DNA from: an uncultured Acidobacteriaceae bacterium
GTDB lineage: Bacteria; Acidobacteriota; Terriglobia; Terriglobales; Acidobacteriaceae
Assembly (NCBI GenBank): GCA_963818905.1
Contig: CAWFUE010000084.1
Location: 9,254 to 73,253, forward strand
DNA length: 64,000 nt
Direction of reading: 5' to 3'
Every line of letters starts with the position of its first letter. Positions within the stretch are counted from its first letter, which is position 1. Below are positions 1 to 64,000 of the stretch, one piece after another. The position numbers and the translations under genes are program-made. The notes under the pieces were generated by a model. That model did not search any database, was not told where the DNA came from, and saw only the letters and a program-made list of their open reading frames with translations.

Positions 1-2
1 CC

Positions 3-755
3 GGCAAGCCGCTGGTGGTGATCGTCAATGCCGGCTTTGCCCGCCATCACTTTGGGAGCACGCAGAACGCGATCGGGAAATTGTTACAACACGGAAATCG
101 GCAGGGTAAGAGCGACCTGGAAATCGTGGGGGTCGTCGGCGATTCCCGGCATGTGGACATGCGCACCGAGCCCAAAGAGACGCTCTACCGGGCTGCCTAT
201 CAGCTGCCCGATCCTGGCTTTATGCAGTACTACATTCGCAGCTGGCAGTCACCTGAGTCGATCAAGGCGAATATTCACAGTGCCATGCAAAAGCTGGACC
301 CGAATCTGGTCGTCGACGGCCTGCGCACCATGGACGAACAGGTTGCCGAGATCACGGCAAACGATCGGCTGATTGCATTGTTAGCGGTGAGCTTCGGAGT
401 GCTGGCGACGCTGATGGCGGCCATTGGACTCTACGGCGTATTGGCCTACGCTACCGCGCAGCGTACCCATGAGATCGGTATTCGCATGGCGCTGGGAGCG
501 CGACGGGATTCCGTGATCCGTCTGGTATTTTTCGACACGCTCTGGCTGGCGGGAATCAGCATCATCGTTACGTTGCCGATGGCGATGCTGCTGTCGCGCC
601 TGCTGCGCAGCCAGTTGTATAACGTAAGCCCGGCCGACCCGCTGGTCATCGTTTCGGGAGTGTTGATGGTCGTGACGACGGTTGCTCTGGCTGGGCTGTT
701 ACCGGCTCGCCGAGCGGCCACCGTCGATCCCATGCAGGCGCTAAGGACGGAATAG
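3..755 (+). CDS. ADOP-family (MacB/FtsX-like) ABC transporter permease, C-terminal part; the 5' end lies outside the window
   Basis: The reading frame is open from base 3 with no upstream stop. It carries an FtsX-type C-terminal 4-TM module (THEIGIRMALGARR, tail LPARRAATVDPMQALRTE). The pattern matches the C-termini of the next two genes. Confidence 0.85.
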   Translation, partial: GKPLVVIVNAGFARHHFGSTQNAIGKLLQHGNRQGKSDLEIVGVVGDSRHVDMRTEPKETLYRAAYQLPDPGFMQYYIRSWQSPESIKANIHSAMQKLDPNLVVDGLRTMDEQVAEITANDRLIALLAVSFGVLATLMAAIGLYGVLAYATAQRTHEIGIRMALGARRDSVIRLVFFDTLWLAGISIIVTLPMAMLLSRLLRSQLYNVSPADPLVIVSGVLMVVTTVALAGLLPARRAATVDPMQALRTE

Positions 756-760
756 AAGGA

Positions 761-3199
761 ATGAATCGGATCTGGCAAGATCTTCGCTTCGGAATACGGC
801 AGTTGCGCAAGTGGCCGGGCTTCGCGGCGGTTGCCATACTCACGCTGGCGTTAGGCATCGGTGCGAATACCGCAGTCTTCAGCATTGTCGATACCGTTCT
901 CTTGCGGCCGCTGCCCTATCGCGACCCTCAGCAGCTGGCGCTGGTGTCCGAAACTGAATCCCAGGGGGGTCACGAAGAGCTCGGTGTAGCCGCTCAGGAA
1001 TACTTAGACTATCGCGATCAGAACCGGTCGTTCTCCAGCGTCGCCGCTTTCGAGAGCGCAGGGTTTAATCTCACCGGCGAAGGTCTACCGCTGCGCGTGA
1101 ATGCAGCTCGAATGTCAGCCTCTGCGTTCCAGACCCTTGGCGTCGCGCCGATGATCGGCCGCGCTTTCAGTCCTGCGGAAGATCGCACCGGTTCTGACAA
1201 TGTGGTAGAGCTCTCGTACTCGCTTTGGCAGAACCAGTATCATGGCGATCCCAACATACTTGGCCGCACGATCAAACTGGATGAGCTACCGTACACCGTG
1301 ATAGGCGTAATGCCGCCGTCGTTTCATTTTCCCTTCGACGGCAAGCCGTTCTCCGAGATGGCCGATCTCTGGCTGCCGATCGGATTTTCCTCAGAAGTGC
1401 TCGCGCCGCAGAACCGGCTGATGGAATTTGGTGTCGGGCTCATCGGCAGATTGAAGCCCGGCGTCACCCGGGAGCAGGCTCAACAGGACGTGGAGCACGT
1501 AGCGAATGTCTTCCAGCAGACTCATCCCGGCACCTACTCGCCATCGGTTCGCGTCGTGCCGCATCTTCACGCCTTCTCCGCGTATACGGTGGAGAAAGCG
1601 CGGCCACTGGTGTTGTTGCTTTGTGCGGCCGTCATCTGCGTGCTGCTGATCGCCTGTGCGAATGTCGCCAATCTATTGCTGGCACGCGCGAGTGCGCGTA
1701 GTCGTGAGATGGCCATCCGCAGCGCCGTCGGAGCAGGGCGTCGCGTGCTGCTGCGGCAATGCCTGGTGGAAAGTTCGCTGCTGTCATTGTTAGGCGGTTG
1801 TGCGGGTGTGACGCTGGCCGTGGGTTCCGTGGCGGGACTGCGCGGCTATGGACCTGTCAGTGTTCCCCGGCTTCGCGAAGTGACGATTCATCCTGTCGCA
1901 CTGCTGTTCACGCTGGGGCTGTCGGTGCTGACGACGATTCTTTTCGGCTTCATGCCGGCGTGGCGGCTGTCGCACGTATCGCCGCAGGCGTTTCTCAAAG
2001 ACTCGGCCCAGGTCGGATCCTCGCGCAGCAGCCTGCGCTTGCAGAACTTTGTTGCCGTCGGTGAGATCGCCTTGGCTCTGGTGTTGCTCGTCGGCGGGAG
2101 CTTGCTGATCCGCAGCTTCCTGCGAGTGCTGGAAACGCCTCTCGGCTTCGATCCGAAAGATGTCTTTGTCGTGCGGACAATCTTCGACACCGAGCGCTAT
2201 CCCGATCCGGTGAAGCGCATGGCGGTGCAGAAGGAATTGCTGTCGCGGCTCGAGCGGTTGCCAGGAGTTACGGCAGTTGCCGCGGCCAGCCATCTGCCGC
2301 TCAGCGATGAGCGTGGCATCGGCTTTCATCTCGAGCATGCCGCGCCCGACGATTTCCATTTCGCGCAGAACTCGCTCATCACGCCTGGATACTTCCGTGC
2401 GATGGGAATCGGCCTTCGTGAAGGCCGCGACTTCAGCGAGCAGGACAATCCGCAGTCTCCCCTCGTGGCCATCATCAGTGAAGCCTTGGCCCGCCAGTAT
2501 TTCAGCGGTCAGGATCCAATCGGTCAGCGCTTCCAATGGGGCGATCGCGGATGGTTCACCATCATCGGCGTCGCCAATGACGTTCACGTCTCCGCGCTCG
2601 ACGCCGATCCCCCAGCCATGATCTACCAGTCGATGTTCCAGATGCAGACGTGGACCGCGGGACATATGGCGTTTCTGTTGCGTACCAGCCGGCCGCAGCA
2701 GGACCTGTTCACCGAAGTTCAGCAGCAAGTATGGTCTGTGGACAAGGAGTTGCCGCTTTACAAGAGCACCACGCTGGCGACGCTGGTCTCTGATTCGCTC
2801 GCGCAGCGTCGCTTCACCATGCTATTGCTCGGCGCATTCTCGGCCATATCTCTGTTGCTGGCGGCGATCGGATTGTTTGGAGTGATCTCATATCTGGTGT
2901 CGCAACATCAGCGGGAGATGGCGCTGCGAATGGCCTTGGGAGCGGATCGAGCTGACATCCGTCACATGGTCCTGAAGCGCGGTCTGACCTTAGGATTGTT
3001 TGGGTGTGCGATTGGCTTGGGCTTATCGGTCGTAGGCTCACGCCTGCTCACCACGAGCCTCTATCGCGTGAGCCGCTTCGATCCCACGACGCTGGTACTG
3101 GTTCCGGCGTTACTTTTGTGCGTTGTCTTGCTGGCGGTGTATTTGCCTGCCAGGCGCGCGGCATCGGTGGACCCGATGCAGGCACTAAGGATGGAATGA
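761..3199 (+). CDS. ADOP-family duplicated permease (MacB-like, two FtsX modules)
   Basis: ATG 761 follows a GAAGGA SD-like motif. The N-terminus IRQLRKWPGFAAVAILTLALGIGANTAVFS is MacB-type. Two FtsX-like membrane modules are present, with tail LPARRAASVDPMQALRME. This is the architecture of the acidobacterial duplicated orphan permease family. Confidence 0.9.
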   Translation: MNRIWQDLRFGIRQLRKWPGFAAVAILTLALGIGANTAVFSIVDTVLLRPLPYRDPQQLALVSETESQGGHEELGVAAQEYLDYRDQNRSFSSVAAFESAGFNLTGEGLPLRVNAARMSASAFQTLGVAPMIGRAFSPAEDRTGSDNVVELSYSLWQNQYHGDPNILGRTIKLDELPYTVIGVMPPSFHFPFDGKPFSEMADLWLPIGFSSEVLAPQNRLMEFGVGLIGRLKPGVTREQAQQDVEHVANVFQQTHPGTYSPSVRVVPHLHAFSAYTVEKARPLVLLLCAAVICVLLIACANVANLLLARASARSREMAIRSAVGAGRRVLLRQCLVESSLLSLLGGCAGVTLAVGSVAGLRGYGPVSVPRLREVTIHPVALLFTLGLSVLTTILFGFMPAWRLSHVSPQAFLKDSAQVGSSRSSLRLQNFVAVGEIALALVLLVGGSLLIRSFLRVLETPLGFDPKDVFVVRTIFDTERYPDPVKRMAVQKELLSRLERLPGVTAVAAASHLPLSDERGIGFHLEHAAPDDFHFAQNSLITPGYFRAMGIGLREGRDFSEQDNPQSPLVAIISEALARQYFSGQDPIGQRFQWGDRGWFTIIGVANDVHVSALDADPPAMIYQSMFQMQTWTAGHMAFLLRTSRPQQDLFTEVQQQVWSVDKELPLYKSTTLATLVSDSLAQRRFTMLLLGAFSAISLLLAAIGLFGVISYLVSQHQREMALRMALGADRADIRHMVLKRGLTLGLFGCAIGLGLSVVGSRLLTTSLYRVSRFDPTTLVLVPALLLCVVLLAVYLPARRAASVDPMQALRME

Positions 3200-5655
3200 C
3201 AGCGATGTCAACGTTAATTCACGATCTTCGTTACGCTTTTCGTCAACTGCGCAAAGCCCCGGGTTTTGCGCTGATCTCGATCTTGACGCTGGCACTGGGC
3301 ATTGGCGCCAACATCGCGGTGTTCTCCGTCACCAATGCCGTGCTGCTGAATCCCACCGGCATTCCGCATCCCGATGGGCTGGTCGCTCTTCGCGCTCGCT
3401 ATAACGCGATGCCCGATCTGAGCAACATTCCAATATCGCCGCCGGACTTCGGCGACGCAGCTGCGGACAAGAACATCTTCTCTTCGGCGGCCGTGATGCG
3501 GGCTGTCAGCTTCAACTTCGGGGGTGACAACGCAAATCCTGAACTGCTGCACGGCGCTGCAGTTTCAGCCGCGTACTTCGATGTCTTTCAGAGCCGTCCT
3601 TATCTGGGACGCGTGTTTAGGCCGGAAGAGGATGTCGCCGGGGCGCCCCGTGTAGCCGTGCTCTCGTACCACGCATGGCAAACCCATTTCGGCGGGGATC
3701 CGAATGTCGTAGGTCGCACCGTAATGCTCAACCAGCAGCCCTATCGGGTGGTTGGCGTCATGGGTTCCGATTTCAATTGGCCGAATGACGTACAGGTATG
3801 GGTCCCGCTGGCGCTGCCCGCAGGCCGTACCCAGGATGCCAAGTACCGCTATAGCGAATACCTCTTCGGCGTCGCGCGTCTTCGTCCCGGGGTGACCCTG
3901 GGACAGGCAAATGCTTATCTCGATCGCAAGGCGCAGGAAAACATCAACTCTGAAGGAGGCAAGAGTTTCGGCCGCGCCAGCGGCTGGGGAATGTTCGCTG
4001 TGCCGCTGAACGAGATGACCGCCGGGGGTTTGCGAAAGTCGCTCACGCTGCTGCTGATTTCTGTCGGCATGGTGCTGCTGATTGCCTGCGCCAACATCGC
4101 CGGCCTGCAGATAGCGCGCGCCTCGGCGCGCCAGCGCGAATTGGCAGTGCGCGTGGCCTTGGGCGCATCGCGTGGCAACCTGGTTCGTCAAGCACTGCTG
4201 GAAAGCACTGTGCTCACCGCAACCGGCGTGGCGCTGGGATACGTCATTGCCATTTTTGCCGCGCCGCTGCTGGTGCGAGGCCTGCCATCGATTCTGGGCT
4301 CGCAAATTCACGCGTCATTCGGGGGTCCGGTGCTGATTTTCGTTACTGGAATTGCCGTCATGTGCTCGCTATTGTGCGGCGTGGTTCCGGCGTGGCATCG
4401 CACCCAGCCTGGATGGTTTGGCGCGCTTCAGGAAAGCGGACGCTCGGGGACGGCGGGAGCGTCCAGCCAGCGTGCGCGCTCCGCGCTGGTAGTAGCGCAG
4501 GTTGCTCTGTCGCTGCTTCTGCTGGCAGGCGCTGGATTACTGATCGGCAGTTTGCGCGCCCTCCAGAGGGTCGATACCGGATTCGAGCCGTCGGGATTGC
4601 TGTCCGCGCGATTCTCCTTGGCCGACACGACCTACAACAATGACGACAAGCTGGCCGCTTTCTATCAGGGCCTGGAAGATCGCCTGCGCACCTTGCCTGG
4701 AGTCGAGAGCGCCGCGCTGGCCGACGCCTTGCCCTTTGACGACAGCAATAACGGTGGCGCGGCAAGCTTCTTCATCAAGGGGCGAACGGCGGGGCCGAAT
4801 GATCCCGGGCCGCACGGCAATGTCCGCATCATGTCTTCCGGGTATTTGAAGACCTTGCAGATTCCGGTGCTGATGGGTCGCGACTTCAATGAGGCCGATC
4901 ACCGAGGTGGCCAGCGCGTAGCGATGGTTGACACGGTTCTTGCTCACCGCTATTGGCCTGGAAAGAATCCCATCGGCGAACAGATTGCTTTCGACGATCG
5001 CGTGAAAGGTCCCTGGTACACGATCGTCGGGGTAGTGGCGCACTCGCGCAACTCGTCGCTGGAATCGGACACCAACGAAGGCTTTTACTACTTGCTGCTC
5101 ACCCAGGCACCGGTTTCATCGGCCTCGATTGTGGTTCGAAGTTCGCGTGCCGGCTCTGATTTGGCCGCCGAACTTGCCTCCGCGGTGCGCTCGATCGATT
5201 CCAGCGTCGCAATCTACGACGTACAAACCGTGGAGCACCTCGTGGACGAATCGCTGATTGGCCGGCGCTTTGTGGTGCTGCTGCTGACCGCCTTTGCCGG
5301 ACTGGCTCTACTGCTGGCAGGGCTCGGTCTCTATGGCGTGATTAGCTATTCGGTGCGTCTGCGCACGCGCGAGATGGGTGTTCGTCTCGCGTTGGGTGCG
5401 CAGCGCGGACGTTTATTGCGGATGATATTGCTCCAGGGCTTCCGCCTGGCCGCGCTGGGAATGATCTGCGGCGCAGTGGCCGCAGTTGCGCTGGCCCGTG
5501 TCTTCTCCAGCTTGCTGTTCCAGGTCGGCGTCTTGAGCGCGATTCCATGGCTGGTATCTACCGCGGTGCTGGTTGCGGTGGTGTTGCTGGCGACATACTT
5601 CCCGGCTCGCCGGGCAGCATCCGTCGAGCCTATGCAAGCGCTGCGGATGGAATAA
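3196..5655 (+). CDS. ADOP-family duplicated permease (third tandem copy)
   Basis: The ORF-track start at 3004 lies inside the previous gene. The family-typical N-terminus MTAMSTLIHDLRYAFRQLRKAPGFALISILTLALGIGANIAVFS begins at ATG 3196, overlapping the upstream TGA (ATGA). The C-terminal tail is FPARRAASVEPMQALRME. Confidence 0.88.
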   Translation: MTAMSTLIHDLRYAFRQLRKAPGFALISILTLALGIGANIAVFSVTNAVLLNPTGIPHPDGLVALRARYNAMPDLSNIPISPPDFGDAAADKNIFSSAAVMRAVSFNFGGDNANPELLHGAAVSAAYFDVFQSRPYLGRVFRPEEDVAGAPRVAVLSYHAWQTHFGGDPNVVGRTVMLNQQPYRVVGVMGSDFNWPNDVQVWVPLALPAGRTQDAKYRYSEYLFGVARLRPGVTLGQANAYLDRKAQENINSEGGKSFGRASGWGMFAVPLNEMTAGGLRKSLTLLLISVGMVLLIACANIAGLQIARASARQRELAVRVALGASRGNLVRQALLESTVLTATGVALGYVIAIFAAPLLVRGLPSILGSQIHASFGGPVLIFVTGIAVMCSLLCGVVPAWHRTQPGWFGALQESGRSGTAGASSQRARSALVVAQVALSLLLLAGAGLLIGSLRALQRVDTGFEPSGLLSARFSLADTTYNNDDKLAAFYQGLEDRLRTLPGVESAALADALPFDDSNNGGAASFFIKGRTAGPNDPGPHGNVRIMSSGYLKTLQIPVLMGRDFNEADHRGGQRVAMVDTVLAHRYWPGKNPIGEQIAFDDRVKGPWYTIVGVVAHSRNSSLESDTNEGFYYLLLTQAPVSSASIVVRSSRAGSDLAAELASAVRSIDSSVAIYDVQTVEHLVDESLIGRRFVVLLLTAFAGLALLLAGLGLYGVISYSVRLRTREMGVRLALGAQRGRLLRMILLQGFRLAALGMICGAVAAVALARVFSSLLFQVGVLSAIPWLVSTAVLVAVVLLATYFPARRAASVEPMQALRME

Positions 5656-5856
5656 GAACAGCAATTGGCAAGGCTCTTTGGAAGTTTGGTACGGTCTGAA
5701 ATCTGCGTTTTCAGCCATTACCGGAAGTTTCGGGCCTGTTTGGGGGCTCCTTTCGCAGCAGTCCAAGAGCACTGGCCACTGACTCACTGCACCCTCACCT
5801 TGTGCCATCTCATCTACACTGCATCGGGACGCATTTTATCCTTGGGAGCAAACCGC

Positions 5857-7527
5857 ATGTCTGTACCGGCGACTATTTCAACCGAACCAGGTTCGGAAGC
5901 ATTTCCCCTCCTCACCGCCAAGCAGATTGACCGCATTCGCCCTGTCGGCAAGCTCCGCGCGGTCCAAGCCGGCGACATTCTGTTCGAGCCGGGCGATACC
6001 AATCTTCCGTTATTCGTTCTGCTATCGGGACAATTGGAGATCGTCCAGCCTTGTCCGTCGGGGGAGCGTCCGCTCGTACGCCATGTCCCCGGCAGTTTTA
6101 CCGGGGAGTTCGCCATGATATCCGGGCAACGCTGCATGGTTCGTGGCCGGGTCACCGAGGCGGGTGAGTTTCTGGAGATCAGTGGCGACGGCCTGCGCTC
6201 GTTTATTGCGAGGGATTCCGAGTTGAGCGAGATCTTCATGCGCGCCTACATTCTGCGGCGGATGGTACTGATCGCCGAGGGCGGAGGCAATGTTATCCTG
6301 CTGGGCTCGCGCCACTCGGCTGGCACGTTGCGCTTGCGCGAGTTTCTCGGCCGCAACGGATATCCCTACAAGTACATCGATCTCGATACCGACCAACGGT
6401 CGCAATCCATGCTCGACCATTTCGAGGTGACGCCCGACGACATCCCGGTGGTGATCTGCAACGCGCGTACCGTGCTGCGCAATCCATCGACTACCGAGGT
6501 TGCCGACTGCCTGGGGTTGAACGCCAACATCGACGAGTCGCTGGTGCGCGACCTGATCATCGTCGGAGCCGGTCCCGCCGGCTTGGCCGCCGCGGTTTAC
6601 GCGGCTTCCGAAGGCCTCGACGTACTGGTCATCGAAACCGGCTCTCCCGGCGGGCAGGCAGCTTCCAGCTCACGGATTGAAAACTATCTTGGTTTTCCTA
6701 CAGGAATTTCGGGAAGCGAATTGACAGGGCGTGCGGTGGCGCAAGCCCAGAAGTTTGGCGCCCATATGATGATTGCGCATAGCGCCGTTCGCCTCCACTG
6801 CGAGCGCCGGCCCTACCAGGTCGTCCTCGATCATGGCAGGGCGTTGGCGACCCGCTCAGTTGTGCTCGCTGCCGGCGCGCAGTATAACAAGCCGGTGATC
6901 GCCAATCTCGAAAAGTTCGAGGGACTGGGCGTCTACTATGGCGCTACTTACATGGAAGCGCAGCTTTGTGAGAACGAGGATGTCATTGTTGTCGGCGGAG
7001 GAAATTCCGCGGGACAGGCCGCGGTTTTCCTCTCCCAGCATGCGCGCAAGGTCTACATGCTGGTGCGCTCGGGACAGTTGTCGCAGACCATGTCGCGTTA
7101 CCTGATTCGCCGCATCGAGGAGAATCCGGCCATCGAGCTGCACCACCATACGCAGATCATTGGCCTCGACGGCCCTGAGCACGTGGAATGTGTCACCTGG
7201 CGGGACAACAAAACCGGTCAGACGTCAGCTCACGATATCCGCCACGTGTTTATCATGACCGGCGCTTCGCCGCATACCGATTGGCTGCAAGGCTGTCTCG
7301 CACTCGACAGCAAAGGATTCGTTCTCACCGGACATGATCTTGATCGCATGACGCTGGAGCAGTCGGCCTGGCCGCTCTCGCGTCCGCCACTGATCCTGGA
7401 GACCAGCTTGCCGGGCGTATTCGCTGTCGGCGATATTCGCGCGGGAAATGTGAAGCGCGTAGCCTCCGCTGTCGGCGAAGGCTCTATCGCCATACATCTC
7501 GTGCACCGCGCCCTGGCGGAAATGTAG
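5857..7527 (+). CDS. Cyclic-nucleotide-binding domain fused to a thioredoxin-reductase-like FAD/NAD(P) oxidoreductase
   Basis: ATG 5857 follows GGGAGCA; the longer ORF-track start at 5665 adds a non-protein-like leader. The N-terminal half has a cNMP-binding pattern (GDILFEPGD, FTGEFAMISG). The C-terminal half has IIVGAGPAGLAAAVYAASEGL, VIVVGGGNSAGQAAVFL and GVFAVGDIR dinucleotide-binding motifs. Confidence 0.8.
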   Translation: MSVPATISTEPGSEAFPLLTAKQIDRIRPVGKLRAVQAGDILFEPGDTNLPLFVLLSGQLEIVQPCPSGERPLVRHVPGSFTGEFAMISGQRCMVRGRVTEAGEFLEISGDGLRSFIARDSELSEIFMRAYILRRMVLIAEGGGNVILLGSRHSAGTLRLREFLGRNGYPYKYIDLDTDQRSQSMLDHFEVTPDDIPVVICNARTVLRNPSTTEVADCLGLNANIDESLVRDLIIVGAGPAGLAAAVYAASEGLDVLVIETGSPGGQAASSSRIENYLGFPTGISGSELTGRAVAQAQKFGAHMMIAHSAVRLHCERRPYQVVLDHGRALATRSVVLAAGAQYNKPVIANLEKFEGLGVYYGATYMEAQLCENEDVIVVGGGNSAGQAAVFLSQHARKVYMLVRSGQLSQTMSRYLIRRIEENPAIELHHHTQIIGLDGPEHVECVTWRDNKTGQTSAHDIRHVFIMTGASPHTDWLQGCLALDSKGFVLTGHDLDRMTLEQSAWPLSRPPLILETSLPGVFAVGDIRAGNVKRVASAVGEGSIAIHLVHRALAEM

Positions 7528-7727
7528 ATCCAGGCGTGGGGTCGGCTGTCGAATCCTATTGAGAAGGTTTAGGCGATAAACGGGCTGTGTGGCAGCCATC
7601 GCCGGGGCACACACAGATACCCATATGGCCAGGAGCGGTGCCGTACGCGCCGCCTCTATTTGGCGCAGCATTCGACCGAACGCCGTATCTCCGGACCTGC
7701 CCATACTCCGCAAGAAGACCATAGCCT

Positions 7728-8279
7728 TTGCGCGTGCTAAACTTTTGCACCGTGATCATACGACTGCTGCAAATCGCCCTGTTCGCCGGATCGTTGATAC
7801 CGGCAAGCGCGCAAACTATAGCGGCTCCCGCTGTGCCGGATAAGATCAAGGCGCCGTCAGGAGAGGAAGTAGTGCTGCTGGCGCATGCGTCGGGTTCACA
7901 GATCTATGTCTGCCAGGCGAGTGACGGCAAATTTGCCTGGACGTTGAAGGCTCCGGAAGCGCAGCTTCATGACCGGCACGGAAACGTGATTGGCCGTCAT
8001 TATGCCGGGCCGACTTGGAAGGATAACGATGGGAGCGAGGTCACGGGCAAAGCTGTCGCCAAGGTTGATTCGCCGGAGCCGAATTCCATCCAGTGGCTGC
8101 TTGTGACAGTGACTGGCCATTCCGGAGAAGGCGTGCTCAGTCGCGTCACGACAATTCAGCGAATCAATACCAGGAACGGATTGCCACCACCGGCAAGTGA
8201 TTGCAACGCGGCCAAGCAGAATAGCGAAGCAAAAAGCCCCTACACTGCCGATTACTATTTCTACGCACCGGCGAAGTGA
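7728..8279 (+). CDS. Secreted DUF3455-like protein
   Basis: Signal-peptide-like N-terminus (LLQIALFAGSLIPASAQT). The body matches the DUF3455 pattern as I recall it (GSQIYVC, FAWTLKAPEAQLHD, GRHYAGPTWKDNDGS, IQWLLV, YTADYYFY). The start is TTG 7728; GTG 7734 is an alternative. Confidence 0.6.
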   Translation: MRVLNFCTVIIRLLQIALFAGSLIPASAQTIAAPAVPDKIKAPSGEEVVLLAHASGSQIYVCQASDGKFAWTLKAPEAQLHDRHGNVIGRHYAGPTWKDNDGSEVTGKAVAKVDSPEPNSIQWLLVTVTGHSGEGVLSRVTTIQRINTRNGLPPPASDCNAAKQNSEAKSPYTADYYFYAPAK

Positions 8280-8318
8280 CCGATCGATCAGGCCTGCTCT
8301 CGATGAGTTTTGGAGAGA

Positions 8319-8642
8319 TCAGCTTTGACTATTCCGGCTAAGCTGGTCGCCGTGTCCGTATGGTTTTACCTCGCCATCGACCGCGACAGCGACGAACTTG
8401 TTCGTCTCTGAATCCTTGAATTGCACAACCTGATGTCCGCTTCTGGCCAGTTGCCCCCAACGGCTCGGTTTCTCCGGATTCTGCTCGATGGCCTGATATT
8501 CGCGCCCATCCATATCGAATGTGAGAGTTCGCAGATGTTGCGTACTGGTGCGGCGAACCGGCAGGGAACTGTCGCCAACCTTCACACGTGCGCTCGCCAT
8601 CATCTGTTTGGCAATCGAGCTTAGGAGTGCGGTATCAAGCAT
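8319..8642 (-). CDS. Hypothetical small protein (107 aa)
   Basis: Only sizeable ORF in this interval. Composition is protein-like but I recognise no family. Confidence 0.4.
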   Translation of the reverse strand: MLDTALLSSIAKQMMASARVKVGDSSLPVRRTSTQHLRTLTFDMDGREYQAIEQNPEKPSRWGQLARSGHQVVQFKDSETNKFVAVAVDGEVKPYGHGDQLSRNSQS

Positions 8643-8844
8643 GGTGATTGGGATGATGTTTCACTCAGACAATATAGCGAATGTAATGGCTACTGAATCG
8701 ACGTACCGCAGATGTAAGGTCTGGGAGAGCCGAAGCGCCGACGGACGGTTCGAATTCGTCATGCTCGCGGGTATACTCTAAGAACAGCTTCCATTCTGTG
8801 CAAGGGAATCATAAGGAGAGTTGCCGATTTCGGCGTAGATTAGC

Positions 8845-9759
8845 ATGGATGTTCCTCCGTTTGTGCCTGCAGATATTGAAGCTGCGTTGGGTCGCCGATA
8901 CATCGTTGGTCCCGAGATTGCCGTCGGCGGTCAGGGGGCAGTGTTTAAAGCGACCAGAACTTCCAGGCCAGATGGCACCGGGGCTGATGACGTTGTAGCT
9001 CTGAAGCTGAACCTCTATTCCAGTCAGGACAATCGGGTACAGCGTGAGATCGCCGTGATGGAGAACATCTTGCATCCATCCTTGGCCCGGCTGATTGAAC
9101 ATGGCCGTTGCGACGTGGCCGGCAGGCAAACGCGATACGTGGCTTGGGAATTCGTAGAAGGAGAAACGCTGGCTCTTCGGCTGAGAAGCGGTAGATTGCT
9201 GGAAGCCGAAGTGTTGGCCATAGGGCGGGATGTTTCGGCTGCAATTGCGGCCATTTGGTCGCGACACCTGGTTCATGGGGACATAAAACCCTCGAACATT
9301 ATGCTTAGAGACTCCGGCGGACAGCAGCCGATGTCAGCTCTCGGCTGTGACATTCAGGCCGTTCTTATCGACTTCGGCGCTATTAAACATTTAGAGCAGG
9401 ACACTACCCTTGCCGCGCGCAGGCCTTTTGGAACCCTGGGTTACTTTTCTCCGGAGCAGGCCAGAGGCGAAGCGCTGACCTGCGCCTCAGACATTTTTTC
9501 GCTTGGCATAGTAATGCTGCAAAGCTTACTGGGACGGCATCCCACCGACTGCCACCAGAGCGCCTTGGAAGATGGCTTCCGGGCGAGCGGAGAGAGGCTC
9601 GGAGTCAGCGTTGGATTGGTTAGCACATTGGATAAGATGCTATCGCCAAGTCCGAAATTCAGGCCAACTCCCGCAGAACTCAGCGCCTATTTCCAGAGGC
9701 TCCGGCAAAGGCTGGAAGCGGAGTTCGCGATGGGTACTCGCCCACGCAATAGTCCGTAA
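8845..9759 (+). CDS. Hanks-type serine/threonine protein kinase, kinase domain only (non-RD type)
   Basis: Glycine loop VGGQGAVF, lysine in VVALKL, catalytic loop HGDIKPSNIM (G replaces the R of HRD), DFG in LIDFGAIK, and activation/P+1 segment GTLGYFSPEQ. Confidence 0.8.
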   Translation: MDVPPFVPADIEAALGRRYIVGPEIAVGGQGAVFKATRTSRPDGTGADDVVALKLNLYSSQDNRVQREIAVMENILHPSLARLIEHGRCDVAGRQTRYVAWEFVEGETLALRLRSGRLLEAEVLAIGRDVSAAIAAIWSRHLVHGDIKPSNIMLRDSGGQQPMSALGCDIQAVLIDFGAIKHLEQDTTLAARRPFGTLGYFSPEQARGEALTCASDIFSLGIVMLQSLLGRHPTDCHQSALEDGFRASGERLGVSVGLVSTLDKMLSPSPKFRPTPAELSAYFQRLRQRLEAEFAMGTRPRNSP

Positions 9760-9778
9760 GAGCCCACGAAGAATCGCT

Positions 9779-10885
9779 TTAGTCTTGTTTCTCGCGCGCT
9801 GTGTCTTGTGCGCGAAGATAGGATGCGATGGCGGTTTTACCTCCGTGTCGTGCCCAGTCGGCTGGGGTGGCTTGCCACAGGATATCCTTCATATCCAATC
9901 TTGCACCGCGCTCAACAAGCAGCCGGACTACTTCCTTATGACCGGCTCCGGCCGCTTGGTGCAATGGTGTCGTATGCGAATGTCCCCCGATCGGGTTGTA
10001 GCGGTTTGGATCTTCACCCGCGTCCAACAACAATCGGACGACCTCGACGTGACCAAAGTCTGACGCCAAGCTGAGTGCCAGGTGGCGGTCCTCAGAGCTG
10101 GCGCCCGGAAGTAGCTGGCGCGCATCCTCGATCCGACCCAAAGCCGCCGCGACAGGTAAGTCAATCCCAGCTCCCCGCGCGATCAAAGCGTTCACCGCAT
10201 CGAGCTCTCCGTGAATGGCTGCCGCCCGTATGGAGCTGTTGGGATCGGCCCCGTAGTCGCAGAGGAGATCGATTAACTTATCTTGCACGCGACATTCTCG
10301 CGCCACCCTGCCCGTGGAGACCAGCATCAGCGTCTCGTTGAGTGCAGACTGTTCCACTCCAGCGTTGAGAATCACTTTGGTCACCCCAAGAATGTTGTTA
10401 GGCAAAACGCCATAGCGAACCGGATTCTCAGCGACGAATTCGAGCAGAGTTGGATTCCGAAAGTAGTTACCGCCCTCGAAAATGACGTGCCGACGCACCA
10501 GATCCGGATGCTGTTTCAGATGGGCACGCAATCCCGTTACGTCTCCCGCATCGAGAAAGTCCACCGCGTGTCGAAAGGCGGCATCTTCAATTCGTTGATG
10601 GTGGAGCAAATCCAGATTGTCCGAAAGCGTTGGCTTTTCAATGCGTCTTTTTAGTCTCGCCCAACTTGGAAATCCATACTCGCGCGCGATAGCTAACTGT
10701 GCATCACTGAGCCTGAGCTGGGCCTCGAAGATTGCCGTATCGCTGGCCTGTTTGAAACGCGGATGAAATTCCCTCAGCCGCTGGGCCACTTCGGAATTAC
10801 GGGCGGCATGAGCCTTGAGCAAGTCTTTTGCTTGATACTTGAGATGATCAAGACTCGGATCGGATGGGAGACGCTTTACCGGCAT
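9779..10885 (-). CDS. Ankyrin-repeat protein
   Basis: Repeated ankyrin consensus in the C-terminal half (TPLHQAAGAGHKEVVRLLVERGARLD; LALSLASDFGHVEVVRLLLDAGEDPN; IHGELDAVNALIARGAGID). The N-terminal helical region is unassigned. Confidence 0.8.
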   Translation of the reverse strand: MPVKRLPSDPSLDHLKYQAKDLLKAHAARNSEVAQRLREFHPRFKQASDTAIFEAQLRLSDAQLAIAREYGFPSWARLKRRIEKPTLSDNLDLLHHQRIEDAAFRHAVDFLDAGDVTGLRAHLKQHPDLVRRHVIFEGGNYFRNPTLLEFVAENPVRYGVLPNNILGVTKVILNAGVEQSALNETLMLVSTGRVARECRVQDKLIDLLCDYGADPNSSIRAAAIHGELDAVNALIARGAGIDLPVAAALGRIEDARQLLPGASSEDRHLALSLASDFGHVEVVRLLLDAGEDPNRYNPIGGHSHTTPLHQAAGAGHKEVVRLLVERGARLDMKDILWQATPADWARHGGKTAIASYLRAQDTAREKQD

Positions 10886-11263
10886 GACGAACTTCCTTTC
10901 CCAGGCCCGAGGTCCGCATTTACGGGCAGAAAGTAAGTTCGTGAAAGCGAGTTGTTGCGATCAGGTGGACTTCTGTCCTTTCCGCGGACCGGATGCGCCC
11001 TTTGCGCTGCCGTGATGTTATCACGACACCAGAGGCGCTGCCGCAGTGACACCGGAGCAGTTAAACATTTTTCGCAGCAATTTTTTGGTCGGAAGCACCA
11101 TAGTCCTTAATCTCATGCTTAGCGCCGGTCGAGGTGTCACCATGCTCGGAGTGGGGTACCTGACTTAAGAAACGCCTTCCGGCAATTGCCGGTTCAATGT
11201 GCACGCGTAGTCTTTGGAACAAGGTTCTACATCGAAGTGCGACGACTTCGCAAGGAGGGAAGA

Positions 11264-12136
11264 ATGGTTAAGTTAGTCACAGTATCGGCAGCCGCGATAA
11301 TCCTGCTGATCGCGAGCACCAGCACGACCGCTCCGACCGCCGGTTCCTGGCAGATCGACGCGCATCACTCGGACGCGCAACTGATCACCGATGGAACCAC
11401 GAATTACGGCAAGAAAAAGATCGACTTCACGCTTGGTTACGGTAAAGTCCACGGAACTTTGAAGATTGACGACGCCGATCCGGCAAACTCAGAAATTGAT
11501 TTCAGCTTCTATCCGGGCAATTCCAAGGGCTCTCCGATTGCTGAAGATGGAACTATCAAAGCCGCCTGGCTGGCAAACGTCGCCAATGACACGCTGGTGT
11601 GCTTCCACTCCAAGAAAGTCGTGCTCACTCCGGACGGCAGATTGCAGGCAACCGGAGACCTGGTTCTGACCCGCGTTGATCGCAACGTAGACACAACCCC
11701 CAGCGAAGCTTATTCAGGACCGATATATGGTCCGCCAATGGTCCACCGCGTTTCCCGCGAGGCTACCTTTGTTTTCGATCTGCCGTCGCGTGATGGCAAG
11801 CAGAAGAACGCCGAGTTCAAGACGTCAGGATCGACAAGCGTTTCGCGCGAGAATTTCCCTCAATTGGTGCGTGCGGTGATCGCCGCCCGCTGGCCTACGC
11901 TTGTGCAGGACGAAAGGTGTTGGAACCCTGCCGGCGGAACTGAGGACTACAGCGGGTTTCAGTGCAGCGGGACATTCTTGAAAGGTGCTGATCTTCCCTC
12001 ATCGTCAACCCAAGGCGGAGAAGATTACTGGGGCGCCTCGGACTTCAATGCTGTTGTGGGCAACCAGCTGAGCATTGTGGTTCAGCTGCATTTGATACCG
12101 CAGATAGCGGCCGCACAAGAGGCACACGGCATGTAG
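11264..12136 (+). CDS. Secreted YceI-like domain protein
   Basis: ATG 11264 follows a strong AAGGAGGG SD. Signal-like MVKLVTVSAAAIILLIAS. A YceI-type signature is present (SWQIDAHHSDAQL ... GYGKVHGTLKIDDADPANSEIDFSF). The ORF-track start 11186 is probably too far upstream. Confidence 0.55.
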   Translation: MVKLVTVSAAAIILLIASTSTTAPTAGSWQIDAHHSDAQLITDGTTNYGKKKIDFTLGYGKVHGTLKIDDADPANSEIDFSFYPGNSKGSPIAEDGTIKAAWLANVANDTLVCFHSKKVVLTPDGRLQATGDLVLTRVDRNVDTTPSEAYSGPIYGPPMVHRVSREATFVFDLPSRDGKQKNAEFKTSGSTSVSRENFPQLVRAVIAARWPTLVQDERCWNPAGGTEDYSGFQCSGTFLKGADLPSSSTQGGEDYWGASDFNAVVGNQLSIVVQLHLIPQIAAAQEAHGM

Positions 12137-12371
12137 CAATAGGCGACAGTTCTGGCGACGATGTTGCGTTCCGCGCAAAGTAGCAGGGGATGGCTGGCTG
12201 GCCCATCTCGCTTGGCGCGACGACGAGTTTGGGCCACTGTCGAGGTGCTTCCCAATCAGCACCGGCCACTTCTACGGTTGGGTGTTTCTCGCCTACCCGA
12301 TCTTGCCTTGCCAGCAGTACGATTACACCACCAGGGGGACGATAAAGTCGGCGATAATCGTCCAGAAACTT

Positions 12372-12818
12372 ATGAAGCGCCACGTGCTGATGTACGGGTT
12401 GATCGGTGGAATCCTGATTGCCGCGCTCAAGTGGATGGAGTATCGGTTCCTGGTAGTCGAGCATTCGATCGAAATCTACGGTGGACTGATCGCGGCAACC
12501 TTCGCCGTTCTTGGTATCTGGCTTGGCGTCAAACTAACAGGTAGGCGGCCGACGGTTGTTGTGAAAGAGATCTCTGTCCCTGGCGGGGAACCGTTCATCC
12601 CGGACGAGAGAAAACGAGAGGACCTTCATATTACCCGCCGCGAGCTTGAGATCCTGGAACTGATAGCCCAAGGCCTGAGCAACCGCGAGATCGCCGAAAA
12701 GCTTTTTGTGAGCGAGAACACGGTTAAGACTCATTCCAGCCGTGTTTTCGACAAACTAGGGGCTAGACGAAGGACGCAAGCGGTGCAGCTGGGCAAGGAA
12801 TTCGGTCTCCTCCCCTGA
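12372..12818 (+). CDS. Membrane-anchored LuxR-family (HTH) transcriptional regulator
   Basis: C-terminal LuxR/GerE HTH (ITRRELEILELIAQGLSNREIAEKLFVSENTVKTHSSRVFDKLGARRRTQAV). Two predicted TM helices at the N-terminus (LMYGLIGGILIAALKW, IYGGLIAATFAVLGIWLGV). ATG 12372 is preferred over ORF-track 12282. Confidence 0.8.
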   Translation: MKRHVLMYGLIGGILIAALKWMEYRFLVVEHSIEIYGGLIAATFAVLGIWLGVKLTGRRPTVVVKEISVPGGEPFIPDERKREDLHITRRELEILELIAQGLSNREIAEKLFVSENTVKTHSSRVFDKLGARRRTQAVQLGKEFGLLP

Positions 12819-13026
12819 TTGACTCGTGCCAGTCATTACTCGCCCTCAGAACTCCTCACCGGAACGAATGATTTTTCTCTCCGCAGCCAAAATCACCTGA
12901 AAGGATGACGACAGAGATCCTGTCTGATGCGCTATGTTGAACTCGCGTTTCGCCGATGTTCGCGAGCTGGCAGCGCCAGGTGAAGGCACGAGCGGCAGAA
13001 CCAACCAAACGAGGAGAGATTTCAAC

Positions 13027-13542
13027 ATGAAGAGTTTAGCTATGCTTATCGTCTTGGGTTTGCTCCTGGGACCGGTAGTGAAGATATCCAGGGCCGCAGG
13101 CGCCACAAACCCTGCGGAGGGACCGACTGAGGAAAATGCACTCGAGGCGGAAAAAGAACTCGGACAGGCAATGCGGACCAACGACGCGGACGGGTTCTGC
13201 CGCTTACTGGACTCGGACTGGGCAGTTGTCACTGGAAATGGCGAGATCGGTGAAGGTGACGCGGTGGGTGATGGGCAGATGAAGGCCGCCATTTGCGCTG
13301 CAATAAAGTCAGGCGATTTTACGCGGGAGACCTACGACCAGGACCTTGCCCATGCCCGAGTGCGTGTCTATGGAGACATCGCAACCGTAACCTTTAAGCT
13401 CTCGGTCTCGGGCACATTCCAGCATAAGTGGTTCGCCGTCAAAGAGGTCCAGACTGACGTGCTGAAGTGGGAAGACGGGGGATGGAAGTCCGTTTTAACC
13501 CACGAGACAAATGTCAAGGACTCGCTAAAGACTCGTAAGTGA
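13027..13542 (+). CDS. Secreted NTF2-like (DUF4440/SnoaL-like) protein
   Basis: Signal peptide MKSLAMLIVLGLLLGPVVKISRA starting at ATG 13027. NTF2-like pattern (FCRLLDSDWAVVTGNGEI ... VYGDIATVTFKLSVSG ... WKSVLTH). Confidence 0.6.
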   Translation: MKSLAMLIVLGLLLGPVVKISRAAGATNPAEGPTEENALEAEKELGQAMRTNDADGFCRLLDSDWAVVTGNGEIGEGDAVGDGQMKAAICAAIKSGDFTRETYDQDLAHARVRVYGDIATVTFKLSVSGTFQHKWFAVKEVQTDVLKWEDGGWKSVLTHETNVKDSLKTRK

Positions 13543-13621
13543 CCGCTGCCTCGCCCTCCGATACGAAGAGGGATAGGAACGACGAATCGCATACTCACGT
13601 TGTCGTGCTGAAGAGGGATCG

Positions 13622-14170
13622 ATGAAAAAGACAATCGCAATCTTCGGTCTGATTTCTGGCGCCATTTCCTCGCTGATGATGGTGGCCACAGTGCCGGTCG
13701 CGAACCGATTTGGCTTTGACAGGGGCGCGGTGATCGGCTACACGACGATCGTGCTTTCGTTTTTGCTGGTCTACTTCGGCATCCGGTCCTACCGCGACAA
13801 CATCGGCGACGGCCAGATTACGTTCTCGAAAGCTTTTGCCGTCGGGATCTGCATTACTGTCATTTCGTGTATCTGCTATGTCGTGACTTGGGAGGTTCTC
13901 TATTACAACTTCCTACCTGATTTCTGGGACAAGTATGGCGCTCATCTGGTTGAGAAGCTGAAGGCCTCGGGCGCGAGTCCTGGAGCCATCCAGGCGCAGC
14001 TTCAGCAAGTGGCAAAATACAAGGAGATGTACAGGAACCCGCTCCTCAACGCAGCGATGACGTTCATCGAGCCCTTCCCGATCGGGCTCGTCATCACGCT
14101 GATCTCCGCAGTGGCCCTCAGGCGAAAGCCGCAATCGCAACCGGAACGATCGCCTTTGCCGGCATCCTGA
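13622..14170 (+). CDS. DUF4199-like four-TM membrane protein
   Basis: GAGGGA SD before ATG 13622. N-terminus MKKTIAIFGLISGAISSLMM, central VTWEVLYYNFLPDFWDKY, C-terminal YRNPLLNAAMTFIEPFPIGLVITLISAVALRRK. This matches my recollection of DUF4199. Confidence 0.6.
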   Translation: MKKTIAIFGLISGAISSLMMVATVPVANRFGFDRGAVIGYTTIVLSFLLVYFGIRSYRDNIGDGQITFSKAFAVGICITVISCICYVVTWEVLYYNFLPDFWDKYGAHLVEKLKASGASPGAIQAQLQQVAKYKEMYRNPLLNAAMTFIEPFPIGLVITLISAVALRRKPQSQPERSPLPAS

Positions 14171-14279
14171 AGCTGTTGCGGTCGCCTCGTCCCACGGTCG
14201 TCACTGGCTTTCATGAGTAAGCCGCGGATAGGGCGATCTGCCCGCAAATGGCCAAATTCGTTATCGCAAGGGTTTTCGC

Positions 14280-15659
14280 TTAGCGTGTATCGCTGTCGCA
14301 GATGAGCGACACCAGCCAAATTCTAAATCGAGTTTTCTTGGCAGGATGAAGGAAGCCTTCGTAGGACTGCGCTAGATGGTAAGCACAAGCCTGGTCGCGC
14401 AGCGCCTGCACAGTGATCACAATGATGATTAGAGAAAGAATGGTGATCATCAGGTTTTGATGGGTCAGTCGCAAAACGGCGTAAGGAATTCCTGCCGCCA
14501 AAAGTGCCAGCCCTAATCCACCGGGGAAGCTGATGCGGTGGACTACCTGCGATATGTAGTCCTGCGTGCGCGCCCCGGGACGTAATCCGGGAACATATCC
14601 CCCGCATTTCCGCAGATTGTCGGCAATCGGCATGTCGTTCTGCCAAAGCACGGACGAATTGTACATATAGGCGAAGCAGGCAATCAGCATGGCGAGGACG
14701 ATCCAATACCAACCGCTGGCTGGCGTCGTCCACCGCGTTGCCGATAGCGAGAGCGTCCTGATCCAGCTGTGAGGCTGCGATTGCCAGAAACCTTGGCAAA
14801 GCTGCAACAAAGCGAGCAGGCCGATTGCAGCGGAGACCGGAAAGATCCGGCCGGAATTCAGCCGCAATGGCAGGAAGGACTGGGAGCCAGACAAAACCCG
14901 CCGCCCCACCACTCTCTTCGGATACTCAATCGGGATTTTGCGTGTTGAGCCCATCACGTAAATACTAAGAACGATCACTACCAGAACGCCTAGTACGATC
15001 CATCCCAACTGTTCCATTGCCACCAGCTTGCCAGATGCTGCCGCGATGACGTGCGCAAGCTGCTTGAGAAGGATCAGGCTTGAGCCGCCCACCAGGACGA
15101 CCTCCGCGCCCGAGCCGATCCCTTTGCGAGTGATGAAGTGACTGACTGCAGTCGAAATCAAGCTTCCCAATGTGACCAGGCAAACCACTCTCAGCGACGG
15201 CCAAAAGCTGGCTGCAGTAAACCAGTGAATCCGGCCCGGAAAGAGTCCCACCTGCTGCGAGAGATAGTGGCTGAAAGTCCAGGCAAAGAAGAAAGCAATC
15301 GGGATGGTTACTACTTGAGTGATGCGCTCCAACTTCTGCTTTCCACTCTCGCTCTTTTGCATTTCGCGCAAGCGTGACGAGACGACGGCGGTGAGCTGCA
15401 CCAGGATCATCGCCAACAGATACGGAAAGATTCCTACCGCGACGATGGAGAAGTGCTTCATCACGTCGCCGCCTGCGAAAAGATCGACCGTTCCTACGAA
15501 TGGATTATTGGCCAGGAGGTGCTGAAGCCGCTCCTCGTCGACGTTGAGCATGGGGATATCGGCCAGCAGGCGGAAAAGCAAAAGGAGCGCCAGAGTATTC
15601 GCGAAGCGATGCCCCAACTTGAGCTTGGGATCTCCGAATCCACCTGGATACAGCTCCAT
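14280..15659 (-). CDS. secY: SecY-family protein-conducting channel subunit, divergent orphan copy
   Basis: Full-length collinearity with SecY landmarks. FAGGDVMKHFSIVAVGIFPYLLAMILVQL matches FSGGAL..SIFALGIMPYISASII. MQKSESGKQKLERITQ matches KKEGE.GR.KI.QYTR. ITRKGIGSGAEVVLVGG matches ITE.GIGNG.S.II. PIEYPKRVVGRR...FLPLRLNSGRIFPV matches YAKR..GRR...HLPLKVN.AGVIP. DNLRKCGGYVPGLRPGARTQDYI matches DNLKK.G.F.PGIRPGE.T..YI. Confidence 0.85.
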   Translation of the reverse strand: MELYPGGFGDPKLKLGHRFANTLALLLLFRLLADIPMLNVDEERLQHLLANNPFVGTVDLFAGGDVMKHFSIVAVGIFPYLLAMILVQLTAVVSSRLREMQKSESGKQKLERITQVVTIPIAFFFAWTFSHYLSQQVGLFPGRIHWFTAASFWPSLRVVCLVTLGSLISTAVSHFITRKGIGSGAEVVLVGGSSLILLKQLAHVIAAASGKLVAMEQLGWIVLGVLVVIVLSIYVMGSTRKIPIEYPKRVVGRRVLSGSQSFLPLRLNSGRIFPVSAAIGLLALLQLCQGFWQSQPHSWIRTLSLSATRWTTPASGWYWIVLAMLIACFAYMYNSSVLWQNDMPIADNLRKCGGYVPGLRPGARTQDYISQVVHRISFPGGLGLALLAAGIPYAVLRLTHQNLMITILSLIIIVITVQALRDQACAYHLAQSYEGFLHPAKKTRFRIWLVSLICDSDTR

Positions 15660-16298
15660 ATGTCACTTAGGGAAGAATTTCCTTTTCCATTTCAAAAGCG
15701 GCAGGAAGTGTACACTTGTTTCGCCGCTCGCACAACGTGAGAAGATTCGCGGTGCTGATCTAATTCGGCGGCTTGGATCAGTAGCAGAGGCTCACCTGAA
15801 TTGCCCTACCCGGCCTGCGATCTGCACCAAAAACAACGGAGCATCTTCGGCGCCTATGCCGCCAGCCAGACCCAGCGAATCCTCGCCGGTCCGGCTTGTG
15901 ACGTTCTGCGCCAATCTACCAAAAATAGAATATTGACTCTTGTCATCTGTGGGAACTAATAGTCCTCAGACTAAAACTTGCCGAGGAGCACACAGCGGAT
16001 TGTGAGTTCTAGCAGCTGGTTTCTGTGCGCTCTCCCGAGCGTGCCCGGCGAAGTGCGCGTTCCACTTGGCAAAGAGTTACACGGATATCGGCGTATTGCA
16101 GAAGTGAGGTTTTTGATATAAAACGTTGGCCGTTATATTGCAGTAACAAAAGTGAAGAGTGGGCTGTTGCGAACCCGAAACTGTCCAAACTCTTTGTAAA
16201 CCTGAAACTGTTCAATCCCACTGCAAGAAAGATCGCCAGATCTCTGATGAATGATGGCGACACACTTTACTCTGAACCACGTCCCGAGGGGAGGAGAT

Positions 16299-19200
16299 AT
16301 GAGATTGAAGAGATTGATCACCGGAACGGTAGCTTTATTGGTGGCCGTCGTGCTGATGGCGCCATCGCTTATGGGGCAATCGCTGGTATCCGGCGACCTT
16401 GCCGGTACCGTCACCGACCCAAGCGGCGCGGTGGTGCCTAACGCCACGGTAACGTTGAAGAACAACGGTACTGGGGAGACACGCACCACAACCACGAATA
16501 ACAGCGGAGGGTATCGGCTCTCGCTGTTGCAGCCCGGATCGTACACCGTGAGCGCAATTGCGAGCGGCTTCAGCAAAACCCAAAAAACCGCCAGTATCAA
16601 TGTCAGCCAGACGACGATTGCCGATATGAAGCTCGCCGTGGGCAGCAGCTCGCAGACCGTAGAAGTGAGCTCGGCTGCTCCCTTGGTGCAGACGGAAAAC
16701 GCCGAGCTCTCGACCAACTTCAACCAAACCATGGTCGAAAACATGCCCAATGGCGGCAACGACTTGACCTTCGTTGCGCAGATGGCTCCCGGCGTCAACA
16801 TGAACACCGGCATGGGCTACGGCAACTTTCAGACGGCTGGACTGCCGGCTACGTCGAACGTGTTCACGATCAACGGCGAAAACCAGATGGATCCGTACCT
16901 GAACTTGAACAACTCTGGTGCGACCAACCTGATGCTGGGCAAGAACGCCGTACAGGAGGCGACGGTCATCACCAACGCTTACGGCGGACAATATGGCCAG
17001 CAGGCAGGCGCGCAGGTCAGCTACGTTACCAAGTCCGGCACCAACGCCTTCCACGGCAATGCCCAGTACTGGTGGACCGGCAGCAGCATGCAGGCGAACA
17101 GCTATTTTGCAGGTATGCAAACGCCGATACCGCCAACGCCCTTCAACAACAACAATGAATGGGCAGCTTCCATCGGCGGTCCTATCAAGAAGGACAAGCT
17201 GTTCTTCTTCTTAGACTACGAAGGAATCTCGTACATCGTCCCTTCCACGCAGCTGGTGCAGTTTCCGACAGTAGCATTCGCCAACGCGACTCTGGCGAAC
17301 CTGGCGACGATAAGTCCCGCCTCGCTTCCGCTGTACACGAAGGCGTTTAGTCTGTTCGAGCACTCTCCGTATTACGCGGCCGCAACCACGCCTCTGCCGG
17401 GCGGTGGTTGTGAGGGATCGGTCATCCCCGGTGTAACCAACTGTTTCACGCAGGGCACAGCGAGTCCTGCGCTTCCGGCGACGGAGAACCAGGGTATCGC
17501 ACGCATCGACTACAACCTCTCCGATAAAGATCACCTGTTCTGGAGTGTGACCTTCGACAGCGGTGTCCAGGCAACCTACGCAGATCCAGTAAACCAGGCG
17601 TTCAGTGCGGCCAGCTATCAGCCGTCGCAGGACGGCCAGGGCCAGTGGACGCACACCTTCGGCAGCAACGCCACCAACCAGTTCGTTTATGCAGGCAGCT
17701 ACTATCGCGCGATTTTTAACCAGTTCAACGCGCCTGCGACCTTCCCCACTCAGCTGGACCTATCAACTGGTCTTGGCTACACGAGTCTGGCCAACCAGGA
17801 GTTTGTCTTCCCGCAAGGACGCAATGTCACTCAATACCAATTGGTGGACGATTTCTCGGTGACGAAGGGCGCCCACAACCTGAAGTTTGGCGCAAATTTC
17901 CGCCGCTACGATGTCACTGACTACACATTCAGCGAGTCCACTAACCCGTACTCGTATATTGCCTCGGTGTCGGATCTTTACAACGGCATAGCTGCCGAAT
18001 TCTCCCAGAACTTCCCCAACCGTGGCAGTTATCCGGTCGCTCTATGGGGCATCGGACTCTATGCGCAGGATGAGTGGAGGGTTAACAAGAGCCTGAAATT
18101 AACTTTCGCCTTGCGTGTGGAGCATGACTCCAATCCGGTCTGCCAGCTGAACTGCGCATCGCTGTTAACCGGATCGTTCTCTACCATCAGCACCGATCCC
18201 ACGACGGCGTACAATCAGATGATCAATGCCAACCTCCATCAGATCTTTCGATCGGTGGACAAGATCGACTGGGCGCCCCGTTTCGGCTTTGCCTGGTCGC
18301 CCGGCGGCAGCGACAAGACGGTGGTTCGCGGCGGCTTTGGCCTCTTCTACGATGCCTTCCCCGCGGTGCTGGGCGACAACTTCATGACCAACATCCCAAC
18401 CGTCATTCCGGTTACACAATTCAGTTCGCCAACTGTGCCGACGGGTGTTATGTGGGCTGACCAGACAACTCCCGGCGTCAGCCCCTGGATCATCGGGTCA
18501 ACGACTGCCTCGCAGCTTCGCGCCGGCTTCCCGGCAGGTGCCTCCTACGCCTCGTTGAGCAGTGTGAATCCGGCATTTGCCTCGCCAAGCTTCAACAACA
18601 TGAGCGGCACCTTCCATATCCCGCGGTACCAGGAGTGGAGCCTGCAAATCGAACAGCAACTCGATAGCCGTAGCTCGCTGAGCTTGGCGTATATCGGCAA
18701 TCACGGCCTTAATGAGCCGGTCACCAACTACCCCAACGCTTACGCCGGCTTCGGGGGAATTCCGGCTACGCCTCCCAATCCCTATAACTTTGCGACTGTC
18801 TCTGAGATTTATTCGGGTGCGGTATCCAACGACAACCAGTTAACCGCCAGCTATCAGCGTCGGCTAACCTACGGCTTCACCGTACAGGCCAGCTACACCT
18901 GGGCGCACGCGTTGGACGAAATCTCCAACGGCGGCATTCTGCCGTATTCCTCGACCAGTTCGACCTATCAGTTGAACCCGTACAATTTGGCGAGTAACTA
19001 TGGCAATGCGGATTACGATCTCCGTAGTTCCTTCAATGCCGGGTATGTTTGGCAGACTCCGTGGAAATTCAGCAATCAGTTCGTGAATGGCGCCATCGGC
19101 GGCTGGATCCTGTCGCAGAATTTCTTCGCCCATTCCGGATTGCCGCTGGAAGTGTTTGACGCAACCAATTTTGTCAACAACTACAATAACTTTACGCCGT

Positions 19201-19592
19201 ATCTTCCAGCGCAGGTGGTCGGGCAAGGCCAGGGGAGCTGTGGTCCGTACTACCTGACCTGTCTGAACCCGAACGGGTTTGTTCCGTCGGCTGGGCTGAC
19301 AACGTTTCCAAATCAACTTCGCAACGCCTATCATGGGCCCGGGTTCTTCGACTCGGACTTCAGTATTACTAAGAACTTCAAGGTCACCGAGCGTGTAGCC
19401 TTTGGTGCGGGTGCGACCTTCTACAACGTATTCAACCATCCGAATTTTGCCCAGCCGGGAAACCTCTATGGAACGACTACGTTCGGCCAAGTCACAGAAC
19501 AGACCGCTCCGCCTACCACTCCTTTCGGATCGTTCTTCCCCGGTTCGCCTGCCGGCCGAATGATTCAACTACAGGGCAGGATCGTCTTCTAG
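16299..19592 (+). CDS. TonB-dependent receptor with carboxypeptidase-regulatory-like N-terminal domain
   Basis: GGAGGAG SD before ATG 16299 and a signal peptide [28 protein letters not shown]. CarboxypepD_reg-like segment ([49 protein letters not shown]), plug region, long beta-barrel, and terminal aromatic residue (GRIVF). Confidence 0.85.
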   Translation: [1097 protein letters not shown]

Positions 19593-19612
19593 AGGCTTCA
19601 ATTGGCTTCGCT

Positions 19613-19640
19613 CAGGCGGCCTTTCGGGGTCGCCTTTTTT
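19613..19640 (+). terminator. Rho-independent terminator after the TonB-dependent receptor gene
   Basis: GC-rich hairpin GGCGGCC-TTTCG-GGGTCGCC (one G:U pair) followed directly by TTTTTT, about 20 nt after the stop codon. Confidence 0.7.
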
Positions 19641-19760
19641 GTTGTACCTTTTTCTGTAACGGCTAAAGCGGACTGCGTACGACCTGCAACGTTACCGGCA
19701 GTGTAGACGCGTTGCGTCGTGTCCTTCGCGGAGTAATGCACTGAATCTTCAATGTTGCTT

Positions 19761-19836
19761 TGGTGGACCTGGTCGGGATCGAACCGACGACCTCTTCCAT
19801 GCCATGGAAGCGCGCTCCCAGCTGCGCCACAGGCCC
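19761..19836 (-). tRNA. tRNA-Ala (anticodon GGC)
   Basis: The reverse complement folds by hand into a 76-nt cloverleaf: GGGCCTG/TG/GCGC-AGCTGGGA-GCGC/G/CTTCC-AT GGC AT-GGAAG/AGGTC/GTCGG-TTCGATC-CCGAC/CAGGTCC/A/CCA. It has the G3:U70 alanine identity pair, a T-loop TTCGATC and an encoded CCA. Confidence 0.95.
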
Positions 19837-20004
19837 ACTTACGGAGGGACGGCGCTGAAATCTCAGCGCCTGAAGTATTTTCTCCCAGCAGCACCTCGTA
19901 GTCAAACCCACACGGCAGATTGCGACGCTTTCCCCGCGCATGACATAAGCCGAAATCACTAACTCGCGACAGATCACTGGCGGCACGTCGATGGCTCAAC
20001 TATA

Positions 20005-21255
20005 TTGGCAGCGATGCCTTCGCTTTCCCTTTCCGATTTGATTGGCGCGCCGGCGATCGACAACACGGGTCTGCGCGCCGGGAAGGTGCGCGAAGTTGCG
20101 CTGACTCCGCAGGAGAGCTCCAGTCAAGTTACAGGTTTTGTGATCAAGACGCCCCAGGGCGACCGCCTGGTTCCAGCCAACGCAGTCAGCATAATTGATC
20201 ATGGCGTGCGGGTCGCCACCAACGCCGGCGACTGGGATTCCTATGGTGGCGGCGAGGGCTTGCTATTGCTGGAACGTGATCTGCTTGATCAGCAGATCAT
20301 TGATGTGCACGGCCGCAAGGTGGTGCGTGTCAATGACGTCGACATACATGCGGAACGGGACGATGGTCATGTTGTCCTCAAGATTGGCGCGGTGGACGTG
20401 GGAGCGCGCGGCGCCATACGCCGGCTGCTGAAAGGTGTGCTTCCTGCCGCAGCACTGCGCTCATTGCTGGAAAAAATTCCGCCCCGATTGATTCCCTGGG
20501 ATTTTGTCGATCTCATCGAGATCGATCCGGCCCGGCGCGTGAAGCTAAAGATCTCGCTTGCACGTCTGGCCCAGCTTCACCCCGCTGACATTGCCGACAT
20601 CGTGGAAGAGTTGCCGCCGGCTGAGCGGGAAGCCGTCTTTGAGACGCTCGATGAAGAAGTAGCCGCTGAAACCCTGGAGGAGATCGATCCCAAGGTGCAG
20701 GTCTCGATTCTCAGTTCGCTGGATTCCGACCGTGCCGCCGATATCGTCGAGGAAATGGATCCGGATGCTGCGGCTGATTTGTTGGCCGATATGCATCCCG
20801 ACGACTCGCGCGAGATCCTCACCGAGATGCAGCCGGAGGAGCGCGCAGAAGTCGCCGAGTTGATGAATTTCGAGGAGAACACGGCGGCCGGCCGCATGAC
20901 CACGGACTACATGGCGCTGACGGCGAGCGCCAAAGTGGAAGATGCTATCGAGATGCTGCGCAACTTTGAAGGTGGCCTGGAGAGCCTCAGCACGATCTAC
21001 ATTATCGGCGAAAAAGACAAACTGCTGGGCGCAGTGCCGCTAGCCAAAGTTGTGTTGGCGCCGGCGGGAACGCCGCTGATGATGCTGAGTACCGGCCATA
21101 TCACCACCATTCATCCTGGCGCCGACGAGAAGCGAATCGCGGAACTGTTCGACAAATACAACCTGCTGGCGTTGCCTGTGATCGACGACGAAGGCGTGTT
21201 GACCGGCGTGATTACCGCCGACGATGTGATCAACATGCTAAGGGCGAAGCTGTAG
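20005..21255 (+). CDS. Soluble PRC-barrel / MgtE N-terminal domain / CBS-pair protein (no MgtE membrane domain)
   Basis: N-terminal PRC-barrel-like segments (DLIGAPAIDNTGLRAGKVREV; LLDQQIIDVHGRKVVRVNDVDI). MgtE_N acidic helical repeats (LHPADIADIVEELPPAEREAVFETL ... DIVEEMDPDAAADLLADM ... EILTEMQPEERAEV). CBS pair (LLGAVPLAKV, LALPVIDDEGVLTGVITADDVI). The ORF ends without TM helices. Confidence 0.75.
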   Translation: MAAMPSLSLSDLIGAPAIDNTGLRAGKVREVALTPQESSSQVTGFVIKTPQGDRLVPANAVSIIDHGVRVATNAGDWDSYGGGEGLLLLERDLLDQQIIDVHGRKVVRVNDVDIHAERDDGHVVLKIGAVDVGARGAIRRLLKGVLPAAALRSLLEKIPPRLIPWDFVDLIEIDPARRVKLKISLARLAQLHPADIADIVEELPPAEREAVFETLDEEVAAETLEEIDPKVQVSILSSLDSDRAADIVEEMDPDAAADLLADMHPDDSREILTEMQPEERAEVAELMNFEENTAAGRMTTDYMALTASAKVEDAIEMLRNFEGGLESLSTIYIIGEKDKLLGAVPLAKVVLAPAGTPLMMLSTGHITTIHPGADEKRIAELFDKYNLLALPVIDDEGVLTGVITADDVINMLRAKL

Positions 21256-21274
21256 CACTCTGCGAGCCGCACCT

Positions 21275-22234
21275 TCATTCATGACTCTGGGGCTCGTTGC
21301 CGTTGAGGCGGTATACCATCGCCGTCTTGGTGCAGCCCAGTGCGAGCCAGTCCTGCACGTCGCGTTGCAGCGACACATAAAACTGCACGGCCAGCTTCTT
21401 TTGTTTTTCAGCTATTTCTTCTCGATTGGCGAACTTGACCTGGAACGCGAATTCACCGACCAGAGCTTTGTGCTCGCCGCGTGTCCGCCATAAGCCGATA
21501 TCGCACTTGGCGACAACGCCTTTGCCGAAATCTAACTGACCGAGCGGTAGCAGTAGCTCCTCAACAATGCCTCCGTTGACGAGAGCTATCTTTTCGTCAT
21601 CTGATTTCTTCAGGGCGGCCAATGCTGGAAAGACACGAGTCAAGGTAGCCATCGAGGCTGCATTGCCCTCGTGCATCTGGCTTAATCCAAACTGGCAATT
21701 GTGGGAGTACAGAAGACGATAGCCGCCGACCGAATCCTTCAGAGGCAGCGCCTCTGCCTTGAACTTGATCCGATACTTCCCGGCGATCTTCGGCCTTACG
21801 TCGACGGCCGTGGCCGCTGCTTCGTCGGGATGGCGGAATTTGAAGACGATCTCCGGGTCGCCCAAAGGAAAGCCATCGACATACGAAATACGGCGCCGGA
21901 GAATAAAAGCATTGTTGTACAGGCGAAAGTCGGGAGTGTCGCCGAAGACGATCTCCCTAGTTTGAGGACGCAGGCCGGTTTCGCGATCGACGATAAATCC
22001 GACACCAACCTTCTTTGCCGTCTGCGCTACAAGCTTGCCGAACTGACGGAAGCTATCGACCGAGGTGAAACGGTCGGGCTTCAAAATGAGCTTGGCTTCC
22101 AGGTAAGTGACGCGGTCAAGCGGGGTTCCATCCGCATACGTGCCTGCAGCTGCCGGCGCCGCAGTTGTGGGTTGCGTTTTCTTGCTCTTCTCTTGCTTAC
22201 CCTTCTTGCTTGCTTTCTTCTCGTTCTTGGGCAT
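21275..22234 (-). CDS. Hypothetical protein with lysine-rich N-terminus and a possible CYTH/triphosphate-tunnel-like beta pattern
   Basis: ATG 22234 (MPKNEKK) sits 6 nt after GGAGG; ORF-track 22246 is a GTG upstream of it. The N-terminal about 30 aa are K-rich and low complexity. The rest shows alternating charged beta-strand-like segments (LEAKLILK, REIVFGD, LRRRISY, EIVFKFR, YRIKFKAE, GEFAFQVKF). I recognise no family securely. Confidence 0.55.
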   Translation of the reverse strand: MPKNEKKASKKGKQEKSKKTQPTTAAPAAAGTYADGTPLDRVTYLEAKLILKPDRFTSVDSFRQFGKLVAQTAKKVGVGFIVDRETGLRPQTREIVFGDTPDFRLYNNAFILRRRISYVDGFPLGDPEIVFKFRHPDEAAATAVDVRPKIAGKYRIKFKAEALPLKDSVGGYRLLYSHNCQFGLSQMHEGNAASMATLTRVFPALAALKKSDDEKIALVNGGIVEELLLPLGQLDFGKGVVAKCDIGLWRTRGEHKALVGEFAFQVKFANREEIAEKQKKLAVQFYVSLQRDVQDWLALGCTKTAMVYRLNGNEPQSHE

Positions 22235-22411
22235 GTCAGCCTCCACAATGCTGCCAGATAAACCTGGAGCTCATTGTTTGCCGCCATTGGTCAACCGGCG
22301 GTTTCTGTTTACGCTGGAATTCGCGCTCAATTGTCTAACGCAGTTGGCTCGACGCACACTAGGGAAATTACTAGGTGTAAAGTGAAAACTACTTATACCG
22401 CCTCCGACGAA

Positions 22412-23326
22412 TCAATTACCGAATCGATCCAGCAGCAGTCCCTGCCGGAGACCGTGATCGCTGATCGACAGCTTGTGCTTAGCAAGCTTGTCCATCACCG
22501 TCTTGACGATGCAGGCTCCCGCCAGAATCACGTCGGCGCGTTTTGGCTGCAGGCCGACAATCGTGCGACGCTCGTCCAGCGATTTCGTGCGATAAAGCCC
22601 GATCTGGCGTTCCACCTCGTCACGTTCAAGTACTGATCCCTGAATGACGTTGGGATCATACTTGGCAAGCTGGTGCTTCACCGCGGCCATGTTGGTAATT
22701 GCGCCTCCCATGCCGACGAGAGTATCGGGCGAGCTTGCGGTGTCGAGCCGAGCCATGTCAGTGCTGATGGCATTGAGCGCGGAACGGAGCTGCTCGGGAG
22801 AGACGGCTCCGTCCAGGCTGAACTGCTCGGTGTAACGAACAGCGCCGACATTCAGGCTGTAACGCTCCTGGACAGTGGATCCGCGGCCGAAGGTGAACTG
22901 CGTGCTTCCTCCACCGGTATCGAATATGACCAGCGAGCCTTCCGCCAGACCAAGACCGGACTTCACGGCCAGATAGGCAAGACGGCCTTCCTCTTCACCG
23001 GGGATGACTTCAATCGGCACGCCACAGCGGCGCTCAACCTCATCGATGAACTGCTGGCTGTTGTGCGCCGTCCGCATTCCCATGGTGCCGACGGCGACGA
23101 TCGCGGCTACTCCCTTTTGCTTCGCTTCGGCCGCCATGGCTGCAATTGCGGAGACGGTGCGCTCCATCGCATCGCTGCCGATTTCGCCGGTCTTTTCCAA
23201 TCCCTCGCCAAGGCGCGTGATCTCGGCGCGATCTACCACCGTGCGCCAGGCACCATCGTCACCCTTCTCGCTGATATTGAACTTGACGGAGTTCGTGCCG
23301 ACATCGATTACCGCATAGAGTGGCAT
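22412..23326 (-). CDS. Ppx/GppA-family phosphatase (exopolyphosphatase / guanosine pentaphosphate phosphohydrolase-like)
   Basis: GAGGAG SD before ATG 23326. ASKHA-fold Ppx/GppA motifs are present: AVIDVGTNSVKF, VAVGTMGMRTA, LVIFDTGGGSTQF, VGMGGAITN. Confidence 0.8.
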   Translation of the reverse strand: MPLYAVIDVGTNSVKFNISEKGDDGAWRTVVDRAEITRLGEGLEKTGEIGSDAMERTVSAIAAMAAEAKQKGVAAIVAVGTMGMRTAHNSQQFIDEVERRCGVPIEVIPGEEEGRLAYLAVKSGLGLAEGSLVIFDTGGGSTQFTFGRGSTVQERYSLNVGAVRYTEQFSLDGAVSPEQLRSALNAISTDMARLDTASSPDTLVGMGGAITNMAAVKHQLAKYDPNVIQGSVLERDEVERQIGLYRTKSLDERRTIVGLQPKRADVILAGACIVKTVMDKLAKHKLSISDHGLRQGLLLDRFGN

Positions 23327-23337
23327 GGCGATGCTCC

Positions 23338-23925
23338 TCAGCTCTTCATGCCGACGAGCTGCTTCAGGCCGCGCGGGTAATTTATGTTTGGGAAGCGATC
23401 CAGGCCCAGTTTGCGCACGGTCGCGATCACATGGGCAGGATCCTCAAGTTCGAGGGCGACCGTGCGAGTGCTCTGGCCGCCGGCTTTGACGTCCGTCATC
23501 TCAGCCATACAACCGTCAATCTTGTAACGCGCGCGTTTCTTATGCACGTTTACAACCCGCACTTCGGAACCTGGCTCGATCAATTCCTGGATGAATTGTT
23601 CGAGCGTGTAAGATCCTCGCGAGGCGGTCGGGGCCTCAATCCCGAGCACGTCGAAGACTTTTGATACTTCAACCGTTGGCAAAGGAAAGCTGCCTTTCAT
23701 CACTGGACGCCATTGCTCCAGACCGTCAGCGTTGACCTGCTGCAGCGTCTTAATATCCATCAGAGCGTCGCGGACCTTGACATTCTCATCGTTGACGGAT
23801 GAGAGGAAGTAAACCTCATCACTGTCCTGAACGTCTTCTGGCTTTAGCGCGGCGATTCGCTCGTCTGCATCGCCGAAGCTGGTGCCGAAAGTTCTCCACT
23901 CCCAGCGAGGAATTATCACTGTCAT
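23338..23925 (-). CDS. CYTH-domain (triphosphate tunnel metalloenzyme-like) protein
   Basis: ATG 23925 (MTVIIPRWEWRTF) lies 6 nt after GGAG. C-terminal pattern RARYKIDGCMAEMTDVKAGGQSTRTVALELED resembles the CYTH R.R...D.v..lG.f.E.E strands. It sits 11 nt upstream of the Ppx gene on the same strand. Confidence 0.6.
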   Translation of the reverse strand: MTVIIPRWEWRTFGTSFGDADERIAALKPEDVQDSDEVYFLSSVNDENVKVRDALMDIKTLQQVNADGLEQWRPVMKGSFPLPTVEVSKVFDVLGIEAPTASRGSYTLEQFIQELIEPGSEVRVVNVHKKRARYKIDGCMAEMTDVKAGGQSTRTVALELEDPAHVIATVRKLGLDRFPNINYPRGLKQLVGMKS

Positions 23926-24038
23926 CGTCAGCTCCAATGGGTGCACAATTGTCGCCCCTCACTGTAACCGACGGAAGCCGATTCTGCCTAACGGTGAGCG
24001 ACGGCGCAGGCTCAATCTAAGATTTTGGTGGGCCGTTT

Positions 24039-24257
24039 TCAAAATTCATGCCGAGCCCACCAGCGTTTGAGAGCGATGACAGACCAGACGCCTTCGACCA
24101 GGCCGAAGGGCCATGCGCCCTGAAGGAACCCATAAACCGAGCCAAGAACACAGGACACTGCAAAGCCGAGGACGAACCAATGGTTCCGGTCCTCCAGCGC
24201 GTAGCACACCATCATCGCGGTGACGGCGAAAAGTCCAAACGTCGTAAGCCTGCTCAT
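24039..24257 (-). CDS. Small two/three-TM membrane protein (72 aa)
   Basis: MSRLTTFGLFAVTAMMVCYALEDRNHWFVLGFAVSCVLGSVYGFLQGAWPFGLVEGVWSVIALKRWW is hydrophobic helix-rich. ATG 24257 is preferred to ORF-track 24311. Confidence 0.5.
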   Translation of the reverse strand: MSRLTTFGLFAVTAMMVCYALEDRNHWFVLGFAVSCVLGSVYGFLQGAWPFGLVEGVWSVIALKRWWARHEF

Positions 24258-24500
24258 GCCGCTGTTTCCGCCTTTAGCTCCAATAGTCCCACCAATTCCG
24301 CTAAGTTCCAAACGCGATCCGCGAGTTCGCCTTCGCTGACGGTTTAGCTTGCTTATTGCTGGTAGAAGCGTAACAATTATTGTTTCGATGCCAGCACCAG
24401 CGCGATACGGAACGTGAGCCGCGTCGAGGATGGGCGCGGTTCTTCTTTTTGTAGCAAATGCGGTGCCATGGTCATCGAATGAAGTGAGGAAAAAGCGTCA

Positions 24501-24650
24501 CCTTGCAGCTTCAACATCCCCGTAGGTCGGGCGCCTAATCCCACCCCAACAACCGCAAAAGCGGCGCTGGTTGGGGCCGGAGCAAGCGTAGTGGATCTAC
24601 TGGAGCCGCGAGTCAGCTTTCAACATCCCCGTTCCGGGGCGTGAAATCTC
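24501..24650 (+). promoter_or_regulatory. NAD+ class I riboswitch (nadA motif), two tandem domains
   Basis: Two copies of the conserved core CAACAUCCCCG(U) at 24511-24521 and 24620-24630. Each sits in a stem context: domain 1 P1 is CUUGC (24501-05) paired with GCAAG (24581-85); domain 2 is GGAG (24601-04) paired with CUCC (24647-50). The element lies directly upstream of nadA, the only context in which this motif has been described (Acidobacteria). Confidence 0.8.
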
Positions 24651-24698
24651 CGATCAAAACGGAAACCACGTTGCCGGGACTGAAGGCAGAGACAGAAG

Positions 24699-25817
24699 AT
24701 GGCTACAGCACCGATTACAGAAGCGGCATCCTGTTCGCTGGAAAATTATCTCGTACTGCCGGACCGCTCGATGGATGAACGCATCGCAGCGGCGAAAGAA
24801 GAACTGGGCAGTGAGTGCATTATCCTTGGTCATCATTATCAGCGCGATGAAGTAGTGCGCTTCGCCGATTGTCGTGGCGACTCCTATCGGTTGTCGCAGA
24901 TGGCGGCGCAGGCCGGGGGCAGTTACATCGTCTTCTGCGGCGTCCACTTTATGGCGGAGAGCGCGGACATTCTGGCGCGTCCCGGACAAGCCGTCCTGCT
25001 GCCCGATCTTAATGCCGGCTGCTCGATGGCGGATATGGCTGAGATCGGTCAGGTCGAAGATGCCTGGGAGCAGTTTGTGAGGCTCGGCCTCACCGACGAC
25101 GACGGAAACGGAATCACGCCGATCACCTACATGAATTCGACGGCGGCGATTAAAGCCTTTTGCGGCGAGCGCGGCGGAATGGTTTGCACTTCATCGAATG
25201 CGAAAGGCGCCTTCGACTGGGCGTTCCAGCGTAACGAAAAGATTTTCTTTCTTCCCGATCAGCATCTGGGCCGCAATACCGGATTCGCGCGCGGCATTCC
25301 ACTGGACGAAATGGTGGTGTGGGACCCGTATCAGTTGCAAGGCGGTCAGAGCGCCGAACGTTTGCGCAAGGCGAAAGTGATTCTGTGGAAGGGGCACTGT
25401 TCGGTTCACCAGCGTTTTTTACCGGAACACGTCGATAAAGTTCGCACCAGCTATCCCGCCATACAGGTGATCGTTCATCCGGAATGCCGTTGGGAGGTTT
25501 GCCAGAAGGCGGACGGAATTGGCTCGACCGACCACATCATCAAGGTAGTCACGCAAGCGGCGCCGGGATCGTCATTTGCCATCGGCACCGAAATTCACCT
25601 GGTCAATCGCCTGGCGAAGGAGAATCCCGACAAGCACGTCATTACGCTGGATGACTCGGGCTGCCTGTGCACGACCATGTTTCGCATCTCGCCGCAGCAT
25701 TTGTGCTGGGCATTGGAGAACCTGGTGGACGGCAATGTCGTGAACCAGATCCAGGTGAAAGAAAATGTCAAGATGTGGGCGCGCGCGGCTCTTGATAGGA
25801 TGTTAGAGATACAGTGA
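24699..25817 (+). CDS. nadA: Quinolinate synthase NadA
   Basis: ILGHHYQRDEVVRFADCRGDSYRLSQMAA, FCGVHFMAESADIL, PDLNAGCSMADM, YMNSTAAIKAF, VCTSSNA, HCSVH and HPEC are characteristic NadA blocks, including the Fe-S cysteines. Confidence 0.92.
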   Translation: MATAPITEAASCSLENYLVLPDRSMDERIAAAKEELGSECIILGHHYQRDEVVRFADCRGDSYRLSQMAAQAGGSYIVFCGVHFMAESADILARPGQAVLLPDLNAGCSMADMAEIGQVEDAWEQFVRLGLTDDDGNGITPITYMNSTAAIKAFCGERGGMVCTSSNAKGAFDWAFQRNEKIFFLPDQHLGRNTGFARGIPLDEMVVWDPYQLQGGQSAERLRKAKVILWKGHCSVHQRFLPEHVDKVRTSYPAIQVIVHPECRWEVCQKADGIGSTDHIIKVVTQAAPGSSFAIGTEIHLVNRLAKENPDKHVITLDDSGCLCTTMFRISPQHLCWALENLVDGNVVNQIQVKENVKMWARAALDRMLEIQ

Positions 25818-25948
25818 TTATCCGCAAGCGTCCTCGAGAGAAATTCTTACGGCGAGTCCCGCGGTATTGTTCAGATTTGCGGGAGCATCGCCGTCGTGTT
25901 ATGGAGCGCCTCAAGGCGCGAACTCTGACGAAAGTCGGAAACATCGAT

Positions 25949-26383
25949 ATGTCGCGCACATTTACCGTTTCTGAAGCCGAAGCCTTGCTGCCCGTCCTTG
26001 AGTCGTTGCTGCGCTCCGCGATCCAGGCGAAGACGCTGATCGAGGAAGTCGATGCTGAGCAGCAACAGCTCGCCAACCGTATTTTCGTGAACGGCGGCAC
26101 GCTGGTGGATATCGTCGCAGTAGCGCGCCGTAAGGCCGAGCGCGAGAAGGCACTGCAGAAGGCCAAGGACGCAGTCGCCGAGATCGACGCAACCGGGGTT
26201 CAGGTTAAGGACCTCGATATCGGGCTGCTCGATTTTCCTTGTTTGGTTGGTGAAGATGTGATCCTGCTGTGCTGGAAGCTGGGCGAGAAGAAGATCACCC
26301 ATTGGCATGGCATGCAGGAAGGGTTTGCGGGACGCAAGCCGATTGACGATCGCATTCTGCGCGGGCAGAAGAAGAGCAATTAG
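25949..26383 (+). CDS. DUF2203-family protein
   Basis: MSRTFTVSEAEALLPVLESLL at ATG 25949. C-terminal GVQVKDLDIGLLDFPCLVGEDVILLCWKLGEKKITHWHGMQEGFAGRKPID matches the DUF2203 pattern as recalled. ORF-track start 25814 overlaps the nadA end and is probably too long. Confidence 0.65.
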   Translation: MSRTFTVSEAEALLPVLESLLRSAIQAKTLIEEVDAEQQQLANRIFVNGGTLVDIVAVARRKAEREKALQKAKDAVAEIDATGVQVKDLDIGLLDFPCLVGEDVILLCWKLGEKKITHWHGMQEGFAGRKPIDDRILRGQKKSN

Positions 26384-26395
26384 CCGGCGAGCGGT

Positions 26396-26632
26396 ATGGC
26401 CGATGAGCTGCGCGAGAAGAAGATTGTGGTTTGTAAGCTCTGGCCATATCACGACCGAGCGTTCGCCATTAGACACTATTCGGCATGGTGGCGTCATTGC
26501 GCTGCTTGTGCGCAACAGATTGTTGTAACGAGCGAAGTGAAGAAGAGAAGCGATCCGGACTCTGTTGTCTTGTTTTGCGAACAATGCGCTGAACTGCAAG
26601 CGGTCTCGTCATTGAATCGCCCGTTCGACTAA
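26396..26632 (+). CDS. Hypothetical small Cys-rich protein (possible zinc ribbon)
   Basis: 78-aa ORF starting 13 nt after the DUF2203 stop. It has two CxxC pairs (CAAC, CEQC) plus one extra Cys. No family recognised. Confidence 0.35.
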   Translation: MADELREKKIVVCKLWPYHDRAFAIRHYSAWWRHCAACAQQIVVTSEVKKRSDPDSVVLFCEQCAELQAVSSLNRPFD

Positions 26633-26640
26633 GCATAGCT

Positions 26641-27241
26641 TTGTATCAGGGCACGACTTCAGTCGTGCCGTAACGGCGCCCAAGAAGAGTCAGGGCTTTA
26701 GCCCCTGTACGATGTCAAAACCGATCCGCAGCGCTGACGTTGCCGAAATCCTGAGTTCTTCCCGCACATTCTTCGTAAGTACAAAGACCGGCATGGGACG
26801 GCGTTTGCTGCAATCCGAACGCAATGCAACGCTGCTCATCGATGTTCTGCGAACGAACGCAATAGCAAAGAAATTCGCAGTTCACGATTTCGTGATCATG
26901 CCTGACCATCTGCACCTGCTTGTTACTGTCGGCTCTGATATGACGATCGAGCGCGCGATGCAGCTCATCAAGGGCGGATTTTCGTATCGGCTCAAGAAAG
27001 AATTCGGCTACGCGGGCGAAGTATGGCAGCGGGGATTTTCAGAAGTCCGGGTCGATAACCACGAGAGCTTTTTGCAACATCGCGAGTACATCGCGCAGAA
27101 TCCTGTGAAGGCAGGATTAGCGAACTCGGCATAGGAATTTCCATATTGTTATTCTTATCTGGTTCGGCAAAAGGCAGCAGGGGCTAAAGCCCACGCTCAA
27201 ACAGCAGCTTGCGGCACGACTGAAGTCGTGCCCTGATACAA
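26641..27241 (+). mobile_element. RAYT unit: REP-associated tyrosine transposase gene flanked by mirror-image two-hairpin REP modules
   Basis: The left arm (26641-26707) is TTGTATCAG-GGCACGAC TTCA GTCGTGCC ... CAGGGCTTTAGCCCCTG. The right arm (27178-27241) is its reverse complement: CAGGGGCTAAAGCCC ... GGCACGAC TGAA GTCGTGCC-CTGATACAA. Confidence 0.8.
26712..27134 (+). CDS. REP-associated tyrosine transposase (RAYT; IS200/IS605-like Y1 HUH transposase)
   Basis: HUH motif in FVIMPDHLHLLV. Catalytic-Tyr helix HREYIAQNPVKAGL. Conserved WQRGF. Size (140 aa) and the flanking REP hairpins fit RAYTs. Confidence 0.8.
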   Translation: MSKPIRSADVAEILSSSRTFFVSTKTGMGRRLLQSERNATLLIDVLRTNAIAKKFAVHDFVIMPDHLHLLVTVGSDMTIERAMQLIKGGFSYRLKKEFGYAGEVWQRGFSEVRVDNHESFLQHREYIAQNPVKAGLANSA

Positions 27242-27250
27242 GGCTTGATT

Positions 27251-27570
27251 GGAGCACGACTAAAGGCCGTGCCCTTATACGAGGCTGATTGATACAAATC
27301 TTGCTTGCGGCACGAGTAAACGTGGGGCTTTGTAGTGCTCTTGATGAAGAGCGCTCCAGAACAGGCTCAGCGAGGGCCGGTGACGCTACAAACCGCGTAC
27401 GGTTGATTGGATTTCTGATGATGTATTGTGAGTTTTGTATCAGGGCACGACTTCAGTCGTGCCGCATCGTGCCTGAAAAACATTCGGGCTTTAGCCCGGC
27501 GGCACTGTCGCCGGCTAAAGCCGGCTTAAAATTCTTGATTTGCATGCTGGACGCGGACCTGAAGGTCCGC
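27251..27570 (+). repeat. REP-element pile-up (intact and degenerate copies of several hairpin types)
   Basis: Degenerate copies at about 27251-27285 (GCACGAC TAAAGG CCGTGCC CTTATACGA) and about 27307-27335. One intact copy, TTGTATCAGGGCACGACTTCAGTCGTGCC, at 27435-27463. Further hairpins are CGGGCTTTAGCCCG (27485-27498), GCCGGCTAAAGCCGGC (27510-27525) and GCGGACCTGAAGGTCCGC (27553-27570). Confidence 0.75.
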
Positions 27571-27625
27571 TCTACCCGATCTCGCCCATCGCCGAAAAAT
27601 CTGCAATGATAAATCTACACCTGTC

Positions 27626-29563
27626 ATGATCCAGCTCTCTTCAGCCGGGAAAAGATTCGGTCCAAAACTTCTCTTCGAAAATCTGGATTGGCTCATCACG
27701 CCGGACGCTCGCGTCGGTCTGGTGGGCGCGAACGGTACCGGCAAATCAACGTTGCTGAAAATTCTGGGCGGGCTGGAGTCGCTCGACTACGGCAGCATCG
27801 TCTCCGCCAAGAACACGACGTTCGGCTACCTTCCCCAAGATGGCCTGCAGCTTTCCGGACGCACCGTATTTGACGAGTGCATGTCCGTCTTCTCCAACCT
27901 CCAAGCCCTGGAGCAGGAGATGGAAGATCTCGCGCACAAGATGGGCGAGCTGGATCACACCTCGAGCGAATACGCGCAGGTGGCGGACCGCTACGAGCGC
28001 ATCTCAGGTGAGTTTCGGGTGAAGGACGGATACGCGCTCGACTCGCAGGTTGGGACCGTGCTCGACGGGCTCGGTTTTCGCAAGGAAGATTGGACGCGCT
28101 GCACCGAAGAATTTTCCGGCGGCTGGCAGATGCGGATTGCTCTGGGAAAATTGCTGCTCGCAAAGCCGAACCTGTTGTTGCTCGACGAGCCGACCAATCA
28201 TCTCGATCTGGAGACACGGAACTGGCTGGAGCAATATCTGCTCGAGTATCCGTTCGCGTATGTGCTCATCTCGCACGATCGGTATTTCCTCGACGTGACC
28301 GTCGATCGCATCATCGAGATCTGGAACAAGGGCGTTCACTTCTACAGTGGCAACTACGAAAAATATCTGGCGCAGAAGCAGGAGCGCCGCGATTCGCTGG
28401 TGGCCGCTTACAAGAACCAGCGCGAGCGGATCGAGCAACTGGAAGCGTTCATCAATCGCTTTCGGTATCAGGCGACGAAGGCGAAGCAGGTGCAGAGCCG
28501 AATCAAGGAATTGGAGAAGATCGAGCGCATCGAAATTCCACCGGACGAGAGGACGATTCACTTCACCTTCCCGCAGCCGAATCCCAGTGGGCGACTGGTA
28601 GTCGAGTGCACCGATGTCGCCAAGAGCTACGGCGAGAAAGAAGTTTTTCGCGAGGTGACCTTCACCATTCAACGCGGAGATCGCATTGCGCTCGTGGGCG
28701 TAAATGGGGCGGGGAAGTCGACGCTGATTAAGCTGCTGACCGGAATTGAGCCGCTGACCGAAGGGACGCTGCAACTCGGCCACAACGTCGAGCCGGATTA
28801 TTTTGCCCAGGACCAGTACAAGGAACTCGACCCGGCGCGGCGCATGCTCGACGATTTGTCGGATGTGGCGCCGCAGAAGTCGATTACGGAATTGCGCGGG
28901 GTGCTGGGGTGCTTCCTGTTCTCTGAGGACGATGTGTTCAAGCCGATCGGCGTGCTCTCCGGAGGCGAGCGCAATCGCTACGCACTGGCACGAATGCTGC
29001 TGCATCCATCGAACTTCCTTCTGCTGGATGAGCCGACGAACCATCTCGACATGCGCGCGAAAGATGTGCTGCTGGAGTCGCTGGAGAAATACAACGGCAC
29101 GGTGGTGTTCGTCTCGCATGATCGCTATTTCATCGACAAGCTGGCGACGCGCGTGTTTGAGATCGGCGGTGGACGCGTCGAAGTGTTCCCGGGAAACTAC
29201 GAAGACTATTTGTGGCGCAAGCAGCGCGAGGAGTCCGGTGAAAATGAGGCGGAGCAGACGGCTTGGGCTCCCACATTGTCGGATGTGCCGGGATATCAGG
29301 AGCGAAAGGCGCAATCGCAAACGAAAAAACGAATCAATCCCATCAAGCTGAAACAGATGCAGGAGCGGCATCAGCAGGTGGAGCAGGGAATTGCGCGGCT
29401 GGAACATGGCATCGCCGAATGCGAGCGCGAGCTGCAGTCGTTCGTCAGCGCGGAAGAGACGGCGAAGTGGACGGAATTGCTCGCCACCCGGCGCGGTGAA
29501 TTGGAAGCGCTGATGGGCGAGTGGGAAAGTTTGTCGCAAGAGCTGGAAGCCGCGAAAGTGTAA
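27626..29563 (+). CDS. ABC-F family ATPase (two ABC domains, no TM domain; Uup/EttA-like)
   Basis: Two Walker A motifs (GANGTGKST, GVNGAGKST), two signature motifs (FSGGWQMR, LSGGERNR), two Walker B motifs (LLLLDEPTNHLD, FLLLDEPTNHLD) and a C-terminal coiled-coil extension. Confidence 0.9.
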   Translation: MIQLSSAGKRFGPKLLFENLDWLITPDARVGLVGANGTGKSTLLKILGGLESLDYGSIVSAKNTTFGYLPQDGLQLSGRTVFDECMSVFSNLQALEQEMEDLAHKMGELDHTSSEYAQVADRYERISGEFRVKDGYALDSQVGTVLDGLGFRKEDWTRCTEEFSGGWQMRIALGKLLLAKPNLLLLDEPTNHLDLETRNWLEQYLLEYPFAYVLISHDRYFLDVTVDRIIEIWNKGVHFYSGNYEKYLAQKQERRDSLVAAYKNQRERIEQLEAFINRFRYQATKAKQVQSRIKELEKIERIEIPPDERTIHFTFPQPNPSGRLVVECTDVAKSYGEKEVFREVTFTIQRGDRIALVGVNGAGKSTLIKLLTGIEPLTEGTLQLGHNVEPDYFAQDQYKELDPARRMLDDLSDVAPQKSITELRGVLGCFLFSEDDVFKPIGVLSGGERNRYALARMLLHPSNFLLLDEPTNHLDMRAKDVLLESLEKYNGTVVFVSHDRYFIDKLATRVFEIGGGRVEVFPGNYEDYLWRKQREESGENEAEQTAWAPTLSDVPGYQERKAQSQTKKRINPIKLKQMQERHQQVEQGIARLEHGIAECERELQSFVSAEETAKWTELLATRRGELEALMGEWESLSQELEAAKV

Positions 29564-29585
29564 GGCGGGGGACTGGGGTGGAGGG

Positions 29586-29612
29586 AATCGTGGATCGTAG
29601 ATCGCGAATGGA
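29586..29612 (+). repeat. Solo copy of the GTGGATCG-type repeat arm seen around the four-helix-bundle gene
   Basis: AATCGTGGATCGTAGATCGCGAATGG resembles ATCGTGGATCGTGGATCGTTCGTCGTGAATGG at 33384-33415. Confidence 0.5.
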
Positions 29613-29742
29613 GTTCGCCGATGCGCGTTACGTGAACGGTGCGGCCCATCAAGCTAGTACAAGATTCGGTTACTGGGGACGGGCTTTAGTTACGCCACTT
29701 ACATGGTGCATACAAGTCATTTATATACAACGGCTTACAGGG

Positions 29743-29767
29743 TAAAAACTGTTCCACGTGGAACAGT
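29743..29767 (-). terminator. Rho-independent terminator of the M28 peptidase gene
   Basis: Perfect 20-nt palindrome ACTGTTCCACGTGGAACAGT (29748-29767), 11 nt past the minus-strand stop. On the minus strand it is followed by TTTTT. Confidence 0.65.
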
Positions 29768-29778
29768 CTAGAAACTGG

Positions 29779-30765
29779 CTATGGTTTGCCTCCGGCCGCC
29801 CACTTCGGCACGAAATCGCTGTTGGCCAGCCAGGTGATGGGCGCGATCATCGACGCAACCGCCCGGTCGAGATGCTGCCAATCCACTTTGTCGAGGGTGT
29901 CGGTCGGCTGGTGATAATCCTTGTGCAATCCGTAGCTGGAGACGGTTTGCGCGATGATGCCATCCTTGGCGAGAGCGTAGTTGTCGGAGCGGATGAAGAA
30001 GTTTTGCTCCGAATGGGGATCGCCGACGAGTTGCGCGCCATGGGCAGCCAGCTCCGGACCAAGATCGCTGCGCTGCCATCCGGTTAACCAAAGTTGATCA
30101 GGCTTGATCTTGGAATCTGACCGGCCAATCATCTCGAACTCCAGATTGGCGACGATGCTATGCAAATCGAAGCTCGGATGTTTCAGAAAGTATCGAGCAC
30201 CGAGCAGGCCTTTCTCTTCGCTTCCCCAAAGCGCAAACACCACCGTCCGCGCAGGTCGAGGCTCTTTTGCCAGAGCCCGTGCCAACTCCATGACAGCGAC
30301 TGTGCCGGAGGCATCGTCATCAGCGCCGGGATAGGTCTTGCCGTTCTTCACTCCAAGATGATCGAGATGGGCGCTGAGCAGGATGATCTGCTGCTTCTCG
30401 GTCGTGCCCTCGATTTTCGCAAGAACGTTCCAGGTGTGCAAGATCTGACCTGCAGGCGACTTGATGTTTGCGGTCTGAATGTACTCCCCATTGATGGCGG
30501 CTGGAGCGACACCGTAGTCTTTCAACTTTCGCGCGATGTATTGTGCGGCATGAAACTCGTCGATGGTTCCACTGCCGCGACCGTGCATTGCCGGGCCAGC
30601 GAGGTAATCGAGATTATCGCGGATGCAAGCGATGCAAACTGCGGCGGAACTGGAACTGGTTTGTTGCGCAGACAGTCCTGCTGAGAGAGCAGCAATCAGC
30701 AAGAACAGGGGCAGAAACATCCGCTTCATGCGAAGTAACTTCAAGCCATTTGTGAATTCAGCCAT
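29779..30765 (-). CDS. M28-family metallopeptidase (aminopeptidase-like), secreted
   Basis: Signal peptide MFLPLFLLIAALSAGLSAQ. M28 zinc-ligand blocks are present: LSAHLDHLG, GADDDASGTVAVMELAR, FALWGSEEKGLLGARYF, NLEFEMIG. ATG 30729 is an alternative start. Confidence 0.8.
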   Translation of the reverse strand: MAEFTNGLKLLRMKRMFLPLFLLIAALSAGLSAQQTSSSSAAVCIACIRDNLDYLAGPAMHGRGSGTIDEFHAAQYIARKLKDYGVAPAAINGEYIQTANIKSPAGQILHTWNVLAKIEGTTEKQQIILLSAHLDHLGVKNGKTYPGADDDASGTVAVMELARALAKEPRPARTVVFALWGSEEKGLLGARYFLKHPSFDLHSIVANLEFEMIGRSDSKIKPDQLWLTGWQRSDLGPELAAHGAQLVGDPHSEQNFFIRSDNYALAKDGIIAQTVSSYGLHKDYHQPTDTLDKVDWQHLDRAVASMIAPITWLANSDFVPKWAAGGKP

Positions 30766-30775
30766 CCGAGATCAA

Positions 30776-31699
30776 TCAGATTTTGATCCAGCCCGAGCGT
30801 ATTGCCAGCAGGCTGCATACGGCCACGACGATCCATAGCAGAATACCTTGCAGCAAAGGACGGGGACCGACCTTGCGCAGCGCCGCCGGCGACAGACTTG
30901 CGCCGATCAGAAACAGCGTGACGATCAGCATCAACTTGCCGGCGCTACTCAACAAGTGATAAGCGTGCGCTCCGGGGAAGAAATAAGTGTTGGCCACGGC
31001 CGCGAGGCAGAAGAACAGAATGAACCACGGCCATTGAATGCGGCTCTTGCCGCCCTTGACCACTGCCGTCCCCACCGATACCGGGACAATCCAAAGCGCA
31101 CGCGCGAGCTTCACGGTGGTTCCGACGACAAGCGCCACCGCGCCATACTTCGCGGCTGCTCCAACCACCGAACTGGTGTCGTGGATCGCCAGTGCTGCCC
31201 AAAGTCCAAACTGACTCTGCGACAGCTTCAACCAAAGTCCGATCGCGGGAAATGTCAGCAAGGCAACCGAGTTCAGCACGAAAACAGTCCCCAGCGAGAC
31301 CGACATCTCGTCCTCAGTCGCGCCGGTGATTGGCCCAACAGCGGCGATCGCGCTGCCGCCACAAATCGCAGTGCCCGTCGAGATCAGAAACGCAGAGCGG
31401 GGATGCACTTCCATCAGCTTACCCAGCAGCATGCCCAGAGCCATGGCAAACGTGATGCTTATCGCCGTATAAAGAAAGCCGCTCTTGCCCGCCTTCAGAA
31501 CTTCCTGCAGATTCATGCCGAAGCCCAACCCCACCACGGCAGCCTGCAACAGCAGTTTCGATGCTCGGCGCGATTGTCCGGGATAGGGATGCAAGGCGAT
31601 AGTGCCGAAGAGAAGTCCCGCCAGCAATGCCAGCGGTGGCGAGGCCCAGGGTGTGAGGCAGAAGATAAATCCGACAACAAACAGCAGCTTTGATTTCAT
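30776..31699 (-). CDS. YeiH/UPF0324-family putative sulfate exporter-type membrane protein
   Basis: Polytopic membrane protein with blocks typical of the family (LLLGKLMEVHP, TAICGGSAIAAVGP, DTSSVVGAA). ATG 31699 is used; GTG 31717 is an alternative start. Confidence 0.65.
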   Translation of the reverse strand: MKSKLLFVVGFIFCLTPWASPPLALLAGLLFGTIALHPYPGQSRRASKLLLQAAVVGLGFGMNLQEVLKAGKSGFLYTAISITFAMALGMLLGKLMEVHPRSAFLISTGTAICGGSAIAAVGPITGATEDEMSVSLGTVFVLNSVALLTFPAIGLWLKLSQSQFGLWAALAIHDTSSVVGAAAKYGAVALVVGTTVKLARALWIVPVSVGTAVVKGGKSRIQWPWFILFFCLAAVANTYFFPGAHAYHLLSSAGKLMLIVTLFLIGASLSPAALRKVGPRPLLQGILLWIVVAVCSLLAIRSGWIKI

Positions 31700-32057
31700 T
31701 AGACGAAGGGTGACCACCTGCGCATTGTGTAGGATCGCCTACCAAAGCTCGTGCCATTTCAAATGCAGGGCGCACATAAAATGGGCCCAATGCCAAGGAG
31801 CGGTGACGATTTCCTTGGCTCCGGGCCCATTCGATCCTGAAATGGATCGGAGGTGATACTTTTATGTTACGCCCAGATGTCGAAAAGTCAAGAATAAAGC
31901 AGGAATAATGAGGGTTTCGTTCACAACGTCTCCATGCTCGGATTATGTCACAAGCATCTGAAAACATTGGGGAGGCCGCGTTAACACATTGCTGACATGG
32001 AAATTTATTCTCACCGTTACGGCGACATTCCCGCCGTCGGACGGAGGGGGCGAATAG

Positions 32058-33377
32058 ATGTTCAAACGGCTACCCCGGCAGATCGTTCTGATCGTCCTTT
32101 TTCTTTTTACGCTGACGCTTCTCGCCATCGCTCAGCAGTCTCCGGCGCCCACCTCTAGCGCCCTATCTGCAACTTCGCGTCCCCTCTTGCAGTATTCATT
32201 GCCGCCCGAGAAACTGGCAAAAGCCCACGCACTCTACTTGAGCGACGGCGTCCTCTATTTCGTTTCTACGCTTTGGAGCTTCCTGATTCTTTGGTTGATG
32301 TTGCGTACGCGATTCGGGGTCCGCCTGCGCGATTGGGCCGAGCGCGCTTCTCGCTTTCGCTTCGTGCAAGCCGTAATTGTGGTGTCGCTGTTTGTGCTTG
32401 TCGCCGACCTGACGCAGCTGCCATTCGATCTTTACGGACATCACCTCGGTCTGCAATATGGTCTCTCAGTGCAGCACTGGGGATCATGGTTCGGCGACTG
32501 GGGCAAGAGTTCGCTGCTCGGCATCATCTTCTCCAGTCTTCTCGGCTCGCTTCTCTACCGTGTTCTGCGTCGCAGCCCGCAGCGCTGGTGGTTCTATTTC
32601 TGGCTGGCGTTGATTCCCATCGTTATTTTCGTGCTCTTCATTGAGCCCGTGTGGATCGAGCCGATCTTCGAAAAGTTTGAGCCGCTCAGCGAGCACCACG
32701 CCGAACTCGTCGCGCAGATCGAGCGCGTCGTCCACCGTGCCGGCATGGAAATTCCGCCGCGACGCATGTTCGAGATGAAGGCCAGCGAGAAGCGCACCAC
32801 CCTTAACGCATACGTCACCGGCTTTGGCGCAACCAAGCGCGTCGTGGTCTGGGATACGACCATGCAGCGCATGACCACGCCTGAGATACTCTTCGTCTTT
32901 GGACACGAGATGGGACATTATGTCCTTGACCACATTCCGAAAGAGGTCGCGATCGATCTGTTGCTGTTGCTGGCTCTGTTCTACGTGGGATACCGGCTGG
33001 CAAACTGGTCGATCGCGCGCTATGGTGAGGCCTGGGGAATTCACGGTCTCGCCGATTGGGCTTCGCTTCCGCTACTGCTCTTGATTTTGTCGGTCCTGGC
33101 CTTCTTTGCCATGCCGGCTTTCAATGCGGTCTCGCGACACTACGAACATCAGGCCGATCAGTATGGGTTGGAAGTGATTCACGGATTGGTTCCCGATGCG
33201 TCGCTGCAGGCGGCAAAGGCATTTCAGATTCTGGGCGAAGTCTCGCTCGATTATCCCTACGTCAACAAGTTCTGGGAATTCTGGGCCTGGAGTCATCCCA
33301 CTATCCGCGACCGCATGATCTTCGTGCAGACCTACAATCCCTGGGCCGAAGGCAAGCCACCGGAATTCGTGAAGTAG
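32058..33377 (+). CDS. M48-family (Ste24/HtpX-like) zinc metalloprotease, membrane-bound
   Basis: GGAGGGGG SD before the start. Several TM helices, then the HExxH motif FVFGHEMGHYVLDH and a downstream YEHQADQYG glutamate motif. Confidence 0.85.
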   Translation: MFKRLPRQIVLIVLFLFTLTLLAIAQQSPAPTSSALSATSRPLLQYSLPPEKLAKAHALYLSDGVLYFVSTLWSFLILWLMLRTRFGVRLRDWAERASRFRFVQAVIVVSLFVLVADLTQLPFDLYGHHLGLQYGLSVQHWGSWFGDWGKSSLLGIIFSSLLGSLLYRVLRRSPQRWWFYFWLALIPIVIFVLFIEPVWIEPIFEKFEPLSEHHAELVAQIERVVHRAGMEIPPRRMFEMKASEKRTTLNAYVTGFGATKRVVVWDTTMQRMTTPEILFVFGHEMGHYVLDHIPKEVAIDLLLLLALFYVGYRLANWSIARYGEAWGIHGLADWASLPLLLLILSVLAFFAMPAFNAVSRHYEHQADQYGLEVIHGLVPDASLQAAKAFQILGEVSLDYPYVNKFWEFWAWSHPTIRDRMIFVQTYNPWAEGKPPEFVK

Positions 33378-33383
33378 TCGTTT

Positions 33384-33403
33384 ATCGTGGATCGTGGATC
33401 GTT
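33384..33403 (+). repeat. Left arm of a perfect 20-bp inverted repeat enclosing the four-helix-bundle gene
   Basis: ATCGTGGATCGTGGATCGTT is the exact reverse complement of 33868-33887. It is embedded in a wider GTGGATCG/GTGAATGG-rich block (33378-33443). Confidence 0.85.
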
Positions 33404-33477
33404 CGTCGTGAATGGTGGGTCGTTTATCCTGGATCGTGGGAGGGACACAATGAGAGCATTCGGCGCCCACGAGAGGA

Positions 33478-33868
33478 ATGATGCAGAGCTATAAAGAGCT
33501 ACTGGTGTGGCAGGCCTCAGTGGAGCTGGTCGCGGAGGTTTATCGCTTAACACGATTCTTTCCAGGGGAAGAGATATACGGACTTACCAGCCACCTTCGG
33601 CGTTCCGCTGTCTCCGTGCCAAGCAACATTGCCGAGGGCCAGGGGCGAGCGACGAGGGGAGAGTTTGTCCAGTTTCTCTGCAACGCGGGGATCGTTATTT
33701 GAGCTCGAGACGCAATTACGCATTGCTGCAGAACTAGGATATTTGGATCTCGACCGTAAGCGAGGGATCGATCAACAGTTGACCCGAGTCGCACAACTGC
33801 TCAATGCGCTGATTACGTCTTTGCGACCATCGGCTGGCAAACGATCCAAGCTTCACGATTCACCATAA
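33478..33868 (+). pseudogene. Four-helix-bundle protein (23S rRNA intervening-sequence protein family), disrupted by a +1 frameshift in a G4 run
   Basis: Frame 1 (33478-33702) gives YKELLVWQASVELVAEVYRLTRFFPGEEIYGLTSHLRRSAVSVPSNIAEGQGRATRGEFVQFLCNA and then stops. Frame 2 (to 33868) continues with the family-typical GSLFELETQLRIAAELGYL. Removing one G from GGGG at 33687-33690 restores a single ORF of about 129 aa. Confidence 0.8.
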
Positions 33869-33887
33869 ACGATCCACGATCCACGAT
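33868..33887 (+). repeat. Right arm of the 20-bp inverted repeat
   Basis: AACGATCCACGATCCACGAT overlaps the stop codon of the four-helix-bundle reading frame. It lies within a wider CCACGAT-rich block (33841-33920). Confidence 0.85.
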
Positions 33888-33991
33888 TCACGACCCACGA
33901 TCCACCGTTCAACCCTCACAATCTGCCGTGATCTCGCTCACTGCGGCTTTGTTCATAAGGTCCATACTGGACTTATTCGAGGTGTGACATT

Positions 33992-34744
33992 ATGCCGACC
34001 ATCACTCCACCCCCTGTCGAGAACGAACCCAAGCTGCAACTGGTTACTCCGCCGTCCCCCGAGCCGGAGCTTTTCTCCGCCGAAATTGCGATGGAGAAAA
34101 GGTCTTACAATTTCATCCCCTTATTGCTCGCCGCCGCATTGATCGTTTTGGTTGTAGGCTTCATCTACTATTTCGTGAGCAGCGCGAGGGAGGTGCTGTC
34201 CGTCTCTCAGGCCACGACGCTTGTGACCGATATTCTGGAGCAACAAGGCCCGGCCACGACTCGCTTCAGCACTGGGACGGTTGATCCCGCCAACGGCCAG
34301 CAGGATCCTCAATACAAGCTCCTCTCGAAAGCCGGAGTTCTCATTGCGAAACCGAAGCCGAAAGACACGGTATTCCTCAACGTCGCTCTGACCGATCCTG
34401 GCGAGAACCTGCTTAGCAAGATTGACGGCGTAAAGAAGGTCAAGCGGCAGGACGGTGGCATTAACTACACCGTTCCCCTGGCCGAGCGCAAGCTGGTGTC
34501 CGTCGATAAGGTCACTTTGCTGAAGCCGCATCTCGCCAAAGTCGACTACACCTGGAAGTGGGTACCAAACCGGCTGGGACAGCAGTTTGATGCCTCCAGT
34601 GAGTTAGTCAAGAGCTTCAGTACCTGGGAGCGCTCGATCCTGATCAAGTCCAACGGTGTGGACTTCTATGCGGCCGAGCCGACGAAGACCAGCATCGTCC
34701 TGATGGAAACCGATCAAGGTATCTGGAGGCCGTACAGGGAGTAG
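33992..34744 (+). CDS. Hypothetical membrane-anchored protein (Pro-rich N-terminus, single TM helix)
   Basis: GAGGTG SD before the start. One TM segment (FIPLLLAAALIVLVVGFIYYFV). No recognised domain. Confidence 0.55.
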   Translation: MPTITPPPVENEPKLQLVTPPSPEPELFSAEIAMEKRSYNFIPLLLAAALIVLVVGFIYYFVSSAREVLSVSQATTLVTDILEQQGPATTRFSTGTVDPANGQQDPQYKLLSKAGVLIAKPKPKDTVFLNVALTDPGENLLSKIDGVKKVKRQDGGINYTVPLAERKLVSVDKVTLLKPHLAKVDYTWKWVPNRLGQQFDASSELVKSFSTWERSILIKSNGVDFYAAEPTKTSIVLMETDQGIWRPYRE

Positions 34745-34806
34745 TCGCGAGACACGAGGTAGCGCAAGCTGCTTTCTGCCCGGAAACTGTCACAGTTCGA
34801 AAACTT

Positions 34807-34840
34807 GGAGCGGCAATTCAATGATTGCCGCTCCTTCTTA
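34807..34840. terminator. Bidirectional intrinsic terminator between convergent genes
   Basis: Perfect 11-bp stem GGAGCGGCAAT-TCAATG-ATTGCCGCTCC. It is followed by TTCTT on the plus strand and preceded by AAAACTT, which gives a T-run on the minus strand. Confidence 0.7.
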
Positions 34841-34900
34841 CGATATCGGCACAAATTGTAAGGACGAGCGTTGTAGCTCGCGGCTGGTGGCTCGTAGCTC

Positions 34901-36151
34901 TTAGCTCACTGCCAGCCATGCCAATGCAATCGCCAGCGTCACGACCGTCACCGGAACCCCAATCTTCATATACTCAACGAACCCGATATGGGCCTCAGCG
35001 CGCGCTTTTTCTACCACGATAATGTTGGCTACCGATCCGGTAATCGTAAGATTGCCTGCCAGCGTGCTGCTCATGGCGAGCATCAGCCAGGCATGATGCG
35101 GATCATGAAACTGCGGAATCAGCCCCTTCAGCAGCATTACCGCCGGTACATTGCTCACGATGTTGGAGAGCAGCGTAACCACCGCCGTGAAGATCACGTG
35201 GTTCTGCAGGTTGAGCCCCTCGGCCACGGCTAACAGCTGTTGCGTGATACCTGCCGCCTCGGCACCGCCAATCACTAGAAACAGTCCCAGAAACAGCATC
35301 AGCAGCGACCAATCCACATCACCATAAATCGCCTTGGGCGAATGCCGCCGCTGTACCAGCAAAAGAGCCCCGCCAGTGGCTGCGACCAGCGCCGGAGGAA
35401 ATCCCAAGAGAAATCCTGCGAGCACGCCAACAGTAATGATCATCGGCCAGGCCGGATGCATCTCCTGCGGCCAACTCTCCACCGCGGCTTCTTGCTTCGC
35501 CGGCTCGACGGTGGTCGCGCCGTTGCGCAGATGGATCCAATGCAGCAGCGCCCAGTCGACAAACAATCCGAGAATCGCCACTGGTCCAAGGTGAATCAGG
35601 AAGTCGCGATACGCGATTCCCGAGATCGATCCGATAAGAATATTTTGCGGATTCCCCGTTATCGTGGCCGTGCTGCCGATGTTGGAAGCTGTTGCCAGCG
35701 CCAGCAGATACGCAACCGGGCGCAACCCCATGCGCTTGCACAGTCCCAGAATCAGCGGCGCCATCACCAGACATACGATGTCATTTACCAGGAACGCCGA
35801 CAGAATTCCGCTGACGAAAATCACGCCCGGGAGCAATTGTCCGGGGCTGAGGTGTTCAATCGCCAGCGTCGTGATCCATTCGAAAAAGCCGGAGAGATGT
35901 AAGCTGGCGACGATCAGCATCATCGAGAACAGCAAGACCAGAGTAGTGAAGTCGATGCTGGCGACGGCCTGTTTCGGCGTGAGCACGCCAAAAACGAACA
36001 TCAGCACCGCGCCAATAACTGCCATCGCCGGCCGGTCGATCTTCGTTCCCGGCAGCCTGCCGATGGCGAACACTAGATAGCTGGCGAGAAAAATGACCCA
36101 GGCGACAACAATGTGCCAGTGCGGTAGGCTTTGACCGAGCGTGGACATCAT
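34901..36151 (-). CDS. ArsB/NhaD-superfamily (SLC13/citrate-transporter-like) anion permease
   Basis: AGGAGAG SD before the start. About 12 TM helices with repeated permease blocks (NIGSTATITGNPQNILI and TLAGNLTITGSVANIIV), typical of the ArsB/NhaD ion transporter fold. Confidence 0.7.
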   Translation of the reverse strand: MMSTLGQSLPHWHIVVAWVIFLASYLVFAIGRLPGTKIDRPAMAVIGAVLMFVFGVLTPKQAVASIDFTTLVLLFSMMLIVASLHLSGFFEWITTLAIEHLSPGQLLPGVIFVSGILSAFLVNDIVCLVMAPLILGLCKRMGLRPVAYLLALATASNIGSTATITGNPQNILIGSISGIAYRDFLIHLGPVAILGLFVDWALLHWIHLRNGATTVEPAKQEAAVESWPQEMHPAWPMIITVGVLAGFLLGFPPALVAATGGALLLVQRRHSPKAIYGDVDWSLLMLFLGLFLVIGGAEAAGITQQLLAVAEGLNLQNHVIFTAVVTLLSNIVSNVPAVMLLKGLIPQFHDPHHAWLMLAMSSTLAGNLTITGSVANIIVVEKARAEAHIGFVEYMKIGVPVTVVTLAIALAWLAVS

Positions 36152-36279
36152 TGCCGGGGCGCTCTCCTGAATTCAGCATTTGCCGACGCTGATTGTCATT
36201 GTCATACTAGGTACCGAAGCGGCTCGCTGGCCGCCCCCGTTTTGTTGAACGATTCACGATCGGTGAGAGGAAGCGTCGA

Positions 36280-36714
36280 ATGGTTCTAAGCGCTCGCTGT
36301 GTCACACTCGCCGTAATCTGTGTTTTGCTCTACAACACGGCCGATGCTTGGCAGACACCAACCGCCAAGGCCTCCGCAGCTGCCGGGTCAACAACCGTAA
36401 AGGTCGGCGACCAGGAGAACGGTAAAGATATCGATCTTACATCTGGCGGAGTGCTGATCGTAAGTCTCAGCAGTAATCCTTCGACCGGATATCGTTGGGC
36501 CGTCGCCGGCGATCCCTCGCCATTGAAGCTGCAAAAGGCCTCGTTTCGCAAGCAGGCAGCATCCCCGCAGCTGGTCGGAGCGCCGGGAGTGCAGGTCTTT
36601 CGCTTTAGCGCCAACTCCGCCGGTATGGCGACCCTCACTCTCAACTACAGCCGATCCTGGGAGTACAACGTGCGGCCTGCCAAGACATTCAGTGTCAGAG
36701 TCAAGGTTCGCTGA
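36280..36714 (+). CDS. Secreted chagasin-family (I42) cysteine-peptidase inhibitor
   Basis: Signal peptide, the NPSTGYRW motif (chagasin NPTTG loop), and a later SWEY/ATLTLNYSR beta pattern. Size is about 140 aa. Confidence 0.7.
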   Translation: MVLSARCVTLAVICVLLYNTADAWQTPTAKASAAAGSTTVKVGDQENGKDIDLTSGGVLIVSLSSNPSTGYRWAVAGDPSPLKLQKASFRKQAASPQLVGAPGVQVFRFSANSAGMATLTLNYSRSWEYNVRPAKTFSVRVKVR

Positions 36715-36892
36715 AGATTCCGATGCTTTGTATCAGAGCACGACTTAAGAGTCTGCGTCTGCGTGAGAACTAATGAATGCGACATACGAAAGTCCAATCC
36801 CGGAGGGGTGAAATTGCAGTTAGCCCAGGACGGAGCGCAGCGGAGTCCCGGGTAACGCCTGGGGAATTTCGCCGAGATTCAGCCCAGATTTA

Positions 36893-36949
36893 GTTGCAAC
36901 CTCGTTGCAACAGGCTTTGCAACTATCGCCGAAAGGCCCATTTTGCAAG
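36893..36949 (+). promoter_or_regulatory. Array of phased GTTGCAAC-type palindromic boxes upstream of feoAB (candidate operator)
   Basis: GTTGCAAC at 36893-36900 and 36904-36911, TTTGCAAC at 36916-36923, and TTTGCAAG at 36942-36949. The first three are spaced 11-12 bp apart. The array lies about 90-145 nt upstream of the feoA start. Confidence 0.3.
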
Positions 36950-37038
36950 GCTTTTCTACATTTCCCGAAAACGTTTACATATCACAAACGACTGTGACTT
37001 TGGTCGTTGCCTTCGTACATACACGGGGTAGAATAGAG

Positions 37039-37350
37039 ATGGAATTGAAAATGATTTTCAACTTCATCTTCGGCCGCCGCAGGAAAGCCCGCCCGGTGAA
37101 ATCCGGCGCGCTGGCGGATTTGCGCGTGGGCGAGAGCGCCATTCTCTCCGATCTTGAACTTTCTCCGCCGGTTGCCGAACATCTTATGAATCTGGGTTTC
37201 GTTCCCGGCCTGCTGGTTAAGGTTCTGCGCAGCGGTCCCGGCGGCGACCCTCGTGTCTATCGCGTCGACGGTACCGAAGTCGCCATGCGTCGCGATCTCT
37301 CCCGCCACATTCACGTCGAGCCCATCAGCGCTCCTGCGTTTGGAGACTGA
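37039..37350 (+). CDS. feoA: Ferrous iron transport protein A (FeoA domain)
   Basis: FeoA/SH3-like pattern LADLRVGESAILSDL ... HLMNLGFVPGLLVKVLRSGPGGDPRVYRVDGTEVAMRRD. It sits immediately upstream of feoB. The start is uncertain (ATG 37039 or 37051); ORF-track TTG 36943 is unlikely. Confidence 0.75.
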   Translation: MELKMIFNFIFGRRRKARPVKSGALADLRVGESAILSDLELSPPVAEHLMNLGFVPGLLVKVLRSGPGGDPRVYRVDGTEVAMRRDLSRHIHVEPISAPAFGD

Positions 37351-37353
37351 TCG

Positions 37354-39249
37354 ATGGGAGCTTCGACCGTGAGCTGTCACACCGTGGCGCGGCCCGAGGA
37401 CGAAGCTCGCGGAACAGCCTATCGCACGATCGCAGTCGTTGGTCCTCCCAACTCCGGCAAGACTACCCTCTTCAATCGCCTGACCAGGTTGCGCCAGAAG
37501 GTCGGCAACTTTCCCGGTGTCACCGTCGAGCACCATACCGGCTACATGCGCGACGCCAACGGCGAAGAGGTCGCGCTCATCGATCTTCCCGGCGTCTATA
37601 GCCTCACGCCCAAGTCCGAGGATGAAAAAGTTGCGGTCGATGTTCTCACCGGCCAGATGCCCGGCACGGCGCGTCCGGACGCCATCATACTTGTCCTGAA
37701 TTCCACCAACTTGCACAGTCACCTGGTGCTGGCGGGACGCGTCATTGCGCTCGGAGTTCCTACCCTGGTGCTGCTCAATATGGCGGACGAACTGCGCAAA
37801 CAAGGCGGCCATGTCGATGTGCTCGCGCTGGCCTGCGAGTTGGGAACGCCGGTTGCTTTGGTGAGTGCCACTACTGGCGAGGGAATGATTGCAGTACACA
37901 ATTTTCTGTCGAGCGCGACCGCCAGCCCCGAGCCTCTGGAGTTGCCGGTTGTGGGCAATGCTCGTACCTATCGTGAGTGGGCGGTGCGAGTCGGCGCCCA
38001 CGCAAAATATCGCCGTCCGGCTACGCCGGCTTGGACGTCGCGTCTCGATTCAGTTTTTCTGCATCGCATTTGGGGACCAGTCATTTTCCTGGTGGTCGTC
38101 GTCGCCGTTTTCCAGATCATCTTTGCCGTAGGCCAGCCGCTTTCCAACTTGCTGCAGAGGTTTCTCGACAGCACCGGTGCGCGGGTAGGTGCTCACCTGC
38201 CGGCAGGGATGTTCCAGTCGTTGATCGTAAATGGCGTGTGGAAGGGAACTGGCTCCGTGCTGGTGTTCTTGCCGCAGATCCTGCTGCTGTTCCTGGTGAT
38301 CGGCATTCTGGAGGATTCGGGATATTTGTCTCGCGCCGCAGTGATTGCCGATCGCACCATGTCGCGCGTCGGGCTCAATGGCAAGAGTTTTATCCCACTG
38401 CTCTCGGCATACGCCTGCGCGGTGCCGGCCATCATGGCGACGCGCACGATTGAGAGCAAACGCGATCGCATCGCCACCATTCTGGTTGCGCCCTTCATGA
38501 CCTGCTCGGCGCGACTGCCGGTCTACACCATGGTGATTGCCGCGTTTCTTCCAAGTCGTCCGCTGCTCGGTCCGTTTCTCGGCACGCGCGCGACGGCCAT
38601 GCTCGGACTCTATGTTCTGGGATTTCTCATGGCAGTTATTACGGCGCGGCTCTTAAAGTCCACCATCCTCAAGAGCAAGGACGCGCCGTTCATATTGGAG
38701 ATGCCGCCGTATCGCTGGCCAACGCCGGCATCGCTGGGCCTGCGTTTGGTTGATCGCGGCAAGGCATTCCTCTATCGTGCGGGTACCATCATCATGCTGG
38801 TGTCGCTGCTGCTGTGGGCAGCGACCAACTTCCCCATGCATCACGGCCAGCCGCCTGCTGTGCAGGACAGCGTGGTAGCTAAGGTCGGTCACGCGATCGA
38901 GCCTGCAATTCGCCCGCTTGGATTTGATTGGAAGATCGGCGTCGGCCTGCTGACTTCCGTCGCAGCCCGCGAAGTCATCATTGCGACCATGGGTACTCTA
39001 AACGGCGTCGATCCCGAATCGCACGCCACCGACCTGCAAACGGCCTTGCGTCACGAACTCACTCCTGCCGCAGCTGTGGCCTTGCTTGTCTTCTTCGCCT
39101 TCGCCATGCAGTGCATGTCCACAGTCGCCGTGGTGCGCCGTGAAACCAACAGCTGGAAATGGCCGGCGCTGCAGTTTTCTTACATGACTGTCGTCGCCTA
39201 CATCGCTGCCTTCGCTGCCTATAACATCGTCGGACACTTGATTGGTTAA
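37354..39249 (+). CDS. feoB: Ferrous iron transporter FeoB
   Basis: N-terminal G-domain (VVGPPNSGKTTLFNRLT, DLPGVYSL, NMAD) followed by the polytopic FeoB membrane domain with gate motifs. Confidence 0.92.
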   Translation: MGASTVSCHTVARPEDEARGTAYRTIAVVGPPNSGKTTLFNRLTRLRQKVGNFPGVTVEHHTGYMRDANGEEVALIDLPGVYSLTPKSEDEKVAVDVLTGQMPGTARPDAIILVLNSTNLHSHLVLAGRVIALGVPTLVLLNMADELRKQGGHVDVLALACELGTPVALVSATTGEGMIAVHNFLSSATASPEPLELPVVGNARTYREWAVRVGAHAKYRRPATPAWTSRLDSVFLHRIWGPVIFLVVVVAVFQIIFAVGQPLSNLLQRFLDSTGARVGAHLPAGMFQSLIVNGVWKGTGSVLVFLPQILLLFLVIGILEDSGYLSRAAVIADRTMSRVGLNGKSFIPLLSAYACAVPAIMATRTIESKRDRIATILVAPFMTCSARLPVYTMVIAAFLPSRPLLGPFLGTRATAMLGLYVLGFLMAVITARLLKSTILKSKDAPFILEMPPYRWPTPASLGLRLVDRGKAFLYRAGTIIMLVSLLLWAATNFPMHHGQPPAVQDSVVAKVGHAIEPAIRPLGFDWKIGVGLLTSVAAREVIIATMGTLNGVDPESHATDLQTALRHELTPAAAVALLVFFAFAMQCMSTVAVVRRETNSWKWPALQFSYMTVVAYIAAFAAYNIVGHLIG

Positions 39250-39977
39250 ATCGATCCCACAAGCTCTTTCACCAGCGTAGGCAGTATCTCGCCTGCTTTG
39301 CCCAGTACCACGGTATCGAAAAAGGCGCGATTCGCCGGTTCTTCCGGGCCGATATAAGCGGCTCGCGCGCCATTCAATCGCGCCATGCGCACAAAGCTGG
39401 CCGCGGGTTCGACCACGCCCGAAGTTCCAATGGTGAGCAGCACCGTACAGATTCGAAGCTGCTCAAAGATACGGTCCATCGAATATGGAATCTCGCCGAA
39501 CCAGCAAACATGGGGCCGTACGATAGATCCGCATTCCGGGCAGGTGGGAATCTCCGCCCGGCTCAGGTAGGACCGCTCATCGTCAAACGGTTTGGTGCGG
39601 CAACTTTGGCGCGAGCAGCGGGTCTGCATCAGCCGGCCATGCATGTGCACGATGCGCCGCGATCCCGCCTGCTCATGTAGCGAGTCCACATTTTGCGTGC
39701 ACAGGAAAAACCTTTCCTGCAAACTCTGCTCCAGTTTGGCGAGCGCGAAGTGGGCTGCATTGGCGATGACCGTTGCGTGCCGCTTGCGCCGCTCCGAATA
39801 GAACTGCCACACCATTTCGGGATTTGCGGCGAAGGCCTCCGGCGTCGCCACATCCTGCACCCGATAGCCGCGCCACAGTCCATCGGGCCCGCGAAATGTG
39901 GGCAGACCGCTTTCGGCGCTGACTCCAGCGCCGGTCAGCACGAATACCCGGTCCTGCGGCGATACTGGCTGAATCAT
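39246..39977 (-). CDS. cobB: Sir2-family NAD-dependent protein deacylase (CobB-like)
   Basis: GAGVSAESGLPTFRG, TQNVDSLHEQAG, HGRL, zinc ribbon C..C...C.EC, PHVCWFGE, GTSGVVEPAA. ATG 39977 overlaps the upstream stop (ATGA). Confidence 0.85.
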   Translation of the reverse strand: MIQPVSPQDRVFVLTGAGVSAESGLPTFRGPDGLWRGYRVQDVATPEAFAANPEMVWQFYSERRKRHATVIANAAHFALAKLEQSLQERFFLCTQNVDSLHEQAGSRRIVHMHGRLMQTRCSRQSCRTKPFDDERSYLSRAEIPTCPECGSIVRPHVCWFGEIPYSMDRIFEQLRICTVLLTIGTSGVVEPAASFVRMARLNGARAAYIGPEEPANRAFFDTVVLGKAGEILPTLVKELVGSI

Positions 39978-41974
39978 TGACCTCCTGTGGTCGCTGCTGT
40001 TGCAGACTCGCCTTTCAGGTATTTGTCGAACCAATCAACGGTGCGGCGGAGCGAGTCAATTTGGTTTTCGCGCTTGGAAAACCCGTGTCCTTCGGCTTCG
40101 TAATAGTGCGCCTCCACGGTTCGACCGTCCTTCTTCAGAATTTCTACCACTTGTTCGGCCTCTTCCTTTGGTACACGGATATCATTCGTTCCCTGCAATA
40201 CCAGCAGAGGGGCTTTTTCGTCGCGAATGTACTTGATCGGCGAAGCGGCTTCGTATATCGCGCGGTCCTTCTCGGGATCGCCCAGAAGTGTTTCCTCATA
40301 CTGCTTCAGGAAGGGATCTTCATGCTGCAGCATGGTGTACCAGTTGATGATTCCGTACTCCTCGACGGCAGCCGCCCATATATTCGGCGTTTTGCCGATC
40401 GCCATCAGCGTCATGAATCCGCCGTAGGAGCCGCCGGTGATGCCAATCTTCTTCGCATCCACATAACCGGTATCAATCAGGAACTTGGTCGCGTAGACTT
40501 CGTCCTGCAGATCGCCGCCACCAAGGTCCTTGTAGTTGGCCTTCTGGAACTCGATGCCATATCCGGTCGATCCTCGAACATTGGGGGCAATACAGACATA
40601 TCCTCGGGAAGCCAGAGCTGCGGCGGTGGAATCGAAATAGTCCACCTCTTGACCCGTTGGCCCTCCATGCGGCAACACGACTGCGGGATTTGTGCCGTCC
40701 CGCTTCAGGTTGAATGGCATCCACAAGAACGCGCTGATCATTTTCCCGTCGAAGCTCTTGTAGTGGACCAGCTGCGCCGCCGGCAAACTTGCCGGATCGA
40801 GTCCTGCCACTGCTGAAAACGTCAGCTGGCGTGGTTGACCGGAGGCGAGGTCATAGACCCACAAATCCGATGGCCGCTGTGAACTCTCATGGCTGAGCAG
40901 CATCGACTTCCCATCAGAAGAAAATGACGTGGGAGTTCCGCTGGGAAACGTGAGACCTTCGGGCATCGCGATCGCATTCGATTTTCCGGACGCAATGTCG
41001 TACAGATACGTGGTTGTTAGCCCGTCGGCATTCAGCACCCACGTCGCCAGTTTGCCATCAGGAGAGAACTCCCCGCTTTGGGCTTCCCATTGCGTGTCGG
41101 TAATCCACTTCAGTTGCTTGCTGGCGATATCGAGTAGCGCGACGTTCTGATATCCGCCTTTTTGGTTGGACGTCACCAACACGCTGCGGCCGTCGGGAGA
41201 AACGCTGCTCGCAGTAAACAGAACCTTGCCCTGATGAGGAGTCAACTCCTCGGCGCGTCCGGTGGCAACCTCGATTCTGTACACGCTGCCATCATCGAAG
41301 CCGGCATTGATGCGCGTGGCAATGACGTACTTGTCGTCGGCTGTCCAGTTCGAAAGCTGCCACAGATGATCCTTTGTCTGCTCGTTAGTAAGCTTTCTCA
41401 CCTGGTGTGAGCTCCAGTCCAGTAAAGCGATGTCCGCGACGGAAGCCGTTTTTGGCTTGTAGCCGAAGGCGATTGTCTTTCCATCGTGCGAGAAGATCGG
41501 TCCGGTCTCGGAGATATCCGGCGTATTGGTGAGGTTGATCGGCGCGCCTCCGTCGCCTGCAACTGCGAACAGGTCGTAATATTCGCTGCCGCCGAAGTCC
41601 TGGTTATAGACAATCCATTTGCCATCGGGCGACCATACCGCACCGAACTGCCGGTCATCTGAGACGGTGAGCTGCAGCGGCCATCCTCCGCCTGAATTTA
41701 CCTTCCACAAGTTCATGCGGCCGGTGAAATTCGTGCTGAAGACAATCTGCTTGCCATCAGGCGACCACGTTGGGGAACCGACGCGCCGGCTGTAGAAGAG
41801 ATCTTCGATCGAGACCGGCCGGGCCGATGGACTGTTCGGCGAAGTAATTGACTTTGGATCGGTAGGCACGCGAGCGCTGGGCGAATTGGGAGTATCCGCC
41901 CCGGTTGCAAGTACCGCGCTCAACAAAACCGTGAGGATTGGCGAAGCGAAACACAATCTCGGCTCGAAGCGCAT
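39974..41974 (-). CDS. S9-family serine peptidase (prolyl oligopeptidase/DPP-like) with N-terminal beta-propeller
   Basis: AGGAGAG SD before ATG 41974, then a signal peptide. TolB-like propeller repeats (WSPDGK.IV). The catalytic block is GITGGSYGGFMTL, followed by LLVLQGTNDIRVP and EGHGF (Ser-Asp-His triad). Confidence 0.88.
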   Translation of the reverse strand: MRFEPRLCFASPILTVLLSAVLATGADTPNSPSARVPTDPKSITSPNSPSARPVSIEDLFYSRRVGSPTWSPDGKQIVFSTNFTGRMNLWKVNSGGGWPLQLTVSDDRQFGAVWSPDGKWIVYNQDFGGSEYYDLFAVAGDGGAPINLTNTPDISETGPIFSHDGKTIAFGYKPKTASVADIALLDWSSHQVRKLTNEQTKDHLWQLSNWTADDKYVIATRINAGFDDGSVYRIEVATGRAEELTPHQGKVLFTASSVSPDGRSVLVTSNQKGGYQNVALLDIASKQLKWITDTQWEAQSGEFSPDGKLATWVLNADGLTTTYLYDIASGKSNAIAMPEGLTFPSGTPTSFSSDGKSMLLSHESSQRPSDLWVYDLASGQPRQLTFSAVAGLDPASLPAAQLVHYKSFDGKMISAFLWMPFNLKRDGTNPAVVLPHGGPTGQEVDYFDSTAAALASRGYVCIAPNVRGSTGYGIEFQKANYKDLGGGDLQDEVYATKFLIDTGYVDAKKIGITGGSYGGFMTLMAIGKTPNIWAAAVEEYGIINWYTMLQHEDPFLKQYEETLLGDPEKDRAIYEAASPIKYIRDEKAPLLVLQGTNDIRVPKEEAEQVVEILKKDGRTVEAHYYEAEGHGFSKRENQIDSLRRTVDWFDKYLKGESATAATTGGQ

Positions 41975-42202
41975 TGAATTCTCTCCTCTGCGTACATAAC
42001 AAACTCCCCTGGCCCGCATCGACGGCTACGTAACTCCTTTCCCGACACTATATACTGGTGGGTTGGAACGCTCGGCGCGGTCATCACCGACTCGGGTGCA
42101 TCCGTCTAATCGCTAGAGAATCTATCACTATTGTGGGTTCAAAAGTGGCCTGCGTTTCCATGGGAACATTGGCCCGGGAGCTATTCATCCTTGTCTACCG
42201 TA

Positions 42203-44653
42203 ATGATGAATGTTGACAGCGAGAAGCAGGAGCGCGTTCTCGACGCGTTTCGCCGCTGGGGATATCTGCAAGCGAACCTCGATCCACTGGGACATTTTCC
42301 TCCGTTAGCACATCCCGAGTTGGACATGTCGGGTGAGGTGGCCGATGCCGCGCGCCGCATCTACAGCGGCAGCATTGGCGTTGAGTTCATGCACATTGCC
42401 GATCCCGAGCGCCGTCAGTGGATTCAGGAGCGTATGGAGTCGCAGCAAGCTGAGGCGCTGGACCGCACTCGCATCCTCGACCAGCTTGTGCGTGCTGACG
42501 TCTTCGAGCAGACCATCCATTCGCGTTACATAGGCACCAAGCGCTACTCGCTGGAAGGCAACACGGCCCTGATTCCTTTGCTCGACGAGATTCTGACTTC
42601 GGCATCTGGATATGGAGCGGAGCAGGCCGTGCTGGCCATGAGCCATCGCGGACGCCTGAATGTCATCATCAATATCGTGAGCCGCCCCGCGGCGGAGATT
42701 TTTGCCGGCTTTGAAGATGTCGATCCGCGCAGCGTTCTGGGAGGCGGCGATGTCAAATACCACATTGGCGCGACCGGAATTTACACCGGTGCCAATGGAC
42801 GCCAGGTGCGGATTCACATGGTTTCCAATCCCAGCCATCTCGAAGCTGTCGATCCTGTGGCCTTGGGACGTACTCGAGCGAAGCAGACGCGTCTTGGTCG
42901 CGACGGCAAAGCTCGCGTGTTGCCCATCCTGATGCACGGCGACGCCGCCTTTGCGGGGCAGGGAATTACCGCCGAAACCCTGAACCTCGCCAATCTTCGC
43001 GGTTACACCGTCGGCGGAACGGTGCACATCATCGTCAACAACCTGATCGGATTTACCACCAATCCGAGCGATGCTTATTCTGGCCGCTTCTCATCGGATC
43101 TTGCCAAGCGCCTGCCAATTCCCATATTCCATGTTAATGGTGAAGATGTTGACGCAGTGGTGCGCGCCGGTCGCATTGCGCTGGAATATCGCTATGAATT
43201 TGCTTCTGACGCGGTGGTTGACCTGATCGGCTTCCGCCGCCATGGTCACTCCGAGGTCGACGATCCAACCATCACTCAGCCGATCCTATATCGCAAGATC
43301 AAAGACCATCCCATGCTCTATCAGATCTACGCTCGAAATGTGGGTCTGGATGCGCAGCCATACGTGGAGAAGTTCCAGCGAGAACTTGATGCTGCGGAGA
43401 AGGCCGGCAAGAGCATGGTGAAAAAGCCGCCGATGCGCCAGCTGCCGAGTTACTGGGCGCCATTCCACGGCGGTCCTTACAATCCAGCGGACGAAGTCGA
43501 TACCGGGTTGCCTGCCGAAAAGCTTCAGCAGATCACCGATGCGTTAGTGAAATATCCGGAAGACTTTCACATTCATCCCAAAGTGCAAAAGTTGCTGGAG
43601 CAGCGGCGCGAAATGGGCTACGGCCATCGTCCCTTAGATTTCGGAATGGCAGAAGCGTTGGCCTTAGGATCGCTGGCGATGGAGGGAATTCCAATCCGCA
43701 TCAGTGGACAGGACAGCCGGCGCGGCACCTTCAATCAGCGGCATTCCGTGCTGATCGATATCGTTGACGAGCGCGAATATGTTCCGCTCTGCCATCTCGC
43801 GCCTGGTCAGGCACGAGTGGAAATCTACAATTCGGAGCTCTCGGAAGCTGCTGTCATGGGTTTCGAATATGGATTCACGCGCGACTATCCTGAGGCGTTG
43901 GTTGCATGGGAGGCGCAGTTTGGAGATTTCGCCAATGGCGCGCAGATCATCATCGATCAATTCATCGTGGCCAGTGAGGACAAGTGGGACCTGTTGACCG
44001 GACTGGTTCTGTTGCTGCCGCACGGACATGAAGGGCAGGGCCCGGAGCATTCCAGCGCCCGGATCGAGCGTTATCTGCAGCTTTGCGCGCGTGACAACAT
44101 GCAGGTCTGCCAGCCTTCGACGGCGGGACAGTATTTTCATCTCCTTCGCCGCCAAGTCTTACGGAAATGGCGAAAACCATTAATTGCCTTCATGCCGAAG
44201 AGCATGCTGCGCCATCCCGAAGCGGTTTCGCCGATCTCGGAGTTGGAACGGCCGCGGTTTCTCAACGTCATTCCCGATGAAACGGCTGTGAATGCGAAAC
44301 GAGTGCTGCTGTGCACCGGCAAGATCGCCCACGAATTGGGCATGGAGCGCAAGAAACTGAAGATGGCAGGTCCGGCGATTGTATCGCTGGAACAGCTATA
44401 TCCGTTTCCCGAGATCGAAGTCAGCGAAGTGCTCGGCCGCTACAAGAACGCTACGGAATTCATCTGGGTGCAGGAAGAGCCGGCGAACATGGGAGCGCTT
44501 TCGTTCGTGACGCCGCGCCTCAAGCGGATATTGGGTTCGAAGCTGCGCAGCATCAAACGGGCTCCGAACTCCACGCCCGCTACGGGTTCAGCGAAGGCTC
44601 ATGAGTTGGAGCAGAAGACGCTGATCACGCTGGCGCTGGGTAAAGGAGAATGA
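42203..44653 (+). CDS. sucA: 2-oxoglutarate dehydrogenase E1 component
   Basis: AFRRWGYLQANLDPLG, SIGVEFMHI, KRYSLEG, MSHRGRLNV, GDVKYHIG, HGDAAFAGQG, GGTVHIIVNNLIGFTT, RRHGHSEVDDP, SGQDSRRGTF, WEAQFGDF and LPHGHEGQGPEHSS are canonical SucA blocks. ATG 42203 is preferred over 42131. Confidence 0.92.
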   Translation: MMNVDSEKQERVLDAFRRWGYLQANLDPLGHFPPLAHPELDMSGEVADAARRIYSGSIGVEFMHIADPERRQWIQERMESQQAEALDRTRILDQLVRADVFEQTIHSRYIGTKRYSLEGNTALIPLLDEILTSASGYGAEQAVLAMSHRGRLNVIINIVSRPAAEIFAGFEDVDPRSVLGGGDVKYHIGATGIYTGANGRQVRIHMVSNPSHLEAVDPVALGRTRAKQTRLGRDGKARVLPILMHGDAAFAGQGITAETLNLANLRGYTVGGTVHIIVNNLIGFTTNPSDAYSGRFSSDLAKRLPIPIFHVNGEDVDAVVRAGRIALEYRYEFASDAVVDLIGFRRHGHSEVDDPTITQPILYRKIKDHPMLYQIYARNVGLDAQPYVEKFQRELDAAEKAGKSMVKKPPMRQLPSYWAPFHGGPYNPADEVDTGLPAEKLQQITDALVKYPEDFHIHPKVQKLLEQRREMGYGHRPLDFGMAEALALGSLAMEGIPIRISGQDSRRGTFNQRHSVLIDIVDEREYVPLCHLAPGQARVEIYNSELSEAAVMGFEYGFTRDYPEALVAWEAQFGDFANGAQIIIDQFIVASEDKWDLLTGLVLLLPHGHEGQGPEHSSARIERYLQLCARDNMQVCQPSTAGQYFHLLRRQVLRKWRKPLIAFMPKSMLRHPEAVSPISELERPRFLNVIPDETAVNAKRVLLCTGKIAHELGMERKKLKMAGPAIVSLEQLYPFPEIEVSEVLGRYKNATEFIWVQEEPANMGALSFVTPRLKRILGSKLRSIKRAPNSTPATGSAKAHELEQKTLITLALGKGE

Positions 44654-44717
44654 GAACGATTCTCAGCGAGTATTGCCTGCCTGCGAGTAACTACCGCGTT
44701 CCGCCTCTGGGTAAGGC

Positions 44718-45671
44718 CTAGGGAGTCCTCAGCCTGCCGGATATCTCCCGCAGCACTCCTGCCGACTCCTGCAACTTCCGTACCTCTTCCGCGCTGAGCT
44801 GCAGATGCAGCACCTTCTCGATCCCATTGCGATTGACAATTGAAGGCAAGCTCAAGCAAATGTCCGAGATGCCGTATTCTCCGCTCACCAGGCTCGATAC
44901 CGAGAGCACCGTGTTCTGGTCGCGCAGAATGGCCTCGATAATCCGCATCAATCCGGCGGCAACTCCATAATATGTCGCTTGTTTGCGCGCGATGATGTGA
45001 TAGGCGGCATCGCGCGTCTGCTCAAAGATCGCGTGCAGCGCGTTCCAATCGCAGGCGCCTCCCTGCGCGGCGCAGAAATCCTCCAGCCGCATTCCCGCGA
45101 TATTCGCCAACGACCATACCGGGACCTCAGTATCCCCGTGCTCGCCGATGATGAAGGCGTGCACGCTTCTGGGGTCGACACCGAAATGCTGGCTCAGCAG
45201 ATAACGAAAACGCGCGGTGTCGAGTATCGTGCCGGATCCAATCACGCGATGTGTTGGCAACCCCGACAGCCGCAACGATATCTTCGTCAAAACATCCACT
45301 GGATTGGTAGCCACCAGCAGAATGCAGTCGCGATTGTGCTCCACAATGCGGGGTACGATCTCGGCGAAGATATCGGCATTGTGCTGCAGGAGATCAAGCC
45401 GCGTTTCACCTGGCTTTTGTCCCGCGCCCGCCGCGAGAACCACCACCGCCGCCCCGGCGCAGTCCGGATAATTGCCAGCCCAGATGCGCGTCGGATGGGC
45501 GAACGGAACGGCATGGTTCAGGTCCATTGCCTCGCCCTCAGCTTTGGCATGGTTCTTGTCGATGAGAACAATCTCTGCTGCCAGCCCGCTAAACAACAGG
45601 GCATATCCAAGGGTTGCTCCTACATTGCCCAGACCCACTACCACCACGCGGGTTCCCGACTTCTTTTCCAT
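44718..45671 (-). CDS. ldh: L-lactate dehydrogenase
   Basis: VVVVGLGNVGATLGYAL Rossmann fold. AGAGQKPGETRLDLL has Gln at the substrate-specificity position (LDH rather than MDH). IGSGT, IGEHGDTEVPVWS. ATG 45671 or 45677 follows AAGGA; the long ORF-track start (45809) is unlikely. Confidence 0.88.
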   Translation of the reverse strand: MEKKSGTRVVVVGLGNVGATLGYALLFSGLAAEIVLIDKNHAKAEGEAMDLNHAVPFAHPTRIWAGNYPDCAGAAVVVLAAGAGQKPGETRLDLLQHNADIFAEIVPRIVEHNRDCILLVATNPVDVLTKISLRLSGLPTHRVIGSGTILDTARFRYLLSQHFGVDPRSVHAFIIGEHGDTEVPVWSLANIAGMRLEDFCAAQGGACDWNALHAIFEQTRDAAYHIIARKQATYYGVAAGLMRIIEAILRDQNTVLSVSSLVSGEYGISDICLSLPSIVNRNGIEKVLHLQLSAEEVRKLQESAGVLREISGRLRTP

Positions 45672-45872
45672 TCTCATTCCTTTTGCCGGTGCATTTGCTT
45701 TCGTATGTGAGCGAGCGCACCCTGTTGGATGTTGCGACGACCGGCAATGACTTTTGCCACTTCTCTGGACTGCTACCGCCGCCAAGCCGGGTTCTTGCGG
45801 CCGTTCCAAATGGGCAAATGTCCAAACCGGAGCCCCATATTGGCTTCGGCTGTCCGAGTCGACTCTTTTTTC

Positions 45873-45901
45873 TTGACCCGGGTGACAGCTTTTCCTATGC
45901 T
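45873..45901 (+). promoter_or_regulatory. Candidate sigma-70-type promoter for the EPS locus
   Basis: TTGACC (45873-78), 17-nt spacer, TATGCT (45896-901), preceded by a T-run. It lies 150-250 nt upstream of the NusG-like gene, which implies a long leader. Confidence 0.35.
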
Positions 45902-46054
45902 GGCAACTCGACCGAGTTCAATGCCAGTTTTGTGACAGGCAAGTGAGTACTTGCTCTGGCCTCCATGTGAAATACCACATGCGACTGGAGTTCTTGGTCG
46001 GAGCGCGACTTCACTACCAATGTTCGGAAGCGTCTCATTGCGGATACTTCCGCC

Positions 46055-46666
46055 TTGGACGAGATCACCTCTCTCACTGAGGATGGCGAAGCTTTGTCTT
46101 ACATAAGCAGTACTGCGGCCACAATTGGTTTGTCCTCTCTGGACACCCCTGAAGTCGTGGCGGCGGCACAAACAGCCTCCTGGTTCGCCGCCTACACCAC
46201 TGCGCGCCACGAGAAGGCTGTTTCCCGCCAGTTCGAGGCGCGTCGTATCGAATCCTTCTTGCCCTTGTACACGACTATACGGCACTGGAAAAATGGCTGC
46301 CGCGTACCGGTTTCACAGCCACTATTCCCTGGGTACATCTTTGTCCATATCAATCGGCGCGAATCGGTGAAGGTGCTCCAGGTTCCCGGCGTGGTGTCGA
46401 TCGTCAGCGCCGGCCGTGAACCCTCAGCCCTGCCCAGTTCCGACATTGAATCTCTGCGCTCCGCTCTTCCGCTGCGTCAGTTCGAGCCCCACCCGTACCT
46501 CACAGTGGGCGAGAAAGTGCGCATTACCTCCGGTTCATTGGCGGGTATGATCGGCCTCTTGCTGCGCAAGAAGAACAATCTCCGCGTTGTGCTGACGCTT
46601 GAGCTGATCAGGCAGAGTGTTGCCGTAGAAATCGGAATCGACGAGATCGAGCCTTTGAAATCATAG
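46055..46666 (+). CDS. NusG-family transcription antitermination factor paralog (UpxY/RfaH-like)
   Basis: NGN domain WFAAYTTARHEKAVSRQFEARRIESFLPLY ... PLFPGYIFVHI. KOW motif GEKVRITSGSLAGMIGLL. It is the first gene of a polysaccharide locus. An in-frame GTG at 46157 would give a more typical protein of about 170 aa. Confidence 0.75.
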   Translation: MDEITSLTEDGEALSYISSTAATIGLSSLDTPEVVAAAQTASWFAAYTTARHEKAVSRQFEARRIESFLPLYTTIRHWKNGCRVPVSQPLFPGYIFVHINRRESVKVLQVPGVVSIVSAGREPSALPSSDIESLRSALPLRQFEPHPYLTVGEKVRITSGSLAGMIGLLLRKKNNLRVVLTLELIRQSVAVEIGIDEIEPLKS

Positions 46667-46709
46667 CTACGGCCCAAGCTCAAACTCACCTCTAAAGGAC
46701 CGACCTTTC

Positions 46710-47351
46710 GTGAAAAAGACAGCAGGGAGAAGTGTCACCGAAGTTCGCATCGTCGAAGCTGCGGTCCAGCTTTTCTCCCGCCAGGGCTACAAGGGCACGA
46801 GCACGCGGGAAATCGCCCATGTGGCGGGGGTAAATGAAGCCACTCTGTTCCGATACTTTGCCCGTAAGGTCGATCTCTTCTGGGCGGCAGCGGAATCGCG
46901 GCTGTGCCGCCTCAAACTGGGACGCGAACTGCAGAACGGCCTTGCGACCGACGTCGAGCCGGAAATTGTCGTGCCCATGCTGGTGGAGTTTGTTATGAAC
47001 GTGGTCGCGCAATATCCTGAGCTGATGCGCCTTGTCTATGTCGCCGGCTTTGAGTTCCCGGGTGACGATCGAATGTTCCGCGAACATCTGGGGCCGATCT
47101 TTGACGCGGTCAACGCTTACTTCGGCCGGTGTGCGGCGCGAGGGGCAATTTGCAATCTGGAGCCCACCTTTGCGACGCTTGGACTTCCGGCAGCGGTCAG
47201 CGCACACCGCAATCTCCATCAGCTATTTACTGGACGAGATTTACCTTGGGATGTGGCAGCCTTGGCGCCGAACTATGCGCAGTTCTGGCTGAATGCCTTG
47301 CGCCAACCCGCGCCGCCTGTGCCATGTGCTTCCGGTCAGGCAACTGATTAG
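46710..47351 (+). CDS. TetR/AcrR-family transcriptional regulator
   Basis: N-terminal HTH IVEAAVQLFSRQGYKGTSTREIAHVAGVNEATLFRYF. GTG start at 46710 follows AAAGGA. Confidence 0.85.
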   Translation: MKKTAGRSVTEVRIVEAAVQLFSRQGYKGTSTREIAHVAGVNEATLFRYFARKVDLFWAAAESRLCRLKLGRELQNGLATDVEPEIVVPMLVEFVMNVVAQYPELMRLVYVAGFEFPGDDRMFREHLGPIFDAVNAYFGRCAARGAICNLEPTFATLGLPAAVSAHRNLHQLFTGRDLPWDVAALAPNYAQFWLNALRQPAPPVPCASGQATD

Positions 47352-47425
47352 GGATTACGCCCCGGCTTATGCTGATGATGTGCGGCTGACTCGCGGCACC
47401 GGTCAAATAATAGTAGGCATTTTTA

Positions 47426-49798
47426 TTGGAGACGACTTTGAAATCTCTTTTGAGAAGAGATAGCGAAAAATACCGAAAACATTTGGCTTTGAGAAATCGA
47501 TCGACTGGCTGGAATCTGTTGGCCCCTTTAGCGCTGCTACTCGTGTTTTGCGCACTGCTAGCCCCCCTCGGCTCGGTAGCGCAGGATCGCAAGGCGGCCG
47601 GCGTCATCGACCCTACTTCTACGCCGGCGGTAAATCAACAAGGTGTGCCGATTCCACAAACTGCTCAGGATGCGCCGGCTTCAACTCCGACGGTCGTGCT
47701 GGATGACACGCAGACGCTTCCTCAACGAAAGTCCGCGCCGCTGACGGAGGCGATCGAGACAACCAAGACCAAGACCTTGGAGCTGACTGACTTTCAGCAG
47801 CTGGTCGCCACTTCCCTGGGACAAACGCTGCCAATCTATGGACAGAATCTGTTCGAGAATGTGCCCAGCACATTTGCTCCGGTGGATCGCGTGCCGGTCA
47901 CAGCCGATTACGTTATCGGTCCCGGTGACGAATTATTGATCCGTGCCTGGGGACAGATTGATCTGGATGTCCACACCCGGGTCGACCGGAATGGTGCAAT
48001 TTATATCCCCAAAGTAGGGGAACTGAGCGTTGCCGGCCTTAAATACGATCAGGTGCAGGGCTTCCTTAAATCCCACATTGGCCGGATTTATCAGAACTTC
48101 GATCTGAATGTCACGATGGGCGAGCTGCGCTCCATTGACGTATTCGTCGTTGGGCAGGCTAGACGCCCCGGACGCTACACCGTCAGTGCGCTGAGTACGC
48201 TGGCCAACGCGGTGTTCGCCTCCAGCGGGCCGTCGTCTGCGGGGTCGATGCGCCATATTCAGCTAAAGCGCGGTTCCACCGTCGTTGTCGATTTCGATCT
48301 CTACGACTTGTTGCTCAAAGGCGACAAGAGCAAAGACGTTCTGCTACAGCCGGAGGACGTCATCTACTTCGCACCGGTTGGGCCGCAGGTGGCGATGGGC
48401 GGGCAGGTGAACAATCCTGCCATTTACGAGCTCAAGAGTGAAACCACTCTGGGAGAGGCACTCGATCTGGCTGGAGGGCTTTCGACGACGGCCTACGGAG
48501 GCAAGGTTTACGTTGAGCAGATTAAGGATCGGAAGGATCGCGGTATCGAAGAGATCAAGCTGGACGCGGCCGGATTGACTCATCCTCTGCGAGATGGCGA
48601 CATGCTGAACTTCACCTCCATTTCGCCGCGCTTTGTGAACTCGGTAACTCTTCGCGGCAACGTGGCATCGCCTGGACGCTATCCCTGGCACGAGGGCATG
48701 CGAGTCAGCGATTTAATTCCCAATCGCGATTTTCTGATTACCCGCGAGTATTGGAAGCAGCAGAATGCCATCAACCTGCAAATGGAAACCAATGGCAACC
48801 GGCTTACCGGGGAACTGAACGACGTCAGGAAGAATGCTCCCGAAATCAACTGGGATTACGCTGTTATTCAGAGGATGAGCTCGAAAGATCTGTCGACCGA
48901 GCTGCTTCCGTTCAATCTCGGTAAGGCAGTTTTGCAACATGAGGATTCCAGCAATCTGATGTTGCAGCCTGGCGATATCGTGACTATCTTCTCGCAGGCC
49001 GATCTGCGCGTGCCGCGCGAGCAGCAAACCAAGCTGGTCAGACTGGAAGGCGAGTTTGTTTCCGGCGGCGTTTACCGCGCTCAACCCGGTCAGGGACTGC
49101 GCGAGCTTGTAGCCCAAGCCGGTGGTCTTGCGCCCTCAGCTTATCTGTATGGAGCAGTATTCACTCGCGAGTCCACCCGCATTCAACAGCAGGAACGGTT
49201 GGATATGGTGGTCGCGCAGATGGAACGGGATTTGGCTCGGCTGGCGGCTCAGCAGTCACAGAATGCAAAATCGGCCGATGAGGCGAATGCTGCGCGGGCT
49301 GCGCTCGAAGCGCAGCGCGCCAGCCTGGACAAGCTCCGTCAGTTGAGGGCGGACGGAAGGGTTGTGCTGAATCTTCATCCTAACGATGCTAGTCTTGCCG
49401 ATATTCCCGATATTCCCCTGGAGGATGGAGACCACTTCTTCATTCCCAGCCGTCCCATTGTGGTTAGCGTCGTAGGCGACGTCTACAACCAAGGCTCATT
49501 TCTCCAAAGGGAAGGCAAGACTGTTTCCCGATATCTGCGCGATGCGGGTGGTCCAACCCGCAACGCCGATAAGAGCAAGATGTTTGTGGTGCGCGCCAAT
49601 GGCGCGGTCGTAAGCAAGGACGCTGCCACCGGATTCTGGTCAGGCGGTTTCTCCACCATGGTTCTGATGCCGGGCGACACCGTGGTCGTGCCCGAACAGT
49701 TGAATCCCGGCGCAGCATGGCGAAACTTCAAAGATATTGCGCAGATTCTGTTTGACTTTGGCCTGGCTGCGGCGGCAGTTAAAGTGCTAAGTCAATAA
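47426..49798 (+). CDS. Polysaccharide export protein (Wza-like Poly_export domain plus multiple SLBB domains)
   Basis: DYVIGPGDELLIRAWGQ...VDRNGAIYIPKVGELSVAGL is the Poly_export signature. SLBB-like units repeat (V.V.G.V..PG.Y....). TTG start; the exact start is uncertain. Confidence 0.8.
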   Translation: METTLKSLLRRDSEKYRKHLALRNRSTGWNLLAPLALLLVFCALLAPLGSVAQDRKAAGVIDPTSTPAVNQQGVPIPQTAQDAPASTPTVVLDDTQTLPQRKSAPLTEAIETTKTKTLELTDFQQLVATSLGQTLPIYGQNLFENVPSTFAPVDRVPVTADYVIGPGDELLIRAWGQIDLDVHTRVDRNGAIYIPKVGELSVAGLKYDQVQGFLKSHIGRIYQNFDLNVTMGELRSIDVFVVGQARRPGRYTVSALSTLANAVFASSGPSSAGSMRHIQLKRGSTVVVDFDLYDLLLKGDKSKDVLLQPEDVIYFAPVGPQVAMGGQVNNPAIYELKSETTLGEALDLAGGLSTTAYGGKVYVEQIKDRKDRGIEEIKLDAAGLTHPLRDGDMLNFTSISPRFVNSVTLRGNVASPGRYPWHEGMRVSDLIPNRDFLITREYWKQQNAINLQMETNGNRLTGELNDVRKNAPEINWDYAVIQRMSSKDLSTELLPFNLGKAVLQHEDSSNLMLQPGDIVTIFSQADLRVPREQQTKLVRLEGEFVSGGVYRAQPGQGLRELVAQAGGLAPSAYLYGAVFTRESTRIQQQERLDMVVAQMERDLARLAAQQSQNAKSADEANAARAALEAQRASLDKLRQLRADGRVVLNLHPNDASLADIPDIPLEDGDHFFIPSRPIVVSVVGDVYNQGSFLQREGKTVSRYLRDAGGPTRNADKSKMFVVRANGAVVSKDAATGFWSGGFSTMVLMPGDTVVVPEQLNPGAAWRNFKDIAQILFDFGLAAAAVKVLSQ

Positions 49799-49912
49799 TT
49801 TCCTGCGACCCGCAAATTCAAAGTCGGCTCTACCTGCAATCGACGTGCAGTCCCGGCGCCGGCAAGGGCTGACAATTGCTCATATTTCATTACCCAAAGT
49901 GGATGTAGCTTT

Positions 49913-51160
49913 ATGCGCGAAAGTACAAAAATTTCGGAGATGAACGGCCCTGCGGTGGACGATCGCGTCTTAGGAATTGAGCCTGAAGCGGTAGAGCATC
50001 GCGAAGTCGATCTTATCGATTTTCTCTTGCTACTGGCTCAAAAGAAAAAGGCAATTCTGCTGATTACGATTGCCGTTGCCGTTCTGGCCGCAATTGTTTC
50101 CTGGCTTCTTCCCAAGATGTACACGGCGACTGCTACCATCCTTCCCCCGCAGGAAAGTCAGTCGACTTTGACGACGATGCTGGGACAGTTCGGGGCTCTG
50201 ACCGGATTGGGGGGCAGCGAGCTGAATCTGAAAAATCCGTCCGATCTGTTTGCAGCTATGCTCAAGAGCCGAACTATCGAAGATGATCTTATCGATGGCT
50301 TTGATCTCCGCCACGTTTATGGTGTCAAAACCTATCAGGCCGCACGCAAGGCTTTGGAATCTCGCAGTCGAATCGATGCAGGAGACGAAGGACTAATCAC
50401 AATCGCGGTCACCGACCGCGATGCCAAGCGGGCTGCGGATCTGGCCAATGCGTACGTTACGGAATTGCACTCTTTGAACGACCATCTTGCCATTTCCGAG
50501 GCTGCTCAACGGCGTCTGTTCTATCAGCAAAAACTGGACGCAGAGCGGGAAGATCTGTCACGGGCTGAGTTGGGCTTGCAGCAGGTGCAGCAGAAGAGTG
50601 GTCTGATCCAGCCCGATGCGCAGGGGAAGGCGATTGTCGATGCGGTTGCCACCACTCGCGCCGCAGTCGCCACTCAGGAGGTGCAAATCCAGGCGATGCG
50701 CACCTACGCGACGGCGAACAATCCGGATCTGAAACGAGCGGAAGAGGAGTTGGCTGGCTTGCGGGCACAACTGGCGAAGCTGGAGCGCGATACCGGGGAA
50801 GCGGGTAATGGCAACCTGGAAGTGCCCACTCGGCGTTTGCCCGAAGTTGAATTGGCTTATCTTCGCCAGATGCGTGACGTCAAGTATCACGAGTCGGTAT
50901 ATGACTTTCTGAGCAAGCAGTTGGAAGCGGCGCGAATCGATGAGGCAAAAGATGCGGTGATGGTGCAGGTCGTCGACAAAGCGGTACCACCCGAAACCAA
51001 GTCGAGCCCTCGCCGTACGTTCATCATACTGGGATCGACGATAACCGCTTTCGTGCTCTCCTGCTTCTGGATTCTTCTGACAGAAGCGGTGAAGCGCAGG
51101 CAGCGTGATCCCAATGACCGCATTCGGCTGGCACGGCTTAAGCAGGCGCTGCGGTTTTAG
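49913..51160 (+). CDS. Polysaccharide co-polymerase / chain-length determinant (Wzz/GumC-like, no kinase domain)
   Basis: Wzz N-terminal block (IDLIDFLLLLAQKKKAILLITIAVAVLAAIVSWLLPKMYTATATILP). Long periplasmic coiled-coil. C-terminal TM preceded by SPRRTFIILGSTITAFVL. No Walker motifs. Confidence 0.75.
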   Translation: MRESTKISEMNGPAVDDRVLGIEPEAVEHREVDLIDFLLLLAQKKKAILLITIAVAVLAAIVSWLLPKMYTATATILPPQESQSTLTTMLGQFGALTGLGGSELNLKNPSDLFAAMLKSRTIEDDLIDGFDLRHVYGVKTYQAARKALESRSRIDAGDEGLITIAVTDRDAKRAADLANAYVTELHSLNDHLAISEAAQRRLFYQQKLDAEREDLSRAELGLQQVQQKSGLIQPDAQGKAIVDAVATTRAAVATQEVQIQAMRTYATANNPDLKRAEEELAGLRAQLAKLERDTGEAGNGNLEVPTRRLPEVELAYLRQMRDVKYHESVYDFLSKQLEAARIDEAKDAVMVQVVDKAVPPETKSSPRRTFIILGSTITAFVLSCFWILLTEAVKRRQRDPNDRIRLARLKQALRF

Positions 51161-51338
51161 TCAGGGTAGTCATGTGGCGCTCCTCACCTGGAACCGCGCC
51201 GGCAAGGTGCAGCTTGCCAGCAAAACCCTGCCGGATTCACTTCCACGATAAGAGAAGGACCGAACGGAACACAGAGCGGCGACCCGGAATTCGTAACAGC
51301 CTCCAGCGCAGCGCGCTAGTTCAGTCAGTAAGCCAAGA

Positions 51339-52205
51339 ATGATATCTCTCGTTGTAGCCACCTGGAACCGCGTCGCCGAACTCGATCGGCTACTGACAAG
51401 CTTAGACAAGCAGACATACGGCGATTTTGAAGTCATCGTAGTCGACCAGAACCCGGACGACCGCGTCGATTCAGCACTCCGACAGCATCCTGCACTCAAG
51501 GTCCGGCATGTGCGCTCCGAACGTGGGGCTTCAAAAGCCCGTAACCGTGGTCTCCGCATGGCGGAGGGCGAGGTCCTGGCCTTTCCCGATGACGACTGCT
51601 GGTATCCGCCGGAGTTGCTGCGAAACGTGAAGGACTGGTTTGAGGGGAATCCTGAATATGCCGTTCTGCTGACCGCGATGCGCGACGAGCGTGGACGGTC
51701 GATGGAGCCTAAGTTCGGTCCCGGCCGGGGCGCATGTACAAAACGGAGTGTCTTGCAGTGTGCGGTGACCTTTAACGCCTTCGTCAGGGCGAAGGCAGTC
51801 ACCGCCATGGGCCTGTTCCGTGAGGATATTGGGCCTGGCACTTCATCTCCCTACCAGTCCGGCGAGGACCTCGAATATCTCATTCGCCCGGTACAGTTCG
51901 GCATGCCAGTGTGGTACGAACCAAGTTTTACCGTTTTCCATCCCGATCTAAATGACAGAACCCGCCTGCTGAGAACAGCGCAAGCCTACGCGCTAGGAGT
52001 AGGACACGTGCTGCGCTGGCACGACTATGCCTGGTCGGTACTCGGTGCTTCCGTGGCGCGGTCGTTATGTCGGGCAGCGATTCAGTTGTGCAAGGGTGAC
52101 CTGGAGGGCGCCAAGGTCTACGCCCTTCGTGCGAAAGGCCTCTTCCGCGGATATGCGTTTTCGCGCGCGGAGGGTTCGGGTTCAATACGGCCTCCTACTC
52201 GATGA
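51339..52205 (+). CDS. Glycosyltransferase family 2
   Basis: ISLVVATWNR ... FEVIVVDQNPDD ... GASKARNRGL ... AFPDDDCWY (GT-A fold, DxD). Confidence 0.8.
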   Translation: MISLVVATWNRVAELDRLLTSLDKQTYGDFEVIVVDQNPDDRVDSALRQHPALKVRHVRSERGASKARNRGLRMAEGEVLAFPDDDCWYPPELLRNVKDWFEGNPEYAVLLTAMRDERGRSMEPKFGPGRGACTKRSVLQCAVTFNAFVRAKAVTAMGLFREDIGPGTSSPYQSGEDLEYLIRPVQFGMPVWYEPSFTVFHPDLNDRTRLLRTAQAYALGVGHVLRWHDYAWSVLGASVARSLCRAAIQLCKGDLEGAKVYALRAKGLFRGYAFSRAEGSGSIRPPTR

Positions 52206-53473
52206 TTAGCAAGAGCTCCTTTTGGCAGCTAGTCCGCAGCGTTGCCAACCTGGCTTCCGGCGAAATACCTGCCCGCTTATGCGGCATCGCGACGCTTCTT
52301 TTCCTCGCTCGCAAGTCCGGTGTAGTGATGGTTGGTATTTATGCTCTGGCCCAGAGCATGGTGCAATACTCTTACCCGTTCATCGATTTTGGCTTACGTC
52401 ATGTGGGAGCGCGGCTGATCGCGAAATATCCGCAGGCCGGACGCGAGATCATGGAACAGGTTCAGCGGCGCCGCATGCTAATGGGTGCGGCCATCATTCC
52501 GTTTCTGCTGGCCTATGCGTCGCTGACCAATGTGTCGTTGCAACTGAAGACTTTTCTCTTCCTGTTTTCGGCCATCAGCTGTCTTTATGCGGTATCCCTG
52601 GAGTGGGCGGCATGGGGGAAAGAACACATGCGCCTCGTCGGTTTCGCCAGGATGATTGTTCCCGGCAGCGTCCTTTTATTTCTCCTCCTGGGAAGTACTG
52701 GGAAGCATGTTCTGTGGTGGATGGTGGCAGGCAATGCAGTAGGTTACACGGTTCAAGGAGTAGTGTTCTGGAAATGGTGGCGGGCGTGGAGACCGAACGG
52801 GAAGCAGCAGATCTCTACGGCAATCGTTCGCGAGTCGCTGGCTTGGGCGCGCACCAGCATTATGGGCCTCGCCTGGTTGTGCAACCTTGCATTCAACACC
52901 ATCGACATGCTCATGCTGGGCGTCATGTCTAATCCGCACCAGGTTGGCCTCTATAGTGCAGCTTACCGCATCATGAATCAGGTGCTGATCACCTACTACC
53001 TGCTCATCCAGATTCTTTACCCCAAACACGCCAGGCAGGAGGTTGCCGATCGCAGCCGCGCACTCCAGCCGGGAATTCTTCTCTCGCTGTTTGCCGCAGG
53101 CGCTGCCATCGCCTTTGTCCTCTCCACGTCACGAAAATTGGTGCTCGCAATCGTATTCGGACACCAGTTTCTGCCGGCCACCTTGCTCCTTGGACTGCTG
53201 GCTTGGGCAATTCCATTGGATTTTTTGACCTCGTATCTGAGCACAGCCTACATTGCCTGGAGCATGGAAAAGAAAGTTCTGGTGTGCACTGCCGTCGCGG
53301 CCGGCAGCAATGTGATTTTGAATCTGATTTGGATTCCCACCCACGGCGCAACTGCGGCCGCTGTCAACACCCTAATCTCCTATGTGATCTTCCTGAGTGC
53401 TTTGGCCTTTGCTGGACGCTACGCCAAGGAACTCGCCCATGCACCACGGGCAGAGGCGAGCGTTGGTGCGTGA
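52202..53473 (+). CDS. Wzx-like oligosaccharide flippase (MOP/polysaccharide biosynthesis protein family)
   Basis: About 12 TM helices. N-terminus with ARLCGIATLLFLAR ... GIYALAQS is typical of PST-family flippases. The start overlaps the upstream stop (ATGA). Confidence 0.7.
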   Translation: MISKSSFWQLVRSVANLASGEIPARLCGIATLLFLARKSGVVMVGIYALAQSMVQYSYPFIDFGLRHVGARLIAKYPQAGREIMEQVQRRRMLMGAAIIPFLLAYASLTNVSLQLKTFLFLFSAISCLYAVSLEWAAWGKEHMRLVGFARMIVPGSVLLFLLLGSTGKHVLWWMVAGNAVGYTVQGVVFWKWWRAWRPNGKQQISTAIVRESLAWARTSIMGLAWLCNLAFNTIDMLMLGVMSNPHQVGLYSAAYRIMNQVLITYYLLIQILYPKHARQEVADRSRALQPGILLSLFAAGAAIAFVLSTSRKLVLAIVFGHQFLPATLLLGLLAWAIPLDFLTSYLSTAYIAWSMEKKVLVCTAVAAGSNVILNLIWIPTHGATAAAVNTLISYVIFLSALAFAGRYAKELAHAPRAEASVGA

Positions 53474-53524
53474 GTGATGGAATGTGCCAGCCTGTCAGTC
53501 CAGGCATTCTGATTCAGATCTCCG

Positions 53525-54802
53525 ATGAATGAGATATTGCTGCTGATCGCTCTGGTTTTTCCCTGTTGGTACGGGTATAGGAGGTCGGTTTTGGGTGGTC
53601 GAGTTGAAATCAACCACGTAACAACCTTCACCTTTGGCTTCCTGTTTTACTGGATTACTCCGTTGGCGGTTAGGATTTGGGCGTCAAGAACAGATTTTCC
53701 AATGGCCTCTATCTGGTTGGATCTTTTTCGCCCTAAGCTGATCATGCCGTACGCTGCGTCGTGCGTCGTACTTTATTTGTGCTTTGCCATGGGAGACAGT
53801 GTTGCGGCTCGTGTATTTCGGGAGAACCTGACCACGGCTGTCAGGAAAGTTCCCCGGCTCGCGCTTTCGATGGTCACGCTGGCTGGCTGCGTATTGACGG
53901 TGTACTCGGCGTATGTGGTGCGCGCCGACCTCTTCCGGAAAGCCACGCCCACTGACCCGCGCGTCGGAGTGGCGCGTGGAGCCGTCACTTCCTGCGTGGT
54001 GTTGCTGGGGACCGTGGCCCTCATGTTTACGATCGATCATCCCGAGATACCGTGGCGGAAGCGGCTCCTCAGCCTCTATTTCCTGCCGCTCATCGCCGGA
54101 TGCGCGATGATGACCTTTCTGGGCAGCCGGCTGTATGTCGCTTCTATCGTATTAATGTTCGCGGTCTATCAAACGAATCTCCGTGCAAGGTTCAAACTCA
54201 AAACCCTGGTCGCAGCCGGACTCGTTTTCGCTCTCTTTTTCGGAGCGGTTGGCACCTGGCGTGAAGGGAGCAGCGCAACCGACGCAATGTTCAACGTTTT
54301 CTTGGAGCCGATGCTGGGTAGTCTGTCACTGGTACACCATCTGAGGTACAAAGGGGTTGCACTCATTAACCAACCAACCCAATTGATGAGCGACTTCAGG
54401 AACCTGATTCCAACGGTACTCATGCCGGAAAAATACAAAACCTTGAAGCAGCCCGATGCTTACCGCCCGTTGGGCGGACTGCATTCCTTCGTGTCCTTCA
54501 ATCTTAATTTCGGGCTAGTCGGAACGGCAGTTTTCTGGTTTCTTTTGCCACTAGGGTTCCGTTTTCTCAAGAGCCGTTTACCTGGAATATTGCCGGCAAC
54601 GGTGTACATCATGTGCACCGCCTGGCTGGCCTTCACTTTTTTCCGCGATCCCTTCTCGATCTCGTTAGTGAAGGCCATGGTTGAAGATTCGATGGTTATT
54701 CCGCTCTTGATTGTAGGCTTTGGGTATTTGTTGGCCGCGGCCTGCCGTCCGGTCAGCGATCTACCTGGGTTAATACCAGAGCCGCGAATGGACAATGCTT
54801 AG
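53525..54802 (+). CDS. Polytopic membrane protein, putative Wzy-type O-antigen/EPS polymerase
   Basis: More than 10 predicted TM helices, no soluble domains, and a position between the flippase and glycosyltransferases. The assignment rests on context only. Confidence 0.45.
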   Translation: MNEILLLIALVFPCWYGYRRSVLGGRVEINHVTTFTFGFLFYWITPLAVRIWASRTDFPMASIWLDLFRPKLIMPYAASCVVLYLCFAMGDSVAARVFRENLTTAVRKVPRLALSMVTLAGCVLTVYSAYVVRADLFRKATPTDPRVGVARGAVTSCVVLLGTVALMFTIDHPEIPWRKRLLSLYFLPLIAGCAMMTFLGSRLYVASIVLMFAVYQTNLRARFKLKTLVAAGLVFALFFGAVGTWREGSSATDAMFNVFLEPMLGSLSLVHHLRYKGVALINQPTQLMSDFRNLIPTVLMPEKYKTLKQPDAYRPLGGLHSFVSFNLNFGLVGTAVFWFLLPLGFRFLKSRLPGILPATVYIMCTAWLAFTFFRDPFSISLVKAMVEDSMVIPLLIVGFGYLLAAACRPVSDLPGLIPEPRMDNA

Positions 54803-54817
54803 CCGGGCGGATCGTCC

Positions 54818-55924
54818 ATGCGGATCCTTTACGATCATCAAATTTTCTCGTTGCAAAACGCGGGTGGCGCCTCCCGCTATTTTTATGAACTCATGAGGTT
54901 CCTGACTACCGTGCCCGATGTGCAAACAGAATTGCTGATGGGCATCAATGCGAGCATTTATCCTTTTCACCGATTGCCGGCTGAGAAGGTGCGAGTGGTT
55001 GGATTCCGCGATTCCGTGCCTCCAGGAACGTTGCGCTATATAGTCAACGAGACTTGGGGAAATGTGGTTGCGGCTTGGCGCGGCCAGATGGATGTCTATC
55101 ACTCAACCGCATATCTGCGCATGCCCTTGGTTCGGGCCCGGAAAGTTGTCGCGACTCATCACGATTGCACCTATGAGCGATTTCCAGAACTTTTCCCGAA
55201 TGCGAAGAGGGCGCTGTGGGCGCGGAAACGGCTGTTCCCTAGTGTCGATGCCATTATCTGCGTCTCTGAGTCATGTCGGCAGGACCTGCTGCATTTCTAT
55301 GACGTCGACCCTGCGAAGACGTGCGTCATTCACCATGGCATTACTACTTTGCCGCGCAGTCCAGAGGCTGCGGCGACGCTGCAAAGCCAGTTACGACGTG
55401 ACTACCTGTTGTATGTGGGAATGAGAGCCGCTTTCAAGAATTTCGATGGCCTGCTGCAATCCTTTCATGACAGCGCATTGTCCGATTCTCTGGATCTCCT
55501 CGTGCTGGGCGGAGGACCATTTACCGCGCAGGAAAAGCTACGCATTGCCAACTTAGGTTTGAATGACTGCGTTATTGGCTTCCCGGCGGTGTCAGACGAA
55601 TTGCTGGCCGAGGCCTATGCGCGGGCCAAGCTGTTCGTATATCCGTCGCTCAACGAAGGATTCGGCCTTCCGCCGCTGGAGGCGATGTCGCTGGGATGTC
55701 CAGTTTTGGCGAGCGATATTCCCGCGATTCGGGAAGTATGCCGGGACGCGCCATTCTACTTCGATCCCCAGGACCAAAGCTCATTGAATCGGGAATTATT
55801 GCGGGCTGTGAATGATGAGGATCCGCGGCGGCAGGCGATGCTGCGAGGCAAGCAGGTTTCGGGACAATATAGCTGGGAAAAATGTGGACGGGAGACGCTG
55901 GCCCTTTATCGCCAATGTCAGTAG
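54818..55924 (+). CDS. Glycosyltransferase family 4 (GT-B, RfaG-like)
   Basis: C-terminal GT1/GT4 signature LFVYPSLNEGFGLPPLEAMSLGCPVLASDIPAIREV. Confidence 0.85.
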   Translation: MRILYDHQIFSLQNAGGASRYFYELMRFLTTVPDVQTELLMGINASIYPFHRLPAEKVRVVGFRDSVPPGTLRYIVNETWGNVVAAWRGQMDVYHSTAYLRMPLVRARKVVATHHDCTYERFPELFPNAKRALWARKRLFPSVDAIICVSESCRQDLLHFYDVDPAKTCVIHHGITTLPRSPEAAATLQSQLRRDYLLYVGMRAAFKNFDGLLQSFHDSALSDSLDLLVLGGGPFTAQEKLRIANLGLNDCVIGFPAVSDELLAEAYARAKLFVYPSLNEGFGLPPLEAMSLGCPVLASDIPAIREVCRDAPFYFDPQDQSSLNRELLRAVNDEDPRRQAMLRGKQVSGQYSWEKCGRETLALYRQCQ

Positions 55925-55986
55925 CTTCTGTCCAATTGTGAACTGAGTTTTGTGTAAACCAGACGGTTGGCGGATTGTTGTGAAAG

Positions 55987-56547
55987 ATGTCACAGTTGAA
56001 GAGCTTGCTGTACGCCGATCTCGCTCGACAATACGAATTGGAGGGCCGGGCCGGCATTCGGCCCAACTTCCTTCGATTTCTGGCTCGGTTGTTGCACTTC
56101 CGCTTTCTTCCCAACGTGCTGTGCCGCACCAGTCGGGCCGCAATGTTGGCCGGAATTCCTATTCTTCCCCAACTTTTCACCTACATGAACCTGGTTCTTT
56201 TCGGGTTGGAAGTCACGCCCAAATGCGAGATCGGGCCGGGAATCTTTTTTGCTCATCCCGTGGGCTGCGTCATCGGGGCATGGAAGATTGGAAGTAATGT
56301 GAGCGTGTTTCAAGGGGTCGGGCTCGGGGCGGTACGTCCGGATATGGAATTCAAAAAAGAATTGCGGTGTGAGATCGGTGACGATGTGATGCTGGGCGCC
56401 GGCTGTAAGATCCTGGGGCCATATCACATCGGGAATAACGTCACGGTTGGCGCCAACTCGGTCGTGATGGGCTCAGTCGCAGACAATCAAACCGTTTTCG
56501 GTGTGCCGGCGCGAGCCGTACCATCTTCCGCGGGGAATGCCAAATGA
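55987..56547 (+). CDS. Hexapeptide-repeat O-acetyltransferase (serine acetyltransferase-like)
   Basis: Left-handed beta-helix repeats IGPGIFFAHPVGCVIGAWKIGSNVSVFQGVGLG ... IGDDVMLGAGCKILGPYHIGNNVTVGANSVV. Confidence 0.8.
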   Translation: MSQLKSLLYADLARQYELEGRAGIRPNFLRFLARLLHFRFLPNVLCRTSRAAMLAGIPILPQLFTYMNLVLFGLEVTPKCEIGPGIFFAHPVGCVIGAWKIGSNVSVFQGVGLGAVRPDMEFKKELRCEIGDDVMLGAGCKILGPYHIGNNVTVGANSVVMGSVADNQTVFGVPARAVPSSAGNAK

Positions 56548-57494
56548 CAGAAGACGTTTTCGACCTCACGGTGATTATCTCCAGCTATAACACTCGCGCG
56601 TTGCTGCGAAGATGCATGCAATCGATTTATCAGTACACCCAGGGCATCCGTTTCGAGATTATCTGCGTGGACGATAATTCAAGCGACGGCAGCGCTGCGA
56701 TGGTTGCGGAGACCTTCCCGGAGGTAGTACTGGTCAGAAACCAGGTGAACCAGCTTTACGCCAAGAATCAAAATCGTGGCATGCGCATGGCGCGAGGTCG
56801 CTACGCATGCTTGCTGGATAGTGACACCCAGCTCAAGGGCAATGCGTTCAAGTCCCTGGTCCAGTTCATGGACGAGCATCCCGAGGCGGCAGTTTGCGGT
56901 CCGAAGTTGCTGAATATCGACGGCACCATCCAGCATTGCGTGCGGAGCTTTGCCGGGGCTGGTGTTTTCTTTCTCCAAGCCATGAACTGGCATAAGTTGT
57001 TCCCCACCAGCCGGTTGATGAACCGTTATTACAACACTGACTTCGACTATTCCAAGGCACAGCAGGTCGACAGTATTGGGACCTCGGCGTACATCATTCG
57101 CCGTTCGACGTGGGAACAAGCGGGAATGCTCGACGAACGGTTTCGTCTTGCCTTAGTCGATCTGGCTTACAACTACATGCTACGGCAGAAGGGTTATAAG
57201 GTGTACTACACGCCTTGCGCCGAAGTCATTCACCTTGGCAGCCAGAGTATCAACCAGGTTCCGATCGCCTCGTTGCGTGACCAGAGGCGGGCACTCATCG
57301 AATTCAGCGAAGCCTACGATTACTTTGGCAAGGGTGCGCTAATCAAACGATTGGTGCGCATCGCGGTCATGCTCCGCTACTACATTAAGGTGCTGGAGTA
57401 TTATCTCGGACCTGATAAGCGCGTCATCAAAGGCCCCGGTGCCCCGAGCAGGAAAGAGGCAGCGCGAGCGACTCTGCTGCGGAACTCGGAGTAG
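56544..57494 (+). CDS. Glycosyltransferase family 2
   Basis: LTVIISSYNTRALL ... FEIICVDDNSSDGS ... KNQNRGMRMARGRYACLLDSDT (DxD). The start overlaps the upstream stop. Confidence 0.85.
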   Translation: MTEDVFDLTVIISSYNTRALLRRCMQSIYQYTQGIRFEIICVDDNSSDGSAAMVAETFPEVVLVRNQVNQLYAKNQNRGMRMARGRYACLLDSDTQLKGNAFKSLVQFMDEHPEAAVCGPKLLNIDGTIQHCVRSFAGAGVFFLQAMNWHKLFPTSRLMNRYYNTDFDYSKAQQVDSIGTSAYIIRRSTWEQAGMLDERFRLALVDLAYNYMLRQKGYKVYYTPCAEVIHLGSQSINQVPIASLRDQRRALIEFSEAYDYFGKGALIKRLVRIAVMLRYYIKVLEYYLGPDKRVIKGPGAPSRKEAARATLLRNSE

Positions 57495-57635
57495 CTGTGC
57501 GTCTGGCCATTCCGTATTGGGCGCACTTGCCCTGATTTAGCAGAGAACCTTAATCTCAGCGGTTGCCGGCTGGCAGCGAGTGCATTCGATGTCATCCGCT
57601 TTGCTTCTCTCACGAACCCCTAGATCGGAGTTACC

Positions 57636-59063
57636 ATGAGCCGTCCAGTTCGATTTCTTTTCTACAAACCGATCGTCATGGTGTGCGATGTAGGTCTGAT
57701 CAACGCTGGGTTCTTGATTGCATTTTTCTTGCGCCGCAACTATTTGCTTGCTCCTCACGCCAACATTGCTTCCTATGTACACCTGTCGGCACTGGTCTCC
57801 CTCACCACTCTGCTGGTATTTCAACTGCTCGATCTTTACCGCGACTGGTTGCGGAGATCGCTGAGGCACGTTCTGTATTCCGTCATCATCGCAGTGGCGA
57901 TGACCTTGCTGACGACCATGGGACTGGGATTTTGGGCGCGCCAGTTTGCCTTTCCTCGAAGTGTTCTGGTGCTGGCGGCTTTCGTGCAGGTCGGACTGTT
58001 GTGCAGTTTTCGTATGTTGATGCGTCGGCTGTACCGGCGCCGATTTGGAGATCGCCGCACCATTGTTATTGGAGAGAATGAGAATGATGCAATATCGATC
58101 GTGCAGAAGTTCGAGGAACACCGCCTTGGTCTCTATCATGTCCAGGGATACATTTTGCGACGCGACTTGATCTCACCCTATCCCGAATTGGACGATGCCG
58201 AGACCGTGGTGTTAAGCCAAAGCCTGGAGCAAAAGGAAGATATCATTCTGCATTGTTTTCGATGCAAGAAGGAGGTGTTGGCCGTTCCCAAGCTTTCGGA
58301 GCTAACCCTGTTCGGAGCTGAGGCGCGGGAAGTCGACGATCTGCTGATTCTCGGCATTCAGCCGCACCGTCTTGATGCTGCCGAGGAGTTGCTCAAGCGC
58401 ATGCTGGATCTGATCGTCTCGTCAGGGTTGCTGCTGTTGAGCAGCCCCTTTCTGGTGATTGTGTCGCTCATCGTTCGTATGACCTCTGAGGGTCCGATTT
58501 TTTACCGGCAGGAGCGTATCGGTCGAGGCGGAAATCCTTTTCAGGTTTTGAAGTTTCGCACCATGAGAGTTGATGCCGAGAAGCATAGCGGCCCGGTGTT
58601 GGCGTCCCAGCACGATCCTCGTATTACGGAAATCGGCCGGCTATTGAGAGCAACGCGGATCGATGAGTTGCCGCAGATGCTGAACGTAATCAAGGGAGAA
58701 ATGAGCCTTGTCGGTCCCCGGCCCGAGCGGCCTTATTTCGTTCGGCAGTTTGAACGAGAGCTCCCGGCTTACGAGTTGCGTCACGCCGTTAAGCCCGGAA
58801 TCACCGGACTGGCACAAGTTATGGGCAGGTATGGCACTACCGTAGAAAGGAAGCTGCACTTTGACCTTCTCTACATTTATAACTATTCGCTGCTCCTCGA
58901 CCTTAAGATCCTGTTGCAGACTATCCGCGTCATGCTACAAGGTGAGGAGGGAGCTGGCCACAAGACTTGGGCGGTTCCAGCTCAGCAGTTAAAGAATATT
59001 AGAAGGAATAAAATCGCTACGGCAGAAACCCTGACCGAGTCAGGCAGCTCTCAGGCGGACTAG
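57636..59063 (+). CDS. Polyprenyl glycosylphosphotransferase (initiating sugar transferase, WbaP/EpsB-like)
   Basis: GGAG SD before the start. N-terminal TM bundle plus C-terminal bacterial sugar transferase domain (PIFYRQERIGRGGNPFQVLKFRTM, DELPQMLNVIKGEMSLVGPRP, KPGITGLAQV). Confidence 0.88.
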   Translation: MSRPVRFLFYKPIVMVCDVGLINAGFLIAFFLRRNYLLAPHANIASYVHLSALVSLTTLLVFQLLDLYRDWLRRSLRHVLYSVIIAVAMTLLTTMGLGFWARQFAFPRSVLVLAAFVQVGLLCSFRMLMRRLYRRRFGDRRTIVIGENENDAISIVQKFEEHRLGLYHVQGYILRRDLISPYPELDDAETVVLSQSLEQKEDIILHCFRCKKEVLAVPKLSELTLFGAEAREVDDLLILGIQPHRLDAAEELLKRMLDLIVSSGLLLLSSPFLVIVSLIVRMTSEGPIFYRQERIGRGGNPFQVLKFRTMRVDAEKHSGPVLASQHDPRITEIGRLLRATRIDELPQMLNVIKGEMSLVGPRPERPYFVRQFERELPAYELRHAVKPGITGLAQVMGRYGTTVERKLHFDLLYIYNYSLLLDLKILLQTIRVMLQGEEGAGHKTWAVPAQQLKNIRRNKIATAETLTESGSSQAD

Positions 59064-59091
59064 GCTAGCTGGGCCGTTGCAGCGCTTCCCT

Positions 59092-60042
59092 TCAGTTCGA
59101 GTCGGATGTAAATTCCGTTGCCAGCCAATAGGGCCGCCACAATCTCCTTCTAATCCGGCGCCAAGCCGCTACCAATGGACGCGACAACAGCCACGCGACC
59201 GAGCCATCCTTCAACAGCCTTCTTAATCCGATAGAAAACCTCTGCACTTGCCGCATCTCTTCCAAGGCAAGGGAAGTGGAGTAGGTCATCTGGCGATAGC
59301 TTGCGAGGCGTGGTTCGAGGCGAGGCGCCCAGTGCTTAACGATTGACAACGGCTCCTGATGCAGCCGGAGACGATGGCGGCGCGAAGCTAACATGCTGCC
59401 GGGGTGAATACGGTAGCGGCAAACCACCTGTTGAACGGCCCGCGCCTGATAACGCTGGGCGACCGCAACGTAGAGATAGTAGTCGGGAACAACCTGAATT
59501 GTGTCCGGTATACCGCCTACTTCAGCCACCGCCGAGCGTCGCAGCATAGCTGAACTCATCGCAATGAAGCAGGCGTTGCGAAACAGCGCGCTGAAGATAT
59601 TGCCTTCGGGAAGCGGATCGAATTCGTGCGCGTAGTCGTAATCCCTCAGGTTGCCGTGCCGCGAATCGAACAGCACGGTTCTGCCGTAGATGATTCCGAC
59701 GGTGTTATCGATCAGCGCCACCTGCTTCTCTAGTTTGTCGGGCAGCCAGATGTCGTCCTGATCGAGGAATGCCAGCCAAGCTCCGGTGGCCTGGCGAATC
59801 GCCCGGTCCCTGGCGGTACCCAACGGCGTCTCCTCGGACGAAAAGAAGTAACGGATTCTGTCGTCGTGGTACTGGCTGATGATCCGCGCGCTGTCGTCAG
59901 TTGAATAGTCGTCCCAAACGATGAGTTCCCAGTCGGTGAAGCTTTGTGCCAGCACGCTGTCCAACGCGTCGCTGAGGAACCGCGCGCCGTTGCGCACATT
60001 CATGATGACGCTGACCAGGGGCATCGTAGGACGTACCTGCAT
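59092..60042 (-). CDS. Glycosyltransferase family 2 (paralog A)
   Basis: MPLVSVIMNVRNGARFLSDALDSVLAQSFTDWELIVWDDYSTDDS ... AFLDQDDIWLPDKLEKQ. The start is ATG 60042 or 60024. Confidence 0.85.
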   Translation of the reverse strand: MQVRPTMPLVSVIMNVRNGARFLSDALDSVLAQSFTDWELIVWDDYSTDDSARIISQYHDDRIRYFFSSEETPLGTARDRAIRQATGAWLAFLDQDDIWLPDKLEKQVALIDNTVGIIYGRTVLFDSRHGNLRDYDYAHEFDPLPEGNIFSALFRNACFIAMSSAMLRRSAVAEVGGIPDTIQVVPDYYLYVAVAQRYQARAVQQVVCRYRIHPGSMLASRRHRLRLHQEPLSIVKHWAPRLEPRLASYRQMTYSTSLALEEMRQVQRFSIGLRRLLKDGSVAWLLSRPLVAAWRRIRRRLWRPYWLATEFTSDSN

Positions 60043-60047
60043 CGATC

Positions 60048-60968
60048 CTACACGTTGCCGTTGTCACTGAGTCTGCGCCAGTAAGGCCGGATGACATTGC
60101 GACGGACGATGTGGAAGACAAAGGCAAAGGGACGCATGAGCTGAGACCGCACCGATCCTTGTGTGAACAGCCGCGTAAGTCCCCGGGTAAAGGTGCTGGG
60201 GTTCCGCATCTCTTCCAGGGCAATAGCGGTATAGTGCCGCTTGTGGCACCGGACGAGGATCTGCGGATGCACTTGATCGGCCCAGCTATCGATTAGCCCG
60301 ATCACTTCGCGATGCATCTCGATGGCCCTCACCTGCGACATGCTATCCGGGTGCATGCGATATCGGCAGATTACGTCCTGTACAGCACGCACGCGATACT
60401 GCCGCGCGATTGCCATATAGAGGTAGTAGTCAGGAACAATGTGGACCTCGTCGGGAATGCCGCCGATGGACTCGACGGCTGAGGTGCGAAACATGGCTGA
60501 GCTCATTGCAATGAAGCAGGACTTGGTAAAGAGCTGAAGGAAGATGTCGCCTTCAGGCAACAATTTGTACTCGTGGGCCTGGTCGTAATCCCGTTCCAGT
60601 CCGCTGGGATAAAACCTGACTGTCCGCCCGTAGATGAGAGCGGCGTCCCTGTCGGCCAGCGCCAGCTGTTTTTCCAGTTTTCGTGGCAGCCAGACGTCGT
60701 CCTGATCGAGGAACGCCAGCCAGTCGCCTTTAGCTTGTTGGATAGCATCCCTTCGCGCTTTTCCGAGCGAGGCGTCTTCGGCAGCCAGAAAGTAACGGAT
60801 CCTGGGATCGCGGTATTCCGAAACGATAGCCGCGCTGTTGTCGGTAGAACGATCATCCCAGACGATGAGTTCCCAATCTTCGCAGGTTTGGCCCAACACG
60901 CTGTCGATCGCCTCCTGTAACGTTTGCGCCCCATTACGAACATTCATGATGACGCTGACCAGAGGCAT
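60048..60968 (-). CDS. Glycosyltransferase family 2 (paralog B, tandem duplicate of 59092-60042)
   Basis: MPLVSVIMNVRNGAQTLQEAIDSVLGQTCEDWELIVWDDRSTDNS ... AFLDQDDVWLPRKLEKQ. It is collinear with the neighbouring gene over its whole length. Confidence 0.85.
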   Translation of the reverse strand: MPLVSVIMNVRNGAQTLQEAIDSVLGQTCEDWELIVWDDRSTDNSAAIVSEYRDPRIRYFLAAEDASLGKARRDAIQQAKGDWLAFLDQDDVWLPRKLEKQLALADRDAALIYGRTVRFYPSGLERDYDQAHEYKLLPEGDIFLQLFTKSCFIAMSSAMFRTSAVESIGGIPDEVHIVPDYYLYMAIARQYRVRAVQDVICRYRMHPDSMSQVRAIEMHREVIGLIDSWADQVHPQILVRCHKRHYTAIALEEMRNPSTFTRGLTRLFTQGSVRSQLMRPFAFVFHIVRRNVIRPYWRRLSDNGNV

Positions 60969-60995
60969 AGGGAATGGAAGATCGGAGAGGCCCGT

Positions 60996-61778
60996 CTAGG
61001 GGAGAATCCACACCTGATACGAAGAGACAAGTACACAGTAGAGCAGAAGCTGCCAGAAAGCCACCGCGAGAGAAGTCACTCCGCAGATGAGCAGGAAGTT
61101 GTCAGCACGGCCAACGGTTCCAGGCATACCGATGACGAGAGCGGCACGGCCCATCCCGACCACGGCTGCGATGGCGAACATGGTGACGGCGAGTCCAAAG
61201 CGGGATTTGGGACGGACCCGGGACGGTCGTTCCGCCGGAACCGGCGATTGCCGATACCACAGCACGATCCAGATCGCCAGCGCCAGCATTCCAACGATGC
61301 TGCTAAGGTACTGCAATATGCTGGAGACCGGTAGGCTGTGATTCAAACCCGGGATATGCACCCAATCTCGCAGAAAAGCAATGTGTCGCCACGGCCATGT
61401 GTGCAAGTGAGTGAAGGCATCCCAAACGATATGACTGGCAATTCCCATCACGACAGAGAGCAGGATTGCCAGAAACCGTCTTGGGGGACCAAATTTGAAA
61501 TCGGCTCTCTGGCTGCGCAGCCTCTCTTGCACGCCGGCTGGCAAAAGTTCCATGATGGGCCGTTTGATGATGTTGTGAAATAACCAGAGCGCCGCCAGCG
61601 AAGCGGGTATGGTGAATTCAATGATTCCGGGAAACTGATGTCCCAGTTCGCGGTATCGGATGTTCCCGACAATGTAGGGAAAGTCCGGCGCCATGCTACC
61701 AATGATGAACGCAGACCAAATCAGATTGAGTTTACGAAACGGCAGGACGGCGGCGGCATGAGAAACCGTGAAGGGCAT
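60996..61778 (-). CDS. DUF4184-family membrane protein
   Basis: MPFTVSHAAAVLPFRK ... GSMAPDFPY ... SHIVWDAFTH pattern, as recalled for DUF4184. ATG 61778 is preferred over ORF-track 61877. Confidence 0.55.
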   Translation of the reverse strand: MPFTVSHAAAVLPFRKLNLIWSAFIIGSMAPDFPYIVGNIRYRELGHQFPGIIEFTIPASLAALWLFHNIIKRPIMELLPAGVQERLRSQRADFKFGPPRRFLAILLSVVMGIASHIVWDAFTHLHTWPWRHIAFLRDWVHIPGLNHSLPVSSILQYLSSIVGMLALAIWIVLWYRQSPVPAERPSRVRPKSRFGLAVTMFAIAAVVGMGRAALVIGMPGTVGRADNFLLICGVTSLAVAFWQLLLYCVLVSSYQVWILP

Positions 61779-61958
61779 CCGGCTGGCGCTGAAAGCTACA
61801 AATTGCTTGTACATTAGTATAGCCGAGCGGTCGAGTGCCGGCCAGAATGTTTGGCAGAACAGATCGCTTGCAATCACCGACGGATTTTCCGCTACTACAG
61901 AACCGCAGCATGAATCCGAAGCAGAGTCGAGAGCAGTGCTTCACGACCGGGGACACCT

Positions 61959-64000
61959 TTGCGTAGTCGGGGAGTAAGCTTCATTGTCCTCATCGGCGTC
62001 CTGAGCATCTGCGGCAACTTTGCAGCCTTAGCGCAACAGACTGCGCCTGTCTCGCCTGCCTCGTCACCAACCTCACAACCTGCATCAGCCGATCCCGCCG
62101 CTAGCATTCCTCATCCCAACGAGAGCAAGTTCCTGACCCATCTGGCGGAAGATCAGAAGGATATCTGGACGAGTCCGTTTCACCTGCAGCCAGCCGATGC
62201 CAAGTGGCTGGTGCCAATGAGCGGCATTGCGACCGGTCTCTTCGTCAGTGACCCGCAAAGCTCCTACGCGATGCATTGGGATAACCTGCACGCCTACAAC
62301 GTCGCCTCCGATGCGGGAGTGGCTGCAGCGGCGGGGATGACCGGGGTGGCGTATTTTTGGGGACGGGTAACGCACAACGAGCGCGCGCGGGAAACAGGTG
62401 TGCTGGCCACCGAAGCGATGATCAACGCACTGGGCGTCGATTATGCCACGGAGGCGATTACCGGCCGTCTGCGGCCGTTTCCGGCGAATTACCAGAACAT
62501 CTTCTTTCACCAAGGGACATCGTTTCCCTCAGATCACGCCGCCGTGACGTGGGCGTTTGCCTCCGTCGTCGCAGAAGAGTACCCGCATGTCGTTCCGGAG
62601 TTTGGCGCCTACGGTCTGGCTCTGGGAGTAAGCCTGGCGCGAGCTGCATCTGATCAGCACTTCCTTTCCGATGTTTTCATTGGAGGTTTGCTCGGCTACC
62701 AGATCGGCCGCCACGTTTACAAGGTGCGGCACAATCCGGACATCGACGATGACTTGAAGATTGTCGCTGAACAAACCTCCGCGCCGCGTCCTACGAATTT
62801 CGCCAGTGTGTATGTGCCGCTCGACAGCTGGATTTATCCTGCGATGGAGCGCCTGATCGGCGGAGCCTACATCGATACCGCGTTTATCGGTCTGCGGCCG
62901 TGGACCCGAATGGCATGTGCGCAAATGCTCATCCAGATGAATGCCAAGGTCGAGTATCACACCGACGTTCCTTCGGAAATCTGGAAGCTGAAAAAAGCGC
63001 TCGACCAGGAATTCGCGCCTGAAATTGCGGCTTGGGAAGGGCATCCGACGGAGTCAATCGGACTGGATTCGGTGTACACCCGGGTGATGGATATCGCCGG
63101 CCAACCGGTCAATGACAGCTATCATTTCGGCCAGACCATCATCAACGACTTTGGCCGGCCGTACTGGGAAGGTGTCAATAACATCACCGGATTTACTGCC
63201 AGTGCAAACGATGGCCGCTACGCGTTCTACGTCGATGGAGAATATCAGTATGCGCCGACCATACCCGCATATCCGCTGTCGGTTCGGCAGGTGATCGCGA
63301 ATGTAGACGAGAACCCGCTGCTGCCGCCGACGCCGGTTTCTGCCAACCAGTTCACGCTGCTCGATACCTACGCGCTGGCAAAATATGCCGGCCTCGATTT
63401 TTCTGTTGGCAAGCAAAGCATGTGGTGGGGGCCGGGCGAAGGCGGCGCGTTGTTAATGAGCGATAACGCCGCGCCATTCTGGATGCTGCAAGTCAATCGC
63501 ACCGAACCAGTCAACATTCCGCTGCTGTCACGATTTCTGGGACCATTCGAGTTCGCCAACTTCTTCGGCGCACTGGCGGGACACGAATATCCTCCCAGCC
63601 CATATTTCTTTGGACAGAAGGCCAGCTTTAAGCCGACCGAGAACCTGGAATTCGGATTTACTCGCGATGACGTCTTTGGCGGTCAGGGACACGTGCCGAT
63701 TACCTTCGGGTCGTTTTGGAATTCGTTTACCAGCGTGAATGATGTCACGCCGGCGGTGAAGTTCTCGCGCAACGATCCCGGCGCTCGCCACGCAAGTTTC
63801 GATTTCTCCTATCGGCTGCCGTTCGTGCGCCGCTGGCTGACCCTATATACAGACTCGCTGGTGCACGATGATGTCAGTCCGGTTAGCGCACCACGGCGCT
63901 CGGCGGTCAATCCGGGAATTTATCTGACTCACTTTCCCGGTCTGCCCAAGCTCGACTTTCGCGCTGAAGCCGTGTACACGGACCCGCCAACGGTCGACAG
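61959..64000 (+). CDS. PAP2 (type 2 phosphatidic acid phosphatase) domain fused to a Wzi-like capsule-assembly outer-membrane domain; the 3' end lies outside the window
   Basis: Not in the supplied ORF track because there is no stop before the window end. I translated frame 3 by hand from the stop at 61911-13 to 63998 and found no in-frame stop in the stretches checked codon by codon. Signal peptide (M)RSRGVSFIVLIGVLSICGNFAALAQQ from TTG 61959. PAP2 motifs are ITGRLRPF, FPSDHAAV and ARAASDQHFLSDV. Then comes a Wzi-like YVPLDSWIYPAMERLIGGAYI and a long beta-rich region. Confidence 0.65.
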   Translation, partial: MRSRGVSFIVLIGVLSICGNFAALAQQTAPVSPASSPTSQPASADPAASIPHPNESKFLTHLAEDQKDIWTSPFHLQPADAKWLVPMSGIATGLFVSDPQSSYAMHWDNLHAYNVASDAGVAAAAGMTGVAYFWGRVTHNERARETGVLATEAMINALGVDYATEAITGRLRPFPANYQNIFFHQGTSFPSDHAAVTWAFASVVAEEYPHVVPEFGAYGLALGVSLARAASDQHFLSDVFIGGLLGYQIGRHVYKVRHNPDIDDDLKIVAEQTSAPRPTNFASVYVPLDSWIYPAMERLIGGAYIDTAFIGLRPWTRMACAQMLIQMNAKVEYHTDVPSEIWKLKKALDQEFAPEIAAWEGHPTESIGLDSVYTRVMDIAGQPVNDSYHFGQTIINDFGRPYWEGVNNITGFTASANDGRYAFYVDGEYQYAPTIPAYPLSVRQVIANVDENPLLPPTPVSANQFTLLDTYALAKYAGLDFSVGKQSMWWGPGEGGALLMSDNAAPFWMLQVNRTEPVNIPLLSRFLGPFEFANFFGALAGHEYPPSPYFFGQKASFKPTENLEFGFTRDDVFGGQGHVPITFGSFWNSFTSVNDVTPAVKFSRNDPGARHASFDFSYRLPFVRRWLTLYTDSLVHDDVSPVSAPRRSAVNPGIYLTHFPGLPKLDFRAEAVYTDPPTVD

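Follow-up and report, generated by a model that had tools for sequence, protein, structure and literature searches.

A rare clade of divergent, selectively maintained SecY paralogs in diderm soil and peat bacteria

Introduction

We describe a clade of orphan SecY paralogs, previously unannotated and sporadic in diderm soil and peat bacteria, one member of which is encoded in the 64-kb stretch of acidobacterial DNA analysed here (hereafter the window). Our leading explanation, which we put at about an even chance, is that the gene is a true extra SecY: an accessory translocon core, kept by selection, whose gating would be relaxed or altered and which would borrow its partners from the housekeeping machinery. 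SecY is usually regarded as single-copy, essential and extremely conserved in Gram-negative bacteria, and the only well-studied bacterial SecY duplicates, to our knowledge, belong to the SecA2/SecY2 glycoprotein exporter of Gram-positive bacteria.

A full-length SecY-fold protein

The gene lies at 14280..15659 on the minus strand (459 aa plus stop, ATG start), exactly where a preliminary description of this DNA had placed a 459-aa ORF; all protein segments given below are on the same strand. Its product matches the Pfam SecY family (PF00344) over residues 71-417 with an E-value of 8.2e-50 and 170.3 bits (cutoff 32.2), covering profile positions 1-302 of 306. Solved bacterial SecYs align with it end to end (residues 17-423 of 5eul_Y, E=3e-45), which bears out the collinearity with SecY reported earlier. 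We then searched with an AlphaFold2 model (pLDDT 74, pTM 0.70, TM core confident) using Foldseek and obtained TM-scores of 0.72-0.82 against bacterial SecY chains; the top 17 matches were all bacterial SecY structures, with the best target-normalised TM-scores at 0.77-0.82 over 420-445 aligned columns. The model predicts the ten-helix clamshell fold and a plug helix (plug motif F61-A-G-G), and the positive-inside bias is kept, with 27 Lys and Arg residues in cytoplasmic loops versus 7 in periplasmic ones. Judged by its sequence and predicted structure, the window protein is a full-length SecY-fold protein of the SecY/Sec61-alpha superfamily.

It shares Pfam family, fold over ~430 residues and topology with housekeeping SecY (TIGR00967; E. 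coli 5abb_A, Thermus 5aww_Y, Geobacillus 5eul_Y), but its identity to these proteins is only 26-32% and its TIGR00967 score of 209.2 bits falls under the equivalog cutoff of 253.6. The C-terminal tail (residues 438-459, 14283..14348) lies beyond the PDB and NCBIfam alignments and outside the SecY match, as the earlier remark that it is unrelated to SecY had implied. It is variable within the clade, whose consensus is undefined past EGFL, and AlphaFold2 predicts a helix at residues 439-456.

A secY paralog outside the spc operon

The relationship to housekeeping secY became clear from two relatives in which both genes share a contig. A canonical SecY of 462-463 aa fills the rplO-secY-adk-map slot of contig_15058 (902 kb) and of contig_135246 (219 kb); 9-10 kb downstream of it follows the paralog, with 67% identity to the window protein. 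In these relatives the paralog is therefore a true second copy and not a relocated housekeeping gene, and the window gene is in all likelihood one too. The preliminary description had itself raised the possibility of a relocated sole SecY; such a gene would be evolving fast outside the spc operon. In favour of this, tblastn found no second secY in the window; it found no spc-operon gene there either. The two relatives argue against relocation, as does the score under the housekeeping cutoff. Moreover, canonical Korobacteraceae SecY is 88-99% conserved across >100 clusters, whereas its identity to the window protein is only 32%, and we consider relocation very improbable. Neither does the same gene sit in the spc operon of these relatives, where the slot holds the canonical gene. 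The earlier view of a stand-alone, strongly divergent paralog outside the spc context is thus supported by these relatives, by the profile scores and by the clade described next.

The clade is rare, with ~42 clusters among 5.8 billion proteins, and its distribution is patchy. Its carriers are MAGs labelled Acidobacteriota, Burkholderiales/betaproteobacteria and Verrucomicrobiota, and the diderm acidobacterial setting given in the preliminary description covers only part of this range. For the window, the sequence-based assignment to an acidobacterium draws on its nearest relatives, which are Korobacteraceae MAGs, and on tandem nadA riboswitches. Clade members are annotated as hypothetical proteins by NCBI and as plain SecY by JGI. 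Full-text searches of a limited literature collection found no account of free-standing SecY paralogs from diderms.

In the phylogeny, the paralogs were monophyletic in 200/200 bootstraps and formed an independent clade, to which a trio of sequences is sister. Their distance to canonical SecYs is 1.8-2.0, compared with 0.85 among canonical SecYs of different phyla, and identity drops from at least 40% within the clade to ~30% against canonical SecYs. A paralog HMM outscored a canonical HMM by >240 bits for core clade members; for the window protein, which was within the training set, the scores were 692 and 256 bits. Besides this much higher paralog score, the clade signature (E. coli numbering) comprises L86, L191, S/A/T278, G282, an acidic residue at 71, a pre-plug LLAxNP motif and a GLFPG..WFT insertion, and the window protein shows it as L81, L189, S276, G280, D65, LLANNP and GLFPGRIHWFT. 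Bootstrap backing for descent from a duplicated acidobacterial canonical gene was low: paralogs and acidobacterial canonical sequences grouped in only 9/200 bootstraps. The mean distance of the paralogs to acidobacterial canonical SecYs was slightly smaller (1.77 versus 2.00).

The paralog is under purifying selection. We obtained a dN/dS of 0.10 for the paralogs of two relatives (L002/L003), close to the 0.07 of the canonical gene in the same genomes, and 0.17 for the window gene versus the paralog of locus L026. A decaying or non-functional duplicate, a pseudogene in the making, could account for the many substituted conserved residues, for the hypothetical label of clade members and for a promoter scan without a match. 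Against this stand the dN/dS values, which led us to reject the decay suggested as an alternative in the preliminary description, an ORF that is intact and full-length in every lineage, 45 columns invariant within the clade that include new clade-specific motifs, and a model confident over the TM core. Decay is largely refuted and carries a very small probability.

Comparison with the accessory SecY2 system

The SecY2 of streptococci and staphylococci is likewise a second, divergent and presumably non-essential channel beside housekeeping SecY, so a transfer of this Gram-positive accessory Sec (SecA2/SecY2) system into diderms deserves consideration. In favour of it, besides the second, divergent SecY itself, glycosyltransferase genes lie downstream of the paralog on the opposite strand at loci L022/L006/L007 and L023. 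However, both SecY2 models scored far under their cutoffs (TIGR02920, 92.2 versus 249.6 bits; NF009082, 95.1 versus 353) and below the housekeeping model, and the glycosyltransferase genes are convergent rather than co-oriented and conserved among close relatives only. Genes for SecA2, Asp1-3 (or up to Asp5), Gtf-type glycosyltransferases and a serine-rich substrate were absent from the 26 larger window ORFs and from ~14 related loci; in the window, a Pfam scan of those 26 ORFs found no SecA, Asp or aSec-type glycosyltransferase domain, which for SecA2 and Asp agrees with the preliminary description. The paralog also differs in its diderm hosts and in forming an independent clade without a SecA2/Asp/Gtf set or serine-rich glycoprotein substrate nearby. 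The earlier judgement that this is not the Gram-positive SecY2 system holds, and we leave the opposite reading a barely perceptible probability. SecA2/SecY2 membership is refuted by the profile scores and the absent linkage.

Further analogues by description are the extra, SecA2-independent SecY of Bacillus cereus/anthracis and the plastid SCY2. These stand-alone SecY duplicates probably serve particular substrates or growth phases, working with or beside the general machinery, SCY2 being paired with a dedicated SECA2. Their lineages differ from ours (a monoderm Firmicute and a plastid), and the likeness drawn here is one of description.

Plug and docking loops are kept, pore ring and lateral gate are remodelled

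We compared 25 paralogs with 23 canonical sequences and defined canonical-conserved columns as those at least 90% conserved in canonical SecYs (n=107). The paralog clade keeps 47/107 of these columns and has changed 60 (56% lost), which quantifies the earlier impression that many near-invariant residues are substituted. The changed columns are concentrated in TM2b, TM4, TM5, TM7, TM8 and TM10. By region, C5 is the best retained of any (11/15), and the corresponding counts are 4/6 for C4, 3/3 for the plug, 4/12 for TM2b, 2/8 for TM5, 2/7 for TM7 and 3/10 for TM10. The comparison of pore ring, plug and lateral gate proposed in the preliminary description, which we ran on the alignment, hence gave a divided result: the plug motif and docking loops are kept, whereas the pore ring and gate are remodelled.

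The elements shared with housekeeping SecY are the plug F-x-G-G, P84-Y85, YxKR of C4, PGxRPG of C5 (with R357), T362, Y365 and Y429-x-G. In the window protein, cytoplasmic loop C4 (residues 236-266, 14862..14954) keeps YPKRVVGRR, whereas some other clade members have a GRR segment that is degenerate and contains deletions. Cytoplasmic loop C5 (residues 343-368, 14556..14633) carries P-G-L-R-P-G with R360 (E. coli R357), T365 and Y368; across the clade, R357 is kept in 23/25 paralogs and Y429 in 24/25. In E. coli SecY, C4 and C5 are contact sites for SecA and the ribosome, and mutants in these loops are severely defective (PMC13537251). Docking of SecA or ribosomes through the kept C4 and C5 loops may accordingly persist in the paralog, to judge from its sequence. 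The plug helix region TM2a (residues 54-69, 15453..15500) keeps its F-A-G-G core in the alignment and carries D65 (E. coli 71) and H69 (E. coli R74). F67, G69 and G70 are kept in 24-25 of the 25 paralogs, while A71 is changed to Glu or Asp in 25/25 and R74 to His in 21/25.

The helices around the pore differ much more. The lateral-gate helix TM2b (residues 70-92, 15384..15452) contains the pore-ring residues I77 and L81, and its changes in E. coli numbering are F78V, L80A/V, M83F, I86L and S89L/M, with P84-Y85 kept. The start of TM5, GIGSGAEVVLVGGS (residues 180-193, 15081..15122), has A185 (E. coli I187) and L189 (I191) in the pore ring, E186 adjacent to A185, and S193 at the position of I195. 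Within the clade, Glu occupies position 187 in 14-15 of the 25 paralogs, 24/33 core members have an acidic residue at 187 or 188, Leu replaces I191 in 25/25 and Ser replaces I195 in 64%. The lateral-gate and pore helix TM7 (residues 266-289, 14793..14864) shows S276 (I278), A277 (F279), G280 (S282) and L285 (P287). I278 is Ile in 23/23 canonical sequences, whereas the 25 paralogs have Ser (21), Ala (2) or Thr (2); S282 is Gly in 25/25 and P287 is Leu in 20/25. In TM10 (residues 406-420, 14400..14444), the pore-ring residue is I412 (E. coli I408), and T406 and I407 replace G402 and G403. With S276, and with A185 next to E186, the window protein lacks the fully hydrophobic six-residue ring of Ile, Val, Leu or Met, and large aliphatic residues remain at 4/6 ring positions. 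Between an acidic residue at 187/188 and a basic one at 273 we found no association of the kind that a salt bridge would predict (counts 10/3/14/6).

Two periplasmic elements are specific to the clade and have no equivalent in housekeeping SecY. The pre-plug motif LLAxNP (LLANNP here; residues 48-53 in periplasmic loop P1, 15501..15518) is invariant: L49, A50, N52 and P53 occur in 25/25 paralogs, and canonical SecYs show F/D/G in those columns. The conserved motif QQxGLFPGxIHWFTxASF (residues 135-152, 15204..15257) includes an insertion in the TM3-TM4 loop. Its G138, F140, P141, W146, F147, T148 and F152 are invariant in 25/25 paralogs, with the W146, F147 and T148 columns being gaps in all canonical sequences; the AlphaFold confidence across the insertion is low (pLDDT <50, residues 139-148).

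The locus contains no conserved partner genes

The neighbours named in the preliminary description were largely recovered by Pfam, namely a DUF4199 gene (13622-14170, plus strand) and a gene for a GerE/LuxR protein whose N-terminal half is hydrophobic (12282-12818, plus strand), between which lies a DUF4440 gene (12934-13542) omitted from that description. On the other side, the plus-strand gene at 16251-19592 encodes an outer-membrane barrel; the label TonB-dependent receptor given to it earlier is only approximate, because its domains are CarboxypepD_reg and OMP_b-brl_4. The divergent intergenic region between paralog and barrel gene (15660..16250, no strand assigned), which presumably holds both promoters, measures 591 bp if the barrel gene is taken to start at its first ATG. 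The 640-bp gap reported earlier would correspond to ~639 bp if the barrel started at Met17, 16 codons later, a start we infer because the L026 homologue is called 16 residues shorter (1097 versus 1113 aa).

No regulatory element was identified in this region. A scan of the gap for sigma-70-like promoters and terminators gave zero matches with a sigma-70 model that may not suit Acidobacteria, and an Rfam search of the gap returned no family. The small ORFs upstream were mechanical ones, none a credible leader or arrest-peptide ORF with a hydrophobic leader, and the fold z-score of 0.62 gave no sign of a structured 5' leader. The gap is ~96% identical to that of L026 save an 82-bp indel, too similar for phylogenetic footprinting.

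All-against-all BLAST of ORFs and Pfam gene tables at 11-14 loci showed synteny among close relatives only and no neighbour shared across lineages, so the check on a conserved neighbourhood suggested in the preliminary description turned out negative. A recurring SecE- or SecG-like small ORF near the paralog was likewise absent from the 11-14 loci, and a PADLOC search for defence-system membership gave no match.

A proposed accessory translocon core whose gating would be relaxed or altered

The residue pattern gains meaning from genetic work in E. coli. There, I278S is a PrlA, super-active allele, and I278A as well as changes at I195, M83, I86, G402, G403 and I408 also give super-active translocation, with TM10, G402, G403 and I408 being hotspots of such mutants (PMC13537251). 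Changes at these positions make the channel easier to open and its proofreading of signal sequences laxer, and the authors of that study regard canonical SecY as tuned for proofreading and membrane integrity, not for maximum activity (PMC13537251). The paralog clade has fixed Ser (or Ala/Thr) at I278 and is also substituted at further hotspots (I195S, M83F, I86L, G402T, G403I and TM10). The likeness has limits: only I278S and I278A are identical amino-acid changes, and PrlA alleles are single laboratory mutations of an essential gene, whereas the paralog, whose phenotype is a prediction, has natural changes on a separate gene together with dozens more.

Since the pore is rebuilt at positions whose changes relax gating in E. 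coli, the most likely mechanism is in our view an accessory translocon that gates less strictly than the housekeeping channel or in another way. The paralog would be an inner-membrane protein of the usual SecY topology and would dock ribosomes and/or SecA via its C4 and C5 loops. It would probably work with the housekeeping SecE, SecG and SecA, because none of the genes nearby codes for a dedicated SecE, SecG or SecA. The regions rebuilt in the paralog are the pore ring, the surroundings of the plug, the lateral gate (TM2b/TM7), TM10 and the periplasmic loops, and the constriction would be lined by Ser, Ala or Thr in place of the invariant Ile278, often with an acid at 187 or 188. Such a channel may handle substrates or conditions ill-served by the stringent housekeeping channel and may in this way provide a dedicated export route with its own substrate set.

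Several observations speak against parts of this mechanism. The effects of single E. coli substitutions are not simply transferable to a protein with ~60 other conserved-column changes, and co-substitutions could restore a tight, selective pore. The SecE-facing helices in SecYE structures are TM1, TM5, TM6 and TM10; these are also heavily substituted in the paralog, which makes its use of the housekeeping SecE less certain. The degenerate GRR segment of C4 in part of the clade and the promoter scan without a match count against the mechanism as well. In addition, LLAxNP and GLFPG..HWFT have no known counterpart and hint at a function or partner outside this model.

The polar, often acidic pore (S278, E187/E188, and D/E71 in the plug) also raises the question of whether the SecY fold has been neofunctionalised. 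Polypeptide transport would then be lost, and the protein would instead let ions, small molecules or peptides pass, or would titrate SecA, ribosomes or SecE in the role of a regulator or decoy. There is a precedent in Methylobacterium, where pore and plug mutations that make SecY an anion-leaking channel were selected for chloride export (PMC4271186). The proportion of canonical-conserved columns lost and a distance to canonical SecY twice the cross-phylum distance fit this explanation as well. However, the elements needed for polypeptide transport only are the best conserved ones (PGxRPG with R357, T362, Y365, Y429, the plug F-x-G-G and P84-Y85), most pore-ring positions are still large and aliphatic, and the overall fold is unchanged, which makes loss of transport unlikely in our estimation.

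Another explanation starts from SecY as a target. A divergent copy might sustain export or avoid intoxication under SecY-directed attack by CDI toxins entering via SecY, by bacteriocins or by natural products that bind pore or plug. The rarity of the clade and its spread over three phyla are what one would expect of an accessory, horizontally mobile trait, and toxin-antitoxin modules, IS elements, a reverse transcriptase, a resolvase and a Mu-like transposase lie near the paralog in several genomes. The changed surfaces, pore ring and plug, are those mapped for inhibitor resistance (decatransin; PMC8082313), and CDI toxins are reported to exploit SecY for import (PMC7858069). Yet ~14 neighbourhoods showed no linkage to toxins, bacteriocins or biosynthetic clusters, the PADLOC search was equally empty, and the invariant clade-specific periplasmic motifs suggest a gained positive function over mere escape. 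We therefore hold a spare-target or immunity copy to be quite unlikely.

The accessory translocon can also be framed in a bolder and more doubtful form. The clade might represent a horizontally spread, 'unlocked' second translocon core (PrlA-type, with a polar/acidic pore) in diderm soil and peat bacteria of at least three phyla, plugged into the housekeeping SecE, SecG, SecA and ribosomes as a separate low-stringency export or insertion route, with the periplasmic motifs binding a further partner. If so, substrates with atypical signals might travel this way, or the route might keep export going while the main channel or the proton-motive force is impaired.

Significance

The clade is constrained, partner-less and found in several phyla, and the diverging NCBI and JGI labels of its members flag an annotation gap. 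It has naturally fixed I278S, a change that geneticists isolated as a proofreading suppressor. If the accessory translocon reading is true, stringent and relaxed translocons can run side by side in one cell. [quoted passage not shown]

Identity of the orphan SecY-like protein

The minus-strand ORF at 14280-15659, which starts with ATG and encodes 459 aa, was present as stated in the preliminary description, and Pfam, PDB alignments and a modelled fold agreed on its membership of the SecY family. The Pfam profile PF00344 matched over positions 1-302 of 306 (E=8.2e-50; 170 bits, gathering cutoff 32). A phmmer search of PDB sequences aligned residues 18-437 with Geobacillus SecY (5eul_Y, E=3e-45) and also matched the E. 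coli, Thermus, Thermotoga and Aquifex SecYs. The AlphaFold2 model, for which 25 clade members served as input, had a mean pLDDT of 74 and a pTM of 0.70; its top 17 Foldseek hits were bacterial SecY chains, with best target-normalised TM-scores of 0.77-0.82 over 420-445 columns. The protein (hereafter the paralog) belongs to the SecY superfamily. The strong divergence claimed for it was reflected in a score of 209.2 bits on TIGR00967, the NCBIfam equivalog model for housekeeping SecY, below the cutoff of 253.6.

A Gram-positive-type SecY2 has a negligible probability, since the protein reached only 92-95 bits on the two accessory-SecY2 models of NCBIfam, whose cutoffs are 250-353, and the partners are missing. 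As had been noted, no SecA2 or Asp accessory genes accompany the paralog: Pfam detected no SecA, Asp or aSec-type glycosyltransferase domain in the 26 larger ORFs of the window.

A rare clade of SecY paralogs

Among 5.8 billion proteins, the search returned the query itself and, next, some 36 others with 40-69% identity, beyond which identity fell sharply to about 30%, that is, to ordinary SecYs. After a profile search the clade comprised only 42 clusters, every one from metagenomes or MAGs, annotated as "hypothetical protein" at NCBI and auto-named SecY at JGI. Scanned exhaustively by HMM, 1.84 billion representatives yielded 9,012 SecY-like proteins, about 30 of them in the clade. Core members scored >240 bits higher on the paralog HMM than on the canonical (housekeeping SecY) HMM, and ordinary SecYs scored 150-380 bits higher on the canonical one. 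In a neighbour-joining tree without an outgroup, the clade was monophyletic in 200 of 200 bootstraps and was set apart by a long stem; from canonical SecYs it lay at a mean distance of 1.8-2.0, about twice the 0.85 between canonical SecYs of different phyla. Ten clade loci were located in GTDB species genomes by a genome scan. According to the labels in the record titles, the hosts are Acidobacteriaceae/Korobacteraceae MAGs, "Burkholderiales" or "beta proteobacterium" MAGs (one contig being 1.7 Mb), and Verrucomicrobiae/Opitutaceae MAGs, including the closed 5.16-Mb chromosome OY970130.1.

Co-existence with a canonical secY in relatives

In two relatives, the canonical secY and the paralog share one contig. 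The 902-kb contig_15058 encodes a 462-aa SecY followed by adk, map, infA, rpsM, rpsK, rpsD, rpoA and rplQ, with a paralog 67% identical to the window protein 9 kb beyond them on the same strand. The 219-kb contig_135246 has a complete rplP...rplO-secY-adk-map array and a paralog about 10 kb downstream. It is therefore highly improbable that the window gene is a relocated sole secY, and the spc operon of both relatives holds a different, canonical SecY rather than the same gene. The canonical SecY of the Korobacteraceae-type family is 88-99% identical across >100 clusters and >7,900 hits, and only a small minority of the genomes with it carry the paralog. Very probably, this SecY paralog is functional and exists alongside a canonical copy.

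In these two Korobacteraceae MAGs (L012 1-11371; L018/L003, contig_135246 at about 48.1-60.6 kb), the paralog is on the strand of the spc/alpha operon and only 9-10 kb downstream of it, and in L012 it starts 4 bp past an Apiosidase-like glycoside hydrolase gene. This arrangement, which is missing from the window, may be left over from a local duplication or be due to chance.

By Nei-Gojobori estimates, the paralogs of two relatives (L002 and L003) had a dN/dS of 0.10 (dS 0.50), and the canonical secY of the same genomes 0.07 (dS 0.59). Between the window and its near-identical relative L026 (97.6% aa identity, with matching local synteny), dN/dS was 0.17, from 21 synonymous and 11 non-synonymous changes. 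Every clade copy was intact and full-length, with 45 columns invariant inside the clade. Judged from these sequence comparisons, the paralog is under constraint, and the decaying duplicate considered in the preliminary description is very improbable.

Genomic surroundings

The position outside the spc context held up: with 19 operon proteins of a relative as queries, tblastn found no spc-operon gene in the window and hit only the paralog, at 32% identity. The plus-strand neighbours described before were largely recovered by Pfam, namely a DUF4199 gene (13622-14170) and a GerE/LuxR protein whose N-terminal half is hydrophobic (12282-12818); a DUF4440 gene between them (12934-13542, +) had been omitted. 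The supposed TonB-dependent receptor, oriented divergently to the paralog, is a CarboxypepD_reg plus OMP_b-brl_4 outer-membrane barrel (16251-19592, +). The upstream gap, previously given as 640 bp, spans 591 bp if the barrel gene starts at its first ATG and about 639 bp if it starts at Met17, 16 codons downstream, as may be the case given that the homologue in L026 is annotated with 16 fewer residues (1097 vs 1113 aa). The gap contained no Rfam element, credible leader ORF or stable structure, and PADLOC gave no hit. Compared with L026 (4259-4980), the intergenic region (15660-16250) lacks an extra segment through an 82-bp indel, in which no element was identified, and is otherwise about 96% identical.

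Conservation of the neighbourhood was examined over about 14 related loci by gene tables and BLAST clustering; there was no conserved partner gene, and synteny was confined to close relatives. In genomes unrelated to each other, mobile-element and toxin-antitoxin genes are repeatedly found a few kb or less from the paralog (L012 12890-14407; L016 11418-12072; L021 2206-3234 and 10259-12810; L024 1-1298 and 8585-9087), including MazE-PIN, BrnT, DUF6364-PIN, Phd-ParE, an IS110 transposase, a reverse transcriptase, a resolvase and a Mu-like transposase. Such surroundings suggest that the paralog resides in variable genomic regions and are consistent with its horizontal spread. In three betaproteobacterial-labelled MAGs (L006 2510-3757, L007 11275-12537, L022 7368-8630), and only in these, the 3' end of the paralog overlaps a convergent GT2 glycosyltransferase gene by 4 bp, followed by a small ORF and a PylC-like ATP-grasp gene.

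Elsewhere in the window, a NadA quinolinate synthase ORF (24699-25817, Pfam E=9e-101) is immediately preceded by two tandem nadA riboswitch matches (24507-24607 and 24616-24687, +; Rfam RF03013, gathering score 37.5, scores of 51.7 and 54.8 bits). This riboswitch motif is characteristic of Acidobacteria and would support the acidobacterial assignment. A tRNA-Ala (GGC) at 19761-19836 (-) separates the barrel gene from an MgtE_N/CBS/PRC-domain gene (20005-21255). Two large tandem MacB_PCD/FtsX permease ORFs (761-3199 and 3004-5655, +), from families commonly expanded in Acidobacteria, overlap by about 200 bp as mechanically called; the second probably starts further downstream. A polysaccharide export/biosynthesis cluster at 47426-61877 (Wza-like Poly_export/SLBB, Wzz/GNVR, Polysacc_synt flippase, Bac_transf initiating sugar transferase) appears unrelated to the paralog.

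Retained and altered residues

We aligned 23 canonical and 25 clade sequences, with E. coli SecY numbering (identical to 5abb_A). The clade kept 47 of the 107 columns that are at least 90% conserved in canonical SecY: 11/15 in the C5 loop, 4/6 in the C4 loop and 3/3 in the plug, and 4/12 in TM2b, 1/6 in TM4, 2/8 in TM5, 2/7 in TM7, 1/4 in TM8 and 3/10 in TM10. The C5 loop retains PGxRPG with R357 (23/25) as well as T362 and Y365, the plug retains F67-x-G69-G70, and the positive-inside charge bias is preserved in the paralog. In the pore ring, the canonically invariant I278 is Ser in 21, Ala in 2 and Thr in 2 of the 25 members; I86 is Leu in 24 and I191 in all 25; I187 is Glu in 14-15 or else Ala (A185-E186 in the window protein); I82 is Ile/Leu and I408 Val/Ile. 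Of 33 core members, 24 have an acid at 187 or 188. Also fixed are S282G (25/25), P287L, F279A and S89L, with A71 to Glu/Asp (25/25) and R74H (21/25) in the plug region. Two invariant periplasmic motifs were gained: LLAxNP ahead of the plug, and GLFPGxxxWFT, part of which is an insertion in the TM3-TM4 loop.

A sister trio of very divergent SecY-like proteins (P0210, P0211, P0213), scoring low on both HMMs, shares the pre-plug motif as LLAxN(L) and partly L86 and G282, lacks the WFT insertion, and has Tyr or Leu at 278 and Pro or Trp at 187. P0210 (L025 634-1962) has no spc context and adjoins methyltransferases and a MalT-like LuxR regulator.

Possible function

E. coli SecY was mapped by cell-free mutational analysis in 2026: mutations in the C4/C5 loops, where SecA and the ribosome make contact, cause severe defects, and "super-active" translocation arises from pore-ring and TM10 substitutions, including I278S, I278A and changes at I195, M83, I86, G402, G403 and I408 (PMC13537251). 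I278S is a PrlA suppressor that goes back to Osborne & Silhavy 1993. The authors of the map conclude that evolution has shaped SecY for proofreading and an intact membrane barrier, not for maximal activity. Set against these mutants, the clade keeps the motor-docking elements and is naturally altered at gating-stringency positions. It is this combination that favours an accessory translocon core, to which we assign an about even probability: the paralog would dock SecA and the ribosome through the kept elements, the altered pore-ring/TM10-type positions might relax or change gating, if the E. coli effects carry over, and the partners would be the housekeeping SecE, SecG, SecA and ribosome.

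Pore mutants of SecY can also become chloride-leaky (PMC4271186), in line with a neofunctionalised channel or decoy, which we regard as rather unlikely. Literature on SecY-directed toxins and inhibitors (PMC8082313, PMC7858069) could fit a spare target or immunity copy, an unlikely role.

The literature searched contained no account of stand-alone duplicates of SecY in diderm bacteria, although absence there is not proof. By the comparisons made here, the protein is excluded from housekeeping SecY on score, context and pore ring, and from accessory SecY2 on score and partners.
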